From an uncultured bacterium (GTDB taxonomy: Bacteria > Bacteroidota > Bacteroidia > J057 > JADKCL01): 64,000 bases of DNA. The stretch is taken from assembly GCA_963923035.1 (NCBI GenBank), contig CAWUKT010000002.1, positions 38,574 through 102,573 on the forward strand, given 5' to 3'. Positions 1 through 64,000 of this stretch are shown here, one piece after another (within the stretch, counting starts at the first letter, position 1; each line of letters starts with the position of its first letter). The translations under genes and the position numbers were made by a program. The notes beneath the pieces were generated by a model. It ran no database searches, was not told the origin of the DNA, and saw nothing but the letters and a program-made list of their open reading frames with translations.

Positions 1-28
1 TGTTGTACATGCGTTACCTTGGAAAACA

Positions 29-715
29 ATGAAATCATTTACCCTCCTTTTCAAAGACGAACTCTACGGATTCGCCCGCTCGGGGGTGATGATTACCCTG
101 TTCATCCTGCTCCCCCTCCTATCCCTGCCGCTGTACGCCCTGATGGCCCAAGCGACCCCGGACGCGGCCATGATGTTTGGCCCGATCTCCATCCTGTCCT
201 TTGTCGCCCTGCTCATCTCGAACATCGGCGCCCAGATCACTTCGCTGGTCCTCACCGTGAACATCATCAATGAGAAGCAAAAAGGCGTGTACGACATCTT
301 CGTCATCCGTCCTTTGCCCCGCGCCAATATCCTCCTGGCCAAGTTTTTCTCGGTCTTTATTTGCGTGAGCATGGCCTGCCTGTTGGCCATTGGGATGGGC
401 ATTCTCTTTGAAGTCTTCCGGGGCGTCAACGTCAACCAGACCCTGGTGGTCAATACGCTGGAATCCTTCGTCCTGAGTCTGGGCATCGTCGGCACGCTCT
501 CGGCGGTCGGCATTCTGTTCGGCATCATGACGGACTCCATCATCGTAGGCGTCATCCTCATCCTGTTCCTGGGTGGGTATGCCACTTACCTGCCGATGCT
601 TCCGGGCTTCCTGGGCATGTCCAATTCTTCGCTGTGGTCGCTGATCTTTGGGATTGCGGGCACCGCGGGCATCCTGGCCCTGGCCATCCGGATTTTCAAT
701 AAGAAGCAGTTCTAA
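29..715 (+). CDS. ABC-2 type transporter permease (multi-pass membrane protein)
   Basis: 228-aa ORF with about six hydrophobic helices and an ABC-2 permease-like N-terminus (MKSF..FKDELYGFARSGVMI). Its ATG at 29 overlaps a TGA at 30-32 that closes an ORF running off the left edge, probably the cognate ATPase. Confidence 0.65.
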   Translation: MKSFTLLFKDELYGFARSGVMITLFILLPLLSLPLYALMAQATPDAAMMFGPISILSFVALLISNIGAQITSLVLTVNIINEKQKGVYDIFVIRPLPRANILLAKFFSVFICVSMACLLAIGMGILFEVFRGVNVNQTLVVNTLESFVLSLGIVGTLSAVGILFGIMTDSIIVGVILILFLGGYATYLPMLPGFLGMSNSSLWSLIFGIAGTAGILALAIRIFNKKQF

Positions 716-786
716 GACGCAAAAAGCCCGGCCGCAATGGCCGGGCGTATATCCTGGGACCCTCTGAGGAGGTCGGTCAGGAGCAA

Positions 787-1440
787 TCAGGCATGACGGG
801 ATTCGTCCCAATGCCATTCGTCATTGACAGCTGCCAATGGAGGGGAAATGGGTTCCGCTCCATTTTTTATTTCCGCGTATACCTCCCCGACCATGTACCC
901 CAAGGCGTAGGGCACCGATTCCCGGTTGTTGTTTTTGTTGGGGTTGTTGCCGTCGTGCTGGTATCCCACATTGTGGAGGTACTCGTGCAATTGGTTCTCC
1001 GCCAATTTGACCGCCACTTCCTCCTCCGTCCCGTATTTCAGGATGCTGTCGACGTAATTGATGTTGAGGAAGGTGATATAATTGCCAGGGGTGGTATAGC
1101 CGACGTATTTCTTGCGGGTGCGGTAGGGAAAAACCCAAATGTCGATGTCGCCATCGTTGAGTTCGTTCTCGTCGTCCCCATTCAGGTCGACAAATTGGTC
1201 CATCCCGCTCATCAGTTTCACGTAGACTTCTTCGGGCGAATCCCCGGTATGGGTATAGCCGGAAATCGTTTCCCCACTTGCATTCGTCCAGGTATGTTCC
1301 AGTACTTTTTGCCGGAATTCATCGGTATTGACCACTTCTTCCAGGATTTCGGCGGCCCGTTGGAGGAGGGCTTTGTGGGCATCGGAAAAACTTCTTCTGC
1401 GACGTCCGACTCCAATCTGCAAATCGACTTTGAGCTTCAT
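787..1440 (-). CDS. Small metzincin-like zinc metallopeptidase candidate (HExxHxxGxxH), no signal peptide
   Basis: 217-aa ORF. Residues 152-162 read HEYLHNVGYQH (nt 955-987), the extended metzincin zinc-binding motif. A possible Met-turn follows (ALGYMVG). No N-terminal hydrophobic segment. Confidence 0.55.
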   Translation of the reverse strand: MKLKVDLQIGVGRRRRSFSDAHKALLQRAAEILEEVVNTDEFRQKVLEHTWTNASGETISGYTHTGDSPEEVYVKLMSGMDQFVDLNGDDENELNDGDIDIWVFPYRTRKKYVGYTTPGNYITFLNINYVDSILKYGTEEEVAVKLAENQLHEYLHNVGYQHDGNNPNKNNNRESVPYALGYMVGEVYAEIKNGAEPISPPLAAVNDEWHWDESRHA

Positions 1441-1547
1441 AGTGGTTGATTTTAGGGTTGAACAATGACCGAAGCCATTTGTCCATTCAACGGGAAGATC
1501 AGGCAGACGTTACAGAATTAACAAGTTTAACAATTGGAATTGCGGGG

Positions 1548-2216
1548 TTACTCGGCAGTCAGCAAACGTTCAATATGCCATTCCAATTCGTGGGTGCCGA
1601 CATCTTTGGCGACGATTTTGCCCGTCTGGTCTAGTAAATAAGTGGTGGGGAGCTGTTCGAGGAGGAATTTCTTTTGCAAACCACACTCCGCTTCTCCCTG
1701 CCCAAACTCCGCGACATTGACCCAGGGAAGGCCTTCCGATTCGATGGCCTGGAGCCAGGATTGCATATTGGTATCGACGGAGATACCATAGATCTCGAAG
1801 CCGTGGTCAGCGTATTGTTCGTGGATGGGCTTGAAATAATAGCACTGGCGATCCGTACACACCTTGGAATAGGAGGCCCAGAATTCCACGAGCACCACTT
1901 TTCCCTGCAAGGTGGACAAAGGAACGGCCTCTCCAAATTGGTTGTCCAGCATCAGTTCCGGAAAATGGTCCCCGACCTCCAGGGCCTCAGACGAGGCCGC
2001 AATGGTGGAAGCGTCGCCCGGCTCCGGGCTCAACATCCACCCGGCCACCACGACCAAAATGGCCGCCGCAACCCCGCTGATCCAAAGGGTCAGCCCCCGA
2101 CGGGGACGTCGCCCCCCATCCAGGCGGCGGTCCAGCCACTCCCAGCTGTCAGGAGTCGGCTCTAGCACATCGAGCTCATCCCGATGTGTGGCGAAGTATT
2201 TTTCGATCCGATCCAT
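1548..2216 (-). CDS. Single-pass anti-sigma-like protein fused to a periplasmic TlpA/thioredoxin-like domain (degenerate active site)
   Basis: 222 aa: short cytoplasmic N-terminus, a TM helix (LWISGVAAAILVVVAGWML), then a thioredoxin-fold region (GKVVLVEFWASYSKVCTDRQC..YGISVD). It overlaps the 3' end of the upstream ECF sigma gene by 41 nt. Confidence 0.7.
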   Translation of the reverse strand: MDRIEKYFATHRDELDVLEPTPDSWEWLDRRLDGGRRPRRGLTLWISGVAAAILVVVAGWMLSPEPGDASTIAASSEALEVGDHFPELMLDNQFGEAVPLSTLQGKVVLVEFWASYSKVCTDRQCYYFKPIHEQYADHGFEIYGISVDTNMQSWLQAIESEGLPWVNVAEFGQGEAECGLQKKFLLEQLPTTYLLDQTGKIVAKDVGTHELEWHIERLLTAE

Positions 2217-2799
2217 GTGTATTCAGGTTTTGCAGGGCTTCCCGCAATTTCTTTTTGCCCCGCGCATACTGCGAGAGGGAGGTGGAAACCTTGATGCCGA
2301 GAATCTCGGCAATCTCGGCGTGGTCATAGCCTTCGACCAAGTACAGGGTCAACACTGTTCGGTATCCGGTCGGAAGACTGGCCAGGGCCTCCAGGGCCAG
2401 GTGGGCATCCCACTCGAAGTCCAGCTCCCGGACCTCTTCGGTAGGGGTATCCTCCACCACTTCCAGGCCCCCGATGATCGGGAGGCCCCGTTTCTTGACC
2501 GCGCTCAGCGCGGTATTGACCACAATCCGCTTGATCCACGCCCCGATGGTCGAGTCTCCGCGAAAGGAGTCGATCCGTTGGAAGACCTTTAAGAAGGCAT
2601 CCTGGAGCACGTCCTGGGCATCTTCCTGATTGCCCAGAATGCGGTAGGCCGTGTTGAGCATGGCCTTCGCATAGCGGTCGTAGAGCGCATGTTGCGCCCA
2701 CCTCCGCCCGCGTTGGCAGGCGGCGACCAATTCTTGTTCCGTGACATTTCGCGAAGGCATGTGTATAGAATGACCGTTGCGGCCCGACAAGTATTGCAT
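2176..2799 (-). CDS. RNA polymerase ECF sigma-70 factor
   Basis: Region 2 (DAQDVLQDAFLKVFQRIDSFRGDSTIGAWIKRIVVNTAL) and region 4 (LPTGYRTVLTLYLVEGYDHAEIAEILGIKVSTSLSQYARGKKKL). The start may instead be the internal ATG at 2760. Confidence 0.9.
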   Translation of the reverse strand: MQYLSGRNGHSIHMPSRNVTEQELVAACQRGRRWAQHALYDRYAKAMLNTAYRILGNQEDAQDVLQDAFLKVFQRIDSFRGDSTIGAWIKRIVVNTALSAVKKRGLPIIGGLEVVEDTPTEEVRELDFEWDAHLALEALASLPTGYRTVLTLYLVEGYDHAEIAEILGIKVSTSLSQYARGKKKLREALQNLNTHGSDRKILRHTSG

Positions 2800-2814
2800 A
2801 AAGGTTGAAAAAAA

Positions 2815-5800
2815 TTAGTTGGAAAGGTCGGCGACGGCCTGGGTAAGCTCCCGGACCACGTGACCGACGTACACATCGAGTTCATCCAGACGAGCAGGGA
2901 TTTCGTCCAGATTCTCTCTTTCGTAAGCGATGTATTCAACCTGTCGGAACATTTCTTTCAAGTCAGCGGCTCCGGAGTAGGCCGCCGAGGATTTGGTGCG
3001 GTGGGCAACTGCCCGCACCTGATCGTAGTCACCTGCTGCCAGGTGATCCCGAAGTTCTTGCATGGCTTCGGGCAATTTGTCGATCAATTTCCCCGCCACC
3101 ACCACCACAAAGGCATCCTGGCCATTCGAGGCTTCGTAAAGCAGGGACAAATCAATGTATTCAAAGGAAGATTCAGCTTTCGCTTCCTCTTCGACGATGT
3201 CCATTTTCGTTTCCACCCGTTTCGTTTCCACCGGTATTTCCTTTTCCACCGGCTCCACTTCCTCTACCCCGGCTGTTCCTTGCAGCTGGACTTCCGGAGC
3301 GTGTTGGGAAAACTGTCCGAGGGAATGGATCAGCTCAACCAATTCCTCCATGACGAAGGGCTTGCTGATGAAGGTGTCCATCCCGGCTTCCAGGCAGGCC
3401 TGGCGGTCGGATTCCATCGCGTTGGCGGTCATGGCCACAATCAGCGGGCGGCGACGCCCCTCAAAGCGCCGGACCACCCGGCGCGTCGTTTCCAGACCGT
3501 CCAGTTCGGGCATCTGGACGTCCATGAAGATCAGGTCAAAGGTCTCCTTTTCCAGCCACTCCAGGACCTTGTAGCCATTTTCCGCGTGGGAAGTGGTATA
3601 GCCCAGTGAATTCAGCATCCCATTGGCCACGTCCAGGTTGATGGGATTGTCCTCCGCAATCAGGATGCGCAGGGGCAGGCGCTGGGCCATCGTTCCATCG
3701 ACCACGATTTCTTCTCCCTTGGCCGCTTCCTCTTTCAACAGCAGGGCATTCAGCAGAACGTCACGGCGAACGGGCTTGTCGACAATCCGGCCCCATTCAT
3801 TGAGGGTAGGTTTGAGGTTGATGCCGAGGCTGGGCTCGCAAATCAACGCATAGTGGTATTGGTACTGAAGCGCATGCTCGGCAGTCATGTGGGCCGTGCG
3901 CAGGGCTTCGGTGCGGAACATCCGGGAGCCCAGGAGCAGGAAATAGGGCGGGTTCTCGGCGGCGTGGGCAAACATCTCCTCGACCGAATCGAAGACGGCC
4001 GGCTCCATGCCCCAGTGGGTGAGGTGCCGCATCAGCAGGTTCCGGCCCCGCGAATTTTTCAGGGCCAACAGGACCCGTTTTCCTTCCAGTCCCCGCGCCG
4101 GATGGCCTCCTTCAGGCAATTTCCACGGCTCACTCAGCCCCACCCGAATCGTAAAGAAGAACTCCGATCCAATATTGGGTTTGCTTTCGACCCACATCCG
4201 CCCCCCCATCAGGTGGCTCAACTGGTAGCTGATCGCGAGGCCCAAGCCGGTTCCACCGTATTTCCGGGTGGTAGAGGCATCGACCTGGGAAAAAGAATCA
4301 AACAGGGAGGCGAATTTCGATTCGGGAATGCCAATGCCACTGTCCCGCACGGACAGTTGGATCATGGCCTCTTCCTCGTTTTGCTCGATGACCTTCGCTT
4401 CGACGGCGATTTGGCCTTCCTCGGTGAACTTGATGGCATTGCCTACCAGGTTCATCAGGATCTGCTTCAGCCGGGCGGGGTCTCCCATCACCGGCCCCCG
4501 GATATTCGGATCGATGAAGCTAAGGAGTTCGAGGTCCTTGTTAAACGCGCCGTAGGACAGGATGCCCAGCACTTCTTCGATCAGCTTGCGCAGGTCGAGG
4601 GGGACGTTTTCCAGCTCGATCTTGCCCGATTCGATGCGGGAGAAATCGAGGATATCGTTGATCAGGGACAGGAGGTTCCGGCCCGAAATCTGGATGGTTT
4701 CGACAAATCGGTTTTGCTGGTCGGTCAAAGGCGTCCGACGGAGCAACTCCGTCATGCCAATCACGCCATTCATGGGCGTGCGGATTTCGTGACTCATTTT
4801 CGCCAGGAATTCCCCTTTGATCTGGTTGGCCTCTTCGACCTTGGCCTTTTCAGCCTGGAGTTCGCGGGTCCGACGGTTGACTTTCCGTTCCAGGATGGAC
4901 CGTTGCCGCTCGATGGAATTGATTCGGATCCGCACACCGATGTACACCAACCCGACCAACAACAGGACCACGACCAGGCGGAACCACCAGGTCTGCTGGA
5001 AGGGCGTGGCAATGGAAAAGGCAAATGCGGCCGGTTCGGTGCTCCAGCCCCCGGTGACGGTGCCGGCCTTGACCTTGAATACGTAGTCGCCGGGTTCGAG
5101 GGCGGAATAGGTGACCTGGGTCTCGGAAATGGCCATTGACCAATCTTTTTCCAGGCCTTCGAGCATGTATTTGTAACGGATCTTGTCGGGATGGACCAGG
5201 TCGACCGCCTTGAATTCAAATCGCAGTCGGTTTTCGTCGGAATTGAGTTCGGGGTTGACGGGGAGGCCGAACCAGGGGAGCGTCGAATCGGCCTTGCGCT
5301 TCCAATCGACCGATTGTAGGTCCAGCTTGACGTCCTGGATCAGGACTTCGGGCACCCGGTCATTGCTGCTCTCCTGCGACGGGTCGAAAACCGTCACACC
5401 GGCAATCGTGCCGAACCAAAGTCGGCCCTGGGAATCGAGTAAGGTCGCTTCTTCATTTGTCTCCACCCCGATAAAGCCCTCCGCCTTACCGTATGACCGG
5501 ATGGACACCGGATCAGAATTGTCGTCGATGACGATCTTGTTGACGCCGCGCTCGGTTCCCGCCCACAGGTTTCCTTCCGAATCCTGGTTGAGGAGGTACA
5601 CAATTTCGCCCAGCATCCCGTCTTTTTTCCCCAACGAACAAAACTCTCCATTGCGGTAGCGGTAAACGCCTTTGAACGTCGCGAACCACATATTGCCATT
5701 GCGGTCTTCCTCCAAGCCCATGATATAGACCGCCGGAAATCCTTGCTGCTTGCCAATTTGGGTGGTTTCGCCTTTTACCCGGTGGTACACCCCTTGGTTG

Positions 5801-7296
5801 TCAATCGAATACCAGTACGTATCTTCCTCTCCCAGGACTTTGTGGATCAAAGAATGGATCCGGGTCACACCTTGGTTGGGGAGGGACAATGGGGTCGGCA
5901 CCACAGAATCGTTGCGAATCTCGTAGTAGCCCCTAAACCCGCCCGCGATCAGTTTGCCATCGGCCAATTTAGTCACCATGGCAAAACCCGGTGCCTTGCT
6001 ATCGTCCTCTTCGGGGAGGAAGGAGTACGTCAGGGGAAAAATCTTGCCGGTATTGGACACGTATTTATACAGACTCCCCCGGACCGTGAAATAGGCAAAC
6101 CCTTCCGGCGTGCCGACCACTTTGTTGAAATAGCCGCGGGAAGGCTGGCCATCGATGGGAACATTTTGAATGACCCCATTTTTCAATTCAAACAAGCCAT
6201 CCTGAGATCCGATGAGAAAATGCTCCGGCCCCAATTCGGCGATGGAAAACACACCATTCTGGTTGAGTTGGGTGCCTTTACCATAGTGGGTGAACTCGGT
6301 CCCCATAAACCTGAACAGGCCGCCGCCATCGGTCCCGAACCACAATTGGCCCTCCTGGTCTTCCAGAATGGAATTCACCCCCATTCGAAGTTGACCCGAA
6401 ACCTGATCCAGCGGCTCAAACGACCCGCCCCGGTAGACGTAGTTGCGGTTTTCGCTGCCAAACCAGACCCAGTCCCGCCGGTCCACCAGGATCGTGGAAG
6501 CGCCGGTTCCTCCGGTACCACTGAGTCGCCCCAAGTTTTCCAGCTCCCCATTTTCGAACTTCCAGGCATTCCGGATGGTTCCAAAATACATCAGTTCTTC
6601 ACTGACCACTTTGACGACCACAACGGAAGAGCGGATTTCGGGATGGTTGGGGGTAAACAAAAGGGTGTCCAATTGATCGTCGACCACCCGGACGATGGTC
6701 GAATCGGTGGCGAGGATGGGGTTTCCATCGGCATCCTTGCTGAGGTAATTGGGAATTTGGCCGTTGTAAACATCGGCCAGCGAGTCAGAAGTGGCGACCG
6801 GGAACAAGGCCGGACGGAATTCCTCCTGCCCTTGTTTCAGGCGGTACAGGCCCGTACTGATGGACAAGACCCATAAATCGCCGTGGCGATCTTCGATGAA
6901 ATTCCCGAGATCGTTCTCGAGGATAAAGGTATCGTTGACGAGGTAGTGCTTGAACTGGTCGCCGTCGTAGCGGGAAATGCCGCGGTTGGCGTGGCGGATC
7001 CAAATATTGCCCTGACGATCTTCCAGCAGGGCATCCACCTGGTAGAACAGGAGGCCGTCGTCCGAAGAAAGGTTCCGAAACGTGGTGCCATCGAACAGGT
7101 CGATGCCGCCGCCCTGGGTTCCCAACCACAAAAATCCCCGCTGGTCCTGCAAAATGGCCCGCACCTCCGATTGGACCAATCCTTCATCCACATTGAAATT
7201 GATGAAATTCAATTCCTGCGCCACCAAGGGGGTACGGACAACACCTCCTACCAGAAGGATCATCATCAATTTCATCCAATACCCAATGCGGAACAT
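2815..7296 (-). CDS. Hybrid sensor histidine kinase/response regulator: beta-propeller + Y_Y_Y sensor, HisKA, HATPase, pseudo-receiver, receiver and HPt
   Basis: 1493 aa. After the signal/TM come repeated two-component-regulator propeller repeats (GLxxF/W), a TM helix, an H-box ([15 protein letters not shown]), an ATPase N/G boxes ([23 protein letters not shown]), a receiver ([25 protein letters not shown]) and a C-terminal HPt ([13 protein letters not shown]). Confidence 0.9.
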
Positions 7297-7512
7297 GTTG
7301 GTGGTCCTGATAAATTAGTGGTTCTTAGCCCGTAACAATTGGGGGTTCTTCCCAATGGAAAGCAATTTATGAAAATTTCCCCCGAAAACAGGAGCCTTTT
7401 CATTGAGGATCAAATCTGGAATTGAGGAGGGAAAAAGAGAGTTAGACGAAGCGCAAAATCATTCAAAAGGACCTTCCAAGTACGTTCTCGATTGAAAAAT
7501 GGGGCGGAGTGG

Positions 7513-8451
7513 TCACTGACCGGACTCGTTGAGGCGCTGGAGCTCCGGATATTTTCGGGCAGCCACCATCCGAATCTCGCGGGCGGTGGTATCTTCTTTC
7601 CCGGGATGCCATCCCGGCGGCCGAAACAGGTACTGCACCTTGTCCCAAAGGCGGTTCGCTGATTTTACGTCCTGCCACAGGGACTTGAATTCATCGGTTT
7701 GGCTGACCCAGAGGTTGCCCGCATCCAATTCCTTCTGCAACCCAAACTTCGGCGGCTCTTCCTTCAATTGGTGCTGGTAGGTCCGAAACAAATTGTCCCA
7801 GAGGCTAAAGGTCAGGCCGTAGTTGCGGTCCACATAGACATCGTTGCTGGCGTGGTGGAGGCGGTGGGCCGAGGGAGTAATGAGAATCTTTTTCAACCAG
7901 GCTGCTTCTTTTTGGGGCGCAAACCGTTCGTTGAGGTGCAGGAAAACGCCGTAAATCATGGCGATCCCTTCCACAATGATGATCATCAAGGGATTGAAGC
8001 CGAGGAGGGGCAGCCAGATGATGATGTGAGGAGCAATCAGGAACTCGGCAAAGGAACCCCGAAATGCCACCGACGCCTTCATTTCCTGCGGCGAATGGTG
8101 CACACTGTGGATCGCCCAGAAAAAGCGCACTTTGTGCGAAATCCAATGGGTGACAAACGACATGAAATCGTAGCCGACATAGGCCAGGACCCACACCCAC
8201 CATTCAAATCCCAGGTCAAAAAACCGGAAATAGTACATGCCAAACATGAAGGAGATCATCACCAGCTCATTCAGGAGAAACACTGGCAAAAAGGTCAACG
8301 CGGCACTGAATACATTTGCCCAGCCCTCCCGGTGACTTTCGACCAGTTCTAGCCACGTCAGGGCCAGCCACTCGATGACCACAATCGCTACCGACGCAAT
8401 CGTCATGAAAAGCGGGATCAGTTCGGCGTAGTATTGGAGGAGTTCCTGCAT
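7513..8451 (-). CDS. Fatty acid hydroxylase / sterol desaturase family membrane protein
   Basis: 312 aa, multi-TM, with His-box motifs HWISHK, HSVHHS and HRLHHA. Confidence 0.85.
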   Translation of the reverse strand: MQELLQYYAELIPLFMTIASVAIVVIEWLALTWLELVESHREGWANVFSAALTFLPVFLLNELVMISFMFGMYYFRFFDLGFEWWVWVLAYVGYDFMSFVTHWISHKVRFFWAIHSVHHSPQEMKASVAFRGSFAEFLIAPHIIIWLPLLGFNPLMIIIVEGIAMIYGVFLHLNERFAPQKEAAWLKKILITPSAHRLHHASNDVYVDRNYGLTFSLWDNLFRTYQHQLKEEPPKFGLQKELDAGNLWVSQTDEFKSLWQDVKSANRLWDKVQYLFRPPGWHPGKEDTTAREIRMVAARKYPELQRLNESGQ

Positions 8452-8573
8452 GGGTTCAAAGTTTAGAGTTCAAGGGGGCCGAGGAATGCGAATGGGTCTG
8501 GCTGGGAAATAGACGGGTCGAAGGGGATTTCCCCCACCCGGGAGGGAAAAATTGGGCTGGGGAAAAGGAGGGG

Positions 8574-8605
8574 AAAAACCCGACCGCCGGTTGACGGGCG
8601 GTCGG
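8574..8605 (-). terminator. Rho-independent terminator downstream of the 8646-9755 gene
   Basis: 9-bp GC-rich stem CCGACCGCC (8580-8588) / GGCGGTCGG (8597-8605) with an 8-nt loop. On the minus strand a U-run follows it (complement of AAAAA at 8574-8578). Confidence 0.6.
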
Positions 8606-8645
8606 TTCAACGATTGCGATCAGACGATCGTTTCAAGCTCTGATT

Positions 8646-9755
8646 CTACTGGCGGGTGACCCGCAAGCTCAAGCCCTGCAAGTCAACTTGGGAAGCCGTG
8701 TCAGTTGTCGCCAGGCGACGTTCCATTTCAAGGGGGACCCGGCCAGGAGAGGTCCCGGGGTTCATCGAGTTCCAGTCTTCGTTTTCTCCGTGCTGATCCA
8801 ACATGGAATCCACAAAATCTGCCGGCCTGCCTGGCCGGACACCTTGGGTGGACTGGTCAACCGAACCGTCGTAGACCTCTTGCAGGTAGTCTCCCCGGGT
8901 CGGGGAAGTCAATTCTGTCGTCAGGCGGTGGGCTTCTGCTACCGGCACTTTCAGTTCATACTCCGGGAAATTGGCGTCGATCAGGGTCACATACCGGGAA
9001 TCGATCCCTGAGATCGTGACCCAGTGGGCGTAGCTACTCGATGGAGACGGCGTCCCATTGGCAAAGTGGTCCATGACAATGGTATTGTTGGTCGTATCCA
9101 CGGTGGCGCCAGCCCGGTCAGCTTGGGCGGGAATGGCAAGGGGAGAGAGAGCAGGAGGAGTGGCAATGGGATCGTCCGGGAACAGCGCGTCAAACGCTTC
9201 CTCAATGGGAGCGCTGTACAAGTGCGCATCGACAGCCAGGGTCGCGCCGACCAATTCCGGACTGTTCGTGCCCGTAGTATCGAGGGCGGTTCTCCAATCG
9301 GCCGCTGTGTTCATGGAACTATCAATGGGCTTGGCGTCCAAATTCACCTTGTAGGGAGTTCTTCCCTGGTTGTACTCGTTAATGATGGCCATGGCATTGT
9401 GGAACGAGGTGATTTCCCCCTGTCCAGTCACTCCGGGACCAACAATGCCGGCCGCTTCGAGCAAAAGTTGAATTACAAACTCGGTGTTGGGCCCATCCAG
9501 GCCGTAGACCCAGGCAATGGCATGGCCAAGGGAGTACAAACCGCAAGTCCCAGCTTGCTGGGCCTGGGGCTCTATGGGGCGTCCCATGACTTCTGGGGGA
9601 GCGGCGACCGCCGAGGTCGCGCTGGGCGCAAAGCCATGACCGGCGCTGATACTATGGGCAGGAGGCGGAAAGCTGCGGCCCATCATGCCAGTGGGTTGGC
9701 TACGGGAGATTGTCGGTTGGGTTTTACTTTTACTAGGTGACGAATGAAGCGGCAT
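8646..9755 (-). CDS. Hypothetical protein, papain-fold cysteine peptidase-like (Cys-His-Asp candidate triad)
   Basis: 369 aa with a P/S/A-rich, disordered-looking N-terminus of about 60 aa. It carries QQAGTCGLYSLGHA (Cys71), then SSYAHWVTISGIDSRYVTLIDANF (His244, Asp260). This resembles the C39-like/papain-fold Q..C ... H[WFY]VV ... D layout. No signal peptide. Confidence 0.55.
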   Translation of the reverse strand: MPLHSSPSKSKTQPTISRSQPTGMMGRSFPPPAHSISAGHGFAPSATSAVAAPPEVMGRPIEPQAQQAGTCGLYSLGHAIAWVYGLDGPNTEFVIQLLLEAAGIVGPGVTGQGEITSFHNAMAIINEYNQGRTPYKVNLDAKPIDSSMNTAADWRTALDTTGTNSPELVGATLAVDAHLYSAPIEEAFDALFPDDPIATPPALSPLAIPAQADRAGATVDTTNNTIVMDHFANGTPSPSSSYAHWVTISGIDSRYVTLIDANFPEYELKVPVAEAHRLTTELTSPTRGDYLQEVYDGSVDQSTQGVRPGRPADFVDSMLDQHGENEDWNSMNPGTSPGRVPLEMERRLATTDTASQVDLQGLSLRVTRQ

Positions 9756-10007
9756 GGTTGATGTAGATTTAGGTTAAGGGATGTGATAGAAGCGAACCAC
9801 ACAATCCCTTGGTTCATACATTAGCGAGATTCGGAACCATGACGCAGCAAAGCGGAATTTCCCCTACTGCTCCCTCCATTTTTTTCATTTTTTCTCATTC
9901 TCCATTATCTCCCCTCACTCCAAACCCCTATCAATCAACCATTTTCTGCATTTCTCTCGTCCCCGGGTCAATTTATTTTATTCAATTTCGCTCCCTTCAT
10001 TGTCTCT

Positions 10008-10571
10008 ATGGACCAGGAAAATCAGGACAGTGCACTGGTGCAAAGGATTCAGTCTGGAGACCGGGCGGCATTTCGGCAGTTGTTCGACCGGTACTACCGG
10101 GACCTGCTGGGCACGGCTGTGAATCTGCTGCGGGATGAGGACATGGGGAAAGACGTGGTCCAGGAAGTGTTTTTGCAGATTTGGAAAAACCGGGAAACGT
10201 GGAATCTCCATGGTCAGGTCAGTTCTTACCTGAAGCGGGCCGTGATCAACCGCTCGCTCAATGTGCTGCGCCGGGCGAAGAAACAAACCGGTGAGGAAGC
10301 GCTGGAACAGACGCCTTCCCCCCAAACTTCTGCCATGGACCAACTCTCCTATTCCGAGTTGAATGAAGTATTGGAAGCAGCCCTGAAAAATCTGCCCGAT
10401 CGGTGCCGGGCCGTTTTTGTGATGAAGCGACTCGAGGGCATGTCCCAAAAAGAGATTGCCGAACAATTGGGAATCTCCACCAAAACGGTCGAAAACCAGA
10501 TCACAAAGGCGGTCAAAGCGCTGAAAAACGCGTTGCAGGAATTTAAACGAAATCAATTGGACGGGACATAG
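10008..10571 (+). CDS. RNA polymerase ECF sigma factor (FecI-like)
   Basis: 187 aa with sigma-70 region 2 (GKDVVQEVFLQIWKNRETW) and region 4 (PDRCRAVFVMKRLEGMSQKEIAEQLGISTKTVENQITKA). A FecR-like gene and a TonB-dependent receptor follow it. Confidence 0.9.
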   Translation: MDQENQDSALVQRIQSGDRAAFRQLFDRYYRDLLGTAVNLLRDEDMGKDVVQEVFLQIWKNRETWNLHGQVSSYLKRAVINRSLNVLRRAKKQTGEEALEQTPSPQTSAMDQLSYSELNEVLEAALKNLPDRCRAVFVMKRLEGMSQKEIAEQLGISTKTVENQITKAVKALKNALQEFKRNQLDGT

Positions 10572-10617
10572 GGGAAATTTCATTTCCGCGTGTCATTGTC
10601 CCAAACCCGTTGAGCCT

Positions 10618-11664
10618 ATGCAGGAAGACCTTTACCTCACCCTAATTTATAAGCGGCTGGAAGGCGTATTGAGTCCAGCCGAGACCGAGCAATTGGAGCA
10701 TTGGCTGGCTGAATCTCCCGCCAACCAGACGTTGGCGGAGGATGTGGAAGCGGCATGGAATGCCAGCGCCAACCTCAAAATGGAACCCGAAGTCAACCTC
10801 GACGACGCCTTTGCCCAATTGGAATTGGCCATGGATGACGAAAGTGCGCCCAAAGAGGTCGCCGAACCCACTTCCGATCCCAAGGTCCGCGATTTTCGTT
10901 CCCCCTCACCCGCTCCATCCTCCAGCACCCGACTTTGGTCCATTGCCGCCGGAATCGCCGCCCTGGTGGTCGCGGGACTCTTCTTGTATCCCCGCTTCGC
11001 CGGGTCCTCCGAAACCGAATGGCTCACCCTCGCCTCGTCCGAGGCCATCGAAACCCTGACCCTCTACGACGGCAGCGAAATCACCGTTTATCCCGGTGCC
11101 ACCTTGCAGTATACCAAGGAAATGGTCGAAGGAAAACGCCCCGTAAAATTGGACGGCCAGGCATTTTTCTCCATCGCCAAGGACCCCGAACACCCGTTTA
11201 CCATCGGCCTTCCCGGAAGTGAAATGACCGTCCTCGGCACCAGCTTCGGGATCAATACCGAAGGGCGCGACCATGTCCTTCACGTCAACGAAGGCAAAGT
11301 CTCCCTCAAAGTCGAATTTGAAGAGCAGGCCCGAATTTTGACCGCCAACCAACGCTGCGAATGGAATCCTGAGGCCAAAACCCTCGAATTTATCCCCGAA
11401 GCCTCCCCCAATGGACTCGCGTGGCATCTGGGAACCCTCAGCTTTCAGGCCACACCGCTCCGGGAGATCATCGGGGAGCTGGAAAATCAATGGGGAATAG
11501 AACTCGAAACCGAACGTTCTGAAATCCTCGATTGCCCACTTACGGTATCCTTTTCCACCCGGTCTTCCATCAAAGAAGTCCTGGAAAAACTGAGCCTGCT
11601 GTTGGGGGCGGACTGGGAAAACGATGGAGGAGGCAGCTATTCCATTTCGGGGGGTAGTTGTTGA
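10618..11664 (+). CDS. FecR family anti-sigma factor / transmembrane sensor
   Basis: 348 aa: N-terminal anti-sigma segment, a central TM helix (LWSIAAGIAALVVAGLFLY) and a FecR-like periplasmic domain (TLYDGSEITVYPGATLQY..VKLDGQAFFSI). Its stop overlaps the next start (TGATG). Confidence 0.85.
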   Translation: MQEDLYLTLIYKRLEGVLSPAETEQLEHWLAESPANQTLAEDVEAAWNASANLKMEPEVNLDDAFAQLELAMDDESAPKEVAEPTSDPKVRDFRSPSPAPSSSTRLWSIAAGIAALVVAGLFLYPRFAGSSETEWLTLASSEAIETLTLYDGSEITVYPGATLQYTKEMVEGKRPVKLDGQAFFSIAKDPEHPFTIGLPGSEMTVLGTSFGINTEGRDHVLHVNEGKVSLKVEFEEQARILTANQRCEWNPEAKTLEFIPEASPNGLAWHLGTLSFQATPLREIIGELENQWGIELETERSEILDCPLTVSFSTRSSIKEVLEKLSLLLGADWENDGGGSYSISGGSC

Positions 11665-14249
11665 TGCGGTGGCTGTGGGGATTGGCCCTGCTTTTCTTGG
11701 GGACAGGAGGCTGGTCCCAAAGTGTCCTCAACCAACGGCTGGATTTTTCGGCCGACAAAGAATCTCCCATTGCCTGTTTGATGCGACTCTCGGAAGAATC
11801 CGGCGTCGCAATTGCTTTTTCCAACCGTATCCTGGACGGCGCCAAGGAGGTTTCCCTGGACCGTGAAGCCAGCCTCCTGCGGGACGTCCTCCAGCAGATT
11901 TTGCGGGGGACGCGGTGTGGGTTTCGGGAAATAGGAGGGGAAATCATTGTCTTTCGGGAGCGTCAGCTGGTGAGTGGCTATGTGCTGGACCAAACGTCCA
12001 GCGAAGCGCTGGTCGCCGCCACGGTCTATATTCCCGGCCAACGCATGGGCACCTACACGAACGAGTACGGGTTTTTCAGCCTGGAAATTCCCGCGGAGCT
12101 GGATACGCTTCAGGTCCAGTACATCGGTTATGAGACCCAGCGGATCTTGCTGCCCAAGGACAGCGATGCCTTTGTCCAGCTCCGGCTCAAGCCGGACCTC
12201 AAGCTGGAAGACGTCGTCATTGTGGACCGTCCCGAAAGCCGCTTTCCCTTGCCCCAGGCGCCCGACGGAAAGGCCATTTCGCTGGACCTGATCCAGCAGA
12301 CGCCCACCATTGGGGGAGAGAGCGACCTCATCCGGACCGCCCAACTCCTGCCGGGCATCCAATCGGGCGTGGATGGCACCGCCGGTCTGTTTGTCCGGGG
12401 CGGAGATGCCGGCCACAACATGATGCTCCTGGACGGGGCGACTGTTTACATTCCCTACCACCTGCTCGGCATTTATTCGATCTACAACAGCAATTCGATC
12501 AAATCGGCGCGGGTCCTCAAAGGCGGCTACTCGGCCCGCTACGGCGGACGCCTGGCGGGGATCATGGATGTCCGCACCCGGGAAGGCAACCTCCACCAGT
12601 ACAAGGGAGAGGTTTCCGCGAACCTGATCAACGGGCGCCTGACGGCGGAAGGGCCGATCCAAAAGGACAAAAGCGCTTTTCTGCTCACAGGTCGCATTAC
12701 CAACCAAACCCTGTTGCTCAATCCCTTTTTCGACCGCACCTACCACACCATCCCGAATGGCACCCAGGAAAACCGGTTTCAAGACCTGTTCGGGAAGGTG
12801 AATTTCAAGTTGTCGGACCGGGACCGGATCTACCTGAGTGGGTTGTACACCAAGGATGAGTTTGGGAAGGAGTCCAATATGGTCGGCGGCGGACCCGATT
12901 TTTCTTCTGAAACCGAAGTCTACTGGAACAATGCCGCCGGGACCATTCGCTGGAACCACCTCTTCAACGAGCAGGCCTTCATCAATACCCGCGTCACCTA
13001 CAGCTTCAATTCCTTTCAGTTCTCGAGCTACGACGAATTCGCCGGCACCGGCTCTTCCTATGAATTGTACTTTACCGACAACCGCTCCCGCAACCACGAA
13101 GTGACCGTGGGGAGCGACCTGGACTGGAACATTGCACCGGGACATACCTTACGGGCCGGCGGTGGCATCACCCGCCGGACCTTCGAGACCAGCCTGACCT
13201 ATTTTGACCAGGATTCCCCAGAGATCGATTCCCTGACCGAAACCAACCCCAATACCCTGAGTGAGCTCATTAATCCTCCGACGGAAGTCGTCGGGGAAGC
13301 GTTTGCCTACCTCGAAGACGATATTCGGGTAGGCGAACACCTAACGTTTCGCCCCGGCCTGCGGGGCAGTTATTTTCAACACCCCACCGGCGACCATTTC
13401 CGCCTGGAACCCCGTTTTACCCTCGCCTACCTGCCCTCCAAACGCATGCGCTTCCACCTGAGCGGCAGCCGCATGGTCCAGTACCTCCATTTCATTTCCA
13501 ATACCTCCATCCGTTTCCCCAATGACCTCTGGTTGCCCTCCACCGATGAATTGCCGCCACAGGAGAGTTGGCAGGCGGAATTGGGAGGAGAATGGGCCTT
13601 CGGAAACCACTGGGACGCCCAGTGGGATGTGTACTACCGCCTCTTCGACGGGCTCCTGAGTGTACCCGAGGGCACCAACTTTATCCAGGGCGCCGATCTG
13701 AGCTCCGCGGGCGATTTCCTGTTGTCCGGCTCCGGCCGGGCCTACGGATCGGAATGGTCCCTGAACTATCAGTCCCAGGGCTGGGTCGGGCACCTCGCCT
13801 ATACGCTGGCCCGTACCGAAAGGACTTTTCCCGGCACCAATTTGGGCTTGACCTTTCCCCAGGACTTTGATCGGCAGCACCAATTCAATGTGATGGGGTC
13901 GAAACGGATCGGGAAGCGGTGGGAAACGGGCGTGGTGTGGTCCTATGCCTCAGCCAATCCGCGCCAGGAGTTGGTGAGCGTCGAACGGGGACTCGGATTG
14001 ACGACCATTTTGCCGCCGCCGGGGACCAAAAATAGCGTCAGGTCCGAACCGAACCACCGGCTGGACCTGACCCTTACAATGTTCGTAAATCAAAAAAACT
14101 TTTTACATCGGTTCCAAGTCTCTCTTTACAACGTTTACAACCGCTCCAACATTGCCTATTTTTTGCAAGCGCCCGGAGGAATCGGGGCGATGGAGCGCGT
14201 AGCTTCCCTCGGATTTACCCCCGGATTCTCCTATACCCTTACCCATTGA
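11664..14249 (+). CDS. TonB-dependent receptor with N-terminal STN signalling domain and carboxypeptidase-regulatory-like domain
   Basis: Signal peptide, an STN-like segment (CLMRLSEESGVAIAFSNRIL), a CarbopepD_reg-like segment (VSGYVLDQTSSEALVAATVYIPG), a plug and a beta-barrel ending FTPGFSYTLTH. Forms a FecIRA-type arrangement. Confidence 0.9.
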   Translation: MRWLWGLALLFLGTGGWSQSVLNQRLDFSADKESPIACLMRLSEESGVAIAFSNRILDGAKEVSLDREASLLRDVLQQILRGTRCGFREIGGEIIVFRERQLVSGYVLDQTSSEALVAATVYIPGQRMGTYTNEYGFFSLEIPAELDTLQVQYIGYETQRILLPKDSDAFVQLRLKPDLKLEDVVIVDRPESRFPLPQAPDGKAISLDLIQQTPTIGGESDLIRTAQLLPGIQSGVDGTAGLFVRGGDAGHNMMLLDGATVYIPYHLLGIYSIYNSNSIKSARVLKGGYSARYGGRLAGIMDVRTREGNLHQYKGEVSANLINGRLTAEGPIQKDKSAFLLTGRITNQTLLLNPFFDRTYHTIPNGTQENRFQDLFGKVNFKLSDRDRIYLSGLYTKDEFGKESNMVGGGPDFSSETEVYWNNAAGTIRWNHLFNEQAFINTRVTYSFNSFQFSSYDEFAGTGSSYELYFTDNRSRNHEVTVGSDLDWNIAPGHTLRAGGGITRRTFETSLTYFDQDSPEIDSLTETNPNTLSELINPPTEVVGEAFAYLEDDIRVGEHLTFRPGLRGSYFQHPTGDHFRLEPRFTLAYLPSKRMRFHLSGSRMVQYLHFISNTSIRFPNDLWLPSTDELPPQESWQAELGGEWAFGNHWDAQWDVYYRLFDGLLSVPEGTNFIQGADLSSAGDFLLSGSGRAYGSEWSLNYQSQGWVGHLAYTLARTERTFPGTNLGLTFPQDFDRQHQFNVMGSKRIGKRWETGVVWSYASANPRQELVSVERGLGLTTILPPPGTKNSVRSEPNHRLDLTLTMFVNQKNFLHRFQVSLYNVYNRSNIAYFLQAPGGIGAMERVASLGFTPGFSYTLTH

Positions 14250-14252
14250 CCT

Positions 14253-15512
14253 TTACTTGATCGTAAAGCCCATGCCGAAACTGACAATATTGGCGTGGAA
14301 GTTCGTGCTGCGTCGGTAGTGGGCCGCTTTGGCGTGGATGCCATTGAGGTAAATGGACTTTTCCTTGCGCATCGGCAGCTTCACCTTGAACAGTCCACCG
14401 GCAGGGGTATAATTCACGCCCAATCCAAAGGCATGGCTATTGAGCGCGGCCAGGTCGTAGTCGGAGGTATAAAATTCGCTTCCGGGGGAATGTTGTTGGA
14501 AGGGAAGGAAATAATCGGCCGCGGTCTGGGTGTGGTAGCGGTAGGAAGGCACCACCGACAGGAAGCGGTTCAGTTTCAGGGGCAATTCCAATTGGACCGT
14601 ATGCGCCTGGATTCCCCAATCATCCCAATAGTAGCGATAGGAGGCCCGAACCAAGAGCTTGTCGGACAGGTAATGGTTCACACGGACGCCCACGGGGATT
14701 TTGAGGCGGGTGGAGGGCAAACGTTCCAGCCGCGCGATGTTTTCTCCCCCAAAATAGACCCGGTGGAAGGGCGTCGAGAGCAATCCATTCATCATTGTGG
14801 CTTCCAATTGAACGGAAACCTGGGTTCGGCGGGTCAGGACCTGTTGAATCTGGGCCGCGAAATTATAGGATTGCCGGTCACTGCGGTCCAGCTGCACGCC
14901 GGTATTCCGCAATTCAATCGGGTAAATCAGGGACCATTGGTCGACGAATGACTGGAACCGGAGGTCCAGAGACGTATTCTCGTTTTCGGACAGACGGGTA
15001 TAGGAAAGGCCTGCCTGCACCGATGAATAGTCGTATTCCCCGCTTCCGCCCAGACGGGCGCCAAAGGTTTGCCGGGAGTCGATCTTGTAGACGATCCCGA
15101 CATTCCCGTGGACCCGGGTATCGTAGCCCGAATCATCGGAGTAAACCGGATCGATCATGTCGCTTGAAGCGGACGTATAGTAATCGTAGCCACCATCCAC
15201 CTTGAAAGCCAGGCGCGGCTTCAAGGGCAATGAAACGATGAGCTTCTGGGTGAAATCGGTCAAATGTTCCGTGCCCAAACCGCCGGTCACCGGCGAATTG
15301 TTTCCATCCTGCTCGTAGTAGCTGCTCAGGAAATCGATGTCCACGGCGTCCCAATTCGGGTATTCGAACTCGGCCAGTTCCGTCACCACCGAGTCCGGTG
15401 GGGTCTGCCGGGAAGTCGCCTGGCCTCCCAGGCGATTCAGTTGGGCCTTCAATTCTCCGGTCAGGAAAAGGCAGGCCACGATCAGCATGACTGCAATCAA
15501 TTGCATCCGCAA
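14253..15512 (-). CDS. DUF3570-like outer-membrane beta-barrel protein
   Basis: 419 aa with a signal peptide (MRMQLIAVMLIVACLFLTGELKAQ) and alternating beta-strand pattern throughout. Last gene of the Trx-ApbE-DUF4266 operon; its start overlaps the upstream stop by 16 nt. Confidence 0.7.
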   Translation of the reverse strand: MRMQLIAVMLIVACLFLTGELKAQLNRLGGQATSRQTPPDSVVTELAEFEYPNWDAVDIDFLSSYYEQDGNNSPVTGGLGTEHLTDFTQKLIVSLPLKPRLAFKVDGGYDYYTSASSDMIDPVYSDDSGYDTRVHGNVGIVYKIDSRQTFGARLGGSGEYDYSSVQAGLSYTRLSENENTSLDLRFQSFVDQWSLIYPIELRNTGVQLDRSDRQSYNFAAQIQQVLTRRTQVSVQLEATMMNGLLSTPFHRVYFGGENIARLERLPSTRLKIPVGVRVNHYLSDKLLVRASYRYYWDDWGIQAHTVQLELPLKLNRFLSVVPSYRYHTQTAADYFLPFQQHSPGSEFYTSDYDLAALNSHAFGLGVNYTPAGGLFKVKLPMRKEKSIYLNGIHAKAAHYRRSTNFHANIVSFGMGFTIK

Positions 15513-15718
15513 CCTCCTCCCACCTTGCCGCCATTGGCGCCGGACGCCCCTTCGCGGTAGGTATGAAAATTGGTCTCGAAATAGTCCAACTTGCCGGGGG
15601 CGAGGGCCATGTCGGGATCATTGAGGTACATTTTTTGGTAGCCCTTGACCGGGGTACAGGAGGTCAGGAGGACGAGGCTGGCGGCGGCCAGCGCGACGAT
15701 AGCTTTAAGCCGAAACAT
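15497..15718 (-). CDS. DUF4266-like small lipoprotein ending in GGGCGCN
   Basis: 73 aa from the ATG at 15718: MFRLKAIVALAAASLVLLTSC (lipobox L-T-S-C), with C-terminus ...REGASGANGGKVGGGCGCN. The 119-aa ORF in the track is an upstream extension into apbE and is not used. Confidence 0.7.
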   Translation of the reverse strand: MFRLKAIVALAAASLVLLTSCTPVKGYQKMYLNDPDMALAPGKLDYFETNFHTYREGASGANGGKVGGGCGCN

Positions 15719-16661
15719 GCGCAAATTGATTAAAGTGGTTGGAAAAGTATTGTTGGTTGTGTTGGTCGATGACCAGCGCTTCGATGCCGCGCAAGCGGTT
15801 GATGAGGTCGAGGCCATCCCGGACGCCCAATACGCTGATGGCGGTGGCAAGGGCATCGCCGAGCTCCGGGTCGGGCGACAGCACCGAGACGCATTTCAGG
15901 GCTTCGACCGGCCAGCCGGTCCTGGGGTCCACGATGTGGGACAGGCGACGGCCTTCCACGACCGTATAATTTTCATCGTTCCCTGAGGTGACCACGGAGC
16001 CGTACGGAATCCCGAAGGTCAGCAGGGGCGTCTCCCGATGTTCCGGATCCCGGACCATGACCGCCCAGTCACCTCCCTGGGGAGGGCTTCCCCAGGCCAT
16101 CAAATCGCCGGAGGCATTCACCAGGCCGCTCTCGATGCCGAGGTTCCGCATCACGTCCATGGCCCGCCGGGCCGCATAGCCCTTGCCGATCCCTCCAAAT
16201 CCAATTTTCATTCCCTTTTCCTTCAAAAACACGGTCTTTTTCCCCTCATCCAGCCCAATCTTCCGGTAGCCCATGACCCGCTTCAATTCGGCGATTTCGG
16301 CGGCATTCAGAGAAGGATGTTCTCCTCCATCGAATTTCCAGTGGTCCCGGGCCACGGTTCCGGAGATGTCAAAGGCTCCAAAAGTCAGCTGGGACACTTT
16401 CAGGCTGCGGTGAATCAGGCCGTACAGCTCATTGGGAACTGCCACGGGTGCGATGCCGGCCTGTTGGTTGATGCGGTGGGTAAACGTATCGGTGCGCCAG
16501 GAGGAAATCAGCCGTTCGATGCGGTCGATTTCGGCGACTCCGGCTCGTATGGCGTCCCAGGCATGCTGGGGATCGGCAGACACGGCCGTGAGGGTAAAGC
16601 CACAGCCCATCAACTTGAGCTGGTGGTGGTGAGCTTTCAGGGTAGCAGAAGTGGTGATCAT
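15705..16661 (-). CDS. apbE: FAD:protein FMN transferase (ApbE family)
   Basis: 318 aa with ApbE hallmarks: LMGCGFTL, AFDISG, GFGGIGKGYAA, SVVTSGN, HIVDPRTG, LGDALATA. Its start overlaps the upstream thioredoxin stop (ATGA). Confidence 0.9.
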   Translation of the reverse strand: MITTSATLKAHHHQLKLMGCGFTLTAVSADPQHAWDAIRAGVAEIDRIERLISSWRTDTFTHRINQQAGIAPVAVPNELYGLIHRSLKVSQLTFGAFDISGTVARDHWKFDGGEHPSLNAAEIAELKRVMGYRKIGLDEGKKTVFLKEKGMKIGFGGIGKGYAARRAMDVMRNLGIESGLVNASGDLMAWGSPPQGGDWAVMVRDPEHRETPLLTFGIPYGSVVTSGNDENYTVVEGRRLSHIVDPRTGWPVEALKCVSVLSPDPELGDALATAISVLGVRDGLDLINRLRGIEALVIDQHNQQYFSNHFNQFAHVSA

Positions 16662-17110
16662 GGCGTGGGAGTGGAAGAAATAGAGGCAATGAAATCAGCC
16701 GGGGATTGGCCGGGCGTAAAGGCGATTTCCTGAAGGACTTCCTGGTCGGGAGAAAGCAGCAACACCAGCGGGAACTTTCCCTTGGGGTTGAAGCGCTCCG
16801 CCAGGGATTCGTTGTAGCGGGTCTGCTCTGGCGACAATTGGTTCTTTCGTTGGGCGGGAAAATCCAGGTTGGCGAGGACCAATTCCTGACCGGCGAATTC
16901 CTTGAATTCAGGGGTGGCCACGATTTGGCGCTTGAACAGGATGCAGGGCTTGCACCAATCGGAGCCGGTGAAAAACAAGAGGACCTGCTTGTCGTCTTGT
17001 CGGGCCTCGTCGCAGGCTGCTTCCAGATCGGTCCCAATGGTTTGGGCGGGGAGTTGCGGTCCCCACCAAAGGCCGGCGAGGATCAGGAGAATACATGGAA
17101 TGGGCTTCAT
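16658..17110 (-). CDS. Secreted thioredoxin-fold protein (WCKPC active site)
   Basis: Signal peptide MKPIPCILLILAGLWWGPQLPAQ starting at the ATG at 17110, and a Trx motif LLFFTGSDWCKPC. First gene of the 4-gene operon. Confidence 0.8.
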   Translation of the reverse strand: MKPIPCILLILAGLWWGPQLPAQTIGTDLEAACDEARQDDKQVLLFFTGSDWCKPCILFKRQIVATPEFKEFAGQELVLANLDFPAQRKNQLSPEQTRYNESLAERFNPKGKFPLVLLLSPDQEVLQEIAFTPGQSPADFIASISSTPTP

Positions 17111-17263
17111 GGTCATATCTATTTGATTTGCGACCATGACCCGCAACAATTAAGTTTCCCCTATACCTCCGATAAATTTTATTTATCCTTTCCCGCTTTT
17201 ATCCTGCTCCCGGTCCCATTTTCTCCCCTGAGTTCCGCTTTTTTCCTAACTTTAGAGTTAGCC

Positions 17264-17893
17264 ATGGAGTACAACTGTCCGAATTGTGGGGCGCCCATCA
17301 ATTTCCAAAGTCGGGTCTCAATCTTCACGACCTGTACCTATTGCCGTTCGAATATCGTCCGGCACGACATGGATTTGGAAAAAATTGGAGAGTCCAGCGA
17401 GCTGTTGCAGGACCTATCCCCCTTTCAAGTCGGGACGCGCGGGACGATTGATGGAAAAAGGTTCACCCTGTTGGGCCGAATCAAAGTGGGGTATCCGACG
17501 GGGATGTGGAGCGAGTGGTACGCCCTCATGGACGATTATTCCGAGGGTTGGCTGGCCGAAGCCCAAGGTTATTACATGATGTCTTATCCCTGGAAAGGCC
17601 TTGTTCCGGAGTCCCACCAGCGCTTTGCGCCCCGCCAAAGCACCAACATCGACGGCAAACGCTTTGTCGTGGACGATGTCCGCAAAATCCGCTACCTGGC
17701 CAGCGAAGGCGAATTGCCCTTTGTCTACCAACCCGGATTTGAGGCGACCAGTGTCGACCTGCGGAGCCCCGATGGCGAATTCATGAACTTCCTGTACCGC
17801 GGCAAAGAGGCCGAGGCTTACAAAGGACGCTACGCCTCCTTCGAATCCTTTCAATTTGAGAATCTGAGGAAAATAGATGGCTGGGACGACTGA
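17264..17893 (+). CDS. Zinc-ribbon + DUF4178-like protein
   Basis: 209 aa from the ATG at 17264 (MEYNCPNCG...TCTYCRS gives CxxC..CxxC), then a DUF4178-like core (GTIDGKRFTLLGRIKV...WSEWYALMDD). The long upstream extension in the track (16706) crosses the divergent intergenic region and is rejected. Confidence 0.75.
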   Translation: MEYNCPNCGAPINFQSRVSIFTTCTYCRSNIVRHDMDLEKIGESSELLQDLSPFQVGTRGTIDGKRFTLLGRIKVGYPTGMWSEWYALMDDYSEGWLAEAQGYYMMSYPWKGLVPESHQRFAPRQSTNIDGKRFVVDDVRKIRYLASEGELPFVYQPGFEATSVDLRSPDGEFMNFLYRGKEAEAYKGRYASFESFQFENLRKIDGWDD

Positions 17894-19157
17894 ACATACC
17901 CCGAAGACACCCCTCGGCGGGGTGAAGGCGTTTAGCTGCCGCAATTGCGGCGGTCAGGTCGAGCTGCGCGCGCCCGGCCAAACCATGACGGCCGTCTGCC
18001 AGCATTGCTCTTCGATTGTCGACATCACCGACGAGAACTTCCGCATCCTCCAGCGCTACAACATGAAGATGGACCACAAGCCCCGGATTCCCTTGGGGCG
18101 GCGGGGCGTCGTGGAGGGGACCACCTGGGAGGTGGTCGGCTACCTGTACCGCCAGGCAGTCGGATACGATTTTTACTGGGAGGAATACCTCCTCTTCAAT
18201 CCCCGCCAGGGCTTCCGTTGGCTCCTTTACCAGTACGGCAATTGGTCCTTCACGAAGCCCATGGTCGAGTTTCCGGAACGGACTTCGGCCACCTTCCAGT
18301 TCCGCGGGGATTCTTACCGCCGTTACAGCACCGGCAAGGCGAAAGTCCTGTTCGTGCTGGGCGAATTTTACTGGCAGGTCAAGCGCAACGAAGAGGTCCA
18401 GACGGCCGATTGGGTCCGGGAAGGGAGTATGTTGTCGCTGGAAGTGGACGAATTTGGGCTGAACTGGACGGAAAGCACTTTTCTTGAACGCAAAGAAGTC
18501 AAAAAAGCATTTGGGGAGGATGTCAGAACGCCTCCGCCGCGTAGCGTGGCCCCTCACCAGGTCAATCCCTACGCCCGCCAGCTCAAGTCCATTCTCCCGA
18601 TTTTCCTGATCGCCCTCCTTGCGGTATTTGGCTACCAGGTCACTGTTTCCAGCCAGTACAAAGACGAAGTCACCGTCATGTTCACGGGTGAAACCTCCGA
18701 AAGTGGCGTTCAGCAGGTGACTGAATCCTTTGAAATTACCGGCCGGACGAACAATGTCCAATTGGACCTCTATACTCCCGATATCTCGAACAGCTGGTTC
18801 GAGGTTGAGGGCTACCTGCACCACCTCGAAACCAATACCAACCGGGACTTCCGGTTGACCAATGAATATTACTACGGCGTCACGGACGGCGAATCCTGGA
18901 CCGAAGGTTCCAAACGGACCGACATGGTCATCAACAATGTCCCTCCGGGCAAGTACGAACTGGTTTTCACCCCCTATTTTGCTCCGGAATCCATCAACGA
19001 CGCCACCAAAAAACAGAACTACCAGCTGTACCTGCTCCGCGGGGTGCCGATCGCATCGAATATGTGGATCATCCTGGTCATCATTTTGTCCCCGGTCATT
19101 TACCTCTGGTTCCGAAGTTCCAATTTCAAAAAAGCCCAATGGGCCGACGCCGACTGA
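17877..19157 (+). CDS. Zinc-ribbon + DUF4178-like protein with two TM helices and an extracytoplasmic domain
   Basis: 426 aa: CRNCGG..CQHCSS ribbon, a DUF4178-like core (GVVEGTTWEVVGYLYR..WEEYLLFNP) and TM helices ILPIFLIALLAVFGYQV and MWIILVIILSPVIYLWF. Overlaps the upstream gene by 17 nt. Confidence 0.75.
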   Translation: MAGTTEHTPKTPLGGVKAFSCRNCGGQVELRAPGQTMTAVCQHCSSIVDITDENFRILQRYNMKMDHKPRIPLGRRGVVEGTTWEVVGYLYRQAVGYDFYWEEYLLFNPRQGFRWLLYQYGNWSFTKPMVEFPERTSATFQFRGDSYRRYSTGKAKVLFVLGEFYWQVKRNEEVQTADWVREGSMLSLEVDEFGLNWTESTFLERKEVKKAFGEDVRTPPPRSVAPHQVNPYARQLKSILPIFLIALLAVFGYQVTVSSQYKDEVTVMFTGETSESGVQQVTESFEITGRTNNVQLDLYTPDISNSWFEVEGYLHHLETNTNRDFRLTNEYYYGVTDGESWTEGSKRTDMVINNVPPGKYELVFTPYFAPESINDATKKQNYQLYLLRGVPIASNMWIILVIILSPVIYLWFRSSNFKKAQWADAD

Positions 19158-19158
19158 T

Positions 19159-19308
19159 ATGAAAAGATTGCGCACCATCTACCTGATCATTGTGGTGGCT
19201 CTGTTGGCGGGCTACTTCACCGCGGGTGCCTCCGGATTTCGGGTCCTGAGCGCCTTCAGCAGCATCGCCTACGTCCATACCATGACCGCCGGCGTTCACC
19301 ACAAATAA
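19159..19308 (+). CDS. Small membrane protein (49 aa), hypothetical
   Basis: ATG one nt after the upstream stop. Sequence MKRLRTIYLIIVVALLAGYFTAG... has one TM helix. Supported only by position inside the operon. Confidence 0.4.
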   Translation: MKRLRTIYLIIVVALLAGYFTAGASGFRVLSAFSSIAYVHTMTAGVHHK

Positions 19309-19336
19309 TATCTGCTCCATCTTAAATTGATCTGCC

Positions 19337-19549
19337 ATGGAAATCATCGACTGGAAACTGATCCTCAATGCCGTCCTCTTCTCCGTCGTGGGAATCGTCA
19401 TCTTCCTCGCCTTCGGATGGATTTACGACAAGTTGACGCCCTTCAACCTCTGGAAGGAACTGATCGACAATAAAAACACCGCCGTCGCCATCGTTTTCGG
19501 GTCCATGATGATCGGGCTGTCCATCATCATCGCCTTCGCCCACGGCTGA
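19337..19549 (+). CDS. DUF350 (YjfL-like) small inner-membrane protein
   Basis: 70 aa with two TM helices, including LTPFNLWKELIDNKNTAVAIVFGSMMIGLSIII, which is typical of DUF350. Confidence 0.8.
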   Translation: MEIIDWKLILNAVLFSVVGIVIFLAFGWIYDKLTPFNLWKELIDNKNTAVAIVFGSMMIGLSIIIAFAHG

Positions 19550-19552
19550 TTC

Positions 19553-21049
19553 ATGCGGTACCTGCTGCTCACATCCGTATTTGTCATCGCCACATGCGGA
19601 CTGGTCTATGAACTGGTGGCAGGCACCCTCGCGTCCTATCTCCTCGGAGACTCCGTCACCCAATTTTCCATCATCATCGGGGTCTACCTCTTTTCGATGG
19701 GCATTGGCTCCTTCCTGTCCAAGTACATCACCCAAAACCTCGTCCCGACCTTCATTCGGATCGAACTCCTTATCGGGTTGATCGGTGGGTTCAGCGCCGC
19801 ATTTTTGTTCATCACCTTCGAACAGGTCGGCAGCTTCCAAATCCTGCTCTACGGGCTGGTCTCGTTGACCGGGCTCCTCGTCGGGTTGGAAATCCCACTC
19901 CTGATGCGCATTCTCCAGGACCAATTCGAGTTCAAAGACCTCGTTTCCAATATTTTCACCTTCGATTATATCGGCGCTTTGCTGGCGTCGCTGTTGTTTC
20001 CCCTCCTCCTCGTCCCCTACCTCGGCCTCATCCGCACCGCGCTCCTGTTTGGCATTCTGAATGTCGTCGTGGCGATCGCGGCGGTCTATATGTTTCGGGA
20101 CAAAATCAAACGCTTCTCGGGCCTGTCCATCGCGGCTTACCTGAGCCTCGCGGCCCTGATCGCGGGGATGTTTTTCGGGGAAAACATCCTGCGCTTCGCC
20201 GAGGGCAATGCCTACTCGAATACCATCGTCTACGCCAAATCTTCGCCCTACCAGCGGGTCGTGCTGACCCGCAAAGGCGAGCGGTTCCGCCTCTTCCTGA
20301 ACGGCAACCTGCAATTTGATTCGCGGGACGAATACCGCTACCATGAGGCCCTGGTCCACCCCGGCCTCGCCGCCCAGGAAGCGCCCCGGAGGGTCCTCGT
20401 ACTGGGCGGGGGCGACGGATTGGCCGTGCGCGAAATCCTCAAATATCCTTCCGTACAGACCATTGACCTGGTCGACCTCGATCCTTTGGTCACCGATTTG
20501 TTCCAGACCCGCGCTTCCCTCACCGAATTGAACCGCAATTCCCTCCACAGCGCCCTCGTCACCGTCCACAACGCCGACGCCTTTACCTGGCTCCGCGACC
20601 ACCCCGACCAATACGATTTCGTCGTCGTCGATTTCCCCGATCCCAGCAACTTTTCCATTGGAAAGCTCTATTCCGAACGCTTTTACCGCGAATTGAAGCC
20701 GCATATCGCGCCGGGCGGGGCCCTGGTCGTCCAGAGTACCTCCCCGCTGGTCGCCCCGAATTCCTTCTGGTGTGTGGAGCAAACCTTGAAGTCGGTGGGC
20801 TGGCAAACGGTTCCTTACCACTGCTATGTGCCCTCTTTTGGCGAATGGGGATTCATCCTCGCCAACGACGATACCTGGTTGCTACCCGAAACATATCCCG
20901 ACGGATTGCAATTCGTGGACGACGCGACCGTGCGGGCGATGACCCGTTTCCCCCTGGACATGGCCCGTCGCCCCGTCGAGGTCAACCGCCTCAACAACCA
21001 GGTGCTGGTCCAATATTTTGAAAAAGAGTGGAGCCGCTACGATCCCTGA
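19553..21049 (+). CDS. Membrane-anchored polyamine aminopropyltransferase (spermidine synthase-like)
   Basis: 498 aa: about 7 N-terminal TM helices, then a SpeE-type domain (RVLVLGGGDGLAVREILKY, DLVDLDP, VVDFPDPS). Confidence 0.85.
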   Translation: MRYLLLTSVFVIATCGLVYELVAGTLASYLLGDSVTQFSIIIGVYLFSMGIGSFLSKYITQNLVPTFIRIELLIGLIGGFSAAFLFITFEQVGSFQILLYGLVSLTGLLVGLEIPLLMRILQDQFEFKDLVSNIFTFDYIGALLASLLFPLLLVPYLGLIRTALLFGILNVVVAIAAVYMFRDKIKRFSGLSIAAYLSLAALIAGMFFGENILRFAEGNAYSNTIVYAKSSPYQRVVLTRKGERFRLFLNGNLQFDSRDEYRYHEALVHPGLAAQEAPRRVLVLGGGDGLAVREILKYPSVQTIDLVDLDPLVTDLFQTRASLTELNRNSLHSALVTVHNADAFTWLRDHPDQYDFVVVDFPDPSNFSIGKLYSERFYRELKPHIAPGGALVVQSTSPLVAPNSFWCVEQTLKSVGWQTVPYHCYVPSFGEWGFILANDDTWLLPETYPDGLQFVDDATVRAMTRFPLDMARRPVEVNRLNNQVLVQYFEKEWSRYDP

Positions 21050-22677
21050 TGTCCGATTCCTCCAACATATCGCGCCGCAATTTTCTGCGCTGGTTGGCGG
21101 GAGGGGCTGCTGCCGTAGGATTGGGCAGTGTGGGCGTGTGGAAATGGGCGGGAAAACAAGAACAAGAGATCACCGGAGCGATTCAGGGCGCGAATTCGGA
21201 TTTGGGGCACTTGGTGCGGAAGGGATTGCAGAAAAAAATCACCGAACAACGAAGGGTGGGAACGCTGATTGTAGGCGGAGGAATGGCCGGGTTGAGTGTC
21301 GGCTGGTATTTTCAGAAGCAGGGAAAAAAAGACTTCGAAATCCTGGAAATGGACCGAAAAGTGGGGGGAAATGCCGTTTCCGGAAGCCACAACAATTTTA
21401 GTTACCCCTGGGGCGCCCACTATTTGCCCCTTCCCAATCCCGAAAATACCGACCTCCTCGGTCTGCTCGAAGACCTGGGTTGCTTGACCGGCTGGCAAGA
21501 CGGCCAGCCCCGATTCGAGGAACTCTACCTCTGCCACGCGCCGCAGGAGCGCTTGCTCCACCACGGTGTCTGGCAAGAAGGCCTCGTCCCGAAAGCACCG
21601 GCGGGATCCCCCGCCGCGGCCGAATTGGACCGTTTTTTTACCCTCATCCAGCAACTCCGCCACCAACGCGGAGCGGATGGGCGCTACCTCTTCGACATCC
21701 CGGTGGACCGGTCCTCCACCGATCCTGAGTGGCAATCCCTCGACCAAATCAGCCTTGCCGAATGGCTCGAACGCGAAAATTACCATTCGGAAGAGCTGCA
21801 TTGGTACCTCGATTATTGCTGCCAGGACGACTTTGGCAGCCGCAAGGAACAGACCAGTGCCTGGGCCGGCCTGCATTACTTTGCTGCCCGCCGCGGCACC
21901 GCCGCCAATGCCACCGAAAATTCGGTGCTGACCTGGCCCGAAGGCAACGGCTGGCTGGTCCAGCAGCTTCGGGACCGATTGCAAGAGCATATCCAGACCG
22001 AATCATTGGTCCTTTCCCTGGAGTCACTTGACGAGCAAGTCCGTGCCGTTGTCTACCGCCCGGCGGAAGACAAGGCCTACGAAATCATTGCAGACCAGGC
22101 GGTCTGCTGCACCCCTCAATTTGTCAGCCAGCACATTGTTCGGGGACCGAAACGCCCCGTCGATGCCATCACCTACGCTCCCTGGCTCGTCGCCAATGTC
22201 GAATTGGGCAAGCGCCCGGGAGGCCCCGGTCGGCCGCTCAGTTGGGACAATGTTGCCTTTGGGCGGGACTCGCTCGGCTACGTGGTGGCGGACCACCAGG
22301 GCCTCAAGCGGCCCTCCGGCCCGGTCGTGGTGAGCTGGTACGCGGCCCTGGCCCATGCCGATCCGGTGCAGGTCCGCAAGGAAGCGCTGGAAACGGAATG
22401 GCCTACGTGGCGTGACCGGGTGATCGAAGATTTGGAGTGGATGCACCCGGGCATTTCGAAGGAAATCAAACGGCTGGACGTCTATGTCTGGGGGCATGGC
22501 ATGGTGACGCCCCGACTGGGCTACCTGAGTGGGGCGACGCGGCCTTTGTTCCGGCAGCCCCAGGGGCGCATTCATTATGCGCATACGGACCTGAGCGGCA
22601 TCTCGATCTTCGAAGAGGCCTTTGCTCAGGGCGTGCGGGCCGCGCGGGAAGTCCTCGGAGAGGAGGTGCCGGTATGA
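21049..22677 (+). CDS. Tat-exported FAD-dependent oxidoreductase (amine oxidase-like)
   Basis: Twin-arginine signal SRRNFLRWLAGGAAAVGLG and a dinucleotide fold motif LIVGGGMAGLSVGWYF..EILEMDRKVGGN. The ATG at 21049 overlaps the upstream TGA (TGATG). An alternative start lies at 21028. Confidence 0.8.
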   Translation: MSDSSNISRRNFLRWLAGGAAAVGLGSVGVWKWAGKQEQEITGAIQGANSDLGHLVRKGLQKKITEQRRVGTLIVGGGMAGLSVGWYFQKQGKKDFEILEMDRKVGGNAVSGSHNNFSYPWGAHYLPLPNPENTDLLGLLEDLGCLTGWQDGQPRFEELYLCHAPQERLLHHGVWQEGLVPKAPAGSPAAAELDRFFTLIQQLRHQRGADGRYLFDIPVDRSSTDPEWQSLDQISLAEWLERENYHSEELHWYLDYCCQDDFGSRKEQTSAWAGLHYFAARRGTAANATENSVLTWPEGNGWLVQQLRDRLQEHIQTESLVLSLESLDEQVRAVVYRPAEDKAYEIIADQAVCCTPQFVSQHIVRGPKRPVDAITYAPWLVANVELGKRPGGPGRPLSWDNVAFGRDSLGYVVADHQGLKRPSGPVVVSWYAALAHADPVQVRKEALETEWPTWRDRVIEDLEWMHPGISKEIKRLDVYVWGHGMVTPRLGYLSGATRPLFRQPQGRIHYAHTDLSGISIFEEAFAQGVRAAREVLGEEVPV

Positions 22678-23786
22678 ATACGCCTGGACGCGGCTGGTCT
22701 CAGCCGTGGATTTATGCTCCTCAAGTCGATGGCCCCTTCATTTTGTTGCCAGCTTTTCTGGCGACGGCCGCGGTGGTCCTTTTCCCGGGCTTTTTCCACG
22801 CCGCCAACGAGACCTCTCCCCTCGCCTGGCTCGTCTTCATCGTGTTCATCGACGTGGCGCATGTGTACAGCACCCTGTACCGCACCTATTTTGACCGCCA
22901 GGAATTCCAGAAGTACAAGCGGCCCTTGCTGTTGATTCCGGTGCTGGCATGGATGGTGGGGGCCAGCCTATATTTCATCGATGACATGCTGTTCTGGCGA
23001 ATTTTGGCGTATCTGGCCGTCTACCATTTCGTCCGCCAGCAATACGGCTTTTTCTCCATCTACGCCCGCAAGGAAAACCGCCCTTCCTGGGAACGGCGAC
23101 TGGATGCGGCGATGATTTATTTGTCCACCATTTACCCCCTCGTTTATTGGCATACCCATCTCCCCCGCAATTTCTTCTGGTTCATCAAAGGCGATTTTGT
23201 GTCCATTCCGTGGGAAGTGCTGCACTGGGTGGTTCTGGGGCTGTTTGGGGTGACGGCATTTTCCTACCTCCTCAAAGAAATCCAACGCAGCCGCCGCGAA
23301 CAAAGGATCAATTGGCCGAAAAACCTGATTGTATTGGGGACGGCGCTCTCCTGGAATGCGGGAATCGTCTGGATGAATGGCGATCTGGCGTTTACGGCTA
23401 CGAATGTGGTCGCCCACGGAATTCCGTACATGGCCTTGGTGTGGATTTACGGTCGGAAAAAGGCGGAAAAGGTGCCGGACAAGAAGAAAACGTTGTCCAT
23501 GCGGTTCTTTTCGTCGGGAATGGTGCCGGTTTTTATCGGATTGTTGATGCTGTTGGCCTATTTCGAGGAAGGTCTGTGGGATGCGCTCATCTGGCGGGAC
23601 CACGAAGGCTTGTTTCCCTGGGCCGCTGATTTGCCCTGGCTCACCGATGCCCGGTTTCTGGCTGTCGTCATTCCCTTGTTGGCCGTTCCCCAGGTCACCC
23701 ATTACGTCATTGATGGATTTATTTGGCGGGTGAGAAAAACGAAAAGCGAGGCGGAACAACGGGTTTTTGGAGCGGCATCTGAGTGA
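22674..23786 (+). CDS. Polytopic membrane protein with conserved-looking His motifs, unknown function
   Basis: 370 aa from the ATG at 22674 (ATGA overlap with the upstream stop), with 8 or more hydrophobic helices. His-containing motifs: DVAHVYSTLYRTY, YHFVRQQYG, VAHGIPY, THYVIDGFIWR. Confidence 0.7.
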   Translation: MNTPGRGWSQPWIYAPQVDGPFILLPAFLATAAVVLFPGFFHAANETSPLAWLVFIVFIDVAHVYSTLYRTYFDRQEFQKYKRPLLLIPVLAWMVGASLYFIDDMLFWRILAYLAVYHFVRQQYGFFSIYARKENRPSWERRLDAAMIYLSTIYPLVYWHTHLPRNFFWFIKGDFVSIPWEVLHWVVLGLFGVTAFSYLLKEIQRSRREQRINWPKNLIVLGTALSWNAGIVWMNGDLAFTATNVVAHGIPYMALVWIYGRKKAEKVPDKKKTLSMRFFSSGMVPVFIGLLMLLAYFEEGLWDALIWRDHEGLFPWAADLPWLTDARFLAVVIPLLAVPQVTHYVIDGFIWRVRKTKSEAEQRVFGAASE

Positions 23787-23896
23787 TTTTCCCGACACTT
23801 GAGAAAATATTTCCCATTTCTGGAATCATTTTATCGGTTTAACTGTCTAATTCATACGTCTGTCCCCCAACAGGCCCTCATTTACCCTGAACGATA

Positions 23897-26362
23897 ATGC
23901 TCCAGTACCGATTCTCCATCCTCGTCGTACTCATCACCTGCTGCCAATGGGCCCTGGCCCAACGTCCGGGCGGCCGTCCCGGTGGGGCCCCCGCCGCCAG
24001 CAATACGGAAGTCACCGGCATGGTCCTCGATTCGACGTCCGGCGATCCCATTGCCTATGCCACCGTCCAGCTCATGGTACGGGACAGCATCGTCAATGGC
24101 GCCCTGACCAATGAAAAAGGCCGCTTCGCGATCCAAAAGGTGAAGCCTGGTCGCTACCAATTGCAGGTGGTGAGCATGGAATACGAGACGGGGCCGGTGA
24201 AATCGGTGGAAGTGGGGCGGGGAATGCCGTTTGTGAATGCTGGGAAATTGGTCGTGGCGCCGAAAGTGCTGTTGGAGGAGGTGGAAATCACGACTCAGAA
24301 GGACTATATGGTCAATCAAATCGACCGCAAGGTCTATGATGTGACGCAGAACCTGACGACGGTCGGAGGCGGCGCGGGCGATGTGCTGAACACGATTCCG
24401 AGTGTGGAGGTCGATCTGGATGGGAATGTGTCGCTGCGGGGAAATGCCAACGTGACCATTTTTGTGGATGGAAAGCCGAGTGCGCTGACCGGCTCCGGTC
24501 GACAAGCCATATTGGACGCGATCCCCGCGTCCACGATTGCCCGGGTGGAGGTCATCACCAACCCCTCCGCACGCTACGACCCCGATGGGGTCAGCGGCAT
24601 CATCAATATTGTCACCAAGAAAAACAAACGGGCCGGCTGGAACGGCACGGCCACCCTCAGCGTCGGGACCCGCGACAAGTACAGCGGCAACGCCAACCTC
24701 AATTACCGCAACCGCCGCCTGAACGCCTTCGCCAATTATTCCTACAACCTCGACAACCGCTGGTCGGAGGGCATCACCGACCGGACGTCCATCCTCGCAG
24801 ATACGACTTTCCGACTGTTCCAGGAGGAAAATGGGGACCGCCGCCGCCTGAACAATGTGGGCGGCGCGGGCATCGATGTGTTCCTCGGGCCGCGGACCAC
24901 CCTCGGTGTCTCCGGCAACCTGGCCCGTACGGACCAGGACCGCAGCGAGACCATTTCCTTCAATTATTTCGATGAGAATGCGGCGCTCACGGAGCGTTTC
25001 GACCGGATTACCACGGAAACCGAGGTACGGAACAATTACGAGGGCGAACTCAATTTTCAGCACAAATTCGACGACAAGGGGACCCAATTGGATGCGCGGG
25101 CGAGCCATTCGGTGGGCATCGAGGATGAGATCGGGAACTTTGGGTCGTTTGACCTGACGCCGGAGGGGATTCCGATGGGCACCGACCCCGAATTGCAGAA
25201 CAACTTCTCGGACAATGCCTTCCGGGTCTCCATTTTCAAGGTGGACTATACGAAGCCGGTGGGCAAAAAGGGCAAGCTGGAAACCGGCGCGCAGACCACA
25301 CTCCGCCAGATCGACAACGATTTTGCGAGTGAGAGCTTCGATTATGGAGTCGAAGGCTTCACGGACGATGTGGAACTGAACAACCGGTTCATTTACCGGG
25401 AGCAGGTGCACGCGGCGTACATGACCTACGGGCATAGCTTTGGGAAGCTGAACCTTCAGGGGGGGCTCAGGGCCGAGCAGGCGCTGACCGAATCTGAATT
25501 GGTGACGACCAGTGAAATCTTCGAAAACGACTATTTCAACGTCTTCCCGAGCGGGTTTTTGGCCTACAAACCCACCAAGAAGAGTGAAATTCGGATGAGT
25601 TATTCGCGGCGAATCAACCGGCCGCGCACCCGCCAGCTCAATCCATTTACCGATTTTTCCGACCCCGCCAACCTCCGCTTCGGCAATCCCTATCTGTTGC
25701 CCGAATACATCAATTCCTACGAGGCTTCGATCTTCCGGCGCTTCAAGTCAGGGACCATCACCTCCTCGATTTACTACCGCCGGACCGTCGACCTCCACAC
25801 CCGCGTCCTCACGATCAACGATGAGGGCCAGGCCGCTCGGACCTTCGAAAACGCCTCTTCTGCCGACGACATCGGCCTCGAATTCATTACCCAATTCCGC
25901 CCCTTCGAAATCTGGGACTTTACCCTCAGCACCAATTTGTACCGCCGCTCCATCAACGCCTCCAACGTCAATCCTGACCTCACCAGCAACGGCCTCGGAG
26001 GTGGATTCCGCCTGCTGACCTCGCTGCGGTTCACCAAAACCACTAGCTTCCAGGTCGTCGGCAATTACCGCGCCATCGGGGTGCGGCCCCAGGGCTTGAT
26101 CGCGCCCTTCTTCAACATCGACCTCGCCCTCCGCCAACAGGTACTGAAGGGCAAGGGCGACATCGGACTGCGGGTGAGCGATATTTTCGACACGTTGAAA
26201 TTTGAAATTGACCTGGACGACCCGGAATTCTCGGGCCTGCTGCTGCGGGACCGGGAAAGCCGCATTGGGTTCCTGAGTTTTACCTACCGCTTTGGGAAAC
26301 AGACGAATCAGAAGCGTTCCCGCAGCCGGGGAGGTGGTGGCGGCATGGACTTCGATTTTTAG
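23897..26362 (+). CDS. TonB-dependent receptor (carboxypeptidase-regulatory-like N-terminal domain)
   Basis: 821 aa: signal peptide, a CarbopepD_reg-like segment (VTGMVLDSTSGDPIAYATVQL), a plug (IPSVEVDLDGNVSLRGN) and a barrel ending in LSFTYRF plus a basic tail. Confidence 0.85.
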   Translation: MLQYRFSILVVLITCCQWALAQRPGGRPGGAPAASNTEVTGMVLDSTSGDPIAYATVQLMVRDSIVNGALTNEKGRFAIQKVKPGRYQLQVVSMEYETGPVKSVEVGRGMPFVNAGKLVVAPKVLLEEVEITTQKDYMVNQIDRKVYDVTQNLTTVGGGAGDVLNTIPSVEVDLDGNVSLRGNANVTIFVDGKPSALTGSGRQAILDAIPASTIARVEVITNPSARYDPDGVSGIINIVTKKNKRAGWNGTATLSVGTRDKYSGNANLNYRNRRLNAFANYSYNLDNRWSEGITDRTSILADTTFRLFQEENGDRRRLNNVGGAGIDVFLGPRTTLGVSGNLARTDQDRSETISFNYFDENAALTERFDRITTETEVRNNYEGELNFQHKFDDKGTQLDARASHSVGIEDEIGNFGSFDLTPEGIPMGTDPELQNNFSDNAFRVSIFKVDYTKPVGKKGKLETGAQTTLRQIDNDFASESFDYGVEGFTDDVELNNRFIYREQVHAAYMTYGHSFGKLNLQGGLRAEQALTESELVTTSEIFENDYFNVFPSGFLAYKPTKKSEIRMSYSRRINRPRTRQLNPFTDFSDPANLRFGNPYLLPEYINSYEASIFRRFKSGTITSSIYYRRTVDLHTRVLTINDEGQAARTFENASSADDIGLEFITQFRPFEIWDFTLSTNLYRRSINASNVNPDLTSNGLGGGFRLLTSLRFTKTTSFQVVGNYRAIGVRPQGLIAPFFNIDLALRQQVLKGKGDIGLRVSDIFDTLKFEIDLDDPEFSGLLLRDRESRIGFLSFTYRFGKQTNQKRSRSRGGGGGMDFDF

Positions 26363-26425
26363 GCCGGGAAAATGGCACCGAAAGGGTCCGTGGGATTGGG
26401 TCAATTCCGCTAACTTAGGGGAGCG

Positions 26426-27070
26426 ATGACGCGGCGAGAACTGGAACATACGGTTGCCTTCGGGGAAGGCCAGCACATTGAATTCAAGCGCAAGTTGCCG
26501 ACCTGGCCAAAATTGGTGCGGGAAGTGGTAGCCTTTGCGAATTCAGATGGCGGGACCGTGTTTGTGGGGGTGAGCGATGACGGGGAAACAGTGGGGGTGA
26601 AAGATCCGCGGGAAATTGAGGAGGCGATGGAATTGGAATTGGGGATGTACGTGACGCCGAAGCTGGATCTGGAAATCGAGGTGGTGCCCCTTACGCGGAA
26701 ACGGGCGGTGGTCTGTGTGCATGTGGAGCCGGGGGAGAAAAAGCCGTATATGGCGCTGGAATCGCCGGACGCCCACCGGGGCACGGCGTTGATCCGGATT
26801 GCCGATGCGAGCGTCACTGCGAGCAAAGAGGTCTATGAGCTGTTGAAGTACGAGGGGCGGGAGCGGAACATGCGGGTGGAATACGGAGACAAGGAAATCA
26901 CCCTGATGCGCTACCTCGAACAAGAGACCTGCATTACCCTGAAAAAATTTACCGAAATCGCCCAACTGACCCGCCAAGCCGCGTCCCGGACCCTGGTCCA
27001 CCTCGTCAAAGCGAATGTCCTCCGCATCGAACCCGGCATCGAAGTGGACCGCTACTACCAAGCCCTTTGA
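26426..27070 (+). CDS. AlbA_2 (Schlafen-like) domain protein with C-terminal wHTH, putative DNA-binding regulator
   Basis: 214 aa. GEGQHIEFKRKLP...VVAFANSDGGTVFVGVSDDG is the characteristic AlbA_2 motif. The C-terminal segment looks like a winged helix (TRQAASRTLVHLVKANVL). Confidence 0.7.
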   Translation: MTRRELEHTVAFGEGQHIEFKRKLPTWPKLVREVVAFANSDGGTVFVGVSDDGETVGVKDPREIEEAMELELGMYVTPKLDLEIEVVPLTRKRAVVCVHVEPGEKKPYMALESPDAHRGTALIRIADASVTASKEVYELLKYEGRERNMRVEYGDKEITLMRYLEQETCITLKKFTEIAQLTRQAASRTLVHLVKANVLRIEPGIEVDRYYQAL

Positions 27071-27288
27071 CCCTCCCAATTTTATCGGATTGTTATTTTC
27101 TTCCATTCTCCCAACCTTTCATTTTTCCCTCTGTTATTGATGTTGTTACACTAATTTTGCGAGCGGGATTCATTTTATCCCAATCCAAACAAGTTTGAGT
27201 ACCAATTATTCCCGGTTGAGGAGTTTTGAGTTGGGTCGGCGAACCGCAAGGAGTATTTTGGCAGGCGCAAAAAATCAAGAGAACCTGA

Positions 27289-28422
27289 ATGAAAGTCAGA
27301 CAGTACATCATTGTGGCCGTTGCGGGGGTGGTCATTTTTTTCCTGGGAGGGACCTTGATGGGGTTCTTTTCGTCGATGAAAACCCCTGAGAAAAAGAAAA
27401 AGCCCCGGGCTGCGGTTACGACCGTTCCCGTTCAGGCCATTCAGTATTCGGAGCAGAGTACCGAACTGGAATATTTTGGCCGGGTCAGTTCTTACCGCAG
27501 TGTGGCCATGATCGCCGAAGTCCAGGGAGAAATCCTGGCCGGTAGCGTCCCCCTCAAAGATGGCCAGCGCATTCGCAAGGGCCAATTGCTCTTCCAAATC
27601 GACAATAAAGAAAGCCGACTCACGCTGCAAAGCACCAAGAGCCAGTTCATGAAGTCGATTGCGGACATCCTAGCCGACCTCAAAGTGGATTATCCTGAAA
27701 GTTTCCCCGTCTGGCAATCCTACTTCGAAAAGCTGGATGTGACCGAGCCGCTCCCGGAGTTGCCGGAAGTCAAGGACCTCAAGGAAAAGACCTTCCTGTC
27801 CACCCGTGGCATCTTCAGCAGCTACTACAATATCCTCGCCTCCGAGGAACGCCTGACCAAATACCGGATGTACGCGCCCTTCTCGGGCAACCTGCAAAAT
27901 GTCCAGCTCGAAGCTGGCGCCATTGCGAGCCCCGGTTCGCGGATTGCCACGCTCGTGCGCACCGACCAGCTGGAGCTGGTCATCCCTGTCCGCGACGAAG
28001 ACCTGCAATGGCTGACCGAAGGGACAAAAGTCATCGTCCGCTCTGAGGGAGATGACCTCGAATGGACCGGGCAGATCGCCCGAATTGGCGAGCTCGTCGA
28101 CGCCGCCACCCAATCGGTGAATGTCTATGTCCGTGTGAACGGAACCAAGGAACAGCCCATCCTCGAAGGCCAGTACCTGAATGCGTCCTTGCCCGGCAAG
28201 GTCGTGCGCCAGGCCATGGAAGTGCCCCGCAGCGCCCTATTCGACGGCCACTACGTTTATACCATCCAGGATTCGGCGATGGCGCGCGCCTCGGTGACCG
28301 TCCACAAGGAAAATCCCCAAACCGCCATCATTTCCGGGCTCCCGGCCGGCACCACGATGGTGACTGAAATTCCCCTCAACGCCAAGGAAGGCCTTCCGGT
28401 CAAAACCATCGCCGCCCAATGA
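27289..28422 (+). CDS. Efflux RND transporter periplasmic adaptor subunit
   Basis: 377 aa with an N-terminal TM anchor and an HlyD/MFP-like barrel-sandwich and coiled-coil pattern. ATGA overlap with the RND pump gene. Confidence 0.85.
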   Translation: MKVRQYIIVAVAGVVIFFLGGTLMGFFSSMKTPEKKKKPRAAVTTVPVQAIQYSEQSTELEYFGRVSSYRSVAMIAEVQGEILAGSVPLKDGQRIRKGQLLFQIDNKESRLTLQSTKSQFMKSIADILADLKVDYPESFPVWQSYFEKLDVTEPLPELPEVKDLKEKTFLSTRGIFSSYYNILASEERLTKYRMYAPFSGNLQNVQLEAGAIASPGSRIATLVRTDQLELVIPVRDEDLQWLTEGTKVIVRSEGDDLEWTGQIARIGELVDAATQSVNVYVRVNGTKEQPILEGQYLNASLPGKVVRQAMEVPRSALFDGHYVYTIQDSAMARASVTVHKENPQTAIISGLPAGTTMVTEIPLNAKEGLPVKTIAAQ

Positions 28423-31400
28423 TTGCCAAGCTCATAGAATACTTTGTCCGGTATCCCATCTGGTCCAATGCCACCATTGTGTTTTTTCTGGTGGCGGGTC
28501 TGGTCGGGTTCAACGGCCTCAAAATGTCCTTCTTCCCCGAGTCCTCCGACCGGACGGTGGTGGTGGAAGTCGCCTATCCGGGCGCGTCGCCGGAGGAAAT
28601 GGAGGAAGGGGTCGTCCTGAAGGTCGAAGATGGCCTCAAGGGAACGCAGGGACTCGAAGAAATTACCTCGACGTCTTCCGAAAACTTCGCCATTGTGCGG
28701 GTCAAGTGGGAAGAAGGCTACGACGGCGACCGCTTCCTGGCGGATGTCAAAAATGCCGTCGACCGGATCAGCTCCTTCCCGGTGGATGCAGAAAAGCCGG
28801 TGGTATACAAGCAAAAGGACCTTGGGGGCGCCATGACCATGGTGCTGACCGGGGAAGCCGATCTGTATGAATTGAAACAGACCGCCGAACGCATCGAAGA
28901 TGATTTTCTGGCGACGGGATATATTTCCCAGGTCGGCCTGTCGGGCTTTCCCAACCGGGAAATTTCGATCGAGGTCTCCGAAGATCAATTGCTGCGGTAC
29001 AGCCTGACCTTTACGGAGGTCGCCAATGCGGTGCGGACGAACAATACGGATATTTCCGGGGGGGCCATCCGCTCGCGGGAAGAAGAGATTCTGATTCGGG
29101 CGGAGAACAAATCGTATACGCCGGAGGGCATCGGGGAGATCATTGTGCGGACGAATGCGGACGGGAGCCGCATCCTGGTGCGCGATGTCGTGACTTCCAT
29201 CAAGGAACGGTTCGCAGAATCACCCGCCAAAACGCTCTACAACGACCAGCCCGCCGTAACCATCAATGTCCAGAAGCTGATTTCTGAGGACCTGATTCAG
29301 ATCACGGACTTCCTGAAGGAATACATCGAAGATTGGAACCTGAACAATGAGCGGGTCAAAATCGCCATCATCAACGACCAAAGTGAAGGCTTGAACCAGC
29401 GCCTGGATTTGTTGGTGGAAAATGGAGTCCTCGGATTGATTCTCGTCCTGGTGGCCCTCGGCTTCTTCCTGAACTTCCGCCTCTCCTTCTGGGTCGCCTG
29501 GGGCATTCCCTTCTCCTTCATGGGCATGTTCTTCGTCGCTTACCTCGTCGGCATCACCATCAATATGCTGTCTCTGTTCGGCATGATTCTCTCGGTGGGG
29601 ATTCTGGTGGACGACGGCATTGTGGTGGGGGAAAATATATTCGCGCATTACGAGCGGGGAAAATCGCCCGTGCGAGCGGCCATTGATGGGGCCATGGAGG
29701 TATTGCCTTCGGTTTTTACTTCCGTCACGACCACCATCATTGTTTTCTCCATCTTCTTCTTCCTCAGCGGCCAAATCAGCAATTTCCTCGGAGAAGTCGC
29801 GGTGGTCATGGTGGCAACGTTGGCATTTTCCCTCATTGAATGTACCCTCGTACTGCCCGCTCACCTCGCCCACTCCCGGTCCCGCAACAAGAAAAGCGCC
29901 ATCCGGGACTTCTTCGACGGCATCATCGACTTCCTGAAAAATCGCGTCTACGGCAATGTCCTCCGGTTCTTCATCAAGTACCGCGGCGCCACCCTAATCA
30001 TTCCGGTCTTCATGTTGATGGTCACAATGGGCCTGATGAACGGAGGCTTTATCCAGCAAACCTTCTTCCCGAACATTGAAAATGACCAGACTTCGGTCTC
30101 GCTGATCATGAAACCGGGAACGCGGGAGCAGATTGTGGAGATGGAACTGCGGAAAATGAATGAGATCGTGTGGCAAATCAACCGGGAACTGGCCCAGGAA
30201 TACAATATCGACTCGATCATCACCGATACCCGGATTGAGATTGGGTCGGCCAGTGGCGAATCGGGCGGCCATACCGGCACGCTCAATATTTCGTTGATGG
30301 ACAACGATGACCGCCCGGTCGCAGCCGGAGAGATCGACCAAATGCTGCGCGAGCGCGTACAGGTGCCTGCCACGGCGGAAAAGTTCCTCGTCGGTGGCTT
30401 CCGGACCTTCGGCAAGCCTGTATCGGTTTCCCTCACGGGCAACAACCTTGAAATCCTGAACTCAGCCAATGAGTCGCTCCAAAACGAATTGCGGCAATTC
30501 ACCGCCCTCAAGGACGTCACCGACAACCAGCAGGCGGGCAAACGCGAAGTCAAAATCAAACTCAAGCCCAAGGCCTATAACCTGGGATTGACCCAGGGAG
30601 AAATCGCCCGCCAAGTCCGGCAGGGCTTCTTCGGCGAGGAAGTCCAGCGCCTCCAAAAGGGCGAGGACGAGGTCAAGGTCTGGGTCCGCTACCCCGAATC
30701 GGGCCGCGACAACCTCGGCGAGCTGGACAATATGCGGATCAAAACACTGGCGGGGACCTCGTTCCCGTTCTCTGAAGTCGCCGAATACAAAATCGAGCGG
30801 GGCATCGTGGCCATCAACCACTTCAATGGCGCCCGCGAAATCAAAGTGGAAGCCGACCTCGCCGACCAAAGCAAAGCGGTCGGGCCCATCCAGGAGGAGA
30901 TCGAAAACGATGTCCTCCCGCGGGTTCTGGACGCCCACCCGGGGGTCCGGGCGGAATTCAGAGGCCAGGCCCAGCGCCAGGCCGAACTCTTTTCCAGTGC
31001 GCCGGTCGTGGTTTCGGTGGCCATTTTCCTGATGTTCCTCCTCCTGACCCTGACCTTCCGCAGCCTTCCCCAGGCCCTGATGCTGATCCCGATGATCATC
31101 CTCGGACTGGTCGGAGCCCTGTGGGGACACGGCATCCACGGCAAGCCCGTCTCGCTGCTGTCCATGTACGGTCTGCTGGCGGTCTCGGGGATTGTCATCA
31201 ACGACGCCGTGGTCCTCATGGCCAAATTCAATTTGAATATCCGGTCGGGAATGAAGGTCATCGAGGCGGCGTACGAAGCGGGCTTGTCGCGCTTTCGGGC
31301 CATCCTGTTGACTTCCGTGACGACGGTCGCAGGGCTCTATCCGCTGATCCTCGAATCGAGTCGCCAGGCCCAATTCCTGATTCCAATGGCCATTTCGGTG

Positions 31401-31694
31401 GTTTACGGGGTATTGTTCGGGACTTTGTTCATCCTCCTCTTTTTCCCCACCCTCATTGTCTTCCTCAGCGACGTCCGCCTCGTCCTCTTCTGGGGCTGGC
31501 GGGCCCTGTGGGACGGCAATATGGACTGGCCGAGCCGGCAGGAGGTCGAACCATCGTATCGGGAGGATATCAAGACCAGTAAGTATTACCAAGAGCAGTC
31601 GCAGGTACAAACTTCTGAACCCGTAGTGGCCTTTGCCGGGCCGAAAAATGGCAATGGTGTATCCAATGAACGGCAACAAGCAGATGTGGAATAA
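28419..31694 (+). CDS. Efflux RND transporter permease (AcrB/AcrD/AcrF family)
   Basis: 1091 aa with the 12-TM/two-large-loop architecture and typical ACR_tran motifs (GILVDDGIVVGENI, SGIVINDAVVLM). Confidence 0.95.
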   Translation: MIAKLIEYFVRYPIWSNATIVFFLVAGLVGFNGLKMSFFPESSDRTVVVEVAYPGASPEEMEEGVVLKVEDGLKGTQGLEEITSTSSENFAIVRVKWEEGYDGDRFLADVKNAVDRISSFPVDAEKPVVYKQKDLGGAMTMVLTGEADLYELKQTAERIEDDFLATGYISQVGLSGFPNREISIEVSEDQLLRYSLTFTEVANAVRTNNTDISGGAIRSREEEILIRAENKSYTPEGIGEIIVRTNADGSRILVRDVVTSIKERFAESPAKTLYNDQPAVTINVQKLISEDLIQITDFLKEYIEDWNLNNERVKIAIINDQSEGLNQRLDLLVENGVLGLILVLVALGFFLNFRLSFWVAWGIPFSFMGMFFVAYLVGITINMLSLFGMILSVGILVDDGIVVGENIFAHYERGKSPVRAAIDGAMEVLPSVFTSVTTTIIVFSIFFFLSGQISNFLGEVAVVMVATLAFSLIECTLVLPAHLAHSRSRNKKSAIRDFFDGIIDFLKNRVYGNVLRFFIKYRGATLIIPVFMLMVTMGLMNGGFIQQTFFPNIENDQTSVSLIMKPGTREQIVEMELRKMNEIVWQINRELAQEYNIDSIITDTRIEIGSASGESGGHTGTLNISLMDNDDRPVAAGEIDQMLRERVQVPATAEKFLVGGFRTFGKPVSVSLTGNNLEILNSANESLQNELRQFTALKDVTDNQQAGKREVKIKLKPKAYNLGLTQGEIARQVRQGFFGEEVQRLQKGEDEVKVWVRYPESGRDNLGELDNMRIKTLAGTSFPFSEVAEYKIERGIVAINHFNGAREIKVEADLADQSKAVGPIQEEIENDVLPRVLDAHPGVRAEFRGQAQRQAELFSSAPVVVSVAIFLMFLLLTLTFRSLPQALMLIPMIILGLVGALWGHGIHGKPVSLLSMYGLLAVSGIVINDAVVLMAKFNLNIRSGMKVIEAAYEAGLSRFRAILLTSVTTVAGLYPLILESSRQAQFLIPMAISVVYGVLFGTLFILLFFPTLIVFLSDVRLVLFWGWRALWDGNMDWPSRQEVEPSYREDIKTSKYYQEQSQVQTSEPVVAFAGPKNGNGVSNERQQADVE

Positions 31695-33009
31695 AAAAAT
31701 CATTTGGGGCGCCCTGTTGGGCCTGTGTTTCCTGGGCGGTTCCCACTTGTGGGGCCAACAATCCATTGGATTGGAGGAAGCGTTGGAAGCGACCCTGGCG
31801 AACAATTTCGATATCCGCATCGAAGATGCGCGCACCGAGATTTCCCGCAACAACAATACCTGGGAAGCCGCCGGAAGGTACCCGACCATCGACCTCCAAT
31901 TCAGCAACGGCAACCGACTCTCCAACGTCGACAACCCAGCCTCGTTCATCAACGGCCAATTTTCGAACCTGGGCGTGACGGGAACGCTGGATGTGAATTG
32001 GAACCTGTTTTCAGGGTTTCGGGTGCAAATCACGAAGGAGCGACTCGCAGAATTGGAGCGGCAATCGGAGGGGAATGTGGCATTGGTGGTGGAAAACAGC
32101 CTCCAGGCAGTGATTTTGCAGTATTGGGATTGTGTAGTGCAAAAGGAACGGGTGCGGATTCTGGAATTCAACCTGGAGCTGTCGCGGGACCGTTTGGCCT
32201 ACGTCAAGACCAAAAAGAACCTCGGAACGGGAACAACTTTTGAATTGCTCAACCTCCAAACCGCCTACCAGACCGACTCGTCGAACCTGCTGCTCCAGGA
32301 ACTGGCCTACGACAATTCGCTGCGCAGCCTCGGCCAACTGATCGGCTTGCCCACCGATTCGAGCCTTACCACCCGGGATGGATTGCGCCGGGATTTTGAC
32401 GCTTACGATGTGGATGACCTGCGGTCGAAGATGTTCAGCAATAACCTCAACCTTCGCAACCAGTTCATCAACCTGGAAATCCTCCAAAAAGATGTCGATT
32501 TGGCGCGTTCGGGCCGCTATCCCAGTATCGGCTTAAACCTGGGGAGTACTTATTCCAGCAACCGGTTCAACCTGGAAGGCTTCGATCCCGCTTCGGGTAG
32601 CCAGCTCGATTACTACGCCAATTTCAGCCTGAATTTCTCGCTGTACAATGGCGGCACGGTGCGGCGCTCGATCCAGAATGCGGAAATCAGCCGGACGGTG
32701 GGCCAGATTGGGATCGACCAGATGGAACAGGACATGGATTACCAGCTGGTGAATGCGCTGGCGCTGTACGACACCCGTCGTCAGTTGCTCGGATTGGCGC
32801 GGGAGACCCGCGACATCGCCGCCCAAAACCTCGACATCGCCGAGGCCAAATTTGAAAATGGCACCCTCAGTTCATTCGATTACCGGGACGTTCAAATCGC
32901 CTACCTGAATTCCTATTTTGCTGAGGTACAAGCCCTTTACAATGTAGTAGAAGCCGAAACATCGCTGCTGCGGTTGGTCGGGGGAATCGTGGACATGGTG
33001 CAGGAGTAA
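31684..33009 (+). CDS. TolC family outer-membrane efflux protein
   Basis: Signal peptide from the ATG at 31684 (MWNKKIIWGALLGLCFLGGSHLWGQ) and two OEP repeats (LEEALEATLANNFDIRI.., LDIAEAKFENGTLSSFDYRDVQ). Confidence 0.85.
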   Translation: MWNKKIIWGALLGLCFLGGSHLWGQQSIGLEEALEATLANNFDIRIEDARTEISRNNNTWEAAGRYPTIDLQFSNGNRLSNVDNPASFINGQFSNLGVTGTLDVNWNLFSGFRVQITKERLAELERQSEGNVALVVENSLQAVILQYWDCVVQKERVRILEFNLELSRDRLAYVKTKKNLGTGTTFELLNLQTAYQTDSSNLLLQELAYDNSLRSLGQLIGLPTDSSLTTRDGLRRDFDAYDVDDLRSKMFSNNLNLRNQFINLEILQKDVDLARSGRYPSIGLNLGSTYSSNRFNLEGFDPASGSQLDYYANFSLNFSLYNGGTVRRSIQNAEISRTVGQIGIDQMEQDMDYQLVNALALYDTRRQLLGLARETRDIAAQNLDIAEAKFENGTLSSFDYRDVQIAYLNSYFAEVQALYNVVEAETSLLRLVGGIVDMVQE

Positions 33010-33147
33010 GTCAAGGGAAATCTTTCTTTCTCCGACCCGCTGAAAGTCCCATTTTTTGCTGATTTTTGCCCCCGAAACCTGACCGTTCTTTCCTTTGTTA
33101 ATCCCTGGCAATCCAATAAATTGCCATTGCATTTTACTACAATAATC

Positions 33148-34560
33148 ATGTCTGAATATACTTACGACGTCGTCGTGATCGGATCTGGCCCTGGTGGCTA
33201 TGTTGCAGCCATCCGTTGTGCCCAGCTGGACCTGAAAACCGCCATCATCGAACGTTATCCCACCCTCGGCGGTACCTGCCTCAATGTGGGCTGTATTCCT
33301 TCCAAGGCATTGCTCGATTCTACCCACCACTACCATGACGCCGCTCACAAGTTCAAGGAGCACGGCATTGGGTTGGAGAATCTGAGTGTGGACATGCCGC
33401 AAATGATCAAGCGGAAGGCCGAAGTCGTCAAGGCCACTACGGACGGGGTTGATTTTTTGATGAAGAAAAATAAAATCGACGTCTTCCACGGACACGGTTC
33501 CTTCAAGGATGCCCATACCATCTCCATCGCCGGAGATGACAAGACCGAAGAAATTACCACCAACAAGGTGATCATTGCGACCGGTTCCAAGCCGAGCAGT
33601 GTTCCCGGCGTCGAAATCGACAAGCAGCGCATCATCACCTCCACAGAAGCCCTCGAAATCACCGAAGTCCCGGACAAAATGGTCATCATTGGCGCCGGTG
33701 TCATCGGACTGGAAATGGGTTCGGTCTTTGCCCGTCTGGGAACCGAAATCGAGGTCATTGAATATTCGGACAAGCCGCTCGGAGGCATGGATGGTGCGAT
33801 GAGTCGGGAAATCAAAAAGGTGCTGTCGAAGGAGCTCAAATTCAAGTTCCACTTCAAGCACAAAGTCACTTCCGCCAAGGTCGAGGGAGATCGGGTGTTG
33901 GTGACGGCAGAAAACATGAAAAAAGGGGACGAGGTGAATTTCGAAGGCGCTTATTGCCTCGTGGCCACCGGACGTCGTCCTTATACGGATAATCTGGGGC
34001 TGGAAAATGCCGGCGTGCAGAAGGATGACCGAGGCCGCATCGAAGTCGACGACCACCTCCAGACCAATGTCCCCGGCATTTATGCCATCGGAGACGTGGT
34101 CAAAGGCGCCATGCTCGCCCATAAGGCTTCGGAAGAAGGCGTTTTTGTGGCGGAAGTCATCGCCGGACAGCACCCACACATCAACTACCGGGCCATCCCG
34201 AATGTGGTCTATACCTGGCCGGAAGTGGCCGGCGTCGGGTTTACCGAAGAGGAGCTCAAGGCCAATGGCACTCCGTACAAGTCGGGTACGTTCCATTTCC
34301 GCGCGAGCGGACGCGCGCGGGCCAGCATGGATACCGACGGGCTTGTGAAAATCCTTTCCCACAAGGAAACCGACGAAATGCTCGGGATGCACATCATCGG
34401 TCCGCGGGCCGCGGACATGATCATGGAAGGCGTCATGGGCGTCGAATTCCGGGCTTCCGCAGAAGACCTGGCCATTTTCTCCCACGCGCACCCGACCTTT
34501 TCCGAAAGCATCAAGGAAGCTGCCATGGACGCCACCGGCGCCCGGGCCATCCACAAATAA
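33148..34560 (+). CDS. lpdA: Dihydrolipoyl dehydrogenase
   Basis: 470 aa: YDVVVIGSGPGGY, the redox-active GGTCLNVGCIPSK, an NAD site IIGAGVIGLE and a C-terminal HAHPTFSE. Confidence 0.95.
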   Translation: MSEYTYDVVVIGSGPGGYVAAIRCAQLDLKTAIIERYPTLGGTCLNVGCIPSKALLDSTHHYHDAAHKFKEHGIGLENLSVDMPQMIKRKAEVVKATTDGVDFLMKKNKIDVFHGHGSFKDAHTISIAGDDKTEEITTNKVIIATGSKPSSVPGVEIDKQRIITSTEALEITEVPDKMVIIGAGVIGLEMGSVFARLGTEIEVIEYSDKPLGGMDGAMSREIKKVLSKELKFKFHFKHKVTSAKVEGDRVLVTAENMKKGDEVNFEGAYCLVATGRRPYTDNLGLENAGVQKDDRGRIEVDDHLQTNVPGIYAIGDVVKGAMLAHKASEEGVFVAEVIAGQHPHINYRAIPNVVYTWPEVAGVGFTEEELKANGTPYKSGTFHFRASGRARASMDTDGLVKILSHKETDEMLGMHIIGPRAADMIMEGVMGVEFRASAEDLAIFSHAHPTFSESIKEAAMDATGARAIHK

Positions 34561-34575
34561 AACTGCGATCCAGCG

Positions 34576-34615
34576 ATTCCCGGGCCATTCGAAGAGACTG
34601 GTCCGGGAATTTTTC
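34576..34615 (+). terminator. Rho-independent terminator after lpdA
   Basis: Stem ATTCCCGG (34576-34583) / CCGGGAAT (34603-34610), followed by TTTTC. Confidence 0.6.
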
Positions 34616-34651
34616 ACATCCACCGTTGTTCATTCAACCTGATTTCGCCCC

Positions 34652-35437
34652 ATGAGCCATCCCCAAGATGCCTGGACCATTGGAGAGAAGACCTTCACCT
34701 CCCGCTTGATGATCGGTACGTCCCAGTATCCGAACCCCGAACTCATGTTCCGGGCCATCGAAGCCAGCGGCGCGGAAATTGTGACGCTCTCCATCCGGCG
34801 GATCAACCTCAGTGACCCCAGCAGCACCTACCTCTCCCACGATTTCATGCAGCAATACCAGCTGCTCCCCAATACGTCCGGTTGTTATACCGCCAAAGAG
34901 GCCGTCCTAACCGCCGAATTGGCGCGGGAAGCCCTCGGCACGAATTGGATCAAGGTCGAGGTGATCGGGGACGAGAAAACCCTGCTGCCGGACTCGGTGG
35001 AATTGCTCAAGGCCTGCGAAATCCTCGTCCAAAAGGACTTCGTCGTCCTGCCCTACTGCAACGACGATCCGATCCTGTGCAAGCGCCTCGCCGACCTCGG
35101 CTGCGCCGCTGTCATGCCCCTGGCCGCCCCCATCGGCACCGGCCTCGGCATCCGCAATCCCCACAACCTCCAACTGATCCGCGATGCGGTCGACCTCCCG
35201 TTGATCGTTGATGCTGGAATCGGGACGGCCAGCGATGCGGCCATCGCCATGGAGCTCGGCTACGACGGCATCCTGCTGAATACCGCCATCGCCCACGCGC
35301 AAGACCCCGTGCTCATGGCCCAGGCCATGAAGTGGGGCGTTGAGGCGGGCCGCGCCGCCTACCGCGCCGGCCGGGTCCCCAAATCCTACCACGCCAAGGC
35401 CTCCAGCCCCCTGGATGGCCTGTTGTTTGATATTTGA
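34652..35437 (+). CDS. thiG: Thiazole synthase
   Basis: 261 aa: [61 protein letters not shown]. Confidence 0.9.
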
Positions 35438-35443
35438 TCTGCC

Positions 35444-36358
35444 ATGAATTCTTCTGTTCAAGGAGCCCTCATTGGGCTCGCGGTCGGCGATGCCGTCGGC
35501 ACCACCCTCGAATTCCAAGCCCCGGGAACCTTCGAACCGATCACCGATATGGTGGGCGGAGGGCCGTTTCGGTTGCCGGTCGGCGCCTGGACGGATGACA
35601 TGGCCATGGCCCTTTGTCTGGCGGAAAGCCTGATCCATCGCCAGGAATTTGATCCTGCCGATCAGATGCGACGCTACGTGAATTGGATGCGGCACGGGTA
35701 CATGAGCTCGACCGGGGAATGTTTTGACATTGGGAATACGGTCGCGTCGGCTTTGAACCGCTTTCTGGAAAGTGGGGAGCCTTTTTCGGGCTCGACCGAT
35801 CCGTATTCGGCGGGAAATGGCTCTCTGATGCGCCTCGCGCCAATTCCGATGTTTTTCCGCGGGCATCCGGAGGAAGCCATTCGGTTGGCGGGGGAGTCGA
35901 GCCGTACGACCCACGGCGCGCAAGCGGCCGTGGATGCCTGCAGGTATTATGCCGGGCTGTTGATTGGGGCGATGGAAGGGGCTTCCAAGTCAGAATTGTT
36001 GGGCCCGGGCTATCGGCCGGGCGGGCAATGGGCCGAAGGGGAACTGGATTCCAGTATTTGGGAAGTGGCGGCGGGAAGTTTTCGGGAAAAAGAGCCGCCG
36101 GAGATTGTGGGATCGGGGTATGTGGTCAAAAGTTTGGAAGCAGCGCTGTGGGCTTTTGATCGGAGCGATGATTTTCGGAGTGGTTGCCTGTTGGCCGCCA
36201 ATCTGGGGAACGATGCGGATACGACGGCCGCGATCTACGGGCAATTGGCCGGGGCTTATTATGGCGTGGAGGGGATTCCCACCAACTGGGTTGACCGCAT
36301 GGTTATGCGCGATTTTATCTTTGAAACGGCTACGTTGCTGGAGCGGGGTCCTGACTGA
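35444..36358 (+). CDS. ADP-ribosylglycohydrolase family protein
   Basis: 304 aa: GALIGLAVGDAVGTTLEF, WTDDMAMALCLAESL, GNGSLMRLAP, NLGNDADTTAAIYGQLAGAYYG. Confidence 0.85.
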   Translation: MNSSVQGALIGLAVGDAVGTTLEFQAPGTFEPITDMVGGGPFRLPVGAWTDDMAMALCLAESLIHRQEFDPADQMRRYVNWMRHGYMSSTGECFDIGNTVASALNRFLESGEPFSGSTDPYSAGNGSLMRLAPIPMFFRGHPEEAIRLAGESSRTTHGAQAAVDACRYYAGLLIGAMEGASKSELLGPGYRPGGQWAEGELDSSIWEVAAGSFREKEPPEIVGSGYVVKSLEAALWAFDRSDDFRSGCLLAANLGNDADTTAAIYGQLAGAYYGVEGIPTNWVDRMVMRDFIFETATLLERGPD

Positions 36359-36372
36359 GTCAGGACTTTTTC
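36348..36372 (+). terminator. Hairpin/terminator embedding both convergent stop codons
   Basis: Perfect 8-bp palindrome GTCCTGAC-TGA-GTCAGGAC (36348-36366) followed by TTTTT. The TGA loop is the stop codon of the + strand gene. Confidence 0.45.
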
Positions 36373-37094
36373 GTGAAAACGGGAATGGAAATGCCGAAAT
36401 CCAAATGGAGACGGCTGCCATAGGACCAAAATCTGACCGTTTCCTCCGTGGTTTCCGTTCCATTTTCCAAGGTGATCAAAAACTCCCCTTCATAAATCCG
36501 GCTCAATCCCTGGTGATAGGCCATGCGACTGAACACCACTATGCCCCGCTTGAATTCGTATTCCAATGCTGCGCCCACAAAAGGACTGTATTTGACGGCT
36601 TCTTCCCGGTTCGGAAGTTCATACGACAAGGAATATTGGCCCAGGTCCGTGGAATAGCTGAGTGAAAAACTCATACCACTCCTTTGGATAAACGCCAATT
36701 CAGCTCCGATCCTCGGACTGAAAAACAATCTTTCGCCCCATTTTTCCTTCAAAATGGGCAATCGGTGCCGATAGGCAATGCCCAGGGTAAAGGTCTCGTG
36801 GCTCACGCCGCTCAAAGCCCCCAAACTGCTTTCGTAGGGCTCAAACGTGAGGTACTGGTCGAAATAACGGCCGTCCAATTCCAAAAACCCATTCTTGCCT
36901 GGAAATCGATACGCCAATTGGCCGCCAATGGCATAGCCCTGGAGCCGGTTTTGGTTGTCGACGAGGAAGAGGGATCGGTTGAAGCGGGCATAATCGGCGT
37001 TGAGGCCCGTATAGATGCCCACGTCCAATCGGGATTGGGCGAAAAAGGGGGAGAAGAGGAATAAAGAGCAAGCCAACAGGGCGAATTTTTTCAT
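36360..37094 (-). CDS. Hypothetical secreted protein, probable beta-barrel
   Basis: Signal peptide MKKFALLACSLFLFSPFFAQ from the ATG at 37094, with alternating aromatic/Gly-rich strands. Confidence 0.6.
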   Translation of the reverse strand: MKKFALLACSLFLFSPFFAQSRLDVGIYTGLNADYARFNRSLFLVDNQNRLQGYAIGGQLAYRFPGKNGFLELDGRYFDQYLTFEPYESSLGALSGVSHETFTLGIAYRHRLPILKEKWGERLFFSPRIGAELAFIQRSGMSFSLSYSTDLGQYSLSYELPNREEAVKYSPFVGAALEYEFKRGIVVFSRMAYHQGLSRIYEGEFLITLENGTETTEETVRFWSYGSRLHLDFGISIPVFTKKS

Positions 37095-37128
37095 GGTCCG
37101 CCTAAACTCGCTCGTTTTGCCCATTCTT

Positions 37129-38400
37129 TCAATCCCTTATTTTTTGCCCTGCATCCACCTTTTCCAAGGCCTGCCCCAAGTCCCACAACAAATCCTGGAC
37201 ATGCTCGACGCCCACGGAAAGCCGCACCATTTTCCCCGTGATGCCCATCCTTTCCCGCAGCGCCGGCTCGACGCCGGCATGGGTCATCGTGGCTGGATGC
37301 TGGGCCAGGCTTTCTGTCCCCCCCAGGCTCACTGCCAATTTGACCAGCGCCAACCCATTCAAAAACGCAAAGGCTTCCCGTTCACCGCCCCGCACATCAA
37401 AGGCCACCATAGCCCCGCCCGCTTTCAATTGGCGCTGGAAAATGTCGTAGCCCGGGTCTCCGGGCTGGAGATGTCCCAGGTAGTGGACCTTTTCGACAAC
37501 GGGATGGTCCCGTAGGAAATCGGCAACAGCCCGGGCATTTTCAGCCTGCCGGTTCATCCGCAAATGAAGCGTCTCCAAACTCCGCATCAACAGCCAGCCG
37601 GTATGCGGAGAGGCCATGTTCCCCAGAAAGGTCCGCAACGCCTTGATCCGCTGCATCCGGTCCTTTTTTCCCAGCACCGCCCCCGCAATCACATCGCTGT
37701 GCCCCCCAATGTACTTCGTCGCCGAATACACGACCAGATCGGCCCCGTGGGCCAGGGGATGCTGCCACAAGGGCCCCATATAGGTATTGTCCACGGCCAC
37801 GGTTACCGGCTCCTCGGCACTGGAAAAGTGGTCCGCAACGCGGCGGCACAACTCCAAATCGAACAGCGCATTCGTAGGATTGGCCGGGGTCTCGACGTAG
37901 ATCAATTTGAGGCGCGCGGACTTTCCCGTCGCTTCGACCATTTGGATCAGCTCTTCCTCGGTGGTATCCGGGAAAAAGCCGAGGACCTCCACGCCCATCC
38001 GCGGCAGGAATTGGGTGATGAAGTGATCGGTGCCGCCGTAAACGGGATTGCTGTACAGGAGCAGGTCGCCCTGGGAGAGGAATTCGAGCAATACGGTGGC
38101 GATGGCTGCCATGCCACTTTCAAATACGGCCGCCTGATCGGCCTGGTCCCAGAGGCAAAGGCGGTCTTCCAGGACTTCGAGGTCGGGATTGTTGAGACGG
38201 GAATAAATGAGGCCGGGCACCTCCTGGGGCCCTTGCTCGCGGAGGCCGTAGGCCACCTCAAAAAAGGCCTTGCCTTGTTCGGCGCTGTTGAAGACGAAGG
38301 TGGAGGTCTGGAAAATCGGGCACTTGAGGGCGCCTTCCGACCATTCGGGATGGTAGCCGTAGCCCATCATCAGGCTTTCCGGCCGAAATGAATGTTGCAT
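37129..38400 (-). CDS. Cys/Met-metabolism PLP-dependent enzyme, methionine gamma-lyase-like
   Basis: 423 aa with the PLP-lysine motif YSATKYIGGHSDVIAG. A divergent Lrp/AsnC regulator sits next to it, as in mdeA/mdeR-type loci. Confidence 0.85.
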   Translation of the reverse strand: MQHSFRPESLMMGYGYHPEWSEGALKCPIFQTSTFVFNSAEQGKAFFEVAYGLREQGPQEVPGLIYSRLNNPDLEVLEDRLCLWDQADQAAVFESGMAAIATVLLEFLSQGDLLLYSNPVYGGTDHFITQFLPRMGVEVLGFFPDTTEEELIQMVEATGKSARLKLIYVETPANPTNALFDLELCRRVADHFSSAEEPVTVAVDNTYMGPLWQHPLAHGADLVVYSATKYIGGHSDVIAGAVLGKKDRMQRIKALRTFLGNMASPHTGWLLMRSLETLHLRMNRQAENARAVADFLRDHPVVEKVHYLGHLQPGDPGYDIFQRQLKAGGAMVAFDVRGGEREAFAFLNGLALVKLAVSLGGTESLAQHPATMTHAGVEPALRERMGITGKMVRLSVGVEHVQDLLWDLGQALEKVDAGQKIRD

Positions 38401-38541
38401 ACAAATCGAAATTAGAAAGTGATATTCTCTTACAATTGTACGCAGTGCAGGTTATTTTTCTTCACTTTACGCCCATTTCAATAATTTTTCCTTTCAAGTC
38501 CAACAAATCCTTATCTTTTCCTGAATCTCTGACATTTTCAA

Positions 38542-39051
38542 ATGGATACAGGAAAAATTACGCCGGAAAACCTGGACGCGGTCGATCTTCAGATTCTGGA
38601 GTGGCTCCAGGAAGATGCCAAGCTCAATGTGAAGGAAATTGCCGATCGGCTTCACATGACCAAGACTCCGATCTACGATCGGATCAAGCGCATGGAACGC
38701 AGTGGCGTCATTGGCAAATACGTGGCCCTGCTAGAGACCCGGCGCATTTTGCCGTCAATCACCGTCTTTTGCTCCGTGACCCTCGATGTCCAGAAGGCCG
38801 AGCAGCTGGACCAGTTTTCCGAAGCAGTTAAGCAAATTCCGGAGGTCGTCGAATGCTATCTGATGGGCGGTTTGTTCGATTTCCTGCTCAAGGTGGTGGT
38901 GCGGGACCTGGATGCCTACCACCGATTTTCTTCCTACCAATTGGCCGTTTTGCCCCACGTCTCCACCATCAAATCGGCCTTTGTGCTGAAAGAGAAGAAG
39001 TATGAGACGGGATTTCCTTTGTTGGCGGGGATGCGGGAAACAAAAAAATAG
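38542..39051 (+). CDS. Lrp/AsnC family transcriptional regulator
   Basis: 169 aa with an HTH (LDAVDLQILEWLQEDAKLNVKEIADRLHMTKTPIYDRIKRME) and an AsnC-type ligand-binding (RAM) domain. Confidence 0.9.
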   Translation: MDTGKITPENLDAVDLQILEWLQEDAKLNVKEIADRLHMTKTPIYDRIKRMERSGVIGKYVALLETRRILPSITVFCSVTLDVQKAEQLDQFSEAVKQIPEVVECYLMGGLFDFLLKVVVRDLDAYHRFSSYQLAVLPHVSTIKSAFVLKEKKYETGFPLLAGMRETKK

Positions 39052-39072
39052 GCCGCCCCAATCGGAGCGGCC
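39041..39072 (-). terminator. Rho-independent terminator for the phasin-like gene (possibly bidirectional)
   Basis: Stem GGCCGC (39051-39056) / GCGGCC (39067-39072). On the minus strand a U7 run follows it (complement of A-run 39042-39048). Confidence 0.55.
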
Positions 39073-39102
39073 CCATAAATTTAGCCTGTAAGATGCGAGG
39101 TT

Positions 39103-39510
39103 TTACGCCTCGGCTTTGGTGGTTGCCTTCTTGGCGGGTGCTTTCTTCTTGGAAGCCGGCTTGGCTTCAGCAGCCGGAGCTTCTTCTTTCTTTTCTTCAG
39201 CAGCTTCTTCACCGACAATGCCGAGTTTCTCTTCGATGGCAGCCAGACGGTCCTGGATGTCTTTGACCTGGCCTTGGGTACCAACGTTCAGCTTGGCCAT
39301 GACCTCTTCGATCAGGTGACGGAGTTTGCCTTCAAACTCTTCACGCTTGGCTTCGGTGTTGCTGACGAAGTCATCAACGATTTTCTTGCCTTCATCCTGG
39401 GAGAGTTTGTCCTCGTCAACCAGTTTGTCGACAGCTTGTTGGAATTTTTCTACGGAGCTGGCCACCAGACCGACACCCGTGTAAAGGAATTTTTTAAACA
39501 GATCCTGCAT
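39103..39510 (-). CDS. Phasin-like coiled-coil protein with Lys/Ala/Pro-rich histone H1-like tail
   Basis: 135 aa with a helical N-terminal part (MQDLFKKFLYTGVGLVASSVEKFQQAVDKLV) and a C-terminal tail AAEEKKEEAPAAEAKPASKKKAPAKKATTKAEA. Confidence 0.6.
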   Translation of the reverse strand: MQDLFKKFLYTGVGLVASSVEKFQQAVDKLVDEDKLSQDEGKKIVDDFVSNTEAKREEFEGKLRHLIEEVMAKLNVGTQGQVKDIQDRLAAIEEKLGIVGEEAAEEKKEEAPAAEAKPASKKKAPAKKATTKAEA

Positions 39511-39809
39511 GATTTATTGTGCTTTTAGTGTGTGCAAAAATTTAACGGAAGACCGTCATGGCCATCCGATCAAACGTTATGCAAATCCCGTGCAAAAATG
39601 TATGCATGCATACTATTTTCCACCGATCACACCGTGCCACAATCCAGCAAGCCGAAGCCAAACGCCCACACACGACTGATTATCAGCGCCCTAAATAAAT
39701 TCGTAAATTTTTATTGAGAAAAATCATCAATCTGCCACTTTGGCAAGTGACCTGACAAAACTACTGCCAGCCGGACGGCTGGCATGACAAAAGAGGTGAA
39801 ATGGGCGGC

Positions 39810-40760
39810 TCAGGAGCTTGAGACCGCCACCAATTTTTCGCTGTCCGTTTCCCGAATGGCACTCGGGCTGTAATCGTCGATGAACGCCACGATCTTATTG
39901 ATCGCATCCCGCGCCTGCGGAAGGTAGCGCCAGTAAATCTGCCAAACGTGGATCAGTCCCTGGTACTTCTGGAAGGTCACTTCGACCCCGGCCTTCCGGG
40001 CTTTTTCCGCGAGCTCGGTGCCTTCGTCCACCAGGACTTCCGTATCGCTCACCTGGATCAGAAGCGGCGGCAGGTCATGGAGTTCGGCAAACAGAGGGGA
40101 AACGTAGGGATGGTCTTCGGGATAAATCCCGGCGTAGTTCCGTGCCCAGGCCTTCATCTCTTTCAGGAAGATCATCGGGCTGCGGTCCACGTATTTGTAA
40201 ACGGACTCCCGGGAAATGGTCAGGTCCACCCAAGGGGAGATCAGCACCGAACAAGCGGGCTGGGGAATGCCTTTGTCCCGCAGGGATAACATGGTAGCCA
40301 TGGCGAGACCGCCACCAGCTGAGTCACCGACAATGACGATGTCCTCGGGCGCGTGACCAGTTTCCAGCAGCCATTCGTAGGCGGCCAGGGCATCTTCCAG
40401 GGCCGCCGGGTGCGGGTCCTCAGGAGCCAACCGGTATTCGACCAGCAAACCACAGTAGCCGGCCTGCTTGGAAATTTGAGATGCCAGTGACCGGTGGGTC
40501 TGCTTGGAACCCACGGCATATCCTCCACCGTGCAGGTAGAGCATCACTTTGTTGTGATCTGCTTTCTTAGGAATCAACCACTCGGCTGAAATATGCCCAA
40601 TCTTTACTTCTTCTCGCTCCACTCCCCACGGCATAAAAAACATGAGAGCGCCCAGGTCGGTCATTCGACGCAGTGTTCGAATATTGATTTCACCCGTTCT
40701 AAAAGCTGAAACTACCGTACCCAAGGCGGTGCGAATTAAACGATGTTGTAATCCCGCCAT
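39810..40760 (-). CDS. Alpha/beta hydrolase, hormone-sensitive-lipase-like esterase
   Basis: 316 aa with the oxyanion motif HGGGY and the nucleophile elbow GDSAGG. Confidence 0.85.
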   Translation of the reverse strand: MAGLQHRLIRTALGTVVSAFRTGEINIRTLRRMTDLGALMFFMPWGVEREEVKIGHISAEWLIPKKADHNKVMLYLHGGGYAVGSKQTHRSLASQISKQAGYCGLLVEYRLAPEDPHPAALEDALAAYEWLLETGHAPEDIVIVGDSAGGGLAMATMLSLRDKGIPQPACSVLISPWVDLTISRESVYKYVDRSPMIFLKEMKAWARNYAGIYPEDHPYVSPLFAELHDLPPLLIQVSDTEVLVDEGTELAEKARKAGVEVTFQKYQGLIHVWQIYWRYLPQARDAINKIVAFIDDYSPSAIRETDSEKLVAVSSS

Positions 40761-40929
40761 GTATTTAACGATTTAGTAACCTAAGATAATAAATAAATTC
40801 GTAGAAAAGAATCTTTGTCCTTTCGCAGAACCGTCCATTCACCAATGAAAATTTTTCAGAATGGACCCAAATCAGTACAAGATATTAGAGCAACTTTTTT
40901 CCGTAACCTTTGCCGGTTATACGACCAAA

Positions 40930-42030
40930 TCACAACAAATGTTGGCCACCGGTTGGAGGCAGATGAATGCTCCCTCCAAGATTGTTGAGCGCGGCTCCCG
41001 TCACTGAGCCAAGTACATTGGGACGCCCCAACAAGGTCATCAGTCCTAAAAATGCAAAAATTAATGCTTCTTTGAAATCAATCAGCGTATTATTCGCCGG
41101 GACAATCTGTATCCCCTTGGTTGCCAGATGGATTTGCAGGCGATTCATGAGTAATTTATTTCTTGCCCCTCCTCCGGTCACCAGCATGGATCCATTTCCC
41201 TCCACACCTACCGATGCCGCCACCTGAATCGCCAGGTGCTCCACGTAAGTCCTCAGTTTGTCCTCCGTCGAAATGCCTTCTTCCACCAACAATGGCAGCA
41301 CTTCTTTTTCAAACCACTCCGTTCCGAGGCTTTTTGGGGGGGATTGGATATAAAAAGGCAATTGGTTCAAACGCTCCAACAGTCCTGTGTGGACCTCGCC
41401 GCGAGCGGCGATCTGGCCGTCGGGATCGTAGGGCAAAGGCGGATCCAGATTCCGGGCCAACCAATTCAGGGCCATGTTCGCAGCGGCAATATCAAAGGCG
41501 ACGACCTCTCCCCCACTTTGGTGAATGCTCAGATTGGCGAAGCCTCCGAGGTTGAGGAAATAGGGGGTGCCAGAAAACAGCTGCTGCTCGCCAAAGGGAA
41601 CCAACGGGGCGCCCTGACCGCCCAAAGCCACGTCCTTGTTCCGGAAATTGGTGACGAGCGGAACCTTTAAATAGGTGACCATGCTTTCGCCGTCCCCGAT
41701 TTGGGCAGTATAGTTCCGGTGGGGTTCGTGGAAAATGGTCTGGCCGTGGGAGGCGACGAATTGGGGAGCGAATTGGTTTCGGGAAATGAAGTCCGCGACC
41801 AATTTTCCCAGGTAATGCCCGAAATACACGTTTGTCCGGGCATAGGTGCGCGCATCGGCCGTGTCCAGACAGCGCAGGCGCGCATACCATTTTTCATCCA
41901 ACGGAATTTCCTCCCCCACCAACAGCTCATAATTCCACCCCGTTTCCGCTTCTTCAAACTCCACCATGACCAGATCCACCCCGTCCAGCGAGGTCCCGGT
42001 CATCACCCCAATACCTTTGTATTTCACCAT
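40930..42030 (-). CDS. anmK: Anhydro-N-acetylmuramic acid kinase
   Basis: 366 aa from the ATG at 42030: GVMTGTSLDGVDLV, SHGQTIFH, NLGGFANL, VTGGGARN. The upstream extension in the track is rejected. Confidence 0.9.
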   Translation of the reverse strand: MVKYKGIGVMTGTSLDGVDLVMVEFEEAETGWNYELLVGEEIPLDEKWYARLRCLDTADARTYARTNVYFGHYLGKLVADFISRNQFAPQFVASHGQTIFHEPHRNYTAQIGDGESMVTYLKVPLVTNFRNKDVALGGQGAPLVPFGEQQLFSGTPYFLNLGGFANLSIHQSGGEVVAFDIAAANMALNWLARNLDPPLPYDPDGQIAARGEVHTGLLERLNQLPFYIQSPPKSLGTEWFEKEVLPLLVEEGISTEDKLRTYVEHLAIQVAASVGVEGNGSMLVTGGGARNKLLMNRLQIHLATKGIQIVPANNTLIDFKEALIFAFLGLMTLLGRPNVLGSVTGAALNNLGGSIHLPPTGGQHLL

Positions 42031-42174
42031 GTTTGAAAATAGGAGGTAATTGGAAAAAGGAAAAATGACGTCTGGAAGGCCCCCTAACACCAACCCAGAG
42101 GGGTCATTTTCCCGGATTCGGCCCCGGTGTGTTCTCCAAAAAGCGTATATTGAATCATTACAGGACCAAAAAGT

Positions 42175-42570
42175 ATGTTCTCCGAGCCTCAATCAACTAC
42201 CACGCAAGGCGTTCGCGTCGAAGTCGGAACGGCCTGGTTACAAGACCAAAGCGAGCCGCAGGCAAGTCATTATGTCTTCGCCTACCAGGTCCGCATCATC
42301 AATAATAGCCGGGACCGGGTTCAATTGCTGCGGCGAAAATGGATCATCACCGATGCCCTCGGACGGGTACGGGTGGTGTCCGGGGATGGCGTGATCGGAG
42401 AACAACCCATTTTGGAAGCGGGCGAATCACACGAGTACATCAGTGGTTGTGATTTTGATACGCCCATCGGCCACATGACTGGCTGGTACTATATGGTTCG
42501 GGCAGATGGGACGGAATTCAAAGTGCGGATTCCGGAATTTGTCATGAGCCTTCCTCACCTCCTCAACTAA
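42175..42570 (+). CDS. apaG: ApaG protein
   Basis: 131 aa: YVFAYQVRIINNSRDRVQLLRRKWIITDALGRV..VSGDGVIGEQPIL..G..YISGC. Confidence 0.85.
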   Translation: MFSEPQSTTTQGVRVEVGTAWLQDQSEPQASHYVFAYQVRIINNSRDRVQLLRRKWIITDALGRVRVVSGDGVIGEQPILEAGESHEYISGCDFDTPIGHMTGWYYMVRADGTEFKVRIPEFVMSLPHLLN

Positions 42571-42578
42571 CGAAAGTT

Positions 42579-42986
42579 TTGAACACCGCATCCTTTAAGT
42601 ATCTCGGTGGGCTTCGGACCGAAGCGACCCACCTCAAATCTGGTTCTAATCTGGTGACCGACGCCCCCACCGACAACCACGGCAAGGGCGAAACCTTTTC
42701 TCCGACGGATTTGGTGGCCACGGCGCTCGTCACGTGCATGATCACGGTGGTCGGCATCCAGGCGGAAAAACACGGCTGGGACCTTGGCGAAATCACTAGT
42801 TCGGTGAAAAAGGTCATGGTCAGCGCGCCCCGACGAATCGGCCAGCTGAATGTCTCCATCGAATTCAGGGGCCACCGACTCAATGACCTGGAGCGCAATC
42901 TGGTGCAGCAAACGGCCCTCAATTGCCCTGTGGCGCTCAGTTTGCACCCCGACATCAGCCAGCAAGTCAAGTTCGTCTTCGACTGA
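42579..42986 (+). CDS. OsmC family peroxiredoxin-like protein
   Basis: 135 aa from an apparent TTG start: SPTDLVATALVTCMITV...TALNCPVALSL, the two conserved Cys contexts of OsmC/Ohr. Confidence 0.75.
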   Translation: MNTASFKYLGGLRTEATHLKSGSNLVTDAPTDNHGKGETFSPTDLVATALVTCMITVVGIQAEKHGWDLGEITSSVKKVMVSAPRRIGQLNVSIEFRGHRLNDLERNLVQQTALNCPVALSLHPDISQQVKFVFD

Positions 42987-43072
42987 TTGGAACCTGAAAA
43001 TTGACCGAATCCATTTCTGAATTTCACGTTTGTCATTAAATTGTTGACACACATCAATAATTTGGTGACACA

Positions 43073-44539
43073 ATGGATCGAATAAAATCGTTGTACGGAC
43101 GCCTCGGGCGGGCCGAGAAGAAGGCTTTGCGCAATTACCTGGGTCTGTTTGGGAACAAAAAAGGGGAGGACAAGCCACTGGCACTCCTCAAAATGCTGGA
43201 CAAAAACCCAAACTTGGACCAGGAGGAGGCGGCGGAAAAGCTGTACGGAAATGTTCGGTCCAAGGCCTTTGGCATGATGAAAAAGCGCTTGTATGAGCGC
43301 ATGGTCGAATTCTTGCCACTCAGTCTCAACCCCGCCCACGACCGCTACGACAAATCCATGCCTTATTTCCACGATCTGATCGCCTTCCGCAAGAACATGC
43401 TGATCGCGACGACGCTCCAGGAAATGCGGCTCGGCCCCCTCGCCACCGAGCATTTTGAAAAGGCCCTGCAACTGGCCCGCAGTTGCCACAACGCCGAGCT
43501 GGAAGCCGATGTGCTCGTCCGCTTGCGTGGCACCCTCCAGTTGCACCAACTCCCGGTCGACGACATCTCCGAGCAGCTCCACCATGCGCTGGAAGCCACC
43601 GAGCGCGACGCCCATGTCCTCGGGGTCCACCACGAATTCCTCCAGCTCAACAACCTGAAGACCAGTGGGACCCTGGAAATGATCGAATTTCTCGACCGCC
43701 ACGTGCCGGAGTTGGACCTGCGCTTGCAACAGTTCTATTCCGCGCGTGCGGACTACTACCTTCAGATTCTGAACATCCACTATGCCCGCCTCCGGTGGCG
43801 CTACGAGGAGGGCAAGGCCGCCGCTTTGAAGGCCCGTCAGCTCATTGCGGACCACCAGGGCCTGCGCAGCCGCCAGCGATTGGCCGAGCCCCCCTACCAA
43901 TTGGCCATCCACGAACTCAAATTCCAGCATTTCGACGCGGCGTACCAGGCATTTTCCGAGGCCCGCCCCTTTCTCAAGCCCCATTCCCAGAGCTTTTTCC
44001 TCCTCTCCACGATGATGCTTTACCCACTGGTCTACCAGAGACGCTACGAGGAGGCCCGGCAGGAAGGCAACCGGATAGCCGACATGGTCCGCGAAGGGAA
44101 TTTTGCGGGGCACGAACGCGTGCTGGAGCTGGCGGATTACCTGCTGGCTTGCGTGGCGTATTTCCAGGGCAACTTAAAGGCAGCGCGCCGACGTCTGTCG
44201 GTCCTCGATGAATTGCACCAGGACAAATCGGGCTGGGCGACGGGGATTCGGATATTTGAGGTGGTCTTGCTGGTGGAGTTGGGGGAAATGGAAATGGCGG
44301 AGCAACGGGTGGAATCGCTCCGGAAGCACATGAAGCGGCATCCCGGCAACGAACGGGAAGAATTGTTGGTGAAATTGCTCCGCGGGCAGGCCCGGATATT
44401 TTTCAGCTTTGAGGGTGCGGCCGGGGAAAATGAAATTCTGGAACAATTGGAATCCACGGTTCCCTGGGATCCGGTGGGGCATGAAGTCGTACGGGTAGAT
44501 GAATGGTTTCGGAAAAAGAGGGCCGTGGCAACGCCTTAA
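43073..44539 (+). CDS. Hypothetical helical-repeat (TPR-like) protein
   Basis: 488 aa, all-helical composition with repeated A/L/E/R-rich pairs. The 516-aa ORF on the opposite strand is an antisense shadow. Confidence 0.6.
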   Translation: MDRIKSLYGRLGRAEKKALRNYLGLFGNKKGEDKPLALLKMLDKNPNLDQEEAAEKLYGNVRSKAFGMMKKRLYERMVEFLPLSLNPAHDRYDKSMPYFHDLIAFRKNMLIATTLQEMRLGPLATEHFEKALQLARSCHNAELEADVLVRLRGTLQLHQLPVDDISEQLHHALEATERDAHVLGVHHEFLQLNNLKTSGTLEMIEFLDRHVPELDLRLQQFYSARADYYLQILNIHYARLRWRYEEGKAAALKARQLIADHQGLRSRQRLAEPPYQLAIHELKFQHFDAAYQAFSEARPFLKPHSQSFFLLSTMMLYPLVYQRRYEEARQEGNRIADMVREGNFAGHERVLELADYLLACVAYFQGNLKAARRRLSVLDELHQDKSGWATGIRIFEVVLLVELGEMEMAEQRVESLRKHMKRHPGNEREELLVKLLRGQARIFFSFEGAAGENEILEQLESTVPWDPVGHEVVRVDEWFRKKRAVATP

Positions 44540-45336
44540 AGCGCCTCAAAATCCACCCAATAGCCACTGAATTTCCGCAGGTTGATCACATTTCCGCCTT
44601 CAAACATAAGGTATTGGCCGCGGATTCCGGTCAGGCGACCTCCCACATCAGGCATTTTGTCGAAATTCATGCTCTTCACCTTCGTCGGATATTCCAGTAC
44701 CGGATAGATGATCTCCGTGACCGTGTCATTTTCCGAATAGTATTGCCCCAATTCCTCGTCCATTTCATCCAACAACGCATCCTTTTCCTCCAACAAATCG
44801 ATTCCTTCTCCGCGCACATCCTTCAACATCTTCTGCCAATGGGTCCGGTCGGTGATGAAATCCTTGAGGAACACTTCGATCTCTCCGGCCAGGCGACGAT
44901 AAGGTGTCTCTGCGAGAATCACCGTTTTCCAGGCTCCCTGGTCAATCCACCGGGTCGGCAAATTCGCATCCCGCGTCACGCCCACCTTGACCTTGTCCAC
45001 CAAGGCCAGGTACACGATATGGGGCTTGTTGTGGTATTTTTCCTCCCATTCCGCATCCCTTCCTTTTCCCAAATGCCCTTCACACAACTCCGGTCGGACA
45101 ATACACTCCGAATTCTGAGGCGAATTCATGAAGCAGGGATAACACATGCCCTGGCCGAACGACTTCTTCGTCAACCGCCCGCATACCACACAATTGATGC
45201 GGCCCTCGTAGTGGAAATGGATGTCCTTCCCAACAAATTCGTTCATGGGAACCGCATCTTCGCCCAGCATCAGGGTATACTGAACAGGATTGTCCAATTG
45301 GGTCCGCATCTTATTGAGGTTTCCGCTAGCTTTCAT
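44536..45336 (-). CDS. DUF2797-like protein (Cys-rich zinc-ribbon segment)
   Basis: About 266 aa from the ATG at 45336. GRINCVVCGRLTKKSFGQGMCYPCF...CIVRPELC is characteristic of DUF2797. Confidence 0.7.
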   Translation of the reverse strand: MKASGNLNKMRTQLDNPVQYTLMLGEDAVPMNEFVGKDIHFHYEGRINCVVCGRLTKKSFGQGMCYPCFMNSPQNSECIVRPELCEGHLGKGRDAEWEEKYHNKPHIVYLALVDKVKVGVTRDANLPTRWIDQGAWKTVILAETPYRRLAGEIEVFLKDFITDRTHWQKMLKDVRGEGIDLLEEKDALLDEMDEELGQYYSENDTVTEIIYPVLEYPTKVKSMNFDKMPDVGGRLTGIRGQYLMFEGGNVINLRKFSGYWVDFEAL

Positions 45337-45480
45337 AGAGTGGGGTATTGGGAAAAATAACCGTTGAAGTTGGTGAATGTTTGGCGGCGAAAATGGCACC
45401 TCCAATTGGGGAAATCAAGCCTAAAACGTAAATTGTGCGTTCATAAACATACAATAACCTTACACCATTTCTTTCCACTT

Positions 45481-46404
45481 ATGAAAAAGACCTTTTCCCT
45501 GATCCCAGCCCTGTTGCTGTTACTGTTTGTTGCTGCCGGTTGTAGCAAGGACGGTTCCGGCTCGGCCGCTGCGGGATCTTCCGACGATAAAATCAGCCTT
45601 GAAATGAAGTTCAAGGAAGGCGATGTCTTCAAGATCGTCAACCGCGCTGACCAGGAAATTAGCATGAAGATGATGGGCATGTCCAATGATGTCGGGCAGA
45701 AATTCGATTTCTACCTCAAGCAAGAGGTCAAAAGCGTCGCCGAAGATGGCAGCGCTGACATCGAAGTGACCTACGACCGTATTGTCTATGAGATCAACAT
45801 GGCTCTGATGGGCCAGAAAATCACCTATGATTCCGAAATCGACGAACCCGGCGGCGCCAATCCCATGGCCGACGCCATGGACCCTGTCGTAGGGAAATCC
45901 TTCACCATGAAGCTCGACAAGCGGGGCCAGGTCCTCGAGGTCACCGGCCTGGAAGCCATCCTCGACGGCATGGCGGCCAGCGGCGGCGAGGCCAATATGG
46001 AGGCCTTCAAGCCTGAAAACATCAAGAAAACGATGCAGGGCATCCAGGCCATCTATCCCGATGTCCTCGTCGGCGAAGGCGATACCTGGGGCGCGGAAAC
46101 CGATCTTTCCGGCGATTATCCCCTCGACCTCAAGACGACCTACAAGGTGGAAAAAATTGAATCTGACAAGATCATTTTGGGCGTTGACGGCACGGTCTCC
46201 AGCGATGGCAAGGCTGAACTCCCCAACGGAGCCGGCAGCATGTCCATGGACGGCACCCAGAAAGGAACCATGGAAATCGACCGGGCGACCGGCATGATGC
46301 TCAATGGCGACCTCGTTCAGGACATTTCCGGCGAAGTCACGGCCATGGGCCAAAGCTCTCCGATGACCATTTCTTCCAAGATTACTATCGAAACCTACGA
46401 ATAA
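45481..46404 (+). CDS. Lipoprotein, uncharacterized
   Basis: 307 aa from the ATG at 45481, with signal plus lipobox MKKTFSLIPALLLLLFVAAGC. Confidence 0.65.
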   Translation: MKKTFSLIPALLLLLFVAAGCSKDGSGSAAAGSSDDKISLEMKFKEGDVFKIVNRADQEISMKMMGMSNDVGQKFDFYLKQEVKSVAEDGSADIEVTYDRIVYEINMALMGQKITYDSEIDEPGGANPMADAMDPVVGKSFTMKLDKRGQVLEVTGLEAILDGMAASGGEANMEAFKPENIKKTMQGIQAIYPDVLVGEGDTWGAETDLSGDYPLDLKTTYKVEKIESDKIILGVDGTVSSDGKAELPNGAGSMSMDGTQKGTMEIDRATGMMLNGDLVQDISGEVTAMGQSSPMTISSKITIETYE

Positions 46405-46457
46405 GTCGATTCGTACGCATCAAATGGCCCTGCTCCCGCGCGGAGCAGGGCCATTCT

Positions 46458-47126
46458 TTATTTGTGGAGACCGCATTCGGTCTTGAATTTCCCCATCCAA
46501 CGTCCGCTCCGCCCCTTTCCCTTGGCCGAGCACTGGATACAGCCCACCGAGCCATACCCCTTCGTTTCCAACGGATGGCGCGGCAAGTCATGGCGCTCAA
46601 AATAGGTGGCCACTTCTACCTCACTCAGATCGAGAATGGGGTAAAAACGCAATTGGTCGCCCTTTTCCTCGAAGAATCGGAGGCCATTGCGAAACTTGTT
46701 CTGGTAACCCAGCAAACCCGCGACCCAGATGTCGTAGTCTTCGCGGACATCTTCGATGGGAACGGTCTTGTTGATGCCACAACAGACGTCCGGCTCGGTT
46801 TCCCAGAGCCGGTTGTCCAGGGTATAGCGGTGGCCGGCCTCATCGGGGCGGATCGCTTCGGCCCGGATGCCCAACCGCTGGGTAAGTGCCTCCTGGTACG
46901 CGAGGGTCTCGGGAAACAGGTATCCGGTATCAATAAAATGTACCACCTGCCCGGGGATCACCTGCGCCAGGTGGTGCAGCAAAATCGCCGACGTCGTCCC
47001 AAATGACGATGTGACAAAAATTTTGCCGGGCTCAAACTCCCGGAACAAAGTTTCCAGGCGTTGGAGGGGTGACAAAGGTGCATAGCGCTCGTTGAGCGAC
47101 TTTAGGGCATACGCTTCCTGATCCAT
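46458..47126 (-). CDS. cysH: Phosphoadenylyl-sulfate (PAPS/APS) reductase
   Basis: 222 aa with the PAPS_reduct fold (VTSSFGTTSAILLHHL) and the C-terminal catalytic ECGLHK. Confidence 0.9.
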   Translation of the reverse strand: MDQEAYALKSLNERYAPLSPLQRLETLFREFEPGKIFVTSSFGTTSAILLHHLAQVIPGQVVHFIDTGYLFPETLAYQEALTQRLGIRAEAIRPDEAGHRYTLDNRLWETEPDVCCGINKTVPIEDVREDYDIWVAGLLGYQNKFRNGLRFFEEKGDQLRFYPILDLSEVEVATYFERHDLPRHPLETKGYGSVGCIQCSAKGKGRSGRWMGKFKTECGLHK

Positions 47127-47146
47127 AACCTTTCAATGTTTGGACA

Positions 47147-47181
47147 TAAAAAAAGCTCCGGGAATTACCTTCGGAGCTTGC
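47147..47181 (-). terminator. Rho-independent terminator 21 nt upstream of the cysH ATG, with an overlapping anti-terminator arm
   Basis: On the minus strand, AAGCTCCG (47179-47172) pairs with CGGAGCTT (47160-47153) across an 11-nt loop, followed by U7. GCAAGCTC (47181-47174) can instead pair with GAGCTTGC (47219-47212). Confidence 0.7.
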
Positions 47182-47188
47182 TTCAAGA

Positions 47189-47254
47189 TCAAAAAGTTGA
47201 CCTGCTATAACGCAAGCTCAGCAGTAGGGTACTGACAACAACGGCCAGTTCCAT
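47189..47254 (-). CDS. Candidate 21-codon ORF (MELAVVVSTLLLSLRYSRSTF) in the cysH leader region
   Basis: ATG at 47254 lies 45 nt downstream of a TATCTTTG -7-type box (47307-47300). The TGA at 47191-47189 sits just before the terminator. A shifted frame over the same nucleotides encodes tandem Cys codons (see findings). Confidence 0.3.
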   Translation of the reverse strand: MELAVVVSTLLLSLRYSRSTF

Positions 47255-47299
47255 ACTTCCAAACAGTCTTATTTTGCAGATCGCTATTCACAACTTGAC

Positions 47300-47307
47300 C
47301 AAAGATA
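47300..47307 (-). promoter_or_regulatory. Bacteroidota-type -7 promoter box TATCTTTG
   Basis: Exact match to the TAnnTTTG consensus on the minus strand, in an AT-rich gap, upstream of the small ORF, the terminator and cysH. Confidence 0.4.
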
Positions 47308-47493
47308 TTCCGAACCTTCGTAATATTCAATGGTTCGAAACTAATAAGCCATAAGTCTTTGGTTATCAGGGAGAAATTTATACTTCGAAAACCGAAGTTT
47401 TTTGGGAGTGAGGGGGCTTTCCATTCAAAAAAAGACCCTGAGAGAAGCAAAATCGTTTTAGGTAAATGGCCGACTTTGGGAGGGGAAAACGGA

Positions 47494-48270
47494 TCAGTTC
47501 GCGAGCCACTTTTTGAAGCTGCTGGCGCGGTCGGCCGGCACAAATATTTCGACCGGACACTCAACCAGCAAATCTAATTTTAGGCGGGAGCGCGAATACA
47601 GAATTACCTCTTTGATGCCGTCGCGGCGGACGATGGCTTTGCGGCTCGCCCGGTAAAAGTGATGGGGGTCCAGGGAATTGGTGAGTTGCTCGAGGGACTG
47701 ACTCAGGTCGTACTGCTGGCCACTGCGGGTGAGAAAATAGGTGCTTTTGGCCATCGCAAAGAAGGCCACGATGTCCTCGGTGGAAATCGCGCGGATGCGG
47801 TCCCTGACCTGCACCAAAAAGCGCTGGGTATAGCTCTGGTCGTCGGTATTGCGCAGGGCTTGGGCCAGTTGATGGTAATCGATCGAGGGGGACGCCTGTT
47901 CCGGTGCGAAGAGCGCCTTGAATTTATCGATGCTCTGCCGGAGCTCCTTGGGGCGGATCGGCTTCAGGAGGTAGTCCACCGAATAGGATTTGAAGGCCTG
48001 GAGGGCGTATTGGTCGTAGGCGGTGGTGAAAATGATGGGAACGTCCAGGGAAATTTGCTCCAATACCTCGAAGGCACTTCCATCCGCCAGGTGAATGTCC
48101 AAAAACAGAAGATCCGGCCGCGCCCGTCCCGATTTGAAATATTCCACCACCTCACGCACCGTCTCCAGTTGGGCCAGCGGCTGAATCTCCGGTGCCACAT
48201 CCTCCAAAATCCGCCGGAGGCGCTCCGCCGCCAGCGCTTCGTCCTCAACGATCAGTGCGTTGTAGCTCAT
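47494..48270 (-). CDS. LytR/AlgR family response regulator (REC + LytTR DNA-binding domain)
   Basis: 258 aa with a receiver (ALIVEDEALAAERL..DLLFLDIHLADGSAFEVL) and a LytTR C-terminal domain (FLVQVRDRIRAISTEDIVAFFA..YRASRKAIV). Confidence 0.9.
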   Translation of the reverse strand: MSYNALIVEDEALAAERLRRILEDVAPEIQPLAQLETVREVVEYFKSGRARPDLLFLDIHLADGSAFEVLEQISLDVPIIFTTAYDQYALQAFKSYSVDYLLKPIRPKELRQSIDKFKALFAPEQASPSIDYHQLAQALRNTDDQSYTQRFLVQVRDRIRAISTEDIVAFFAMAKSTYFLTRSGQQYDLSQSLEQLTNSLDPHHFYRASRKAIVRRDGIKEVILYSRSRLKLDLLVECPVEIFVPADRASSFKKWLAN

Positions 48271-49303
48271 TTTTCTCCATGATTATAGGTACCCGGGCCA
48301 CAAATTCGGCGTCCGTCTGTTCATATCCCGGCTCGCGCTCGCCCATCAGTTGGTAGCGCTCGCGCAGGTTTTGCCAACCGTATCCATTCCGGTGGGGCAC
48401 ATCCTGACGCAGCTGGACATTGTTCCGAACCACCAGTTCCTTGCCCTTGGTCTCTACGTGGATCTGCAAGGGATTCTCGGCCGAGACCTCATTGTGCTTG
48501 ATCGCATTCTCGATCAGCAATTGCAGGGTCAGGGGGGGAATGCGCCCATTGAACATCGCCGGATCGACTGTCTCCTGGTAGACCAGGTTGTCGTTGAAGC
48601 GGATCCGGAGCAGGAACAAATAAGAATGCAAGAAGTCCAGTTCATCCCGGACGGTGACGGTCGGGGCATGGTTCAGCCGCAAAACATAGCGGTAGACCTC
48701 TGCAAACTCCTGGATAAAGGCATCGGCCTTTTCGACGTCGACATAGATCAGGGACGCCAGGGTATTCAGGCTGTTGAACAGAAAGTGAGGGTTCAGCTGT
48801 TGGCGCAGGGCCTGGTACTGCGACATCGTGATCCGCTGTTCCAATTGGGCGATATTGAGTTCCAATCGGCGATTTTCCTTGATCCGAAACCAAACCTCGA
48901 TGAATGAAAATGCCAACAAGCCCATCAAAAAGCTGGTCATGGACACCACCATCAGGAAGCGCCCAACCTCTTCTTGGGTGACGTTTTCCACGTTATTCGC
49001 CGCAATTCCCGCAACGGCCACCATCATCGCGCCCATCACCAACACCGCAAACACCTCAATGGAGATGCGCAGCAAGGTCTGCCGCGTCCAAGACACGCGC
49101 CTGTTGAGGTAGCCCACCAAGAAATAGGCCGCCGTGATGAAGATCATTTGAATGATCAACATCCGCGCGAATCCGGTCCAGAAGGGTTCCTTCTGATTGC
49201 CGAAAAAGACCGCCTCAGATACCAAATCGGATACCATCCCCACCAAACTGATCAGGGTGGCGAAGACAACCGAATAAATGGCGAGAACGAAAAAGTTCTT
49301 CAT
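48245..49303 (-). CDS. LytS-type sensor histidine kinase
   Basis: 352 aa: about 4 TM helices, then the His_kinase motif LRQQLNPHFLFNSLNTL and an ATPase segment (PLTLQLLIENAIKHN). Confidence 0.85.
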   Translation of the reverse strand: MKNFFVLAIYSVVFATLISLVGMVSDLVSEAVFFGNQKEPFWTGFARMLIIQMIFITAAYFLVGYLNRRVSWTRQTLLRISIEVFAVLVMGAMMVAVAGIAANNVENVTQEEVGRFLMVVSMTSFLMGLLAFSFIEVWFRIKENRRLELNIAQLEQRITMSQYQALRQQLNPHFLFNSLNTLASLIYVDVEKADAFIQEFAEVYRYVLRLNHAPTVTVRDELDFLHSYLFLLRIRFNDNLVYQETVDPAMFNGRIPPLTLQLLIENAIKHNEVSAENPLQIHVETKGKELVVRNNVQLRQDVPHRNGYGWQNLRERYQLMGEREPGYEQTDAEFVARVPIIMEKNELQRTDR

Positions 49304-49494
49304 ATAGCTATTGATAATTCCAGCACCTCTTCCTCCTGGGCTGGTTCAGGCATTTCACTTTCCTCCATCGCAGCCAGAAACGCAAGGTATCCCAAGGCTT
49401 CCATCCGGGCGCTTCGGTGAGCCCCCCGGGCCTTCATCCGTTGAGATTCCAGGTCGAGCAACTGTTTCAGAGGTAAAATATCTAATTTTTCCAT
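49300..49494 (-). CDS. Hypothetical 64-aa acidic protein translationally coupled to the LytS-type kinase
   Basis: ATGA stop/start overlap with the kinase gene at 49300-49303. No recognizable domain or signal peptide. Confidence 0.4.
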   Translation of the reverse strand: MEKLDILPLKQLLDLESQRMKARGAHRSARMEALGYLAFLAAMEESEMPEPAQEEEVLELSIAI

Positions 49495-49601
49495 GTGGAC
49501 ATGTAATTCCTCAAGGTCTAAAATAGCCCTCCGTCACCTGAGACCCGAACAAAGGTGGACCAAGCGGGGATTTTTGGAATTGAAACTGGAAAAGTCTCCG
49601 A

Positions 49602-49637
49602 CAAAAAAAGAAGGCTGCCTCACAAGTAGACAGCCTT
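49602..49637 (-). terminator. Rho-independent terminator downstream of the 49776-50498 gene
   Basis: Stem AAGGCTG (49611-49617) / CAGCCTT (49631-49637). On the minus strand a U7 run follows it (complement of A-run 49603-49609). Confidence 0.6.
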
Positions 49638-49775
49638 TTCACCTAAAACAATAAACTCCTTTTCAACCCTCGAATCGAAAATTCACCGTGTTGGCGAAAT
49701 CAGGGGTCATTGTGTTAACGTCTCTTCCTGAAAATTTGTTTCATGGTTTCAGAAAAATTTGAAAGAAATGAATTT

Positions 49776-50498
49776 CTACCCGCCATAAAACATCACGCCC
49801 ACTTTGATTCCAAAGTTGCTGGACCGTGACACGAGGAAAGGCGGATCGTTCAGGTACGTCTGAAAATTGATGCTCCGGTTCACCGGGTTGTATTCGTTGG
49901 CGTAGAGGTCGTACTGGAAATAGGGGCGGATGAAAATGTGCAGGGGAAGGTCAGGAGAAACGGGAAATGAGGCATGCATGAAAATGGTGCTGCCTACCGT
50001 CACCTCGTTCATCACAGGTGACCGAAGGGGAATTTGCCGGTAGTCGGCGCTGTTGCCGTAGCGGGAAAAGACCCGCACCGCCCCGAAGTCGATCGACGCC
50101 CCCAGTGACAGCAACCAATCCTCCGATTGGTTGAGCTTGCCCGCCGCCCCAATGTCAAACGTATTCGCTCGGAAGCGAATCTCGCGCACCTGCGTCGTGC
50201 CATTGCCCAATACGGTCTCCTCCGATTTCCGCACCTGGCTGCGCCCGGTATAACCAAGGTCCAGCACAAAGCGCCCGAAGACCAAGCCCGTCTGGACCGC
50301 CACGCCCCGGGGGCTGGACACGGGCTTCAGCCCATTTTCCAGGCCGTTGCGGGAATTGTAGTTGTCGAAAATGAAGTCGAGGCTGTCAATCTGGGTGAAG
50401 CTCTGGTTGAAGCCGAGTCCGGCGTAGACCTTGACCTGGGCGTCGAGGGCACCGAAGCTGAGGCACAGCGGAAGGAGGAGGACCAAAAGTCGTTTCAT
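49776..50498 (-). CDS. Hypothetical secreted protein, beta-barrel-like
   Basis: 240 aa with signal peptide MKRLLVLLLPLCLSFGALDAQ and alternating strand pattern. Confidence 0.6.
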   Translation of the reverse strand: MKRLLVLLLPLCLSFGALDAQVKVYAGLGFNQSFTQIDSLDFIFDNYNSRNGLENGLKPVSSPRGVAVQTGLVFGRFVLDLGYTGRSQVRKSEETVLGNGTTQVREIRFRANTFDIGAAGKLNQSEDWLLSLGASIDFGAVRVFSRYGNSADYRQIPLRSPVMNEVTVGSTIFMHASFPVSPDLPLHIFIRPYFQYDLYANEYNPVNRSINFQTYLNDPPFLVSRSSNFGIKVGVMFYGG

Positions 50499-50522
50499 GG
50501 CGTAAACTTACGGCTTGGATAC

Positions 50523-50546
50523 GAAAAAAGCCCGCGTGAGCGGGCT
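50523..50546 (-). terminator. Rho-independent terminator after the thioredoxin-like gene
   Basis: Stem AGCCCGC (50529-50535) / GCGGGCT (50540-50546) with a GTGA loop. On the minus strand a U6 run follows it. Confidence 0.65.
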
Positions 50547-50570
50547 TGTTATGTGTTGGGGAGGCCGAAC

Positions 50571-51116
50571 TTAGTTCGGGCTCTTGTACTCTTTTTGGAA
50601 CTTGTCCCAGTCGACGTTCTTATAGAAGTCGCCGCCAAAGTAGGACAGGACGGTTTCCAGCTGGCGGGCCTGCTGATAGCCGGGCAGCGGCTGGATGATG
50701 TTGTAGGCTTCGTCGAGGAAGACCAGGGTCGGATAGCTGAGCTTACCGTTCATGAGTTCGGCGGGGAGCTCGTGGTAGCCGCGCTTGCCGCGGGGAACAT
50801 ACTTGAACGTCCGGCCTTTGAATTCAATGTCTTCCTTGGCTTCACCGTCCATTTTCACCGCATAATACTCCTCACCAACGATCTGAATAATCGTCGGATC
50901 CTTCATCGTCGTGGCGTCCATGCGCTTACACCAACCACACCAGTCGGTATAGACATCGATCATCACCTTGCGCGGCTCCTTTTCCATTTTGTCAACCATC
51001 TGGTCCCAGGTCAGCCATTCGATTTCAGGAGCCTCAACGTTTGCAGTCTCGGCACTCTGAGCCTTCAGACCTGCGACGAGGAGCAGGGCAAATGCGAAAA
51101 CAACTATCTTCTTCAT
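50571..51116 (-). CDS. Secreted thioredoxin-fold protein (WCGWC)
   Basis: Signal peptide MKKIVVFAFALLLVAGLKAQ from the ATG at 51116, with active site DVYTDWCGWCKRMD. Confidence 0.8.
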   Translation of the reverse strand: MKKIVVFAFALLLVAGLKAQSAETANVEAPEIEWLTWDQMVDKMEKEPRKVMIDVYTDWCGWCKRMDATTMKDPTIIQIVGEEYYAVKMDGEAKEDIEFKGRTFKYVPRGKRGYHELPAELMNGKLSYPTLVFLDEAYNIIQPLPGYQQARQLETVLSYFGGDFYKNVDWDKFQKEYKSPN

Positions 51117-51240
51117 TGTGAGTTTCTTATCGGATTGAGAATTAAATATCGGGAAAATAAAGTAAAAACCCAATGGAGGCCTAGGGAGCTAAACCCTATC
51201 TAAGGACTCCAAAGAACTCGGAATATCCCTTCCCGAATCG

Positions 51241-52596
51241 TCATTTTGGCGACTTTCGGGTGAGACGTACGAATCTTACTGTCAAAAACAGTGCCGAAAA
51301 CATCAGTCCCACCGTCAAACCGTACCACATTCCTTCTACGCCCATGTTCAGGAAGTCCATCAGCAACCACCCAATGGGCAGTCCGATCACCCAATAGGCG
51401 ATAAATGTGAACAGCGTCGGCATTTTTACGTCCTCGATTCCCCGCAACAGTCCCAGCGAAATGGCTTGAATTCCATCCCCGATCTGGAACAAGGCGGCAA
51501 TCAGGAGCAATGCAGCGGCAATCGTCTGGACTTCCGGATCGTCAATGTAAAGGCGGGGCAATACTTGGTTCAGGCCCACCATACCCCCTACACCGATCAC
51601 GATGAACAGGATACTGGACATCCATGCCGCCATGCCCGCCCGCCGGATGCCTTCGGCGTCCTTGCGGCCCAGGGCATTGCCGACCCGGATCGATCCGGCC
51701 GAAGCCAGCCCCATATAGGCCATGTAAATAATGGCGGGGATTCCCAGCGCAATTTGATGCGCCGATTGCACCTCTGGACCCAATTGTCCGATCAGAATCA
51801 CGGCTCCCGTGAAGGAACCCACTTCAAATACGTATTGGAATCCACTCGGCAATCCGATTTTGAGGATGCGGCGGATGGTCGCCAGGTCGTGCTTCCAACC
51901 GAATGAACTGCGGTAAGCGCGGTACCGGGGAGCCAGGAACAAATAACCGAGGATCAAAAAGAAGCCAACCGTCCGGGCCAGGAAGGTCGCCCAACCCGCT
52001 CCATTGAGCTCCATCCGGGGAAAACCCCAGTTCCCTTCGATCAACAGCCAGTTGATAAAGATGTTGACCAACACGACGGCTCCCATGATGACCATCCCGG
52101 GAACCACGTCTTCGAATCCGTCGGCGTAGTGCTTCAGGGCCAGGAACAACAGCATCGGCAGGGACGACAGTCCAATGATCCGCATGTATTCCTGCGCCAG
52201 CGGGACGACTTCGGGGTCCTGCCCGATGAAAGGAATGACTTCGGCCATGGCGAAGGTCACGCCGATGAAGATGATGCCACTCCAAATGGTGACCCAGAAA
52301 CCCTGGTTCAGAAGTTGGCGGAGTTCACCTTCCCGCTTGGCACCGATCGCCTGGGCGGTGAGGGGGGAAATGGCGAGGCAGATGCCCAATCCAATCACGA
52401 AGGGCAGGTAAAAAAGACTGTTGGCAAGGGTGGAGGCGGCCAGGGGAACCTTCCCGAGGGCGCCAATCATGATCGTATCGGCCTGGCCGATGACCATGTG
52501 TCCGAGCTGGCCGAGGATAACCGGCCAGGCCAGAATCAAAGTTTCCGAAATTTCACGGAAATACTTTTCGCGGAACGGTATTGCCTGCGATGACAT
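51241..52596 (-). CDS. MATE family efflux transporter
   Basis: 451 aa, 12 TM helices, with a typical MatE N-terminus (ISETLILAWPVILGQLGHMVIGQADTIMIG). Confidence 0.9.
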   Translation of the reverse strand: MSSQAIPFREKYFREISETLILAWPVILGQLGHMVIGQADTIMIGALGKVPLAASTLANSLFYLPFVIGLGICLAISPLTAQAIGAKREGELRQLLNQGFWVTIWSGIIFIGVTFAMAEVIPFIGQDPEVVPLAQEYMRIIGLSSLPMLLFLALKHYADGFEDVVPGMVIMGAVVLVNIFINWLLIEGNWGFPRMELNGAGWATFLARTVGFFLILGYLFLAPRYRAYRSSFGWKHDLATIRRILKIGLPSGFQYVFEVGSFTGAVILIGQLGPEVQSAHQIALGIPAIIYMAYMGLASAGSIRVGNALGRKDAEGIRRAGMAAWMSSILFIVIGVGGMVGLNQVLPRLYIDDPEVQTIAAALLLIAALFQIGDGIQAISLGLLRGIEDVKMPTLFTFIAYWVIGLPIGWLLMDFLNMGVEGMWYGLTVGLMFSALFLTVRFVRLTRKSPK

Positions 52597-52601
52597 GAGA
52601 A

Positions 52602-52928
52602 TTACGTTTGCTTAGGTTTGGTTTGTTGCTGGTAGCGTTGCCGGAAAACGATCCGTTGAACTTCTCGTTCCAGCACCACTGCGGCCAATGCCTTCGACTG
52701 GGATGTGACTCCCACCTCTGACAAAGCCCGCGCAAATTTAGATTCATCCACGTCCAGGCGGTACATGGCCTGCACCAACCGCTCAAAATCACCCGTGATC
52801 AGTTGTTCCAGGTGTTTTGCCAGTTCGGTGCGCAGCGTTTCCCAATCCATTTCTCCGCCTACTTCCACCTCCCAACGGCTGGCCAGAGCGCTTTTTACCG
52901 CCTCCAAATCTATTTCGTGCTCATGCAT
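52602..52928 (-). CDS. Hypothetical protein (108 aa)
   Basis: Acidic helical ORF ending 5 nt before the MATE start codon, so probably co-transcribed. No recognizable motif. Confidence 0.5.
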   Translation of the reverse strand: MHEHEIDLEAVKSALASRWEVEVGGEMDWETLRTELAKHLEQLITGDFERLVQAMYRLDVDESKFARALSEVGVTSQSKALAAVVLEREVQRIVFRQRYQQQTKPKQT

Positions 52929-53053
52929 CGCGCCAAAGTTAGGGAAATGGGCGGCGGCGAGGGGGTTAAACTTTTGTGATCTACGGTTATCGGCATTTTG
53001 CGCAACCCTCCCCTCTTTTTCCCGTAAACAACCTTTATCTACACCGATTGATT

Positions 53054-53818
53054 ATGTATCTGAGTTATGTGGACGAGAGCGGGGATGTAGGTACATTTAA
53101 TTCGCCTTCCCAATATTTCGTTTTGTCAGCCCTGATCATCCATGAGAGCCAATGGCTGTCTTTTGTGGACGACCTGGTCGAGTTTCGCCGGTATCTGAAG
53201 GGAAAATATCGCCTGATGATGAACGAGGAGATCCATGCCTCCGAATTCATTGTTGGAAAACCCAATTTGCACCATGCGATTCCCCGTCACCTCCGGCTGG
53301 ATTTGCTCAAAAAGTGCCTGAATTGGATCGATTCCCGGCCCGATACGACTGTCCTGACAGTTTGTCTGAACAAAAAAGCGGGGGGAGACATCTTTTCTAC
53401 GGCCTGGCAGGAGCTGGTCCAAAAGTTCGAGGCTTCACTTGCCTACAAGCAACTCGCGGGAGGTTTTGGAAGGGTGGAACAGGGAATGGTCCTCGCGGAC
53501 AATACCGATGGCGGCAAATTGACCCGCTTGATTCGGGACTTGCGGCACCACAATTTTAGCGACCAGGCCAGCTACGACGGATTGTTCAGCCAGCCCCGCA
53601 TACAAACCGCCATTGAAGATCCGGTATTTCGGGATTCCCGTCATTCGTATATCCACCAAATGGTCGATGTGGTCGCCTATTTTGCCCGCCAATACTATGA
53701 GCCCAATCGGTTTATCCGGAGAAAAGGGGCCCGCACTTTCTATGGGCTGCTGTCCTCAGTGGTGAATCCAGCTTTGTGCCCGCAGGAGAATAGCTTTTAC
53801 TCGATTGTGGAGGTCTGA
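53054..53818 (+). CDS. DUF3800-like protein
   Basis: 254 aa from the ATG at 53054. The N-terminus MYLSYVDESGD... is the hallmark DUF3800 start. Composition looks more AT-rich than the neighbouring genes. Confidence 0.7.
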   Translation: MYLSYVDESGDVGTFNSPSQYFVLSALIIHESQWLSFVDDLVEFRRYLKGKYRLMMNEEIHASEFIVGKPNLHHAIPRHLRLDLLKKCLNWIDSRPDTTVLTVCLNKKAGGDIFSTAWQELVQKFEASLAYKQLAGGFGRVEQGMVLADNTDGGKLTRLIRDLRHHNFSDQASYDGLFSQPRIQTAIEDPVFRDSRHSYIHQMVDVVAYFARQYYEPNRFIRRKGARTFYGLLSSVVNPALCPQENSFYSIVEV

Positions 53819-54014
53819 AAATAAAAAAGGGGAATCCAAATGGAAACCCCGGGGACATCCTACATTCCTCATCGAAGCTAATCGGCCTTCCAGGCGTTTC
53901 AGATGTGCTACAAATTTACGCGAGGCGATCCGGATTCCCAAGTATTTTTTCATTTTCCCTTCTCACTCTAAAAATGATCCAATTTTTTTATTTTCGTGGG
54001 AAACTCGAGGCACC

Positions 54015-54461
54015 ATGAAGAAACTATTTGCGATCGCCCTTTTGGGATTGGCGCTGCTCACCGGATGTGACTCCGGCCCGGAAGTTCCAACGGAAGCTGA
54101 ACTCAAGTCCACCCTGGTGGGCAATTATTGCAACGCGGATCGCTCCTACCGCCTGGAAATCAAGGAAGACGGCCGTTACCGCAACCGCCGTCTCCGCCGC
54201 AATCCTTTCGGCGGAACGCGCATCCCCGAAGATTGCCAGGGCAACTATTCCTTTGTCCTCGACGAAGAAACCGACAGCTGGAAGCTGGTCTTTGAGAAAA
54301 GCGACAAGAAATCGAACTCCATGGTCAAGAATTGTGAAGGGGAAATGGTCGTGTGGACCGTCGAAGGTGGCTATGTCGTGGGCGATTCTCTGATTACGCT
54401 CACCGAGCCCTTTGACGACCTGAAAGTCACGAACATGAACTGTGGAGGAAGCGACCTGTGA
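54015..54461 (+). CDS. Small lipoprotein, uncharacterized
   Basis: 148 aa with signal plus lipobox MKKLFAIALLGLALLTGC. Confidence 0.6.
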   Translation: MKKLFAIALLGLALLTGCDSGPEVPTEAELKSTLVGNYCNADRSYRLEIKEDGRYRNRRLRRNPFGGTRIPEDCQGNYSFVLDEETDSWKLVFEKSDKKSNSMVKNCEGEMVVWTVEGGYVVGDSLITLTEPFDDLKVTNMNCGGSDL

Positions 54462-55069
54462 AAATCATCTGTGTCGGGCGGAACTACGCGGACCACGCCA
54501 AGGAGCTGTCCAATCCGGTTCCCAGCCAGCCCCTCCTGTTCATGAAGCCGGATACCGCCCTCTTGCGGAACAATGCTGACTTCTATTACCCGGAATTCAC
54601 CCAGGACCTCCATTTCGAGTGCGAATTGGTCTACCGCGTCTCCCGGGAAGGCAAGTTCATCAACAAGCGCTTCGCCACCACCTACCTCGACGGAGTGGGG
54701 CTCGGCATCGATTTTACCGCTCGCGACATCCAATCCGTCGCCAAAGCCAAGGGACATCCCTGGACCCTCGCCAAGATGTTCAACCATTCCGCCCCCGTTT
54801 CTCAATTTCTGTCCCTCGACCAATTCCCCAACCTCGCGGACATCCGTTTTGAAATGCAACTCAACGGCGAAATTCAGCAGCGCGGCCATACCGCCGATAT
54901 GATTTTCGACATTGAGACGTTGATAGAGTACATCACCCGCTTCATCACCATCAAGAAAGGTGACCTCATCTTCACAGGTACCCCGGCCGGTGTCGGCCAG
55001 GTCCAAGTGAACGACCACATTGAAGCGGCTTTGGAAGGCAATAAACTCTTGGATTTTTATGTCAGGTAA
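54458..55069 (+). CDS. Fumarylacetoacetate hydrolase (FAH) family protein
   Basis: 203 aa: KIICVGRNYADHAKEL, ECELV, GDLIFTGTPAGVG. Confidence 0.9.
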   Translation: MKIICVGRNYADHAKELSNPVPSQPLLFMKPDTALLRNNADFYYPEFTQDLHFECELVYRVSREGKFINKRFATTYLDGVGLGIDFTARDIQSVAKAKGHPWTLAKMFNHSAPVSQFLSLDQFPNLADIRFEMQLNGEIQQRGHTADMIFDIETLIEYITRFITIKKGDLIFTGTPAGVGQVQVNDHIEAALEGNKLLDFYVR

Positions 55070-57020
55070 GTGGAGAATAGCGCTTCTGGCGCTCGTGGCA
55101 TGGGCAGTGGTTGTGGGATGGGGAATGAAAACCAATCCGAGTTCGGAGTACCGCTTTCCCATGAATGGTTCTGACTTTTTGCTTTCGGGAACATTCGGTG
55201 AACTGCGGACCAATCACTTTCATTCGGGCATTGATGTCAAGACCGGCGGAGAGATCGGGAAAAAGCTCTATGCCGCCCGGGAAGGTTATGTCTACCGGCT
55301 CAAGGTGAGTCCCTACGGATTTGGCAAGGCCGTCTACCTCCGCCATCCCGATGGCGAGTTCACCGTCTACGCCCACCTCAACGGCTTCTCCGATGAAATC
55401 GAAGAGTACGTTTACCAAAAACAATACGCCACCAAGCGCTACGAGCAGGAGATTTACCTGCCCGAAGATGAAATCCAGGTCCAGAAAGGACAGTTCATCG
55501 CGTACAGCGGGAATTCTGGCTCCTCGATGGGTCCCCACCTCCACTTTGAAATCCGAGACCCCGAAGAGCGCATCACCAATGTGCTCCAGCATTATAAGTA
55601 CGCGATCCGCGACAAGGTCAAACCGATCGTCCAGCGAATTGGATTGCAGGCGCTGGACGCTGGCAGCCACGTAGACGAACGCTACGAAAAGGTCGAAATC
55701 GTGCCCCAGGGGGGCAACGGTTCCTATACGATCCCGGGCGTGACGCCCGTGCAAGGCCGGTTTGGCGTGGAGTACCTCGCCTACGACCTGTTGGACGCCG
55801 CTCCCAACCACTGCGGCATCAACTATGCCCAGCTGTACCTGGACAACCAGGAAATCTTCATGTTCGAAATGGATGAATTTGGCTTCGATGAGAAGAAGTA
55901 CATCAATGTCCATTTTGACTACCCCCACTACAAGCGGACCGGCCGCAAATTCCAGAAGGCCTATATCGACCACGGCAACCGGTTGCCCTGCTATCCCCGC
56001 GACGTCAACCAGGGTATCATCGAATTGCAGGACGACCTGGTCCACCAGGTCCGGTTGGACCTGATCGATACGCACGGGAACAAAACCAATGTGAAGTTCA
56101 AGGTTCAGCGGCGGAAGCGGAAAGCGTTGCCGCAGGAACTCAAATTTCCGGGGGTGACCAGCTTGTCGGCCCACCGGCACCGGAGCGTCTTTGTATGTGA
56201 AATCAAAAACCCCAGCACCGCCCACTTACGGGGCGTCGACGTCCATTATAACAATGGAGATACCCAACGAATCCGGCCGGCCTATCTGGAGGACAATGTC
56301 CTCACTTACCTCGTCGACCTGGAAAAATGGCGGTTGCCTGCTCATATCCAGGATCCCATCACGGGCAAGAAAGCGGAGTTTTTCTATGAGGAGACGGTGC
56401 TGCCGGACAAAAACAATATTGTGGAGACCGGCGAGATCAAGTGCTATTTCCCCTATACCGCCGTTTTCGATTCCCTCCCCCTCCATGTGCGACGCTACCC
56501 CGGCAACAGCCGGATGTATTCGGACATCTACGAAATTGGCAGCCAGAATGACCCGCTCTTCAAGTCGTTTGTGCTGAATATCCAGCCCAACCGGTCCGGC
56601 AAGCGTCAGCACATGGTCCTGGCCACCCAGAACCGCTCGGGACGCTGGCAATACCTCGGCAAAGAGCTGAACGAAGACCAGAGCGTCTATGCCTCTTCAG
56701 GCAAATTCGGCACCTTCTGCGTCATGGCCGACAGCACGTCTCCCGTCATCCGCCCCTCCAATATTTCGGATGGCGGTACGGTCTCAGCGCGCCAGTCCAC
56801 CCTGCGGATCCGCATTACCGACAATTTTTCCGGCATTGACAGCCAACGGATCCTCGGCACAATTGACGATCGGTGGGTGCTGTTTGAATTTGACGCCAAG
56901 ACGAGTACGATCACCCATCGGCTCCGAGAACGGCCTTCCTCCGGCGCCCATACGCTGCACCTGATGGTCTACGACAACGCGAACAATCTCGCGGAGAAAT
57001 CGTTTACCCTCTACTTTTAA
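55059..57020 (+). CDS. M23 family metallopeptidase with a large C-terminal extension
   Basis: N-terminal anchor (WRIALLALVAWAVVVG) and M23 motifs HFHSGIDV and GPHLHFEIRD. About 450 additional C-terminal residues have no motif I recognise. Confidence 0.85.
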   Translation: MSGKWRIALLALVAWAVVVGWGMKTNPSSEYRFPMNGSDFLLSGTFGELRTNHFHSGIDVKTGGEIGKKLYAAREGYVYRLKVSPYGFGKAVYLRHPDGEFTVYAHLNGFSDEIEEYVYQKQYATKRYEQEIYLPEDEIQVQKGQFIAYSGNSGSSMGPHLHFEIRDPEERITNVLQHYKYAIRDKVKPIVQRIGLQALDAGSHVDERYEKVEIVPQGGNGSYTIPGVTPVQGRFGVEYLAYDLLDAAPNHCGINYAQLYLDNQEIFMFEMDEFGFDEKKYINVHFDYPHYKRTGRKFQKAYIDHGNRLPCYPRDVNQGIIELQDDLVHQVRLDLIDTHGNKTNVKFKVQRRKRKALPQELKFPGVTSLSAHRHRSVFVCEIKNPSTAHLRGVDVHYNNGDTQRIRPAYLEDNVLTYLVDLEKWRLPAHIQDPITGKKAEFFYEETVLPDKNNIVETGEIKCYFPYTAVFDSLPLHVRRYPGNSRMYSDIYEIGSQNDPLFKSFVLNIQPNRSGKRQHMVLATQNRSGRWQYLGKELNEDQSVYASSGKFGTFCVMADSTSPVIRPSNISDGGTVSARQSTLRIRITDNFSGIDSQRILGTIDDRWVLFEFDAKTSTITHRLRERPSSGAHTLHLMVYDNANNLAEKSFTLYF

Positions 57021-57043
57021 CCTCCAAAAAATTCTCATCCGAA

Positions 57044-57514
57044 ATGGCTAAACTCGAACTGCTTGAACCCGGAACCGAGGCCCCTGAATTTGCCGTCAAC
57101 GACCAGGACGGAAATGTCACCCACCTCGCCGACTTCAAGGGAAAGAAAGTCGTCCTCTATTTTTACCCCAAGGACAATACCCCCGGCTGCACCAAGGAAG
57201 CCTGCAACCTGCGGGACAACCATACCATGCTGACCGAGCAGGGATTTGTGGTGTTGGGTGTGAGTGTGGACGATGAAAAATCCCATACCAAGTTCATCAC
57301 GAAATTTGACCTGCCCTTCAAACTCCTCGCGGATACGGAGCATGAAATCGTGAACAAGTACAAGGTGTGGGGAGAAAAGAATATGTACGGGCGGAAATAC
57401 GAAGGGACTCACCGGGTCACCTATATCATCGACGAAGAAGGGAAGATTGAGCACGTCATCAAGAAGGTCAAAACGGGCGAACACACGGCCCAGGTGTTGG
57501 CGCTTTACAATTGA
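57044..57514 (+). CDS. bcp: Thioredoxin-dependent thiol peroxidase (Bcp-type peroxiredoxin)
   Basis: 156 aa: KKVVLYFYPKDNTPGCTKEAC. Confidence 0.9.
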   Translation: MAKLELLEPGTEAPEFAVNDQDGNVTHLADFKGKKVVLYFYPKDNTPGCTKEACNLRDNHTMLTEQGFVVLGVSVDDEKSHTKFITKFDLPFKLLADTEHEIVNKYKVWGEKNMYGRKYEGTHRVTYIIDEEGKIEHVIKKVKTGEHTAQVLALYN

Positions 57515-57541
57515 TCGAACCTACAGCTTAGAAATAATAAG

Positions 57542-57562
57542 GGGCCGGATGTGATCCGGCCC
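57542..57562. terminator. Bidirectional-looking terminator hairpin between bcp and small ORF A
   Basis: Stem GGGCCGGA (57542-57549) / TCCGGCCC (57555-57562) with a TGTGA loop. On the + strand TATTTGTTTGATTT follows it. On the minus strand it lies downstream of the ORF A stop. Confidence 0.65.
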
Positions 57563-57615
57563 TATTTGTTTGATTTCATGAAATTGAACAAGAGTGAAAT
57601 GCTGGGTGGGGCATT

Positions 57616-57705
57616 TTATCTCCGGGCTGCTCGGACAGCGGCATAAAGACCCAGTCCGATTACGGCTGAGAGAATAGCAAGCCCCGTCAATGTTTCGACT
57701 GACAT
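57616..57705 (-). CDS. Small hydrophobic peptide A (29 aa): MSVETLTGLAILSAVIGLGLYAAVRAARR
   Basis: ATG at 57705, TAA at 57618-57616. One TM helix plus an Arg-rich tail. It shares the TGLAIL core with peptide C, with differences only at third codon positions. A promoter-like TTTG-N20-TACATTTG lies upstream. Confidence 0.5.
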   Translation of the reverse strand: MSVETLTGLAILSAVIGLGLYAAVRAARR

Positions 57706-57775
57706 AATGGTAATATTAATTGGTTATTGACTTGTCTTTAAAAGTATTTCAGACAGCGAAATAGTACAGTTACAA

Positions 57776-57807
57776 CAAATGTACATTTTTTCCATAATGA
57801 ATCCAAA
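57776..57807 (-). promoter_or_regulatory. Bacteroidota-type promoter candidate (-33 TTTG / -7 TACATTTG) upstream of peptide A
   Basis: On the minus strand TTTG (57807-57804) is followed by a 20-nt spacer and TACATTTG (57783-57776), about 70 nt upstream of the ATG at 57705. Confidence 0.4.
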
Positions 57808-57855
57808 TTCAATTGAATTACAAGTTGTTATGGAAAACATATGGTGACAGTAGGT

Positions 57856-57882
57856 AAACAAAAAGTCGGAGCCATTTCCGAC
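57856..57882 (-). terminator. Terminator hairpin downstream of small ORF B
   Basis: Stem GTCGGA (57865-57870) / TCCGAC (57877-57882) with a 6-nt loop. On the minus strand TTTTTGTTT follows it. Confidence 0.5.
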
Positions 57883-57922
57883 TCCGACTAGCAAGGATAA
57901 TTCGCGAGTGACTTATTTTTTC

Positions 57923-58003
57923 TCATGCAAAGCGACGGCTAAATGCGACACCGCTCATGAACATGCAGGTAAACATTGCTGCGGAGATCAAAATGGTTTC
58001 CAT
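57923..58003 (-). CDS. Small hydrophobic peptide B (26 aa): METILISAAMFTCMFMSGVAFSRRFA
   Basis: ATG at 58003, TGA at 57925-57923. It starts 47 nt after the peptide C stop and has the same architecture (TM helix plus RR near the C-terminus). Sequence similarity to A and C is weaker. Confidence 0.35.
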   Translation of the reverse strand: METILISAAMFTCMFMSGVAFSRRFA

Positions 58004-58050
58004 AATAACTGTAATTAAAGGTGGTACTTAGGTGAATGTTGTTGTTGGGT

Positions 58051-58137
58051 TTAGCGCCGCGAGGTGCGCATGGCCATAATTCCGCCCCCGATGATCAGGG
58101 TAGTAAGAATGGCAAGTCCGGTAATCATCTCAATCAT
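58051..58137 (-). CDS. Small hydrophobic peptide C (28 aa): MIEMITGLAILTTLIIGGGIMAMRTSRR
   Basis: ATG at 58137, TAA at 58053-58051. Paralog of peptide A (E-x-[IL]-TGLAIL-[ST]..I-G-x-G...R-x-x-RR). An A-rich region precedes the start codon. Confidence 0.5.
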   Translation of the reverse strand: MIEMITGLAILTTLIIGGGIMAMRTSRR

Positions 58138-58503
58138 GGTTCTAAGGTTTAAGGTTTTAAATTTTATTGCTGAATGTGCTGTTGGTCATTCTTTGGTTGA
58201 CTTTACGCCCCTATTTCCCCTTCCGTTCCCCATTTTCAGCCAACGGAGCCCAAAACCCAGTGAAATTCCTTGTTTTGGCAGTGAATGGCCTTCATTTCCC
58301 AGCCACACCTCGCGCTCACGTTTTCGCAACCCAAAATTTATTCTCCACACCAAAACCGCCACTTAAACAACCCCAAAACCCACACCTCGGAATAATTTTT
58401 CCACAATTCACCATAAATTCACATTATACCAACCATTTTTACCACTCACTTCTGGTCTTTTTTCTAATTTTACCCCCAAGAAACATACACGACCCCCAAC
58501 ATA

Positions 58504-60693
58504 ATGTCGAATCCAAGAACAAAAGCACTGGAAACCATCCAAAACCGGAAATCTACCCCAGCCGTAGAGCATCCCCGGCGGGTTTCTGAGATTTTCGCCT
58601 CTCACGTCTTTACCAAGGACGTGATGCAACAGTACCTAACCAAAGACATTTATAAGCAACTCGCCAAAGCCATCGAAGAAGGCACCCCGGTTGAACGGGA
58701 CATCGCCGATTTCGTCGCCCGGGGGATGCAAAACTGGGCCATCGAACAAGGTGCGACCCATTATACCCACTGGTTCCAACCCCTCACGGGGCTGACCGCC
58801 GAGAAGCACGACTCTTTTCTGACCGTCAAAGACGGCCGCGCCCTCGAAGAATTCTCCGGCAGCAACCTCGCCCAGCAGGAGCCGGACGCATCTTCACTCC
58901 CCTCCGGAGGCATCCGAAACACCTTCGAAGCCCGCGGATACACCGCCTGGGACCCGTCTTCTCCCGCTTTCATCTTCGAAAACCAATACGGCAAGACCCT
59001 TTGTATCCCGACCATCTTCGTCTCCTATACCGGCGAAGCCCTCGACTTCAAGGCTCCCTTGCTGAAATCCATGGCCTCGCTGGAAGAAGCGGCGGTCAAT
59101 GTCTGTAAGCTCTTCGACCGCAACGTCAAGAGTGTCACGCCGACCCTCGGCGTGGAACAAGAATACTTCCTCGTGGACCGGGCCTTCTTTGACCTGCGTC
59201 CCGACCTCATCCTCGCCGGACGGACCGTCGTCGGTGCTGCTCCCGCCCGGGGCCAGCAGCTGGACGACCACTATTTCGGATCCATTCCGGAACGGGTCTA
59301 CGCCTTCATGAAGGAAGTCGAGATTGAGAGCTACCGCTTGGGCATTCCGCTGACCACCCGTCACAACGAAGTTGCCCCGAGCCAGTTTGAATGTGCGCCC
59401 CTCTTTGAGGAGCTGAACGTCGCCGTGGACCACAATGCCCTGTTCATGGACCTCCTCGAACGCGTCGCCCGCAAGCACAGCTTCCGGGTGCTGCTCCATG
59501 AGAAGCCCTACGCCGGCATCAATGGCTCCGGTAAGCACAACAACTGGTCCATGGCCACCAATACTGGCAAGAACCTCCTCAGCCCCGGTTCGGCCCCGAA
59601 AGAGAACCTTCAGTTCCTGACCTTTTTCATCAATACCATCAAAGCCGTCCACGAACACGCTGACCTACTGCGTTCGGTCATTGCGTCGGCTGGAAACGAT
59701 CACCGCCTCGGTGCCAACGAAGCCCCGCCGGCCATCATTTCCGTCTTCATTGGTTCGCAGTTGAGTAAAGTGCTGGATGAAATCGAGAAACCGAGCCGCA
59801 AGAAGAAGAAGGACACGCCGCAATCGTACGTGAAACTGGGCATTCCCAAGATTCCCGAATTGCGCCTGGACAATACCGACCGCAACCGGACCTCTCCCTT
59901 TGCCTTTACTGGCAATAAATTTGAGTTCCGCGCCGTGGGCTCCTCCTCCAACTCCGCGGGCCCGATGATCGTCCTGAACGCCATCGTCGCCAATCAGTTG
60001 GTCGAGTTCCGCAAGACCATCGACCGCAAAGTTTCCCGCGGGAAAAAGAAAGAAGTCGCCATCATTGAGGTGCTCCGCGATTACGTCAAGGAGTCCAAAG
60101 ACATCCGATTCGAAGGCAATGGCTATTCCGACGAATGGGTAGACGAGGCGACCAAGCGGGGCCTGAACAATATCAAGAAGACTCCCAAGGCCCTGGATGC
60201 CTATATCACCGAGTCCACGATCAAGCTCTTCACCAAGCTGGACATCTTCTCCGAGGTCGAATTGCGCGCCCGTCATGAGATTCGCCTGGAACAATACGTG
60301 AAGAAAATTGACATCGAAGCCCGCGTATTGAATGAATTGGTCATCAACCAAATCATGCCGGCTGCCCTGCGCGCCCAGAAGGAATTGGCCGAAAATGTCG
60401 AAGCCCTGAAAGACATCGACCTCGATGCCGAGTTCTACGAGGTACAGGTAGAGCTGATCAAGGAACTGGCGGTCAAGGTCCGCGACCTTCGCAAGCACAG
60501 CCTGAAACTGGACGAAGCGCTAGAAAAAGGCGAAAAACTCGAAGAAGAAGTCCGGGAGCAGGCCATTTTCTATTCAGAGGATGTAGTCTCCGAAATGGAA
60601 GCCATTCGCGAAGCCGCCGACGGATTGGAAGAGTTGGTGCCTGATTCTCACTGGCCTTTGCCCAAATACCGCGAAATGTTGTTCACTCGTTAA
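58504..60693 (+). CDS. glnN: Glutamine synthetase type III
   Basis: 729 aa with a GSIII-specific N-terminus (RVSEIFASHVFTKDVMQQYL) and catalytic-core motifs (EQEYFLVD, NEVAPSQFE, HEKPYAGINGSGKHNNWS). Confidence 0.95.
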   Translation: MSNPRTKALETIQNRKSTPAVEHPRRVSEIFASHVFTKDVMQQYLTKDIYKQLAKAIEEGTPVERDIADFVARGMQNWAIEQGATHYTHWFQPLTGLTAEKHDSFLTVKDGRALEEFSGSNLAQQEPDASSLPSGGIRNTFEARGYTAWDPSSPAFIFENQYGKTLCIPTIFVSYTGEALDFKAPLLKSMASLEEAAVNVCKLFDRNVKSVTPTLGVEQEYFLVDRAFFDLRPDLILAGRTVVGAAPARGQQLDDHYFGSIPERVYAFMKEVEIESYRLGIPLTTRHNEVAPSQFECAPLFEELNVAVDHNALFMDLLERVARKHSFRVLLHEKPYAGINGSGKHNNWSMATNTGKNLLSPGSAPKENLQFLTFFINTIKAVHEHADLLRSVIASAGNDHRLGANEAPPAIISVFIGSQLSKVLDEIEKPSRKKKKDTPQSYVKLGIPKIPELRLDNTDRNRTSPFAFTGNKFEFRAVGSSSNSAGPMIVLNAIVANQLVEFRKTIDRKVSRGKKKEVAIIEVLRDYVKESKDIRFEGNGYSDEWVDEATKRGLNNIKKTPKALDAYITESTIKLFTKLDIFSEVELRARHEIRLEQYVKKIDIEARVLNELVINQIMPAALRAQKELAENVEALKDIDLDAEFYEVQVELIKELAVKVRDLRKHSLKLDEALEKGEKLEEEVREQAIFYSEDVVSEMEAIREAADGLEELVPDSHWPLPKYREMLFTR

Positions 60694-60719
60694 GTGACCC
60701 AATTAGTATATTTTTAGCA

Positions 60720-60750
60720 GCTGCCTCCTGCCCGGGAGGCGGCTTTTTTT
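60720..60750 (+). terminator. Rho-independent terminator after glnN
   Basis: Stem GCTGCCTCC (60720-60728) / GGAGGCGGC (60735-60743) with one G-U pair, followed by T7. Confidence 0.75.
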
Positions 60751-60835
60751 ATGAACCCCGGTTCCTGAATCCTATCAGGATCGCAGCAATATGACAGATT
60801 TTCTGGTATCTTTAAGGCGACTACAATATTGAAAT

Positions 60836-61732
60836 ATGCGATTTTTTACCTTGATAGGCCTGTTTTGCTTGCTTTTTGGAGTGGGGAAAGGACAAAACCA
60901 AATTCCGAATGGCGACTTTGAGGATTGGTCCTCCGATGCCCTCAATCTGTACGAGGAACCGGCTTCGGGTTGGTGGACCACGCTCAATCCCCTCCGCAAC
61001 CTGGGCGGCCCGGTCACGGTGAGCAAGAGTACCGATGCCCATTCCGGCACCTACTCCGCCCGCCTCGTATCTGATACCTACGGTACCCTGTTTTCTCCCG
61101 GGATCCTCCTCTCCGGCAGCTTGGACTTGCTCGCCGCTCCTACTTTTTTCACCCGCGGACAACCCTATACTTCCCGTCCTTCCACCTTCGAAGGCTGGTA
61201 CAAATATTCCCCGGTCGATGGCGACAGCGGGGCGATTGCCGTCCAATTGATCAAGTGGAATACGACCACGAACCAACGGGATACGGTCGGCGAAGTCGGA
61301 ATCATCATTCCCAACGCCACGCCCACCTGGACCCAGTTTGTGCTGCCCATCTTCTACTATTCCAATGAAACCCCGGATTCCATCATCGTCGTGGCCACGT
61401 CCAGCGCCGATGGCGGCAATTTCAATGGTGCCGTTGGCAGTGAATTGTGGGTCGACGATTTCGATCTCTCCCTCGCCACGGGTCAAGCTCCGGCGGAGGA
61501 ATCCCTGGAAGTCCGGTTTTGGGAAAGGGGCGGAGAATGGATTGTCGACCTGCCCACCGAACGCGCCCAATTGCGCGTCCTGGACTTTTCCGGAAAAATT
61601 CTCCTCACATCTTCTCTCCACACCGGCCAAAACAATATCCCCCTGACCGGCTGGTCAAGCGGGGTTTACTTGGTAGAAATGACGGGAGTGAGTGGAAGGG
61701 TTTGGCGGAAAAAAGTGGCCCTGATTCGATAA
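60836..61732 (+). CDS. Secreted PCMD-like domain protein with T9SS C-terminal sorting domain
   Basis: 298 aa: signal peptide, IPNGDFEDW..., GWYKYSP..., ELWVDDF, and a C-terminal beta-sandwich tail of about 80 aa ending GVYLVEMTGVSGRVWRKKVALIR, typical of Por_Secre_tail. Confidence 0.8.
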   Translation: MRFFTLIGLFCLLFGVGKGQNQIPNGDFEDWSSDALNLYEEPASGWWTTLNPLRNLGGPVTVSKSTDAHSGTYSARLVSDTYGTLFSPGILLSGSLDLLAAPTFFTRGQPYTSRPSTFEGWYKYSPVDGDSGAIAVQLIKWNTTTNQRDTVGEVGIIIPNATPTWTQFVLPIFYYSNETPDSIIVVATSSADGGNFNGAVGSELWVDDFDLSLATGQAPAEESLEVRFWERGGEWIVDLPTERAQLRVLDFSGKILLTSSLHTGQNNIPLTGWSSGVYLVEMTGVSGRVWRKKVALIR

Positions 61733-61734
61733 GC

Positions 61735-62457
61735 ATGAAAAAAATCCTGTTTCTCGCCTGCGCCTTTTTCGTCACCCAGACTACTTGGGGTCAGGAAATT
61801 GATTGGGGCGTTCGGGCCGGAGCCATCTTTGGCGGTCCCATTCCCACCAATGTTTCGCCGGACAGCTCGGACGGAACTCCCGGCTGGGGACCCTCATTGG
61901 CTGTATGGGCGAGTTATGCTCTCACTCCAAAGCTCAAAGTCCGGGCCGAACTTGGCTATTCCTATAAGGCGGCCGATTACAGCCTGCTGATCCGAACCGA
62001 TACCAGCGTCACGCTGGAACTCCTGCCCGGCATCGTCGACACGGTTCCCTCCTTCTATTTTGCAGACGTCAACGGCTCCTTGGGCCTCCACTACCTGGAG
62101 CTCCCCATTTTCATCCAATACGAAACCTTTCCCCGCCTTCATCTCAACGCCGGCATCAACCTCGGCTATTTGCTCGCAGGTTCCGACGATGGCACCGCCG
62201 ATATCCAGATCGGCGAGGGCGGTATCTTCGAAGACACCCTCACCACCTTCGCCAACTTCCCCGACGAACTCCAACGGTTCGACCTTGGCGTTCTGCTCGG
62301 CAGCAGTTACACGTTTGATTTTGGATTGGAATTGGAGATTCGGGGCTACCGCAGCCTGACCGGGCTGTACCGCAAGGGCTTTTTTGACAGCCAGGGCCTG
62401 CCTGGCAATCAAAACTTCAATACCCAGGTCTTCCTGGGAGCGGGTTGGCGGTTTTAA
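61735..62457 (+). CDS. Outer-membrane beta-barrel (porin-family) protein
   Basis: 240 aa with signal peptide MKKILFLACAFFVTQTTWGQ and an aromatic C-terminal strand ending GAGWRF. Confidence 0.7.
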   Translation: MKKILFLACAFFVTQTTWGQEIDWGVRAGAIFGGPIPTNVSPDSSDGTPGWGPSLAVWASYALTPKLKVRAELGYSYKAADYSLLIRTDTSVTLELLPGIVDTVPSFYFADVNGSLGLHYLELPIFIQYETFPRLHLNAGINLGYLLAGSDDGTADIQIGEGGIFEDTLTTFANFPDELQRFDLGVLLGSSYTFDFGLELEIRGYRSLTGLYRKGFFDSQGLPGNQNFNTQVFLGAGWRF

Positions 62458-62466
62458 ATATCCCGA

Positions 62467-64000
62467 TTACATGTTGCGGCGGTACTGACCGCCGACCTCG
62501 TACAGCGAATGGGTCATTTGGCCCAGGGAGCAGACCTTGGCGGCTTCCATCAGCGCCTCGAAAATGTTTTCGTTGCGGATGGCGGCCAGCTGAAGCTGGC
62601 GCAGGGCGTCGGCCCCTTCCTGGCTGTTCCGCCCCTTCAATTCCTCGATCCCTTCAATCTGCGACTCTTTCTCTTCCTTCGTGGAACGGATGACCTCCTC
62701 GGGAATGATGGTCGGCGAGCCTTCCGAGCTGAGGAAGGTGTTCACGCCCACAATCGGCAGATCGCCGGTATGCTTGAGCGTCTCGTAGTACAGCGACTCT
62801 TCCTGGATTTTGGAGCGCTGGTACTGGCGCTCCATCGCGCCGAGGACGCCGCCCCGGTCGGTGATGCGGCGGAATTCGGTCATCACTGCCTCTTCCACCA
62901 AGTCCGTCAGTTCTTCGATGATGAAGGAACCCTGCATTGGGTTTTCATTCTTCGCCAATCCCAACTCCTTGTTGATGATCAGCTGAATGGCCATGGCGCG
63001 ACGCACGGAATCCTCGGTGGGAGTCGTAATGGCCTCGTCATAGGCATTGGTGTGGAGGGAATTCGTATTGTCGTAGATCGCGTACAGCGCCTGGAGCGTC
63101 GTACGGATATCGTTGAAGGCGATTTCCTGGGCGTGGAGAGAGCGGCCGCTGGTCTGAATATGGTACTTCAGCATCTGCGAACGCTTGTTGCCACCGTACT
63201 TGTTCTTGATGGCCTTGGACCAGATTCTCCGGGCGACCCGACCGATTACGCTGTATTCGGGGTCCATGCCGTTGGAGAAGAAGTAGGACAGGTTCGGCGC
63301 AAAATCATCGATGTGCATGCCCCGGCTGAGGTAGTACTCGACGAAGGTGAAGCCATTCGCGAGGGTAAAGGCCAGCTGGGAAATGGGGTTCGCGCCGGCC
63401 TCGGCGATGTGGTAGCCGGAGATGGAAACGGAATAAAAGTTCCGGACCTTCCGATCAATGAAGGACTGCTGGATATCGCCCATCATCCGCAGCGCAAATT
63501 CTGTGGAGAAAATGCAGGTGTTCTGGGCCTGGTCTTCCTTGAGGATATCCGCCTGGACGGTACCCCGTGTGGTGGCCATGGCCTCGGCTTTGATTTTTTT
63601 GTAGACCTCTTTTTCCAAGACCTGATCCCCCGTCACTCCCAGGAGCAACAGTCCCAGACCGTCGTTTCCTTCGGGCAAATCACCTCGGTAGACCGGCCGA
63701 TCAACGCCCTTCTCAGCATAAATCTGGTCGATTTTGGCATTGACCTCGTCCACCAATCCATTTTCGCGGATATACTTCTCACACTGCTGGTCGATGGCGG
63801 TATTCATGTAGAACGCCAACAGCATCGGAGCCGGCCCATTGATCGTCATGGACACGGAAGTCGTTTTCTTGCAGAGGTCGAATCCGGAGTACAGGCGCTT
63901 GGCGTCGTCGAGGGAAGCAATGGAAACACCGGAGTTGCCAATCTTACCGTAGATGTCGGGGCGGTAAGCGGGGTCTTCCCCGTAAAGGGTCACGGAGTCA
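62467..64000 (-). CDS. Methylmalonyl-CoA mutase family large (catalytic) subunit, 5'-truncated by the window edge
   Basis: The reading frame is open to position 64000. Acyl-CoA mutase TIM-barrel motifs are present ([45 protein letters not shown]). It ends without a B12-binding domain. Confidence 0.9.

Follow-up and report, generated by a model that had tools for sequence, protein, structure and literature searches.

A probable Saprospiraceae-type example of the ApbE/DUF3570 envelope redox module, encoding an ApbE without an export signal

We found a four-gene operon in a 64,000-nucleotide stretch of Bacteroidota DNA (the window) that is in all probability another instance, of the Saprospiraceae type, of the published ApbE/DUF3570 envelope redox module, a known but functionally uncharacterised system. 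The operon encodes an exported thioredoxin-like protein, an ApbE-family FAD:protein FMN transferase, a small DUF4266 lipoprotein and a DUF3570 protein. The original prediction had presented this ApbE as an enzyme with no known target, which is outdated, because DUF3570 is a demonstrated ApbE substrate and the window copy carries predicted acceptor motifs. The question of the ApbE target was settled by a 2021 study (Méheust et al., eLife 2021, PMC8238504), and the locus adds one more Saprospiraceae example. That study counted 543 clusters combining ApbE, DUF3570, a PF13899 thioredoxin-like protein and DUF4266, with DsbD co-localised in 227 and not nearby in 316, and showed that the DUF3570 protein of C. 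luteolum (Chlorobium) receives flavin from its cognate ApbE on two [S/T]GA[S/T] serines, both of which must be mutated to abolish flavinylation. The assay used signal-peptide-truncated (cytoplasmic) proteins, and DUF3570 was largely insoluble. The one unexplained feature of the window operon is a signal-less ApbE paired with an exported substrate, and the absence of any export signal across whole clades (two in Bacteroidota and the sampled proteobacterial branch), with sister clades keeping one, makes the place and folding state of flavinylation directly testable.

The four ORFs are co-oriented on the minus strand and overlap one another, as originally described: an ATGA at 16658-16661 joins the thioredoxin-like and ApbE genes, and the ApbE and DUF4266 genes share 14 nt (15705-15718). 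The DUF4266 and DUF3570 genes also overlap, although the extent is more likely 10 nt (15497-15506) than the proposed 16 nt, because the likelier DUF3570 start is the ATG at 15506 (protein begins MQL); use of the TTG at 15512 would give a product of 419 aa (14253-15512). The 417-aa version is identical to a database protein (P0121), and ATGCAAYTRA recurs at the DUF4266/DUF3570 junction in relatives. Between the ApbE and DUF3570 genes, whose products both score far above the Pfam gathering threshold, lies nothing but the DUF4266 gene, 222 nt long and overlapping each of them. The earlier assignment of domain identities, of translational coupling across the four genes and of export signals to three of their products was correct, and the 153-bp divergent intergenic region (17111-17263) was borne out. 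This presumed promoter region is AT-rich (42.5% GC versus 55.3% for the window); a search of it for sigma-70 or Bacteroidota -7 motifs gave nothing convincing or above background, as was the outcome of a terminator scan.

The original prediction had made synteny in relatives a point on which it could fall, and the synteny is kept: the order Trx-ApbE-DUF4266-DUF3570 is shared, far beyond chance, by 72 out of 80 related loci from Bacteroidota, which span Saprospiraceae, Lewinellaceae, Pontibacter, Hymenobacter, Mucilaginibacter and Flavobacteriales. It differs from the proteobacterial arrangement, which is Trx-DUF4266-DUF3570-ApbE-DsbD.

The ApbE gene (15705..16661, minus strand) encodes a protein of 318 aa (PF02424, E=3e-69; N-terminus MITTSATLKAHHHQLKLMGC) that aligns to the solved active ApbE/FmnB structures 7esa, 4xdt and 3pnd and retains in that alignment the motifs GIGKGY, SGD, TSG, SHIVDPRTG and GDALATA; the complete family set (GxxxKG[YFW], SGD, TSG, H-[IV]-[IV]-D-P-x-T-G and D-A-L-x-T) is present. 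Against the NCBIfam equivalog for E. coli-type ApbE (PRK10461) it scores 108.3 bits with a cutoff of 498, making it a family member and not that equivalog. Its reported lack of a signal peptide or lipobox is genuine, as shown by an upstream stop, the absence of a hydrophobic segment (maximum 19-residue hydropathy 1.09) and the same state in homologues, and neither a TM segment nor a Tat motif was detected in the protein. The suggestion that an upstream non-ATG start might add a signal peptide fails, with a stop 12 codons upstream, no alternative start between and an intervening FHCLYFFHSHA that is not a signal peptide. Two other candidates were set aside. One was a cryptic lipobox at "LMGC", but no hydrophobic region precedes it and it falls on position 1 of the Pfam profile, where other ApbEs have their MGT/MGS motif. 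The other, "KAHHH" as a clade-specific signal, has a KAH-like counterpart following the signal peptide in Pontibacter orthologues. Signal peptides are absent from all 120 nearest homologues among the matches listed and equally from 120/120 proteobacterial relatives among the matches listed, with cluster context confirmed for the latter in three loci. Within Bacteroidota, signal-less ApbEs form two monophyletic clades, while 56 of 77 orthologues bear a classical signal peptide; the signal-bearing versions are orthologues of the signal-less ones, located in the corresponding operon, the two states alternate between sister clades, and the catalytic, FAD- and Mg-binding motifs are conserved in both.

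The thioredoxin-like protein (16658..17110, minus strand; PF13899 Thioredoxin_7, E=1e-12) is 150 aa long when read from its ATG (17110), the longest possible start being a TTG at 17149, and has a hydrophobic N-terminus bearing the signal peptide MKPIPCILLILAGLWWGPQLPAQ. Its active site, W52-C-K-P-C56, is encoded at 16943..16957; WCxxC is present in 77/77 orthologues and WCxPC in 72. Among NCBIfam families the protein comes closest to DsbH (NF043050), a periplasmic disulfide reductase, against which it scores 85.7 bits, under the 190-bit equivalog cutoff, with the CxxC and signal peptide present. The 73-aa DUF4266 protein (15497..15718, minus strand; PF14086, E=4e-18) has a lipobox, L18-T-S-C21 (codons 15656-15667), whose Cys recurs in 20/20 N-termini inspected, and a C70-G-C72 pair (codons 15503-15511) within a C-terminal GGGCGCN that is kept in 77 of 78 orthologues and is also found in Vibrio, Shewanella and Magnetococcales.

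The DUF3570 protein (14253..15506, minus strand; 417 aa; PF12094, E=4e-35) begins with a Sec-type signal peptide, and an AlphaFold2 model (pLDDT 87.9, pTM 0.78) with 16 long strands and one 4-residue strand suggests a 16-strand outer-membrane β-barrel, the membrane location being a prediction. Foldseek searches with the model gave a probability of 1.00 to the FadL, OmpG and OccK barrels at TM-scores of only 0.35-0.47; the PDB hits were all generic outer-membrane barrels (these three and PgaA among them), none of them a specific relative in structure. We predict two flavinylation sites. Site A, D108-Y-Y-T-S-A-S114 in the 417-aa numbering (15165..15185, minus strand), conforms, apart from Ser in place of Gly, to the minimal motif for ApbE defined in PMC12052999, D-x-x-[S/T]-G-A-[S/T], and its motif match and conservation point to S114 as the FMN acceptor. 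S112 and S114 do not vary, and A113 is kept in 113/120, among the nearest 120 DUF3570 homologues in the matches listed; SAS is found in 79 of the 80 loci (SES in L008) and in all but one of ~135 representatives covering the site. Site B, recognised from the alignment of the 80 loci with the 120 homologues, is a degenerate S123-D-D-S126 (15129..15140, minus strand), in which S126 is invariant across those loci and the homologues listed; elsewhere the site reads SSAS (most lineages), SSGAS (Flavobacteriaceae) or STPS (Hymenobacter). In the model, site B lies where a low-confidence loop (residues 118-125, joining strands 3 and 4) ends, and both sites appear to share this one strand 3-4 loop on the long-loop face of the barrel, given a topology (loops outside) taken from loop lengths and not from coordinates. 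Proteobacterial DUF3570s have the canonical D-x-V-S-G-A-S; the SGAS of Vibrio corresponds to site A by local similarity only, as the profile alignment spans the barrel core alone and the MAFFT placement of this motif is unreliable. VTGGLGT (residues 73-79) was considered as a first motif and rejected, since the residue in its would-be acceptor position changes among I, L, V, T, E, K and R and it has no Asp at -6; the second predicted motif of DUF3570 is S123-S126, not VTGGLGT. Flavinylation of the window protein accordingly stays a prediction from its sequence, with the Ser for Gly at site A and the SDDS of site B as departures from the canonical motif.

Given these components, we propose that ApbE would use FAD to attach FMN by a phosphoester linkage to Ser114, and possibly Ser126, of DUF3570. 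The thioredoxin-like protein (WCKPC, DsbH/DsbD-gamma-like) and DUF4266 (Cys-Gly-Cys) would most likely constitute a thiol-disulfide relay, through which reducing equivalents from a DsbD/CcdA-type membrane protein, the assumed and unlinked source, may pass to the barrel-bound flavin(s) and from these, if electrons run in this direction, to an acceptor at or beyond the outer membrane. No DsbD/CcdA gene (PF02683) was found among the large annotated genes of the window or within 8 kb in the 80 Bacteroidota loci. Attachment of the FMN most likely takes place on DUF3570 precursor that is still unfolded, and probably in the cytoplasm, ahead of Sec export, because ApbE is soluble without an export signal and the acceptor loop is predicted to lie on the far side of the barrel; once the barrel had folded, this strand 3-4 loop would, in the model, be beyond the reach of a periplasmic enzyme. 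A linear motif of 7 residues suffices for ApbE (PMC12052999). We tentatively posit, at somewhat less than even odds, that ApbE modifies such a linear motif on the unfolded chain in the cytoplasm, that the FMN-bearing chain passes through SecYEG (a hypothetical step) and that BAM assembles it into a barrel with the flavins on an outward- or lumen-facing loop. With similar reserve, we suggest that cytoplasmic flavinylation bypasses the delivery of FAD to the periplasm and can be swapped with periplasmic flavinylation over evolution, because signal-bearing and signal-less orthologues alternate between sister clades. Flavinylation in the periplasm evidently works for DUF3570, judging from the 56/77 orthologues with a signal-bearing ApbE, and the signal-less state might be compensated in some other way; in addition, Salmonella ApbE expressed cytosolically did not complement its own function (PMC12052999). 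If true, cytoplasmic flavinylation of DUF3570 would give the first example of an ApbE acting on its substrate before export, and would change the assumption that extracytosolic flavoproteins need post-export modification with exported FAD.

It is less likely, though the strongest of the alternatives, that a second, exported housekeeping ApbE (e.g., that of Na+-NQR) flavinylates DUF3570 in the periplasm while the operon ApbE has another job in the cytoplasm. Jobs of this kind that can be named are flavinylation of a cytoplasmic protein, FAD pyrophosphatase activity and flavin trafficking. Consistent with such a division of labour, the cytosolic ApbEs known so far all act on cytosolic targets, such as the fumarate reductase of K. 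pneumoniae (PMC12052999), some ApbE/Ftp homologues hydrolyse FAD (PMC12052999; PMC4767422), and many Bacteroidota orthologues of the operon ApbE are exported. However, the signal-less ApbE retains its transferase motifs and, in three lineages independently, has remained part of the operon in translational coupling with exported partners, the cluster has neither an FMN_bind protein nor another cytoplasmic target, and the signal-bearing orthologues are clearly the same gene in the same setting.

We consider it improbable that the module and its neighbours work together as a TonB/FecR block devoted to iron uptake or the envelope, e.g., with the module supplying ferric reductase activity to the receptor next to it. 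The operon does have TonB-dependent receptor genes on its flanks, as the original prediction noted, with a FecR and TonB-dependent receptor pair directly downstream (10618-14249); L014 also has FecR and a TonB-dependent receptor nearby, and VIT1 iron transporters are reported in 25 DUF3570 clusters (PMC8238504). Nevertheless, the receptor gene is convergent and not co-transcribed, and the "contiguous envelope-centred block" inferred from these neighbours does not hold up: of the 80 related loci, only 1 has FecR and a TonB-dependent receptor beside the module, and not one (0/80) has the DUF4178, DUF350 or SpeE-like genes there. The commonest flanking family, the CusA-type RND pump, is present in only 14/80 loci, mostly of one genus, and a search of the 80 loci for conserved flanking genes as a functional clue found none beyond lineage-specific CusAB-type pumps. 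Because the neighbours are not conserved, the adjacency to the TonB/FecR and DUF4178/DUF350 genes looks incidental; the module is a self-contained four-gene unit, and its unconserved surroundings argue against assigning it a function from its TonB/FecR flanks.

Still less probable is that the signal-less ApbE flavinylates DUF3570 in the periplasm after all, having got there along some non-classical pathway or as a frameshifted Trx-ApbE fusion made at the ATGA. The ApbE ATG does lie one base before the stop of the thioredoxin-like gene, whose product has a signal peptide, but the ApbE has no Tat motif or TM segment, and in Proteobacteria its gene follows DUF3570 and not the thioredoxin-like gene. 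The fusion itself was discarded on the missing slippery sequence at the junction, on a spacing and frame that vary in signal-less relatives, where the two genes range from overlapping by 4 nt to lying 61 nt apart, and on the lack of any fused protein among the 240 homologues listed. The original reading of an orphan ApbE, with a substrate not known but possibly DUF4266, is very hard to sustain: FMN_bind, NQR and RNF genes are indeed absent from the window, as it stated for the vicinity of the operon, but DUF3570 is a demonstrated substrate (PMC8238504) with a conserved motif here, and DUF4266 has no [S/T]GA[S/T]-type motif.

Among known systems, the operon most resembles the cluster of Méheust et al. 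(PMC8238504): PF02424, PF12094, PF13899 and PF14086 are all present, DUF4266 ends in a CXC, DUF3570 has two predicted Ser-acceptor motifs and 3/4 proteins are exported. The locus falls in the published subclass with no DsbD nearby (316 clusters), and departs from the cluster in having TSAS and not SGAS at site A, SDDS at site B and an ApbE without an export signal, a state that the available part of that paper does not discuss. With the canonical lipoprotein ApbEs of E. coli, Salmonella and V. cholerae, which act on NqrB/NqrC and RnfD/RnfG, the window enzyme shares the fold, the catalytic motifs and, by prediction, FAD-dependent FMN transfer to a Ser/Thr ending D-x-x-[S/T]-G-A-[S/T]; unlike them, it has no lipoprotein signal, it scores far under the equivalog cutoff (108 vs 498 bits) and its predicted substrate is an outer-membrane barrel instead of an FMN_bind domain or NqrB. 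In lacking a signal peptide it is like the cytoplasmic ApbE of Klebsiella pneumoniae, which modifies the soluble fumarate reductase; however, that target is cytoplasmic, whereas the only plausible target in the window is Sec-exported to the outer membrane. By analogy only, a barrel with a redox cofactor and a periplasmic redox partner (here hypothetical) recalls the porin-cytochrome conduits MtrAB/MtrCAB; neither sequence similarity nor a specific structural resemblance was found, and the window system differs in having no haem motifs, 16 predicted strands versus 26 and a putative covalent FMN on the barrel's own loop. Finally, as in the DsbD-DsbH and DsbD-TlpA pathways, there is an exported CxxC protein of the thioredoxin fold, nearest to DsbH and the DsbD-gamma domain, and in Proteobacteria the cluster includes a gene for DsbD or DsbD_N. 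Unlike in those pathways, the window thioredoxin-like protein falls under the DsbH cutoff, no DsbD is linked in Bacteroidota, and its likely partners are a CXC lipoprotein and a predicted flavinylated barrel rather than the machinery of cytochrome c maturation or protein repair.

We found that the four overlapping minus-strand genes at 14253-17110 of the window are a further example of an already known module, and that the headline question, the target of its ApbE, is already answered. Méheust et al. (eLife 2021, PMC8238504) describe exactly this four-gene arrangement, count clusters with (n=227) and without (n=316) DsbD, and report that DUF3570 of Chlorobium luteolum (ABB24424.1) is flavinylated by its cognate ApbE (ABB24423.1), as shown in E. 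coli, the signal being lost only when both serines of two [S/T]GA[S/T] motifs were mutated. The original prediction's statement that the substrate is unknown is thus out of date, DUF3570 being a published ApbE substrate in C. luteolum. Besides that paper, DUF3570 and DUF4266 are mentioned in passing in Haft's sorting-signal preprint, and a 2024 follow-up by the group of Méheust et al. does not include DUF3570 among the proteins modelled.

The genes, all on the minus strand, code for a thioredoxin-like protein (Trx; 16658-17110; PF13899 Thioredoxin_7, E=1e-12), ApbE (15705-16661; PF02424, E=3e-69), DUF4266 (15497-15718; PF14086, E=4e-18) and DUF3570 (14253-15512 as first read; PF12094, E=4e-35). 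All four ORFs were recovered as originally predicted, as were the ATGA junction at 16658-16661 and the 14-nt ApbE/DUF4266 overlap. The overlap claimed between DUF4266 and DUF3570 is likewise real, but its proposed length of 16 nt is less likely: the ATG at 15506, which gives 10 nt, is better placed. The resulting 417-aa DUF3570, whose numbering we follow throughout, begins with MQL, an N-terminus kept across phyla (Magnetococcales included), and is identical to the database protein P0121. Its ATG falls within the invariant Cys-Gly-Cys-Asn-stop codons of DUF4266, in an ATGCAAYTRA junction at which the two genes overlap by 10 nt in 23 related loci and by 16 nt in 10; hence, the same DNA is constrained in two frames (window 15497-15506; 33 loci).

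Scanning 185,579 species genomes, we obtained 581 relatives and kept 80 Bacteroidota loci (L001-L080). A phmmer census found the order Trx-ApbE-DUF4266-DUF3570 on one strand in 72 of these, bearing out the synteny expected of related genomes; the exceptions are three loci at contig ends, two rearranged ones (L063, L070), one without ApbE (L072) and two in which ApbE or Trx alone is displaced (L060, L080). The thioredoxins display WCxxC in 77/77 cases (WCxPC in 72), and GGGCGCN is present in 77 of 78 DUF4266 proteins. A DUF3570 profile search of 1.84 billion representatives returned 2,589 clusters at E <= 1e-3. DsbD is absent within 8 kb of the module in all Bacteroidota loci examined (n=80) and was not found among the large genes of the window.

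The flanks are not conserved across the 80 loci, and the adjacency previously read as an envelope-centred block is incidental: the window's FecR and TonB-dependent receptor neighbors recur in one locus only (L014, weakly), and its two DUF4178 genes, DUF350 and SpeE-like gene adjoin the module in 0/80. The module is, accordingly, an autonomous four-gene unit. The divergent plus-strand block at 17264-22677 encodes two DUF4178 proteins, the second of which has a zinc ribbon at its N-terminus, then DUF350, a spermidine-synthase-like protein anchored in the membrane and an amine oxidase bearing a TAT signal. It looks like a polyamine-related module, and its position beside the flavinylation operon is not conserved. 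The commonest flanking family is a CusA-type RND pump (14/80 loci, mostly Hymenobacter), with a CusA/CusB-type composition (AcrB family, CusB barrel-sandwich domain and OEP). The loci concerned (L045-L056, L060, L064, L073, L076) are mostly from Hymenobacter, and P-type ATPase and Rieske genes occur in six loci each; the window's own HlyD/AcrB pair lies 10 kb from the operon (27289-31694). A metal-stress context hinted at by the neighboring pumps is possible, though lineage-restricted.

The minimal ApbE motif is D-x-x-[S/T]-G-A-[S/T]; its final residue receives the FMN, and seven residues suffice (PMC12052999). In the window DUF3570, two predicted acceptor sites may correspond to the two published motifs and their serines. 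Site A, D108-Y-Y-T-S-A-S114, has invariant S112 and S114, and A113 in 113/120, among the 120 nearest homologs; SAS is retained there in 79 of the 80 loci (SES in L008), and among the ~135 more distant representatives of 50%-identity clusters that cover the site, a single one departs from it. Site B, 12-25 residues downstream, ends in an invariant serine (S126) and takes the form SSAS in most lineages, canonical SSGAS in Flavobacteriaceae, STPS in Hymenobacter, and SSDS, SGES or SDDS in the window's clade, the window itself having S123-D-D-S126. Proteobacterial DUF3570s feature the textbook motif: VDAVSGAS in Magnetococcales and YDTVSGAS in Vibrio and Shewanella. The conserved VTGGxGT (residues 73-79) was rejected as a flavinylation motif, its would-be acceptor position being variable. 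Both SAS motifs are also kept in a Schleiferiaceae MAG (L072:7305-9110) in which Trx and DUF4266 have no ApbE gene between them, and whose ApbE must be encoded elsewhere or lost. Separately, an Epsilonproteobacteria MAG (JAHZIS010029046.1) encodes a lipoprotein of 394 aa (L084:155-1339) between a DUF3570 C-terminal fragment and a signal-less ApbE. This lipoprotein has weak Pfam matches to WD40/beta-propeller families and two VSGAS motifs (VDSVSGASE, SETVSGASF), and could represent an additional kind of ApbE substrate, not described so far.

The earlier reading of DUF3570 as an outer-membrane barrel is supported by a confident AlphaFold2 model from a 74-sequence alignment (pLDDT 87.9, pTM 0.78), which has 16 long strands and one 4-residue strand. 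Foldseek against the PDB retrieved generic outer-membrane barrels alone (FadL, OmpG, OccK, PgaA; TM-scores 0.35-0.47) and no specific solved relative. The model places site A at the end of strand 3 (residues 99-115), and site B at the close of a low-confidence loop (118-125), right before strand 4 (126-141). The face bearing both sites has long connections (9, 10, 18, 24 and 27 residues), and the opposite face mostly 2-8; judged from these loop lengths and the rule that usually holds for OMPs, the loop with the flavin sites would therefore point outward or into the lumen.

The lack of a signal peptide in the window ApbE, remarked on in the original prediction, holds and extends well past the window. 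Trx and DUF3570 each start with a Sec-type signal peptide, and DUF4266 has a lipobox (LTSC), whereas ApbE has neither, nor any TM-like segment; the proposal that an upstream start might add a signal peptide fails, a stop lying 12 codons upstream with no start between. Each of the nearest 120 ApbE homologs (54-100% identity) starts 10-50 hydrophilic residues ahead of the conserved KAHH[HYF]xxKLMGC. Across Bacteroidota loci with a scorable ApbE (n=77), a classical signal peptide is found in 56, including those of Lewinellaceae (L009, for instance), Pontibacter, Hymenobacter and Flavobacteriales. It is absent in 18, all but one of which form two separate monophyletic clades in the ApbE tree: the window's Saprospiraceae clade, and one of Rufibacter, Mucilaginibacter, Chitinophagales and Chryseolinea. 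Every catalytic motif is kept in both, and Trx, DUF4266 and DUF3570 retain export signals in every lineage with a signal-less ApbE. The rearranged L063 and L070, with the order DUF3570-Trx-ApbE-DUF4266, belong to the second clade. The lone signal-less ApbE within the signal-bearing Pontibacter clade (L037:6822-7784, Pontibacter indicus) starts directly at MLLLMGT and so probably reflects a truncated start, frameshift or assembly error, not a third independent loss.

We tentatively suggest, at somewhat short of an even chance, that the flavin is attached in the cytoplasm to the unfolded DUF3570 precursor, ahead of export. Four points favor this. Large clades under purifying selection have ApbEs free of export signals; folding of the barrel would put the acceptor loop beyond the reach of an enzyme in the periplasm, so that in either compartment modification would have to come first; a short linear motif suffices for ApbE (PMC12052999); and the published assay worked in the E. 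coli cytoplasm on a signal-peptide-truncated, largely insoluble protein (PMC8238504). Against it, most Bacteroidota ApbE orthologs are exported, and Sec passage of an FMN-bearing chain is hypothetical; alternatively, a second, exported ApbE elsewhere in the genome may act on DUF3570. Variable junctions, the different proteobacterial gene order and the lack of fused homologs rule out a fusion of Trx and ApbE by frameshifting. The conserved signal-less ApbE and the location of the two predicted acceptor serines in a single, putatively outward-facing loop are concrete, testable additions to the known system.

Following the published framework, we posit a relay in which a DsbD/CcdA-type protein encoded elsewhere would reduce the exported DsbH/DsbD-gamma-like thioredoxin. 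The thioredoxin would exchange with the lipoprotein DUF4266 at its Cys-Gly-Cys tail, and DUF4266 in turn would reduce the one or more FMNs that the loop of DUF3570 carries. The ApbE-to-DUF3570 step is the sole one with experimental support, from a homolog; the others are suggested by conserved cysteines, co-occurrence and translational coupling.

Proteobacterial clusters have the order Trx-DUF4266-DUF3570-ApbE, followed by full-length DsbD in Vibrio (L081:8726-10468) or by a stand-alone, DsbD-alpha-like DsbD_N in Magnetococcales and Shewanella (L082:6873-7334, L083:6879-7286), this terminal gene being translationally coupled to ApbE. A signal peptide is absent from 120/120 of the relatives listed for the Vibrio-cluster ApbE (L081:7848-8729), down to 41% identity. 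By eye, SHILSQRG replaces HI[IV]DPxTG and GALSTA replaces DALATA in this Vibrio-type ApbE; the Mg-binding Asp thus appears to be replaced, and the enzyme may work differently from canonical ApbEs. The thioredoxin of the proteobacterial clusters is TlpA/AhpC-like (WCxSC), in contrast to the PF13899 type of Bacteroidota.

What the first reader, a model, noticed from the sequence alone, without database searches (positions are those of the whole stretch)
17264..23786. Tightly coupled 7-gene envelope operon of unknown function: 2x Zn-ribbon/DUF4178, small TM protein, DUF350, membrane spermidine-synthase-like enzyme, Tat flavoprotein and His-rich membrane protein
Seven same-strand genes are packed with overlaps or tiny gaps:
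- 17893/17877: 17-nt overlap
- 19157/19159: 1-nt gap
- 19308/19337: 28-nt gap
- 19549/19553: 3-nt gap
- 21049: TGATG overlap
- 22674-22677: ATGA overlap

This packing argues for one translationally coupled unit.

The content is unusual:
- Two paralogous proteins each start with a CxxC..CxxC zinc ribbon followed by a DUF4178-like core. The second one is anchored by two TM helices.
- A 49-aa TM peptide.
- A DUF350 protein.
- A polyamine aminopropyltransferase fused to about 7 TM helices (GGGDG and DFPDP motifs intact).
- A twin-arginine-exported FAD oxidoreductase of the amine-oxidase type.
- A polytopic His-rich membrane protein.

DUF350 (YjfL) sits next to PspA-family and glutathionylspermidine-synthase-like genes in the E. 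coli yjfIJKLMC cluster. A link between DUF350, polyamines and membrane stress is therefore plausible from established neighbourhoods. This particular combination, which pairs polyamine synthesis on the inner face with a periplasmic flavin amine oxidase/dehydrogenase, has no assigned function that I know of. No SAM decarboxylase gene (the aminopropyl donor) is present in the window.
Basis: partly seen in the sequence, partly recalled or inferred. Interest (0 to 1): 0.68.

Follow-up and report, generated by a model that had tools for sequence, protein, structure and literature searches.

The report
Envelope aminopropyltransferase operon with Lys-ended peptide
This is a real seven-gene membrane operon kept intact across many bacterial phyla; its overlooked 49-residue product always ends in His-Lys and may be the long-sought target of the membrane-bound "spermidine synthase-like" enzyme.

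Summary
All seven genes, junctions and domain calls are confirmed. The set is a conserved unit. Of 70 species-level loci anchored on gene 7, 65 keep g2, g5 and g6 upstream of it, in the same order wherever mapped. Other phyla add an SPFH/Band-7 gene. 56 of 70 carry an S-adenosylmethionine decarboxylase in the cluster, which this window lacks.

The association of a 7TM-SpeE fusion with DUF350 and DUF4178 is already published (Ravi 2024; Li 2019), with function unknown.

New here:
- The 49-aa g3 belongs to a family with an invariant C-terminal His-Lys (70/70 loci). All 79 non-redundant SpeE-type loci examined encode an exported protein ending in Lys beside DUF350.
- Loop charges in 72 homologues put the SpeE domain in the periplasm, not on the inner face.
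- g7 is a 10-TM family with no detectable known relative.

Best reading (about 0.4): a dcSAM-dependent transferase aminopropylates the Lys-ended tail of g3 outside the cytoplasm, and the Tat-exported flavoprotein acts on the product. This is a new variant of a known but unexplained operon type. It makes an open question directly testable.

The parts
17150..17263 (+). 114-nt AT-rich intergenic region between the divergent thioredoxin-like gene and g1. It is the presumed promoter region of the operon.
   Evidence: Sequence read. There is no Rfam family match. The sigma-70 scan was uninformative. In most Bacteroidota relatives a speD gene occupies this position.
17264..17893 (+). g1: soluble Zn-ribbon + DUF4178 protein (209 aa), probably cytoplasmic.
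   Evidence: Pfam DUF4178 E 1.2e-11. CPNC and CTYC motifs. The start is supported by alignment to homologues. g1 is fused to g2 in 633-650-aa proteins of other lineages (40% identity, E 4e-51).
17877..19157 (+). g2: Zn-ribbon + DUF4178 (cytoplasmic), then TM, a periplasmic beta-sandwich and a second TM (426 aa).
   Evidence: Pfam. AF2 model, pLDDT 85, with helices 231-260 and 393-421 and a beta-domain at 264-388. Foldseek finds only generic beta-sandwich or jelly-roll binding domains. Present in 65 of 70 related loci.
19159..19308 (+). g3: small exported protein (49 aa). It has a basic N-terminus, one hydrophobic helix or signal peptide, a variable tail and an invariant C-terminal His-Lys. It is the candidate acceptor substrate.
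   Evidence: An ORF ending in HK lies between g2 and g5 in 70 of 70 loci. The background is 0.5% of ORFs. Family alignments. The same ending occurs in Novosphingobium, Ralstonia and Burkholderia. No Pfam or NCBIfam family matches.
19337..19549 (+). g4: DUF350 (YjfL-family) two-helix membrane protein (70 aa).
   Evidence: Pfam DUF350 E 2.4e-17. 37% identical to E. coli YjfL. It always lies directly downstream of the Lys-ended protein.
19553..21049 (+). g5: 7-TM domain fused to a dcSAM-type aminopropyltransferase domain (498 aa). The catalytic domain is predicted to be periplasmic.
   Evidence: NF002956 683 bits; Pfam Spermine_synth. PDB spermidine and thermospermine synthases align to residues 205-452. 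Y263, GGGDG, D360 and D363 are invariant or nearly so, as are the intramembrane residues E20, E71, E113 and D138. Loop K+R counts are 0.01/2.06/0.01/3.33/0.00/2.07.
21049..22677 (+). g6: Tat-signal flavoprotein of the amine-oxidase superfamily (542 aa), periplasmic.
   Evidence: Pfam TAT_signal, Amino_oxidase and NAD_binding_8. Tat-like N-termini, often with a lipobox, occur in homologues. Only the FAD-binding segment resembles solved oxidases. P. aeruginosa SpdH aligns from the signal region onward.
22674..23786 (+). g7: 10-helix membrane protein of an uncharacterised family (370 aa), translationally coupled to g6.
   Evidence: More than 4000 homologues, about 50% identical across phyla, with 5 invariant His and many invariant Asp, Glu, Arg and Asn. 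AF2 pLDDT 90.5. No match in Pfam, NCBIfam, PDB by sequence profile or Foldseek-PDB.

Best explanation
The locus is the Bacteroidota form of a widespread envelope module. Its chemistry is aminopropyl transfer outside the cytoplasm, not bulk polyamine synthesis.

Proposed steps:
- g5 is a membrane-integral, dcSAM-dependent aminopropyltransferase. Its 7-TM domain is highly conserved and has four invariant acidic residues inside the membrane. This domain is proposed to hold the catalytic domain on the periplasmic face and probably to feed it the cationic donor.
- The proposed acceptor is the C-terminal Lys of g3. The epsilon-amine is the likeliest site; the adjacent His is less likely. g3 is a small exported protein with a flexible tail, so the product would be a membrane-tethered or periplasmic polyamine-like group.
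- The Tat-exported flavoprotein g6 then oxidises that modified tail. It may mature it, cross-link it or remove the group.
- g7 is coupled to g6. It is an unknown membrane enzyme or carrier that serves the same periplasmic step, or that supplies dcSAM.
- g1 and g2 (DUF4178) and g4 (DUF350) form the membrane scaffold or sensor. In other phyla this scaffold is joined to SPFH/Band-7 or PspA membrane-maintenance proteins.

Shown here: gene content, order and conservation; intact aminopropyltransferase motifs; co-clustered AdoMet decarboxylase in relatives; export signals; the invariant Lys terminus.

Inferred: the outward topology of g5, the identity of the acceptor, the reaction of g6 and the role of g7.
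For: 1. Conserved unit. Of 70 loci with enough flank, 65 have g2, g5 and g6. Wherever all are present they lie in the same order and on the same strand. The loci span Bacteroidota, Melainabacteria, Alpha- and Betaproteobacteria, Bdellovibrionota and others.
2. A dcSAM enzyme. The GGGDG acidic residue and the D360/D363 pair are conserved in 71 of 72 homologues. The acidic residue is the feature that separates aminopropyltransferases from methyltransferases. AdoMet decarboxylase is adjacent in 56 of 70 loci.
3. Not bulk spermidine synthesis. [quoted passage not shown] A 53%-identical orthologue plus speD lies on the Ralstonia solanacearum megaplasmid. [quoted passage not shown]
4. Topology. Loops 1-2, 3-4 and 5-6 carry essentially no Lys or Arg. 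Loops 2-3, 4-5 and 6-7 carry 2 to 3.3 each in 72 homologues. The SpeE fold starts directly after TM7.
5. Candidate acceptor. His-Lys-stop is found in 70 of 70 loci, against a 0.5% background. A C-terminal Lys occurs in all 79 non-redundant loci, including the g6-less TelA and Alteromonas types, where a lipoprotein tail ends in ..GK. His at position -2 (at -3 in one locus) is seen only where g6 is present.
6. Precedents. Fungal NHMT is a 7TM + SpdS-like enzyme that modifies secreted proteins. E. coli YjfC and YgiC, in the sister DUF350 operon, are peptide-spermidine ligases.
7. g6 carries Tat signals, often with a lipobox.
Against: - No biochemical data exist for any member, and the acceptor is inferred from conservation and position only.
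- A periplasmic SAM-type enzyme needs its donor exported, which has no bacterial precedent I know of.
- The catalytic domain has no conserved disulphide pair and keeps one conserved free Cys.
- In spermidine synthases the second Asp of the DxxDP motif is generally taken to bind the distal ammonium of a diamine (my own knowledge of the family). That would fit a free diamine better than a peptidyl Lys.
- This window lacks the donor-forming decarboxylase.
- g7 is absent from the Novosphingobium, Ralstonia, Burkholderia and Gemmatirosa versions. It also occurs alone elsewhere, so its role in the scheme is weak.
- The His/g6 correlation rests on only five g6-less loci and is not corrected for phylogeny.
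- The experiments of Li 2019 could not be read, and may concern the MFS-type fusion rather than this PRK03612 type. g5 scores below cutoff for NF037959.
Confidence: 0.4

Rival explanations
1. Free-polyamine metabolism at the envelope. g5 would be a membrane-bound spermidine, norspermidine or other polyamine synthase. g6 would be a periplasmic polyamine oxidase or dehydrogenase that degrades or interconverts polyamines. The other genes would be accessory membrane proteins.
For: g5 passes the NCBIfam equivalog 'polyamine aminopropyltransferase' and keeps all diamine- and dcSAM-binding residues. g6 belongs to the amine-oxidase superfamily. Its nearest Tat-bearing solved relative is the periplasmic spermidine dehydrogenase SpdH. 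AdoMet decarboxylase is co-clustered in relatives.
Against: Related fusions are reported not to make spermidine or spermine. The predicted periplasmic catalytic domain is odd for bulk synthesis. This reading does not explain the invariant Lys-ended exported protein or the DUF4178 and SPFH partners. g6 resembles known polyamine oxidases only in the FAD-binding segment.
Confidence: 0.2
2. Lipid head-group modification. g5 would aminopropylate an amine-bearing membrane lipid in the outer leaflet of the inner membrane, such as phosphatidylethanolamine or an ornithine or lysine lipid, to change surface charge. g7 would be a lipid-handling enzyme or flippase. g3 would be a small regulatory or structural subunit.
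For: The 7-TM domain is more conserved than a simple anchor, with intramembrane acidic residues. The catalytic domain abuts the membrane. g7 is a polytopic protein whose invariant polar residues lie largely in the periplasmic half of its helices. This follows from the helix map read against the alignment. The link to SPFH and PspA membrane-maintenance genes fits.
Against: No lipid-enzyme family signature was found in any gene. This reading leaves the universal C-terminal Lys of the neighbouring exported protein unexplained. g7 is dispensable in several lineages.
Confidence: 0.15
3. A membrane-stress scaffold in which g3 is a signal or regulator rather than a substrate. The DUF4178/DUF350 (plus SPFH or PspA) complex would sense envelope damage. 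The enzymes would make or destroy a small diffusible amine signal. The His-Lys end of g3 would bind a metal or dock into the periplasmic beta-sandwich of g2.
For: g2 couples a periplasmic beta-sandwich binding domain to cytoplasmic DUF4178. g1 and g2 are fused in some lineages. SPFH or PspA partners are recurrent. His plus a terminal carboxylate and amine is a plausible metal- or protein-docking motif (inference).
Against: There is no regulator or kinase in the unit. This reading does not explain why a dcSAM-forming enzyme and an intact aminopropyltransferase are so strictly co-inherited with the Lys-ended protein.
Confidence: 0.12
4. Fortuitous juxtaposition of unrelated genes, or a spurious small ORF (g3).
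For: None beyond the absence of experimental data. g3 has no database family.
Against: The order and strand are conserved across phyla. The HK end is conserved in 70 of 70 loci against a 0.5% background. The start and stop codons overlap.
Confidence: 0.01

Closest known systems
PspA-associated six-to-seven-gene operon with 7TM-spermine/spermidine-synthase fusion, YjfL/DUF350, Ctha_1186 lipoprotein and DUF4178 (Ravi et al. 2024, mSystems; Shewanella oneidensis SO_3765 neighbourhood)
   Same: It has the same core: a 7TM-SpeE fusion, DUF350 and DUF4178. An exported protein with a low-complexity tail is encoded just upstream of DUF350. [quoted passage not shown]
   Different: The window has no PspA, no CesT/Tir (YjfI-like) and no SPFH gene. 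It has two DUF4178 genes, one of them membrane-spanning. It has a Tat flavoprotein and the unknown g7. Its tail protein is a 49-aa peptide ending in His-Lys rather than a lipoprotein. The Lys terminus is not mentioned in the passages retrieved.
Membrane protein-SpdSyn-like fusions with orphan AdoMet decarboxylase (Li, Kurihara, Kim, Liang, Michael 2019, Biochem J 476:2579)
   Same: A membrane-domain-aminopropyltransferase-like fusion is genomically linked to AdoMetDC and DUF350. The fusion is reported not to make spermidine or spermine (cited).
   Different: The paper could not be read here. It describes an MFS-type N-terminal domain (my recollection of its abstract). g5 is the PRK03612 7-TM type and scores below cutoff for the MFS_SpdSyn model. 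The citing papers read here name no acceptor; one still calls the bacterial fusions uninvolved in spermidine or spermine synthesis.
E. coli yjfIJKLMC and ygiBC clusters (DUF350 YjfL; peptide-spermidine ligases YjfC and YgiC, Pederick et al. 2023)
   Same: DUF350 lies next to a membrane-tethered protein with a Gly/Ser/Arg-rich tail (YjfM) and a polyamine-conjugating enzyme that acts on peptides. g4 is 37% identical to YjfL.
   Different: The enzyme there is a cytoplasmic ATP-grasp ligase that uses preformed spermidine, not an aminopropyltransferase. YjfM ends in ..HWGG, not Lys. PspA, YjfI and YjfK are absent from the window.
Fungal N-terminal histidine methyltransferase NHMT (AN4663; Batth et al.)
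   Same: It has the same architecture: about 215 residues of 7 TM helices followed by a spermidine-synthase-like Rossmann domain. It acts on secreted proteins in a compartment topologically outside the cytoplasm, and the TM domain is required for activity.
   Different: NHMT has Ile instead of the acidic residue in GxG(D/E)G and transfers methyl from SAM. g5 keeps Asp, the dcSAM/aminopropyl type. Sequence homology of the TM domains was not tested because no NHMT sequence was available.
Pseudomonas aeruginosa spermidine dehydrogenase SpdH (PDB 7d9f-j)
   Same: The g6 family profile aligns with SpdH from residue 2, through the region that is the Tat signal in g6, into the FAD-binding segment (E about 2e-9). 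That SpdH is a periplasmic flavoprotein acting on a polyamine is my own knowledge.
   Different: Similarity is limited to about 100 N-terminal residues. The substrate domain of g6 has its own invariant residues.
Canonical soluble SpeE/SpeD spermidine pathway
   Same: The catalytic fold and all signature residues of SpeE are present. SpeD-type decarboxylases are co-clustered in relatives.
   Different: g5 has a membrane-integral 7-TM fusion and a predicted periplasmic orientation, and sits in a dedicated envelope operon. Relatives are reported not to contribute to spermidine pools.

Membership tests
Aminopropyltransferase (Pfam PF01564; NCBIfam NF002956/PRK03612 membrane type) | Profile score above the curated cutoff | tested here: met
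   NF002956 683 bits against cutoff 472. PF01564 126 bits against 22.9.
Aminopropyltransferase (Pfam PF01564; NCBIfam NF002956/PRK03612 membrane type) | Acidic residue in GxG(D/E)G, which selects dcSAM over SAM | tested here: met
   GGGDG at 285-289. Asp is present in 71 of 72 homologues. The criterion is as stated.
Aminopropyltransferase (Pfam PF01564; NCBIfam NF002956/PRK03612 membrane type) | Catalytic and amine-binding Asp pair in D-x-x-D-P, plus the Tyr of the Y-H/Q-E motif | tested here: met
   D360, D363 and Y263 are invariant or nearly so.
Aminopropyltransferase (Pfam PF01564; NCBIfam NF002956/PRK03612 membrane type) | Converts putrescine to spermidine | not testable with these tools
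   The literature states that related bacterial fusions do not. The primary paper is not held.
PSP-associated 7TM-SpeE / DUF350 / DUF4178 operon (Ravi et al. 2024) | 7TM-SpeE fusion, DUF350 and DUF4178 encoded together | tested here: met
PSP-associated 7TM-SpeE / DUF350 / DUF4178 operon (Ravi et al. 2024) | CesT/Tir-PspA dyad in the operon | tested here: not met
   tblastn with E. coli YjfI and YjfJ finds nothing in the window. No Band-7 either.
PSP-associated 7TM-SpeE / DUF350 / DUF4178 operon (Ravi et al. 2024) | Exported 'Ctha_1186 + low-complexity' protein upstream of DUF350 | tested here: inconclusive
   g3 occupies the same position and is exported-like with a flexible tail. Sequence homology to Ctha_1186 could not be tested.
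Tat-exported protein | S/T-R-R-x-F-L-K-type motif followed by a hydrophobic stretch at the N-terminus | tested here: met
   SRRNFLRWLAGGAAAVGLGSVGV. Pfam TAT_signal 27.2 bits against cutoff 22.7. The motif is conserved in homologues. Export itself was not tested.
Flavin amine oxidase superfamily (PF01593) | Profile above cutoff and a dinucleotide-binding motif | tested here: met
   62.9 bits against 19.8, with NAD_binding_8. G76, G78 and G81 are invariant.
Flavin amine oxidase superfamily (PF01593) | Substrate domain related to characterised polyamine oxidases or dehydrogenases | tested here: inconclusive
   No PDB hit with the single sequence. The profile matches only the FAD-binding N-terminal segment.
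E. coli yjfIJKLMC-type cluster | ATP-grasp peptide-spermidine ligase (YjfC), DUF1190 (YjfM) and PspA (YjfJ) | tested here: not met
   Only YjfL (DUF350) has a match in the window.
NHMT-type 7TM protein methyltransferase | 7 TM helices followed by a SpdS-like domain | tested here: met
   compared.
NHMT-type 7TM protein methyltransferase | Non-acidic residue in GxGxG (methyl transfer) | tested here: not met
   g5 has Asp288. It works like NHMT in architecture but is not a member of that enzyme class.
Ribosomal peptide modified by neighbouring enzymes (RiPP-like logic) | Short gene product with a conserved terminal core, co-inherited with tailoring enzymes | tested here: met
   70 of 70 loci end in HK. 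Lys ends all 79 non-redundant loci.
Ribosomal peptide modified by neighbouring enzymes (RiPP-like logic) | Demonstrated covalent modification of the peptide | not testable with these tools
   Needs mass spectrometry.

The most novel reading that the evidence does not exclude
The membrane 7TM-SpeE fusions are protein or peptide aminopropyltransferases that work outside the cytoplasm. They would build a polyamine-like group on the C-terminal Lys of a dedicated exported protein. Here that protein is the 49-aa His-Lys peptide g3; in other operon types it is a lipoprotein ending in ..GK. The flavoprotein would further process the group where a His precedes the Lys. This would be the first enzymatic protein aminopropylation system that I know of. 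It would also explain the 'polyamine-independent role' of AdoMet decarboxylase in thousands of bacteria.
Probability: 0.3. Interest if true: 0.9.

Novelty: new variant of a known kind. Interest (0 to 1): 0.7.

Why it matters
Many bacteria keep an AdoMet decarboxylase and a membrane-bound spermidine-synthase-like enzyme. As recently as 2025 these fusions were still described as uninvolved in spermidine or spermine synthesis, and the papers read here name no substrate.

This locus and its relatives point to a concrete candidate: a co-encoded exported protein whose last residue is always Lys. They also suggest that the reaction takes place on the periplasmic face. If so, the result would define a new post-translational chemistry in the bacterial envelope. 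It would give DUF350, DUF4178 and an unstudied 10-TM family (at least 583 species) a functional context. It would also link polyamine-type chemistry mechanistically to SPFH and PspA membrane maintenance. The hypothesis can be tested with one mass-spectrometry experiment in tractable hosts such as Ralstonia, Novosphingobium, Pedobacter or Dyadobacter.

Tried and rejected
- g7 has no significant structural match (best E 0.2, TM-scores 0.1-0.2). It has no PDB profile hit and no Pfam hit even at E<=10. Source annotations such as 'lycopene cyclase domain' and 'Tic20' found no support in the Pfam scan of the same proteins, and I treat them as unreliable.
- I tested whether g7 is related to the 7-TM domain of g5 with hhalign. 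The probability was 1.5%, so this is rejected. The 7-TM domain has no PDB relative.
- A defence-system reading is rejected. PADLOC gives only a generic methyltransferase-fold hit.
- No riboswitch or other RNA family was found.
- The sigma-70 promoter and terminator scan is no better than shuffles and is not suited to Bacteroidota.
- The upstream ApbE/thioredoxin/DUF4266/DUF3570 genes were considered as part of the system, because L002 also has ApbE upstream. They are not recurrent in the other loci, so they were set aside.
- A conserved disulphide in the SpeE domain, as independent evidence for a periplasmic location, was not found.
- A profile search with the g3 family recovered only 21 proteins, all unnamed, so family size could not be estimated that way.
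- Li et al. 2019 and Lowe-Power et al. 2018 are not held.
- The source organism could not be named.

Full report
**Observation.** The seven + strand genes exist exactly as described. ORF listing and direct inspection of the junctions give these coordinates:

| Gene | Coordinates | Junction with the previous gene |
|---|---|---|
| g1 | 17264-17893 | (first gene) |
| g2 | 17877-19157 | 17-nt overlap |
| g3 | 19159-19308 | 1-nt gap |
| g4 | 19337-19549 | 28-nt gap |
| g5 | 19553-21049 | 3-nt gap |
| g6 | 21049-22677 | ATG inside TGATG |
| g7 | 22674-23786 | ATGA overlap |

The profile searches confirm the domain calls.
- g1 and g2 both carry DUF4178, each behind a CxxC...CxxC pair.
- g4 is DUF350.
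- g5 matches the NCBIfam membrane-type 'polyamine aminopropyltransferase' equivalog NF002956 at 683 bits (cutoff 472). GGGDG and DFPDP are intact.
- g6 has a Tat signal plus an amine-oxidase-type FAD domain.
- g3 and g7 match no family.
- g7 is not compositionally His-rich (2.4%), but it has five invariant His.
- No AdoMet decarboxylase is detectable anywhere in the 64-kb window.
- No PspA, CesT-like or SPFH gene is detectable either.

**Is it a unit?** I anchored on the least understood gene, g7. It has more than 4000 homologues that are about 50% identical across phyla. A scan of one genome per species found at least 583 species with a homologue, and I kept the 80 best loci. I mapped the window's proteins onto them with tblastn.

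Counts for the 70 loci that have at least 6.6 kb upstream of g7:

| Gene | Loci with the gene |
|---|---|
| g2 | 65 |
| g5 | 65 |
| g6 | 65 |
| g4 | 57 (a short query, so this is a lower bound) |
| g1 | 46 |

- Where the genes are present they are in the same order and on the same strand.
- The loci span Bacteroidota, Melainabacteria/Obscuribacterales, Alpha- and Betaproteobacteria, Bdellovibrionota, Leptospiraceae and unclassified lineages.
- Outside Bacteroidota an SPFH/Band-7 gene precedes g1. It is present in 11 of 11 Melainabacteria, 11 of 12 Proteobacteria and 0 of 40 Bacteroidota.
- An AdoMet decarboxylase is inside the cluster in 56 of 70 loci. It follows g7 in proteobacteria and lies immediately upstream of g1 or g2 in 37 of 40 Bacteroidota loci. 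Most are small SpeD-type genes with the ESH...HTWPE processing motif. Two loci carry the eukaryote-like PF01536 type.
- The window is one of the few Bacteroidota versions without it.
- These numbers are conditional on the g7 anchor.
- An independent g5-anchored search of plasmids and chromids shows g7-less versions in Novosphingobium, Ralstonia solanacearum (a split cluster), Burkholderia cenocepacia and Gemmatirosa.
- g1 and g2 are fused into single 633-650-aa proteins in some lineages.

**What was already known.** Ravi et al. [quoted passage not shown] It is joined to a CesT/Tir-PspA dyad. [quoted passage not shown] They cite Li et al. 2019 for the AdoMetDC linkage. [quoted passage not shown] So the association is known and the function is not.

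**New point 1: g3.** The 49-aa product is not filler.
- In all 70 loci that have a g2-g5 interval there is an ORF ending in His-Lys-stop. Only 0.5% of background ORFs end that way.
- The family has a short basic N-terminus and one hydrophobic helix, often followed by an AxA-like site, so it may be a cleavable signal. Then comes a variable Gly/Ser/His-rich tail ending in [FG][YH]HK.
- The g7-less clusters of Novosphingobium (..GPSHK), Ralstonia (..SGGHK) and Burkholderia (..YGSHK) have it too. Gemmatirosa ends in ..RHGK.
- In operon types that lack g6, the protein encoded directly upstream of DUF350 still ends in Lys, but without the His. Tritonibacter ends in ..NRVK. The roughly 510-residue lipoproteins of four divergent TelA/Alteromonas-type loci end in ..SSGK..GKGK..GKGK and ..GRGK.
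- So an exported protein with a flexible tail ending in Lys accompanies the 7TM-SpeE fusion in all 79 non-redundant loci examined. His at position -2 (at -3 in Gemmatirosa) occurs only where the flavoprotein is present. That correlation rests on five g6-less loci and is uncorrected for phylogeny.

**New point 2: topology of g5.**
- In an alignment of 72 homologues, loops 1-2, 3-4 and 5-6 contain essentially no Lys or Arg (0.01, 0.01 and 0.00 per sequence). Loops 2-3, 4-5 and 6-7 contain 2.06, 3.33 and 2.07.
- The solved spermidine-synthase fold aligns from residue 205, directly after TM7, so there is no room for an eighth helix.
- By the positive-inside rule the N-terminus is cytoplasmic and the catalytic domain periplasmic. 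The divergent Alteromonas fusion shows the same loop-charge pattern when its sequence is read.
- The 7-TM domain is very highly conserved (64% mean column identity). It has invariant E20, E71, E113 and D138 inside helices. That suggests a conduit for a cation such as dcSAM rather than a passive anchor (inference).
- The catalytic signature is intact in 71 of 72 sequences: Y263-H-E, GGGDG, D308/D310, D342, D360/D363 and Q394.
- I found no conserved disulphide that would independently support a periplasmic location.

**Precedents.**
- The fungal enzyme NHMT has the same architecture, with 7 TM helices over about 215 residues followed by a spermidine-synthase-like domain. It modifies the N-terminal His of secreted proteins in the ER and needs its TM domain. 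It differs in having Ile instead of the acidic residue in GxG(D/E)G, which makes it a methyltransferase. g5 keeps the Asp. It therefore works like NHMT in layout but belongs to the aminopropyl-transfer class.
- In the sister DUF350 operon of E. coli (yjfIJKLMC), the polyamine enzyme YjfC is a peptide-spermidine ligase whose physiological substrate is unknown. It sits beside YjfM, a membrane-tethered protein with a Gly/Ser/Arg-rich tail.
- So conjugation of a polyamine-type group to a peptide has biochemical support in the sister DUF350 operon.

**The other parts.**
- g6 homologues carry Tat or Tat-like N-termini, often with a lipobox. Only the FAD-binding segment resembles solved amine, amino-acid and polyamine oxidases. 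P. aeruginosa spermidine dehydrogenase SpdH aligns from the signal region onward.
- g7 gives a confident all-helical model (pLDDT 90.5, about 10 helices). It has no structural or sequence relative. Its invariant polar residues lie largely in the periplasmic half of its helices; this is my reading. It is translationally coupled to g6.
- g7 is absent from several clusters and occurs alone elsewhere. In one Hydrogenophilales locus it is alone with speD. Its role is therefore open: dcSAM supply, a redox partner or a processing enzyme.
- The g2 model (pLDDT 85) shows a cytoplasmic Zn-ribbon plus beta-rich DUF4178, two TM helices and a periplasmic beta-sandwich. The sandwich resembles only generic binding modules.

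**Mechanism proposed** (overall confidence about 0.4).
- dcSAM is made by an AdoMet decarboxylase. That gene is in the cluster in most relatives and must lie elsewhere in this genome.
- The 7-TM domain, or g7, delivers dcSAM to the outward-facing transferase domain of g5.
- g5 aminopropylates the C-terminal Lys of exported g3. g6 then oxidises the product in the periplasm.
- DUF4178, DUF350 and, in other phyla, SPFH or PspA tie the system to membrane maintenance.
- Shown: composition, conservation, motifs, signals and the Lys terminus.
- Inferred: orientation, acceptor, the g6 reaction and the role of g7.

**Rivals.**

| Reading | Confidence |
|---|---|
| Free-polyamine metabolism | about 0.2 |
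| Lipid head-group aminopropylation | about 0.15 |
| Stress scaffold with g3 as a regulator or metal ligand | about 0.12 |
| Chance juxtaposition | about 0.01 |

**Verdict.** The broad interpretation is right: envelope location, polyamine-type chemistry and unknown function. It missed the prior literature, the likely outward orientation of the transferase and the significance of the small peptide. The locus is a new variant of a known but unexplained operon type, and it yields a sharp, testable hypothesis for a standing open question.

Noticed in passing
window 14253-17149 (- strand): A divergent four-gene set lies immediately upstream: Thioredoxin_7 (16658-17149), ApbE flavin transferase (15705-16661), DUF4266 lipoprotein (15497-15856) and DUF3570 beta-barrel (14253-15512). 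One distant relative (L002) also has ApbE and a BBP2 barrel upstream of its cluster, but the other loci do not.
   Followed up: partly
L067:10001-11426 (Hydrogenophilales MAG): A g7 homologue is followed directly by speD, with none of g1-g6 in the 10 kb upstream. This hints that g7 is tied to dcSAM itself rather than to the flavoprotein.
   Followed up: no
L066:3333-11014 (Solitalea agri): The g2-(small ORF)-g4 module appears twice in tandem before g5-g6-g7.
   Followed up: no
L086 (Ralstonia solanacearum megaplasmid CP144383.1, 1687538-1707034): A well-studied plant pathogen carries a split version. DUF350, SPFH, DUF4178, a 61-aa ..GGHK peptide and speD lie on one strand. A livKHMGF amino-acid ABC transporter follows, then speE-fusion and FAD oxidoreductase. 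It offers a tractable genetic system.
   Followed up: partly
L092:8388-9026 (E. coli K-12 yjfM): YjfM lies next to DUF350 YjfL and the peptide-spermidine ligase YjfC. It has a basic N-terminus, one TM helix and a Gly/Ser/Arg-rich tail ending in ..ARGHWGG. It may be the unknown physiological substrate of YjfC, but the topology (periplasmic tail against a cytoplasmic ligase) is unresolved.
   Followed up: no
window 19553-20180 (7-TM domain of g5): The membrane domain is very highly conserved (64% mean column identity across 13 diverse sequences). It has an invariant Cys15 and four invariant intramembrane acidic residues.
   Followed up: partly
P0176, P0200, P0234 and other 633-650-aa homologues: These are natural g1-g2 fusion proteins (two Zn-ribbon/DUF4178 units in one chain). 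They indicate that g1 and g2 act together.
   Followed up: yes
window 23897-27070 and 9978-14249: Flanking genes are typical Bacteroidota surface functions. There is a TonB-dependent-receptor-like OMP (23897-26362), a Schlafen/AlbA_2 protein (26426-27070), a FecR-like anti-sigma factor (10618-11664) and another CarboxypepD_reg/Plug receptor (11658-14249). A similar receptor gene also neighbours the Pontibacter ruber cluster (L001).
   Followed up: no

Follow-up and report, generated by a model that had tools for sequence, protein, structure and literature searches.

The classical leader-peptide transcription attenuators are those of trp, his, leu and thr in E. coli. For Bacteroidota, the regulation of sulfate assimilation is, to our knowledge, essentially undescribed. 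In Flavobacterium psychrophilum, trp, ilvE (ilv), hisG (his) and aromatic leader-peptide attenuators have been reported (PMC9723704), and the leader-peptide mechanism therefore operates in this phylum. Attenuators built on cysteine codons have been described in other bacteria. The element uORFC-8-2, a predicted ribosome-mediated attenuator upstream of cysS in Rhodobacterales, carries two tandem Cys codons at approximately codons 14–15, located in its first stem, with a terminator stem and U run thereafter (Brewer et al. 2021, PMC8632094). Cys-rich leader peptides are known from actinobacterial cys operons (Seliverstov et al. 2005, PMC1262725), and polycysteine leaderless short open reading frames (sORFs) act as attenuators in mycobacteria (Canestrari et al. 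2020, 10.1101/834739). Ms5788A, the sole mycobacterial case to have been dissected, works at the level of translation, where it unmasks a ribosome-binding site; conserved terminators were not detected there (10.1101/834739). Our searches of the literature found no report of a cysteine-sensing attenuator for cysH or for Bacteroidota.

Here we examine the leader of a cysH gene in a 64,000-nt stretch of DNA from an uncultured member of the Bacteroidia (hereafter, the window); the names of homologues likewise point to Bacteroidota. A preliminary description had proposed a leader-peptide attenuator at this position, and that model is supported by a conserved reading frame, by complementarity kept among relatives and by independent leaders at other loci. 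Taken together, these comparisons make it likely that the cysH leader functions as a ribosome-mediated transcription attenuator sensing charged tRNA-Cys.

The cysH gene, its promoter and the leader reading frame

The cysH gene (46458–47126; all features lie on the minus strand unless stated otherwise) is monocistronic and encodes a phosphoadenylyl-sulfate (APS/PAPS) reductase of 222 aa, assigned to cysteine biosynthesis by matches to PF01507 (5e-32) and to the NCBIfam equivalog NF002537 (189 bits vs a cut-off of 154). Its start codon, read directly from the sequence, is the ATG at 47126, and on its 3′ side a bidirectional terminator (46423–46455) is followed by a convergent gene. Upstream, a promoter of Bacteroidota type consists of a -33 element, TTG (47328–47330), which is unchanged in the alignment of the window with L001, L002 and L009, and, 20 nt downstream of it, a -7 box TATCTTTG (47300–47307), replaced by TATATTTG or TATTATTG at the equivalent position in relatives. 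The -7 box conforms to the TAnnTTTG-type consensus (PMC7366714). Between the two elements lies the palindrome ATTACGAAGGTTCGGAAT (47307–47324, unstranded) with the core CGAAnnTTCG, which the preliminary description had missed. The palindrome is invariant in alignment A2, and the cysH site is its sole perfect match within the window, mismatched sites occurring at chance level. Its conservation points to a further layer of control, exerted by a protein, with the palindrome as the putative operator of a transcription factor that probably controls initiation separately.

The proposed leader sORF (47205–47291) starts with GTG at 47291, spans 28 codons and ends with TAG at 47207–47205; its frame translates as VNSDLQNKTVWKYGTGRCCQYPTAELAL, giving the peptide (M)NSDLQNKTVWKYGTGRCCQYPTAELAL. 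Codons 18–19 are the tandem Cys codons TGT TGT (47235–47240), the proposed sensing site. The start, the Cys codons, the stop and the -7 box were all found where the preliminary description had placed them. The same frame runs open from the conserved GTG in L001 and L002 as in the window; in L009/L093 it opens with an ATG at the homologous position. The Cys-Cys pair occupies codons 18–19 in all four alignable leaders despite tails of differing length, with a synonymous TGT to TGC change at one Cys codon in L002 and L009/L093, which read TGT TGC. Loss of this frame in close relatives, which would have spoken against the model, was thus not seen in L001, L002 or L009/L093. Including 11 leaders beyond the alignable ones, runs of 2–5 consecutive Cys codons were present in 15/15 leaders examined.

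It is also the only frame that is both open and start-bearing in every alignable relative, the other two having stops or no start. Readings of TGTTGT as Val-Val or Leu-Leu were rejected on these grounds, and the TGTTGC of L002 additionally breaks Val-Val. A frame from the ATG at 47254 (MELAVVV...), which the preliminary description had put forward as a hydrophobic alternative, fared no better: it has no counterpart in L001, which lacks any start codon in this frame, or in L002, where the ATG comes late, 3′ of the site that corresponds to the Cys codons.

Only 8 nt separate the -7 box from the start of the sORF in the window (7–8 nt in relatives), so that an mRNA with little or no 5′ leader would be expected. 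This spacing is compatible with, and implies, a 5′ UTR of roughly 0–5 nt in the window group, which counts against the model, 5′ UTRs of <10 nt being rare in Bacteroides (3.7%; PMC7366714). The leaders of L005 and L003 are apparently longer and A-rich.

Terminator, anti-terminator and proposed mechanism

An intrinsic terminator (47148–47179, regions 3:4) is formed by the arms AAGCTCCG (47179–47172) and CGGAGCTT (47160–47153) and a T run, with a folding energy of -12.5 kcal/mol and two additional G-C pairs within the loop. As previously described, it ends 21 nt before the cysH ATG (22–29 nt in relatives), and direct reading of these 21 nt confirmed that they contain no full TAnnTTTG box. The earlier count of seven U after the stem needs qualification: there are seven T in all (47154–47148), of which two belong to the 8-bp arm, so that the run is U5 after an 8-bp stem and U7 after a 6-bp stem. 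A simple terminator scan missed this hairpin only because its nominal loop exceeds 8 nt. Among relatives the stem is nearly invariant and 96.9% paired, and the GCTCCG/CGGAGC core is shared with L005 and L094/95.

Upstream of the terminator, a gap of 15 nt separates the last Cys codon from the anti-terminator 5′ arm GAGCTTGC (47212–47219, region 2), which ends 4 nt short of the sORF stop codon; this arm is complementary to the 3′ arm GCAAGCTC (47174–47181, region 3), which has 6 nt in common with the terminator 5′ arm, as the preliminary description had observed. This complementarity is kept in relatives: the 8-bp helix is 93.8% paired (n = 4 sequences), with two pairs changed on both sides (U-A to C-G and U-A to G-U), the covariation resting on few events because only four sequences are alignable. 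The anti-terminator duplex of the window is better than dinucleotide shuffles (p = 0.03–0.04), and the leader as a whole also folds better than shuffles (z = -2.6). The minimum-free-energy fold contains a further helix, P1 (47199–47282), in which GATCTGC (47282–47276) pairs with GCAGGTC (47205–47199) and encloses the Cys-codon hairpin; 83% of its cells are paired in alignment A4, with one compensatory pair (C-G to U-A). In ribosome-free RNA the P1 domain is predicted to tie up the anti-terminator 5′ arm. Within the anti-terminator loop, the stalled-ribosome fold has a small hairpin, GGTCAA-CTTT-TTGATC (47187–47202), with 76% of cells paired in A4 and no covariation.

Folding with a ribosome masked at the Cys codons produced the anti-terminator in a transcript extending up to the terminator loop, and masking at the stop codon produced the terminator. 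In most leaders the equilibrium stability of the terminator exceeds that of the anti-terminator, which counts against the model and makes it dependent on kinetic, co-transcriptional folding. Attenuation of the trp operon likewise depends on kinetic, co-transcriptional folding.

The leader thus has an sORF, tandem codons for the amino acid that the pathway yields, a terminator, a mutually exclusive anti-terminator that covaries, albeit in a small sample, and a stall/stop geometry. In the mechanism that we propose, transcription would begin from the -33 TTG and -7 TATCTTTG promoter a few nucleotides before the GTG at 47291, and a ribosome would translate the 28-codon sORF. When Cys-tRNA is plentiful, the ribosome would reach the TAG at 47207–47205 and cover GAGCUUGC (47219–47212), leaving GCAAGCUC free for the terminator hairpin (47179–47153 and the U run), and RNA polymerase would halt 21 nt before cysH. 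When Cys-tRNA is scarce, the ribosome would stall at UGU UGU (47240–47235) with its footprint ending just short of GAGCUUGC, which could then pair with GCAAGCUC once transcribed, blocking the terminator and allowing cysH to be transcribed. With no ribosome present, the P1 domain would hold the anti-terminator arm and termination would be the default. Binding at the palindrome would probably add a separate, protein-based control of initiation.

Recurrence of the leader in relatives

Relatives of the cysH locus were obtained via exact-protein look-ups; a search of genome contigs with the single cysH protein returned no relatives, and an alignment-based scan for cysH loci returned only loci of ≤51% identity. 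Within the clade of the window's cysH (56–74% protein identity), a tandem-Cys sORF and a terminator precede the gene in 8/10 distinct lineages (the window, L001, L002, L009/L093, L003, L005, L094/95 and L006), the clade members without a leader being L007 and L008. Outside the clade, the same device was found in a Lewinellaceae MAG (L018), the one case directly upstream of cysH among 80 unrelated cysH loci. Chance matches to the same criteria numbered ~6 per 1.06 Mb in a control scan of both strands, a rate far exceeded by the recurrence of the architecture in relatives. At L006, a divergent DUF2061/sulfite-reductase operon carries two more Cys-rich leaders in series, MTTNFHNTCCCPS and MKHLNYHTCPCCCRPIAGRGDPLCSAT, each with its own terminator. 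In L168 a CCCCC leader is followed by a 572-aa ORF and then cysH, and in L173 a CACCCCC leader lies directly 5′ of cysH.

Beyond the alignable group, the distant leaders (L003, L005, L094/95, L006, L018, L173, L168 and the two of the sulfite-reductase operon) are made up of the same parts, with order and spacing retained, and their peptides are unconserved except for the Cys run. The anti-terminator 5′ arm begins 8–21 nt (median 15) past the last tandem Cys codon in 14/15 leaders, and the anti-terminator core ends between -15 and +20 nt relative to the stop codon; this spacing of the arm from the Cys codons and the stop corresponds to the geometry that ribosome-mediated attenuation would require. 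Individual p-values of the anti-terminator duplexes against dinucleotide shuffles were modest (0.002–0.12), with a Fisher's combined p of 1e-7 across 12 lineage-level leaders. An sORF preceding a peroxiredoxin gene (L039) has no significant anti-terminator (p = 0.73) and was therefore retained as a weak example only. Near-identical strains differed at 1 position in the promoter and leader (215 nt) vs 9 in the adjoining upstream 160 nt (Fisher p = 0.003), pointing to purifying selection on the leader over its full length. As the leaders share layout only and not sequence, the device seems to have originated repeatedly.

Elsewhere in the window, another tandem-Cys sORF with a hairpin (7279–7184) is probably a chance match, because it overlaps a 1493-aa ORF and the hairpin is weak, and inspection by eye of the region upstream of a cystathionine gamma-synthase family gene (37129–38400) revealed no obvious Cys leader. 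Similar leaders were also encountered in non-Bacteroidota metagenome contigs. Gene callers misannotate such loci, placing starts inside the terminator or calling sORFs in the wrong frame.

Alternative explanations and relation to known attenuators

We consider it unlikely that a stalled ribosome mainly controls the translation of cysH or the stability of its mRNA, with the hairpin occluding the cysH initiation region. Such control would fit the short distance of 21 nt between the terminator hairpin and the cysH ATG, the in-frame ATG immediately after the U run in L001 and L002, and the translational mode of the mycobacterial polycysteine precedent (10.1101/834739). Every leader, however, shows the hallmark of intrinsic termination, a G+C-rich stem followed by 5–8 U, and the two complete units in series at L006 make sense for termination. 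Moreover, Shine-Dalgarno pairing plays only a minor part in Bacteroidota, so that there is no obvious element for the hairpin to sequester. A decidedly unlikely reading is an RNA switch that binds a ligand, a tRNA or a protein (a riboswitch or T-box-like element), operates independently of translation and contains Cys codons only incidentally, even though the upstream domain is well folded (z = -2.6), the Cys codons lie in a hairpin loop and purifying selection extends along the entire leader. A gathering-score scan of the whole window with Rfam 15 detected no family (SAM-I, SAM-II, T-box, Bacteroid-trp etc.), and a permissive scan (E ≤ 10) of 46900–47700 gave noise only. Common to the distant leaders are only an ORF with tandem Cys codons, a terminator and an anti-terminator; no aptamer-like sequence or structure is shared among L003, L005, L006, L018, L168 and L173. 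Conservation of the start codon and frame, the synonymous nature of the Cys codon change, and a constant spacing from the Cys codons to the arm, which would be meaningless for a riboswitch, likewise speak against such a switch.

Two further readings are very improbable. The palindrome core is found 5′ of cysH in 9/11 clade loci, including L007 and L008, which have no Cys leader, and in 0/80 unrelated cysH loci, as would be expected if a palindrome-binding transcription factor were wholly in control and the hairpins and sORF were neutral. Such a scheme leaves the conserved terminator, the compensatory anti-terminator changes and the conserved Cys frame unexplained, and independent leaders exist at palindrome-free loci (L006, L018, L168 and L173); the palindrome and attenuator layers are compatible rather than exclusive. 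Nor does it seem at all probable that a Cys-rich micropeptide (e.g. metal- or redox-active) is the product of the sORF, which would then be a separate small gene equipped with a terminator of its own, cysH being expressed from elsewhere or by leakage. The 2–7 Cys residues per peptide and the peroxiredoxin gene that follows the L039 sORF are in keeping with this idea, but sequences are unconserved beyond the Cys run, no promoter box occurs in the 21 nt separating the terminator from cysH, the anti-terminator pairing and spacing go unexplained, and the association is specifically with sulfate-assimilation genes.

The leader offers a concrete candidate mechanism, namely a tRNA-Cys-sensing attenuator together with a candidate operator for a regulator, and its compact unit of ~150 nt could become a cysteine-responsive synthetic-biology part for Bacteroidota. 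More tentatively, and with some doubt on our part, uncultured Bacteroidia may run a 'cysteine ribulon', in which cysH and a DUF2061/sulfite-reductase/uroporphyrinogen methyltransferase operon would be gated by independently evolving, terminator-bearing Cys-codon sORFs, some duplicated in series and some starting from GUG at or near the mRNA 5′ end, with a palindrome-binding factor on top. If so, this would be, according to our literature searches, the first description of a cysteine attenuator based on a terminator in sulfate assimilation, and would give indirect evidence of tight transcription-translation coupling and of near-leaderless GUG initiation in Bacteroidota.

In comparison with the classical attenuators, the cysH leader similarly combines a short ORF, tandem codons for the end product and a terminator just before the gene with an overlapping anti-terminator, whose 5′ arm would be freed by a stall and masked at the stop codon, and it is predicted to terminate by default without translation. 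It differs in cysteine as its proposed regulatory amino acid, in its cysH and sulfite reductase targets, in having only two regulatory codons in the window, in a GTG start at or very near the inferred 5′ end of the transcript, and in lacking sequence homology to any Rfam leader. Its nearest architectural match is uORFC-8-2, to which homology was neither detected nor expected; that element occurs exclusively before cysteinyl-tRNA synthetase in alpha-proteobacteria, whereas the genes concerned here are those of sulfate assimilation in Bacteroidota. Cysteine-codon attenuation would thereby be widened, from its translational form in Actinobacteria and the predicted one at alpha-proteobacterial cysS, to a classical form that uses a terminator at cysH and sulfite reductase. 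With the mycobacterial and actinobacterial leaders it shares an unannotated sORF bearing at least two Cys codons in a row, placed at the 5′ end of cysteine/sulfur mRNAs, and, to judge from L006, the use of one device at several loci per genome, as in the 'ribulon' idea; its sORF may, in addition, be leaderless. In every leader described here, unlike in the mycobacterial sORFs, a canonical intrinsic terminator is present together with an anti-terminator that overlaps it.

The cysH gene and its leader

The minus-strand gene at 46458–47126 encodes a PAPS_reduct protein (PF01507, 5e-32) scoring above the NCBIfam equivalog cut-off for phosphoadenylyl-sulfate reductase. cysH is monocistronic, as a bidirectional terminator and then a convergent DUF6263 gene come next at its 3′ end; the leader region is bordered on the other side by a LytTR response-regulator gene (47494–48270). 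In the protein alignment A1, cysH carries an invariant Cys-Cys at residues 115–116, CxxC at 196/199 and a C-terminal ECGLH motif, a pattern that we take to be that of Fe-S-containing APS reductases and not of E. coli-type PAPS reductases, so that its substrate may be APS in spite of the family name.

All leader elements lie on the minus strand. A −7 box, TATCTTTG (47307–47300), precedes a short reading frame (sORF) running from GTG 47291 through tandem Cys codons, TGT TGT (47240–47235), to a TAG stop (47207–47205). The anti-terminator arms (47219–47212 and 47181–47174) have 6 nt in common with the terminator (47179–47172 and 47160–47153). The preliminary description had placed each of these motifs correctly, as direct reading and a script confirmed; its U7 tract after the terminator does consist of seven T (47154–47148), ending 21 nt before the cysH ATG, but two of them belong to the 8-bp stem. 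The 169-nt leader folds better than shuffled sequences (z = −2.6), and Rfam 15 gave no match to the window at gathering thresholds, nor to the leader at E ≤ 10.

Elsewhere in the window, a cystathionine gamma-synthase family gene (37129–38400, minus) pairs with a divergent gene (38543–38900, plus) that, judged by eye, resembles Lrp/AsnC-type regulators. Inspection by eye revealed no obvious Cys leader 5′ of the former, so the attenuator apparently does not extend to that sulfur amino-acid gene.

Conservation of the frame and the alternative helices

DNA around cysH homologues was obtained by exact-protein look-up; a further 160 cysH loci, more distant ones, came from two alignment-based scans. 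The nearest cysH proteins (74, 71 and ~56–62% identity) come from metagenome assemblies, the lineage being thinly sampled. For a type III glutamine synthetase encoded in the window, every homologue that carries a name is a MAG labelled 'Bacteroidota/Bacteroidia bacterium', which identifies the organism as an uncultured Bacteroidota. In the closest loci (L001, L002 and the pair L009/L093), the promoter and the motif GTTGTGAATAG align with the window, and ATG replaces the start in L009/L093. From this conserved start the Cys frame is open throughout, with Cys-Cys at codons 18–19 in 4/4; L002 and L009/L093 have TGC as their second Cys codon where the window and L001 have TGT. The predicted peptides are (M)NSDLQNKTVWKYGTGRCCQYPTAELAL (window), (M)NRDLHTIPVWKFGPGTCCRRRLYELA (L002), (M)NSCLYIRRVGKTFSGMCCRYLEQ (L001) and MNAKYSTCSLFGCRLMGCCPAVEPE (L009/L093), each ending at a stop. 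Their tails vary in length (24–28 codons) and most non-Cys residues differ; judging from these alignments, what is conserved of the sORF is its frame and not the peptide sequence. The preliminary description had also considered a frame opening at ATG 47254, and TGTTGT could be read as Val-Val or Leu-Leu. These readings are dismissed, since the remaining two frames of the alignable leaders either open with a stop codon or have no conserved start; what the comparison of related cysH upstream regions keeps, in 4/4 alignable leaders, is the Cys-Cys frame.

An ATG lies directly 3′ of the terminator U run in all four relatives (TTTTTTTATGYCYRAA; window 47147–47133, L001 ~4001, L002 ~290, L093 ~946). 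This ATG shares the cysH frame in L001 and L002, where it is the start chosen by gene callers (a protein of 229 aa); the window reads MSKH and a stop from it, a 4-codon ORF ending 8 nt before the real cysH ATG.

In each of 15 leaders we located the terminator and determined the best duplex that its 5′ arm, extended by 8 nt on the upstream side, can form with the sequence 3′ of the last tandem Cys codon. This anti-terminator duplex was stronger than dinucleotide shuffles in 14/15 leaders (p = 0.002–0.12), the exception being the Chitinophagales MAG locus L039 (p = 0.73), with a Fisher's combined p = 1e-7 over 12 lineage-level leaders. Its core starts 8–21 nt (median 15, 15 leaders) past the last tandem Cys codon, just past the 3′ edge of a ribosome holding that codon in its A site, and ends −15 to +20 nt from the stop codon, within the footprint of a terminating ribosome. 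When free RNA was folded, the upstream pairing formed, together with the terminator in 9/10 leaders (all but L018). Constrained folding reproduced the other two states as well: a ribosome placed at the Cys codons led to the anti-terminator (−10 to −26 kcal/mol) in a transcript reaching as far as the terminator loop, and one placed at the stop codon led to the terminator. At equilibrium the terminator usually beats the anti-terminator, and the choice would therefore have to be made kinetically, as it is in trp.

Compensatory changes, which the preliminary description had named as a check on the hairpins, were found in the four-sequence alignment A4: 93.8% of anti-terminator cells are paired, with two pairs in which both partners have changed (U-A to C-G and U-A to G-U), the terminator helix is almost invariant (96.9%), and the upstream helix P1 (83%) shows one compensatory pair. 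Among the near-identical strains L090–L092, whose cysH third codon positions differ by 3–5%, the 215-nt promoter and leader contain one difference, and the adjoining 160 nt further upstream contain nine (Fisher p = 0.003).

Distribution of the design and a promoter palindrome

Leaders of the more distant clade members L003, L005, L094 and L006 are unalignable and identical in design, with a terminator 22–29 nt before cysH in each; their peptides are MNVFHNPNYPCNMACCRAENHGDLED, MNTNRTYLIHFYKCCCMQFKLGALRN, (M)INNQNIFKCCCRKGQ and (M)NCACVTCCPGPYDPGPDEV, respectively. Clade members L007 and L008 have neither sORF nor terminator. Public gene calls are misled by such leaders: in L003/L004 (4001–4035) the start of protein P0006 is annotated inside the terminator hairpin (240 aa vs ~222), and in L006 a 37-aa gene is called across the leader in a non-Cys frame (2806–2919).

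A scan of both strands, in which sORFs of ≤45 codons had to contain tandem Cys and be followed within 90 nt by a hairpin and T run, recovered the cysH leaders; ~6 unrelated matches per 1.06 Mb gave the chance rate. On the L006 minus strand (2612–2689 and ~2380–2535), two complete Cys-leader units stand in series, each with its own strong terminator: MTTNFHNTCCCPS (CCC), then MKHLNYHTCPCCCRPIAGRGDPLCSAT (C-x-CCC, further Cys). They precede a DUF2061/sulfite-reductase (NIR_SIR)/TP_methylase operon, which is oriented divergently to the cysH leader of the same organism. Further units were MLSPATTSSWNKMCCCFGCTKRSGRAFLC with a terminator before cysH in L018 (Lewinellaceae MAG), and, in L039, MSNSLKISMYNCCCCMKIYRKE, whose terminator precedes a 1-Cys peroxiredoxin gene and then cysH. 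Two G+C-rich JGI metagenome contigs, whose cysH is only 33–36% identical to the window's, carry penta-Cys leaders with strong terminators: CACCCCC immediately 5′ of cysH in L173 (2723–2892), and CCCCC before a 572-aa ORF, then cysH, in L168 (752–957). The latter has a sigma-70-like promoter and is therefore probably not from Bacteroidota, and the design thus appears to exist outside this phylum too. A unit lies directly 5′ of cysH in 1/80 GTDB-representative loci (L018 only), and the device is therefore, on this sampling, sporadic, with a strong link to sulfate-assimilation genes. In locus L040 (~2440–2510), the start codon of cysH overlaps the ATGA that closes a Cys-rich sORF (MCIFVPAQGCYPNREALILLCCCNFPCV) lacking a terminator, an arrangement that could be translational coupling instead of termination control.

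The −33 and −7 elements are separated by a palindrome, ATTACGAAGGTTCGGAAT (= ATTnCGAAnnTTCGnAAT, core CGAAnnTTCG; 47324–47307), that takes up the spacer and is invariant in the window group. The core occurs 5′ of cysH in 9/11 clade loci (the window, L001, L002, L093, L003, L005, L094, and the attenuator-free L007 and L008) vs 0/80 unrelated cysH loci. It is a likely operator for a sulfur or cysteine regulator acting on cysH initiation, which would add a second control layer. In L003, L005 and L094 it lies ~150–170 nt 5′ of the sORF, adjoining a conserved CTGTATCTTCGG block, a position that hints at a longer transcript.

Proposed mechanism and comparison with known systems

With 8 nt separating the end of the −7 box from the GTG, transcription would start a few nt ahead of this codon. 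The sORF would then be translated, limiting Cys-tRNA would stall the ribosome at the Cys codons, and the anti-terminator and terminator helices would compete kinetically. The weakest link is initiation at GUG behind a 0–5 nt leader, short 5′ UTRs being uncommon in Bacteroides; a start codon at this position is nevertheless supported by L009/L093, where ATG takes the place of GTG. The account is built on sequence and comparison, which establish the parts, their order and spacing, frame conservation, compensatory changes and the sulfur-gene association. The cysteine-responsive leader-peptide attenuator originally proposed for this element thus gains support from its frame, compensatory changes, geometry and gene association; every feature of the class that can be sought in sequence was found, supporting an element that would work like a classical attenuator.

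Leader-peptide attenuation is a classical mechanism, and the underlying principle is not new. The proposed attenuator gives a first account, clean and testable, of how an uncultured lineage of Bacteroidota would control sulfate assimilation; tandem attenuators and a cysteine 'ribulon' spanning several operons are also hinted at. In Bacteroidota, leader-peptide attenuation has been inferred for trp, ilvE, hisG and aromatic operons, not for Cys (PMC9723704). The preliminary description knew of no Cys-leader equivalent in this phylum, and full-text literature searches found no report of a Cys-codon attenuator for cysH, sulfite reductase or Bacteroidota. Actinobacterial Cys-codon leaders were predicted without terminators (PMC1262725), and that of M. 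smegmatis acts on translation, as shown by experiment (10.1101/834739); the window leader, in contrast, has a terminator and so falls outside the mycobacterial polycysteine class. A terminator-based tandem-Cys uORF, uORFC-8-2, has been predicted before cysS in Rhodobacterales (PMC8632094), from which the window element is distinct because both gene (cysH vs cysS) and phylum differ.
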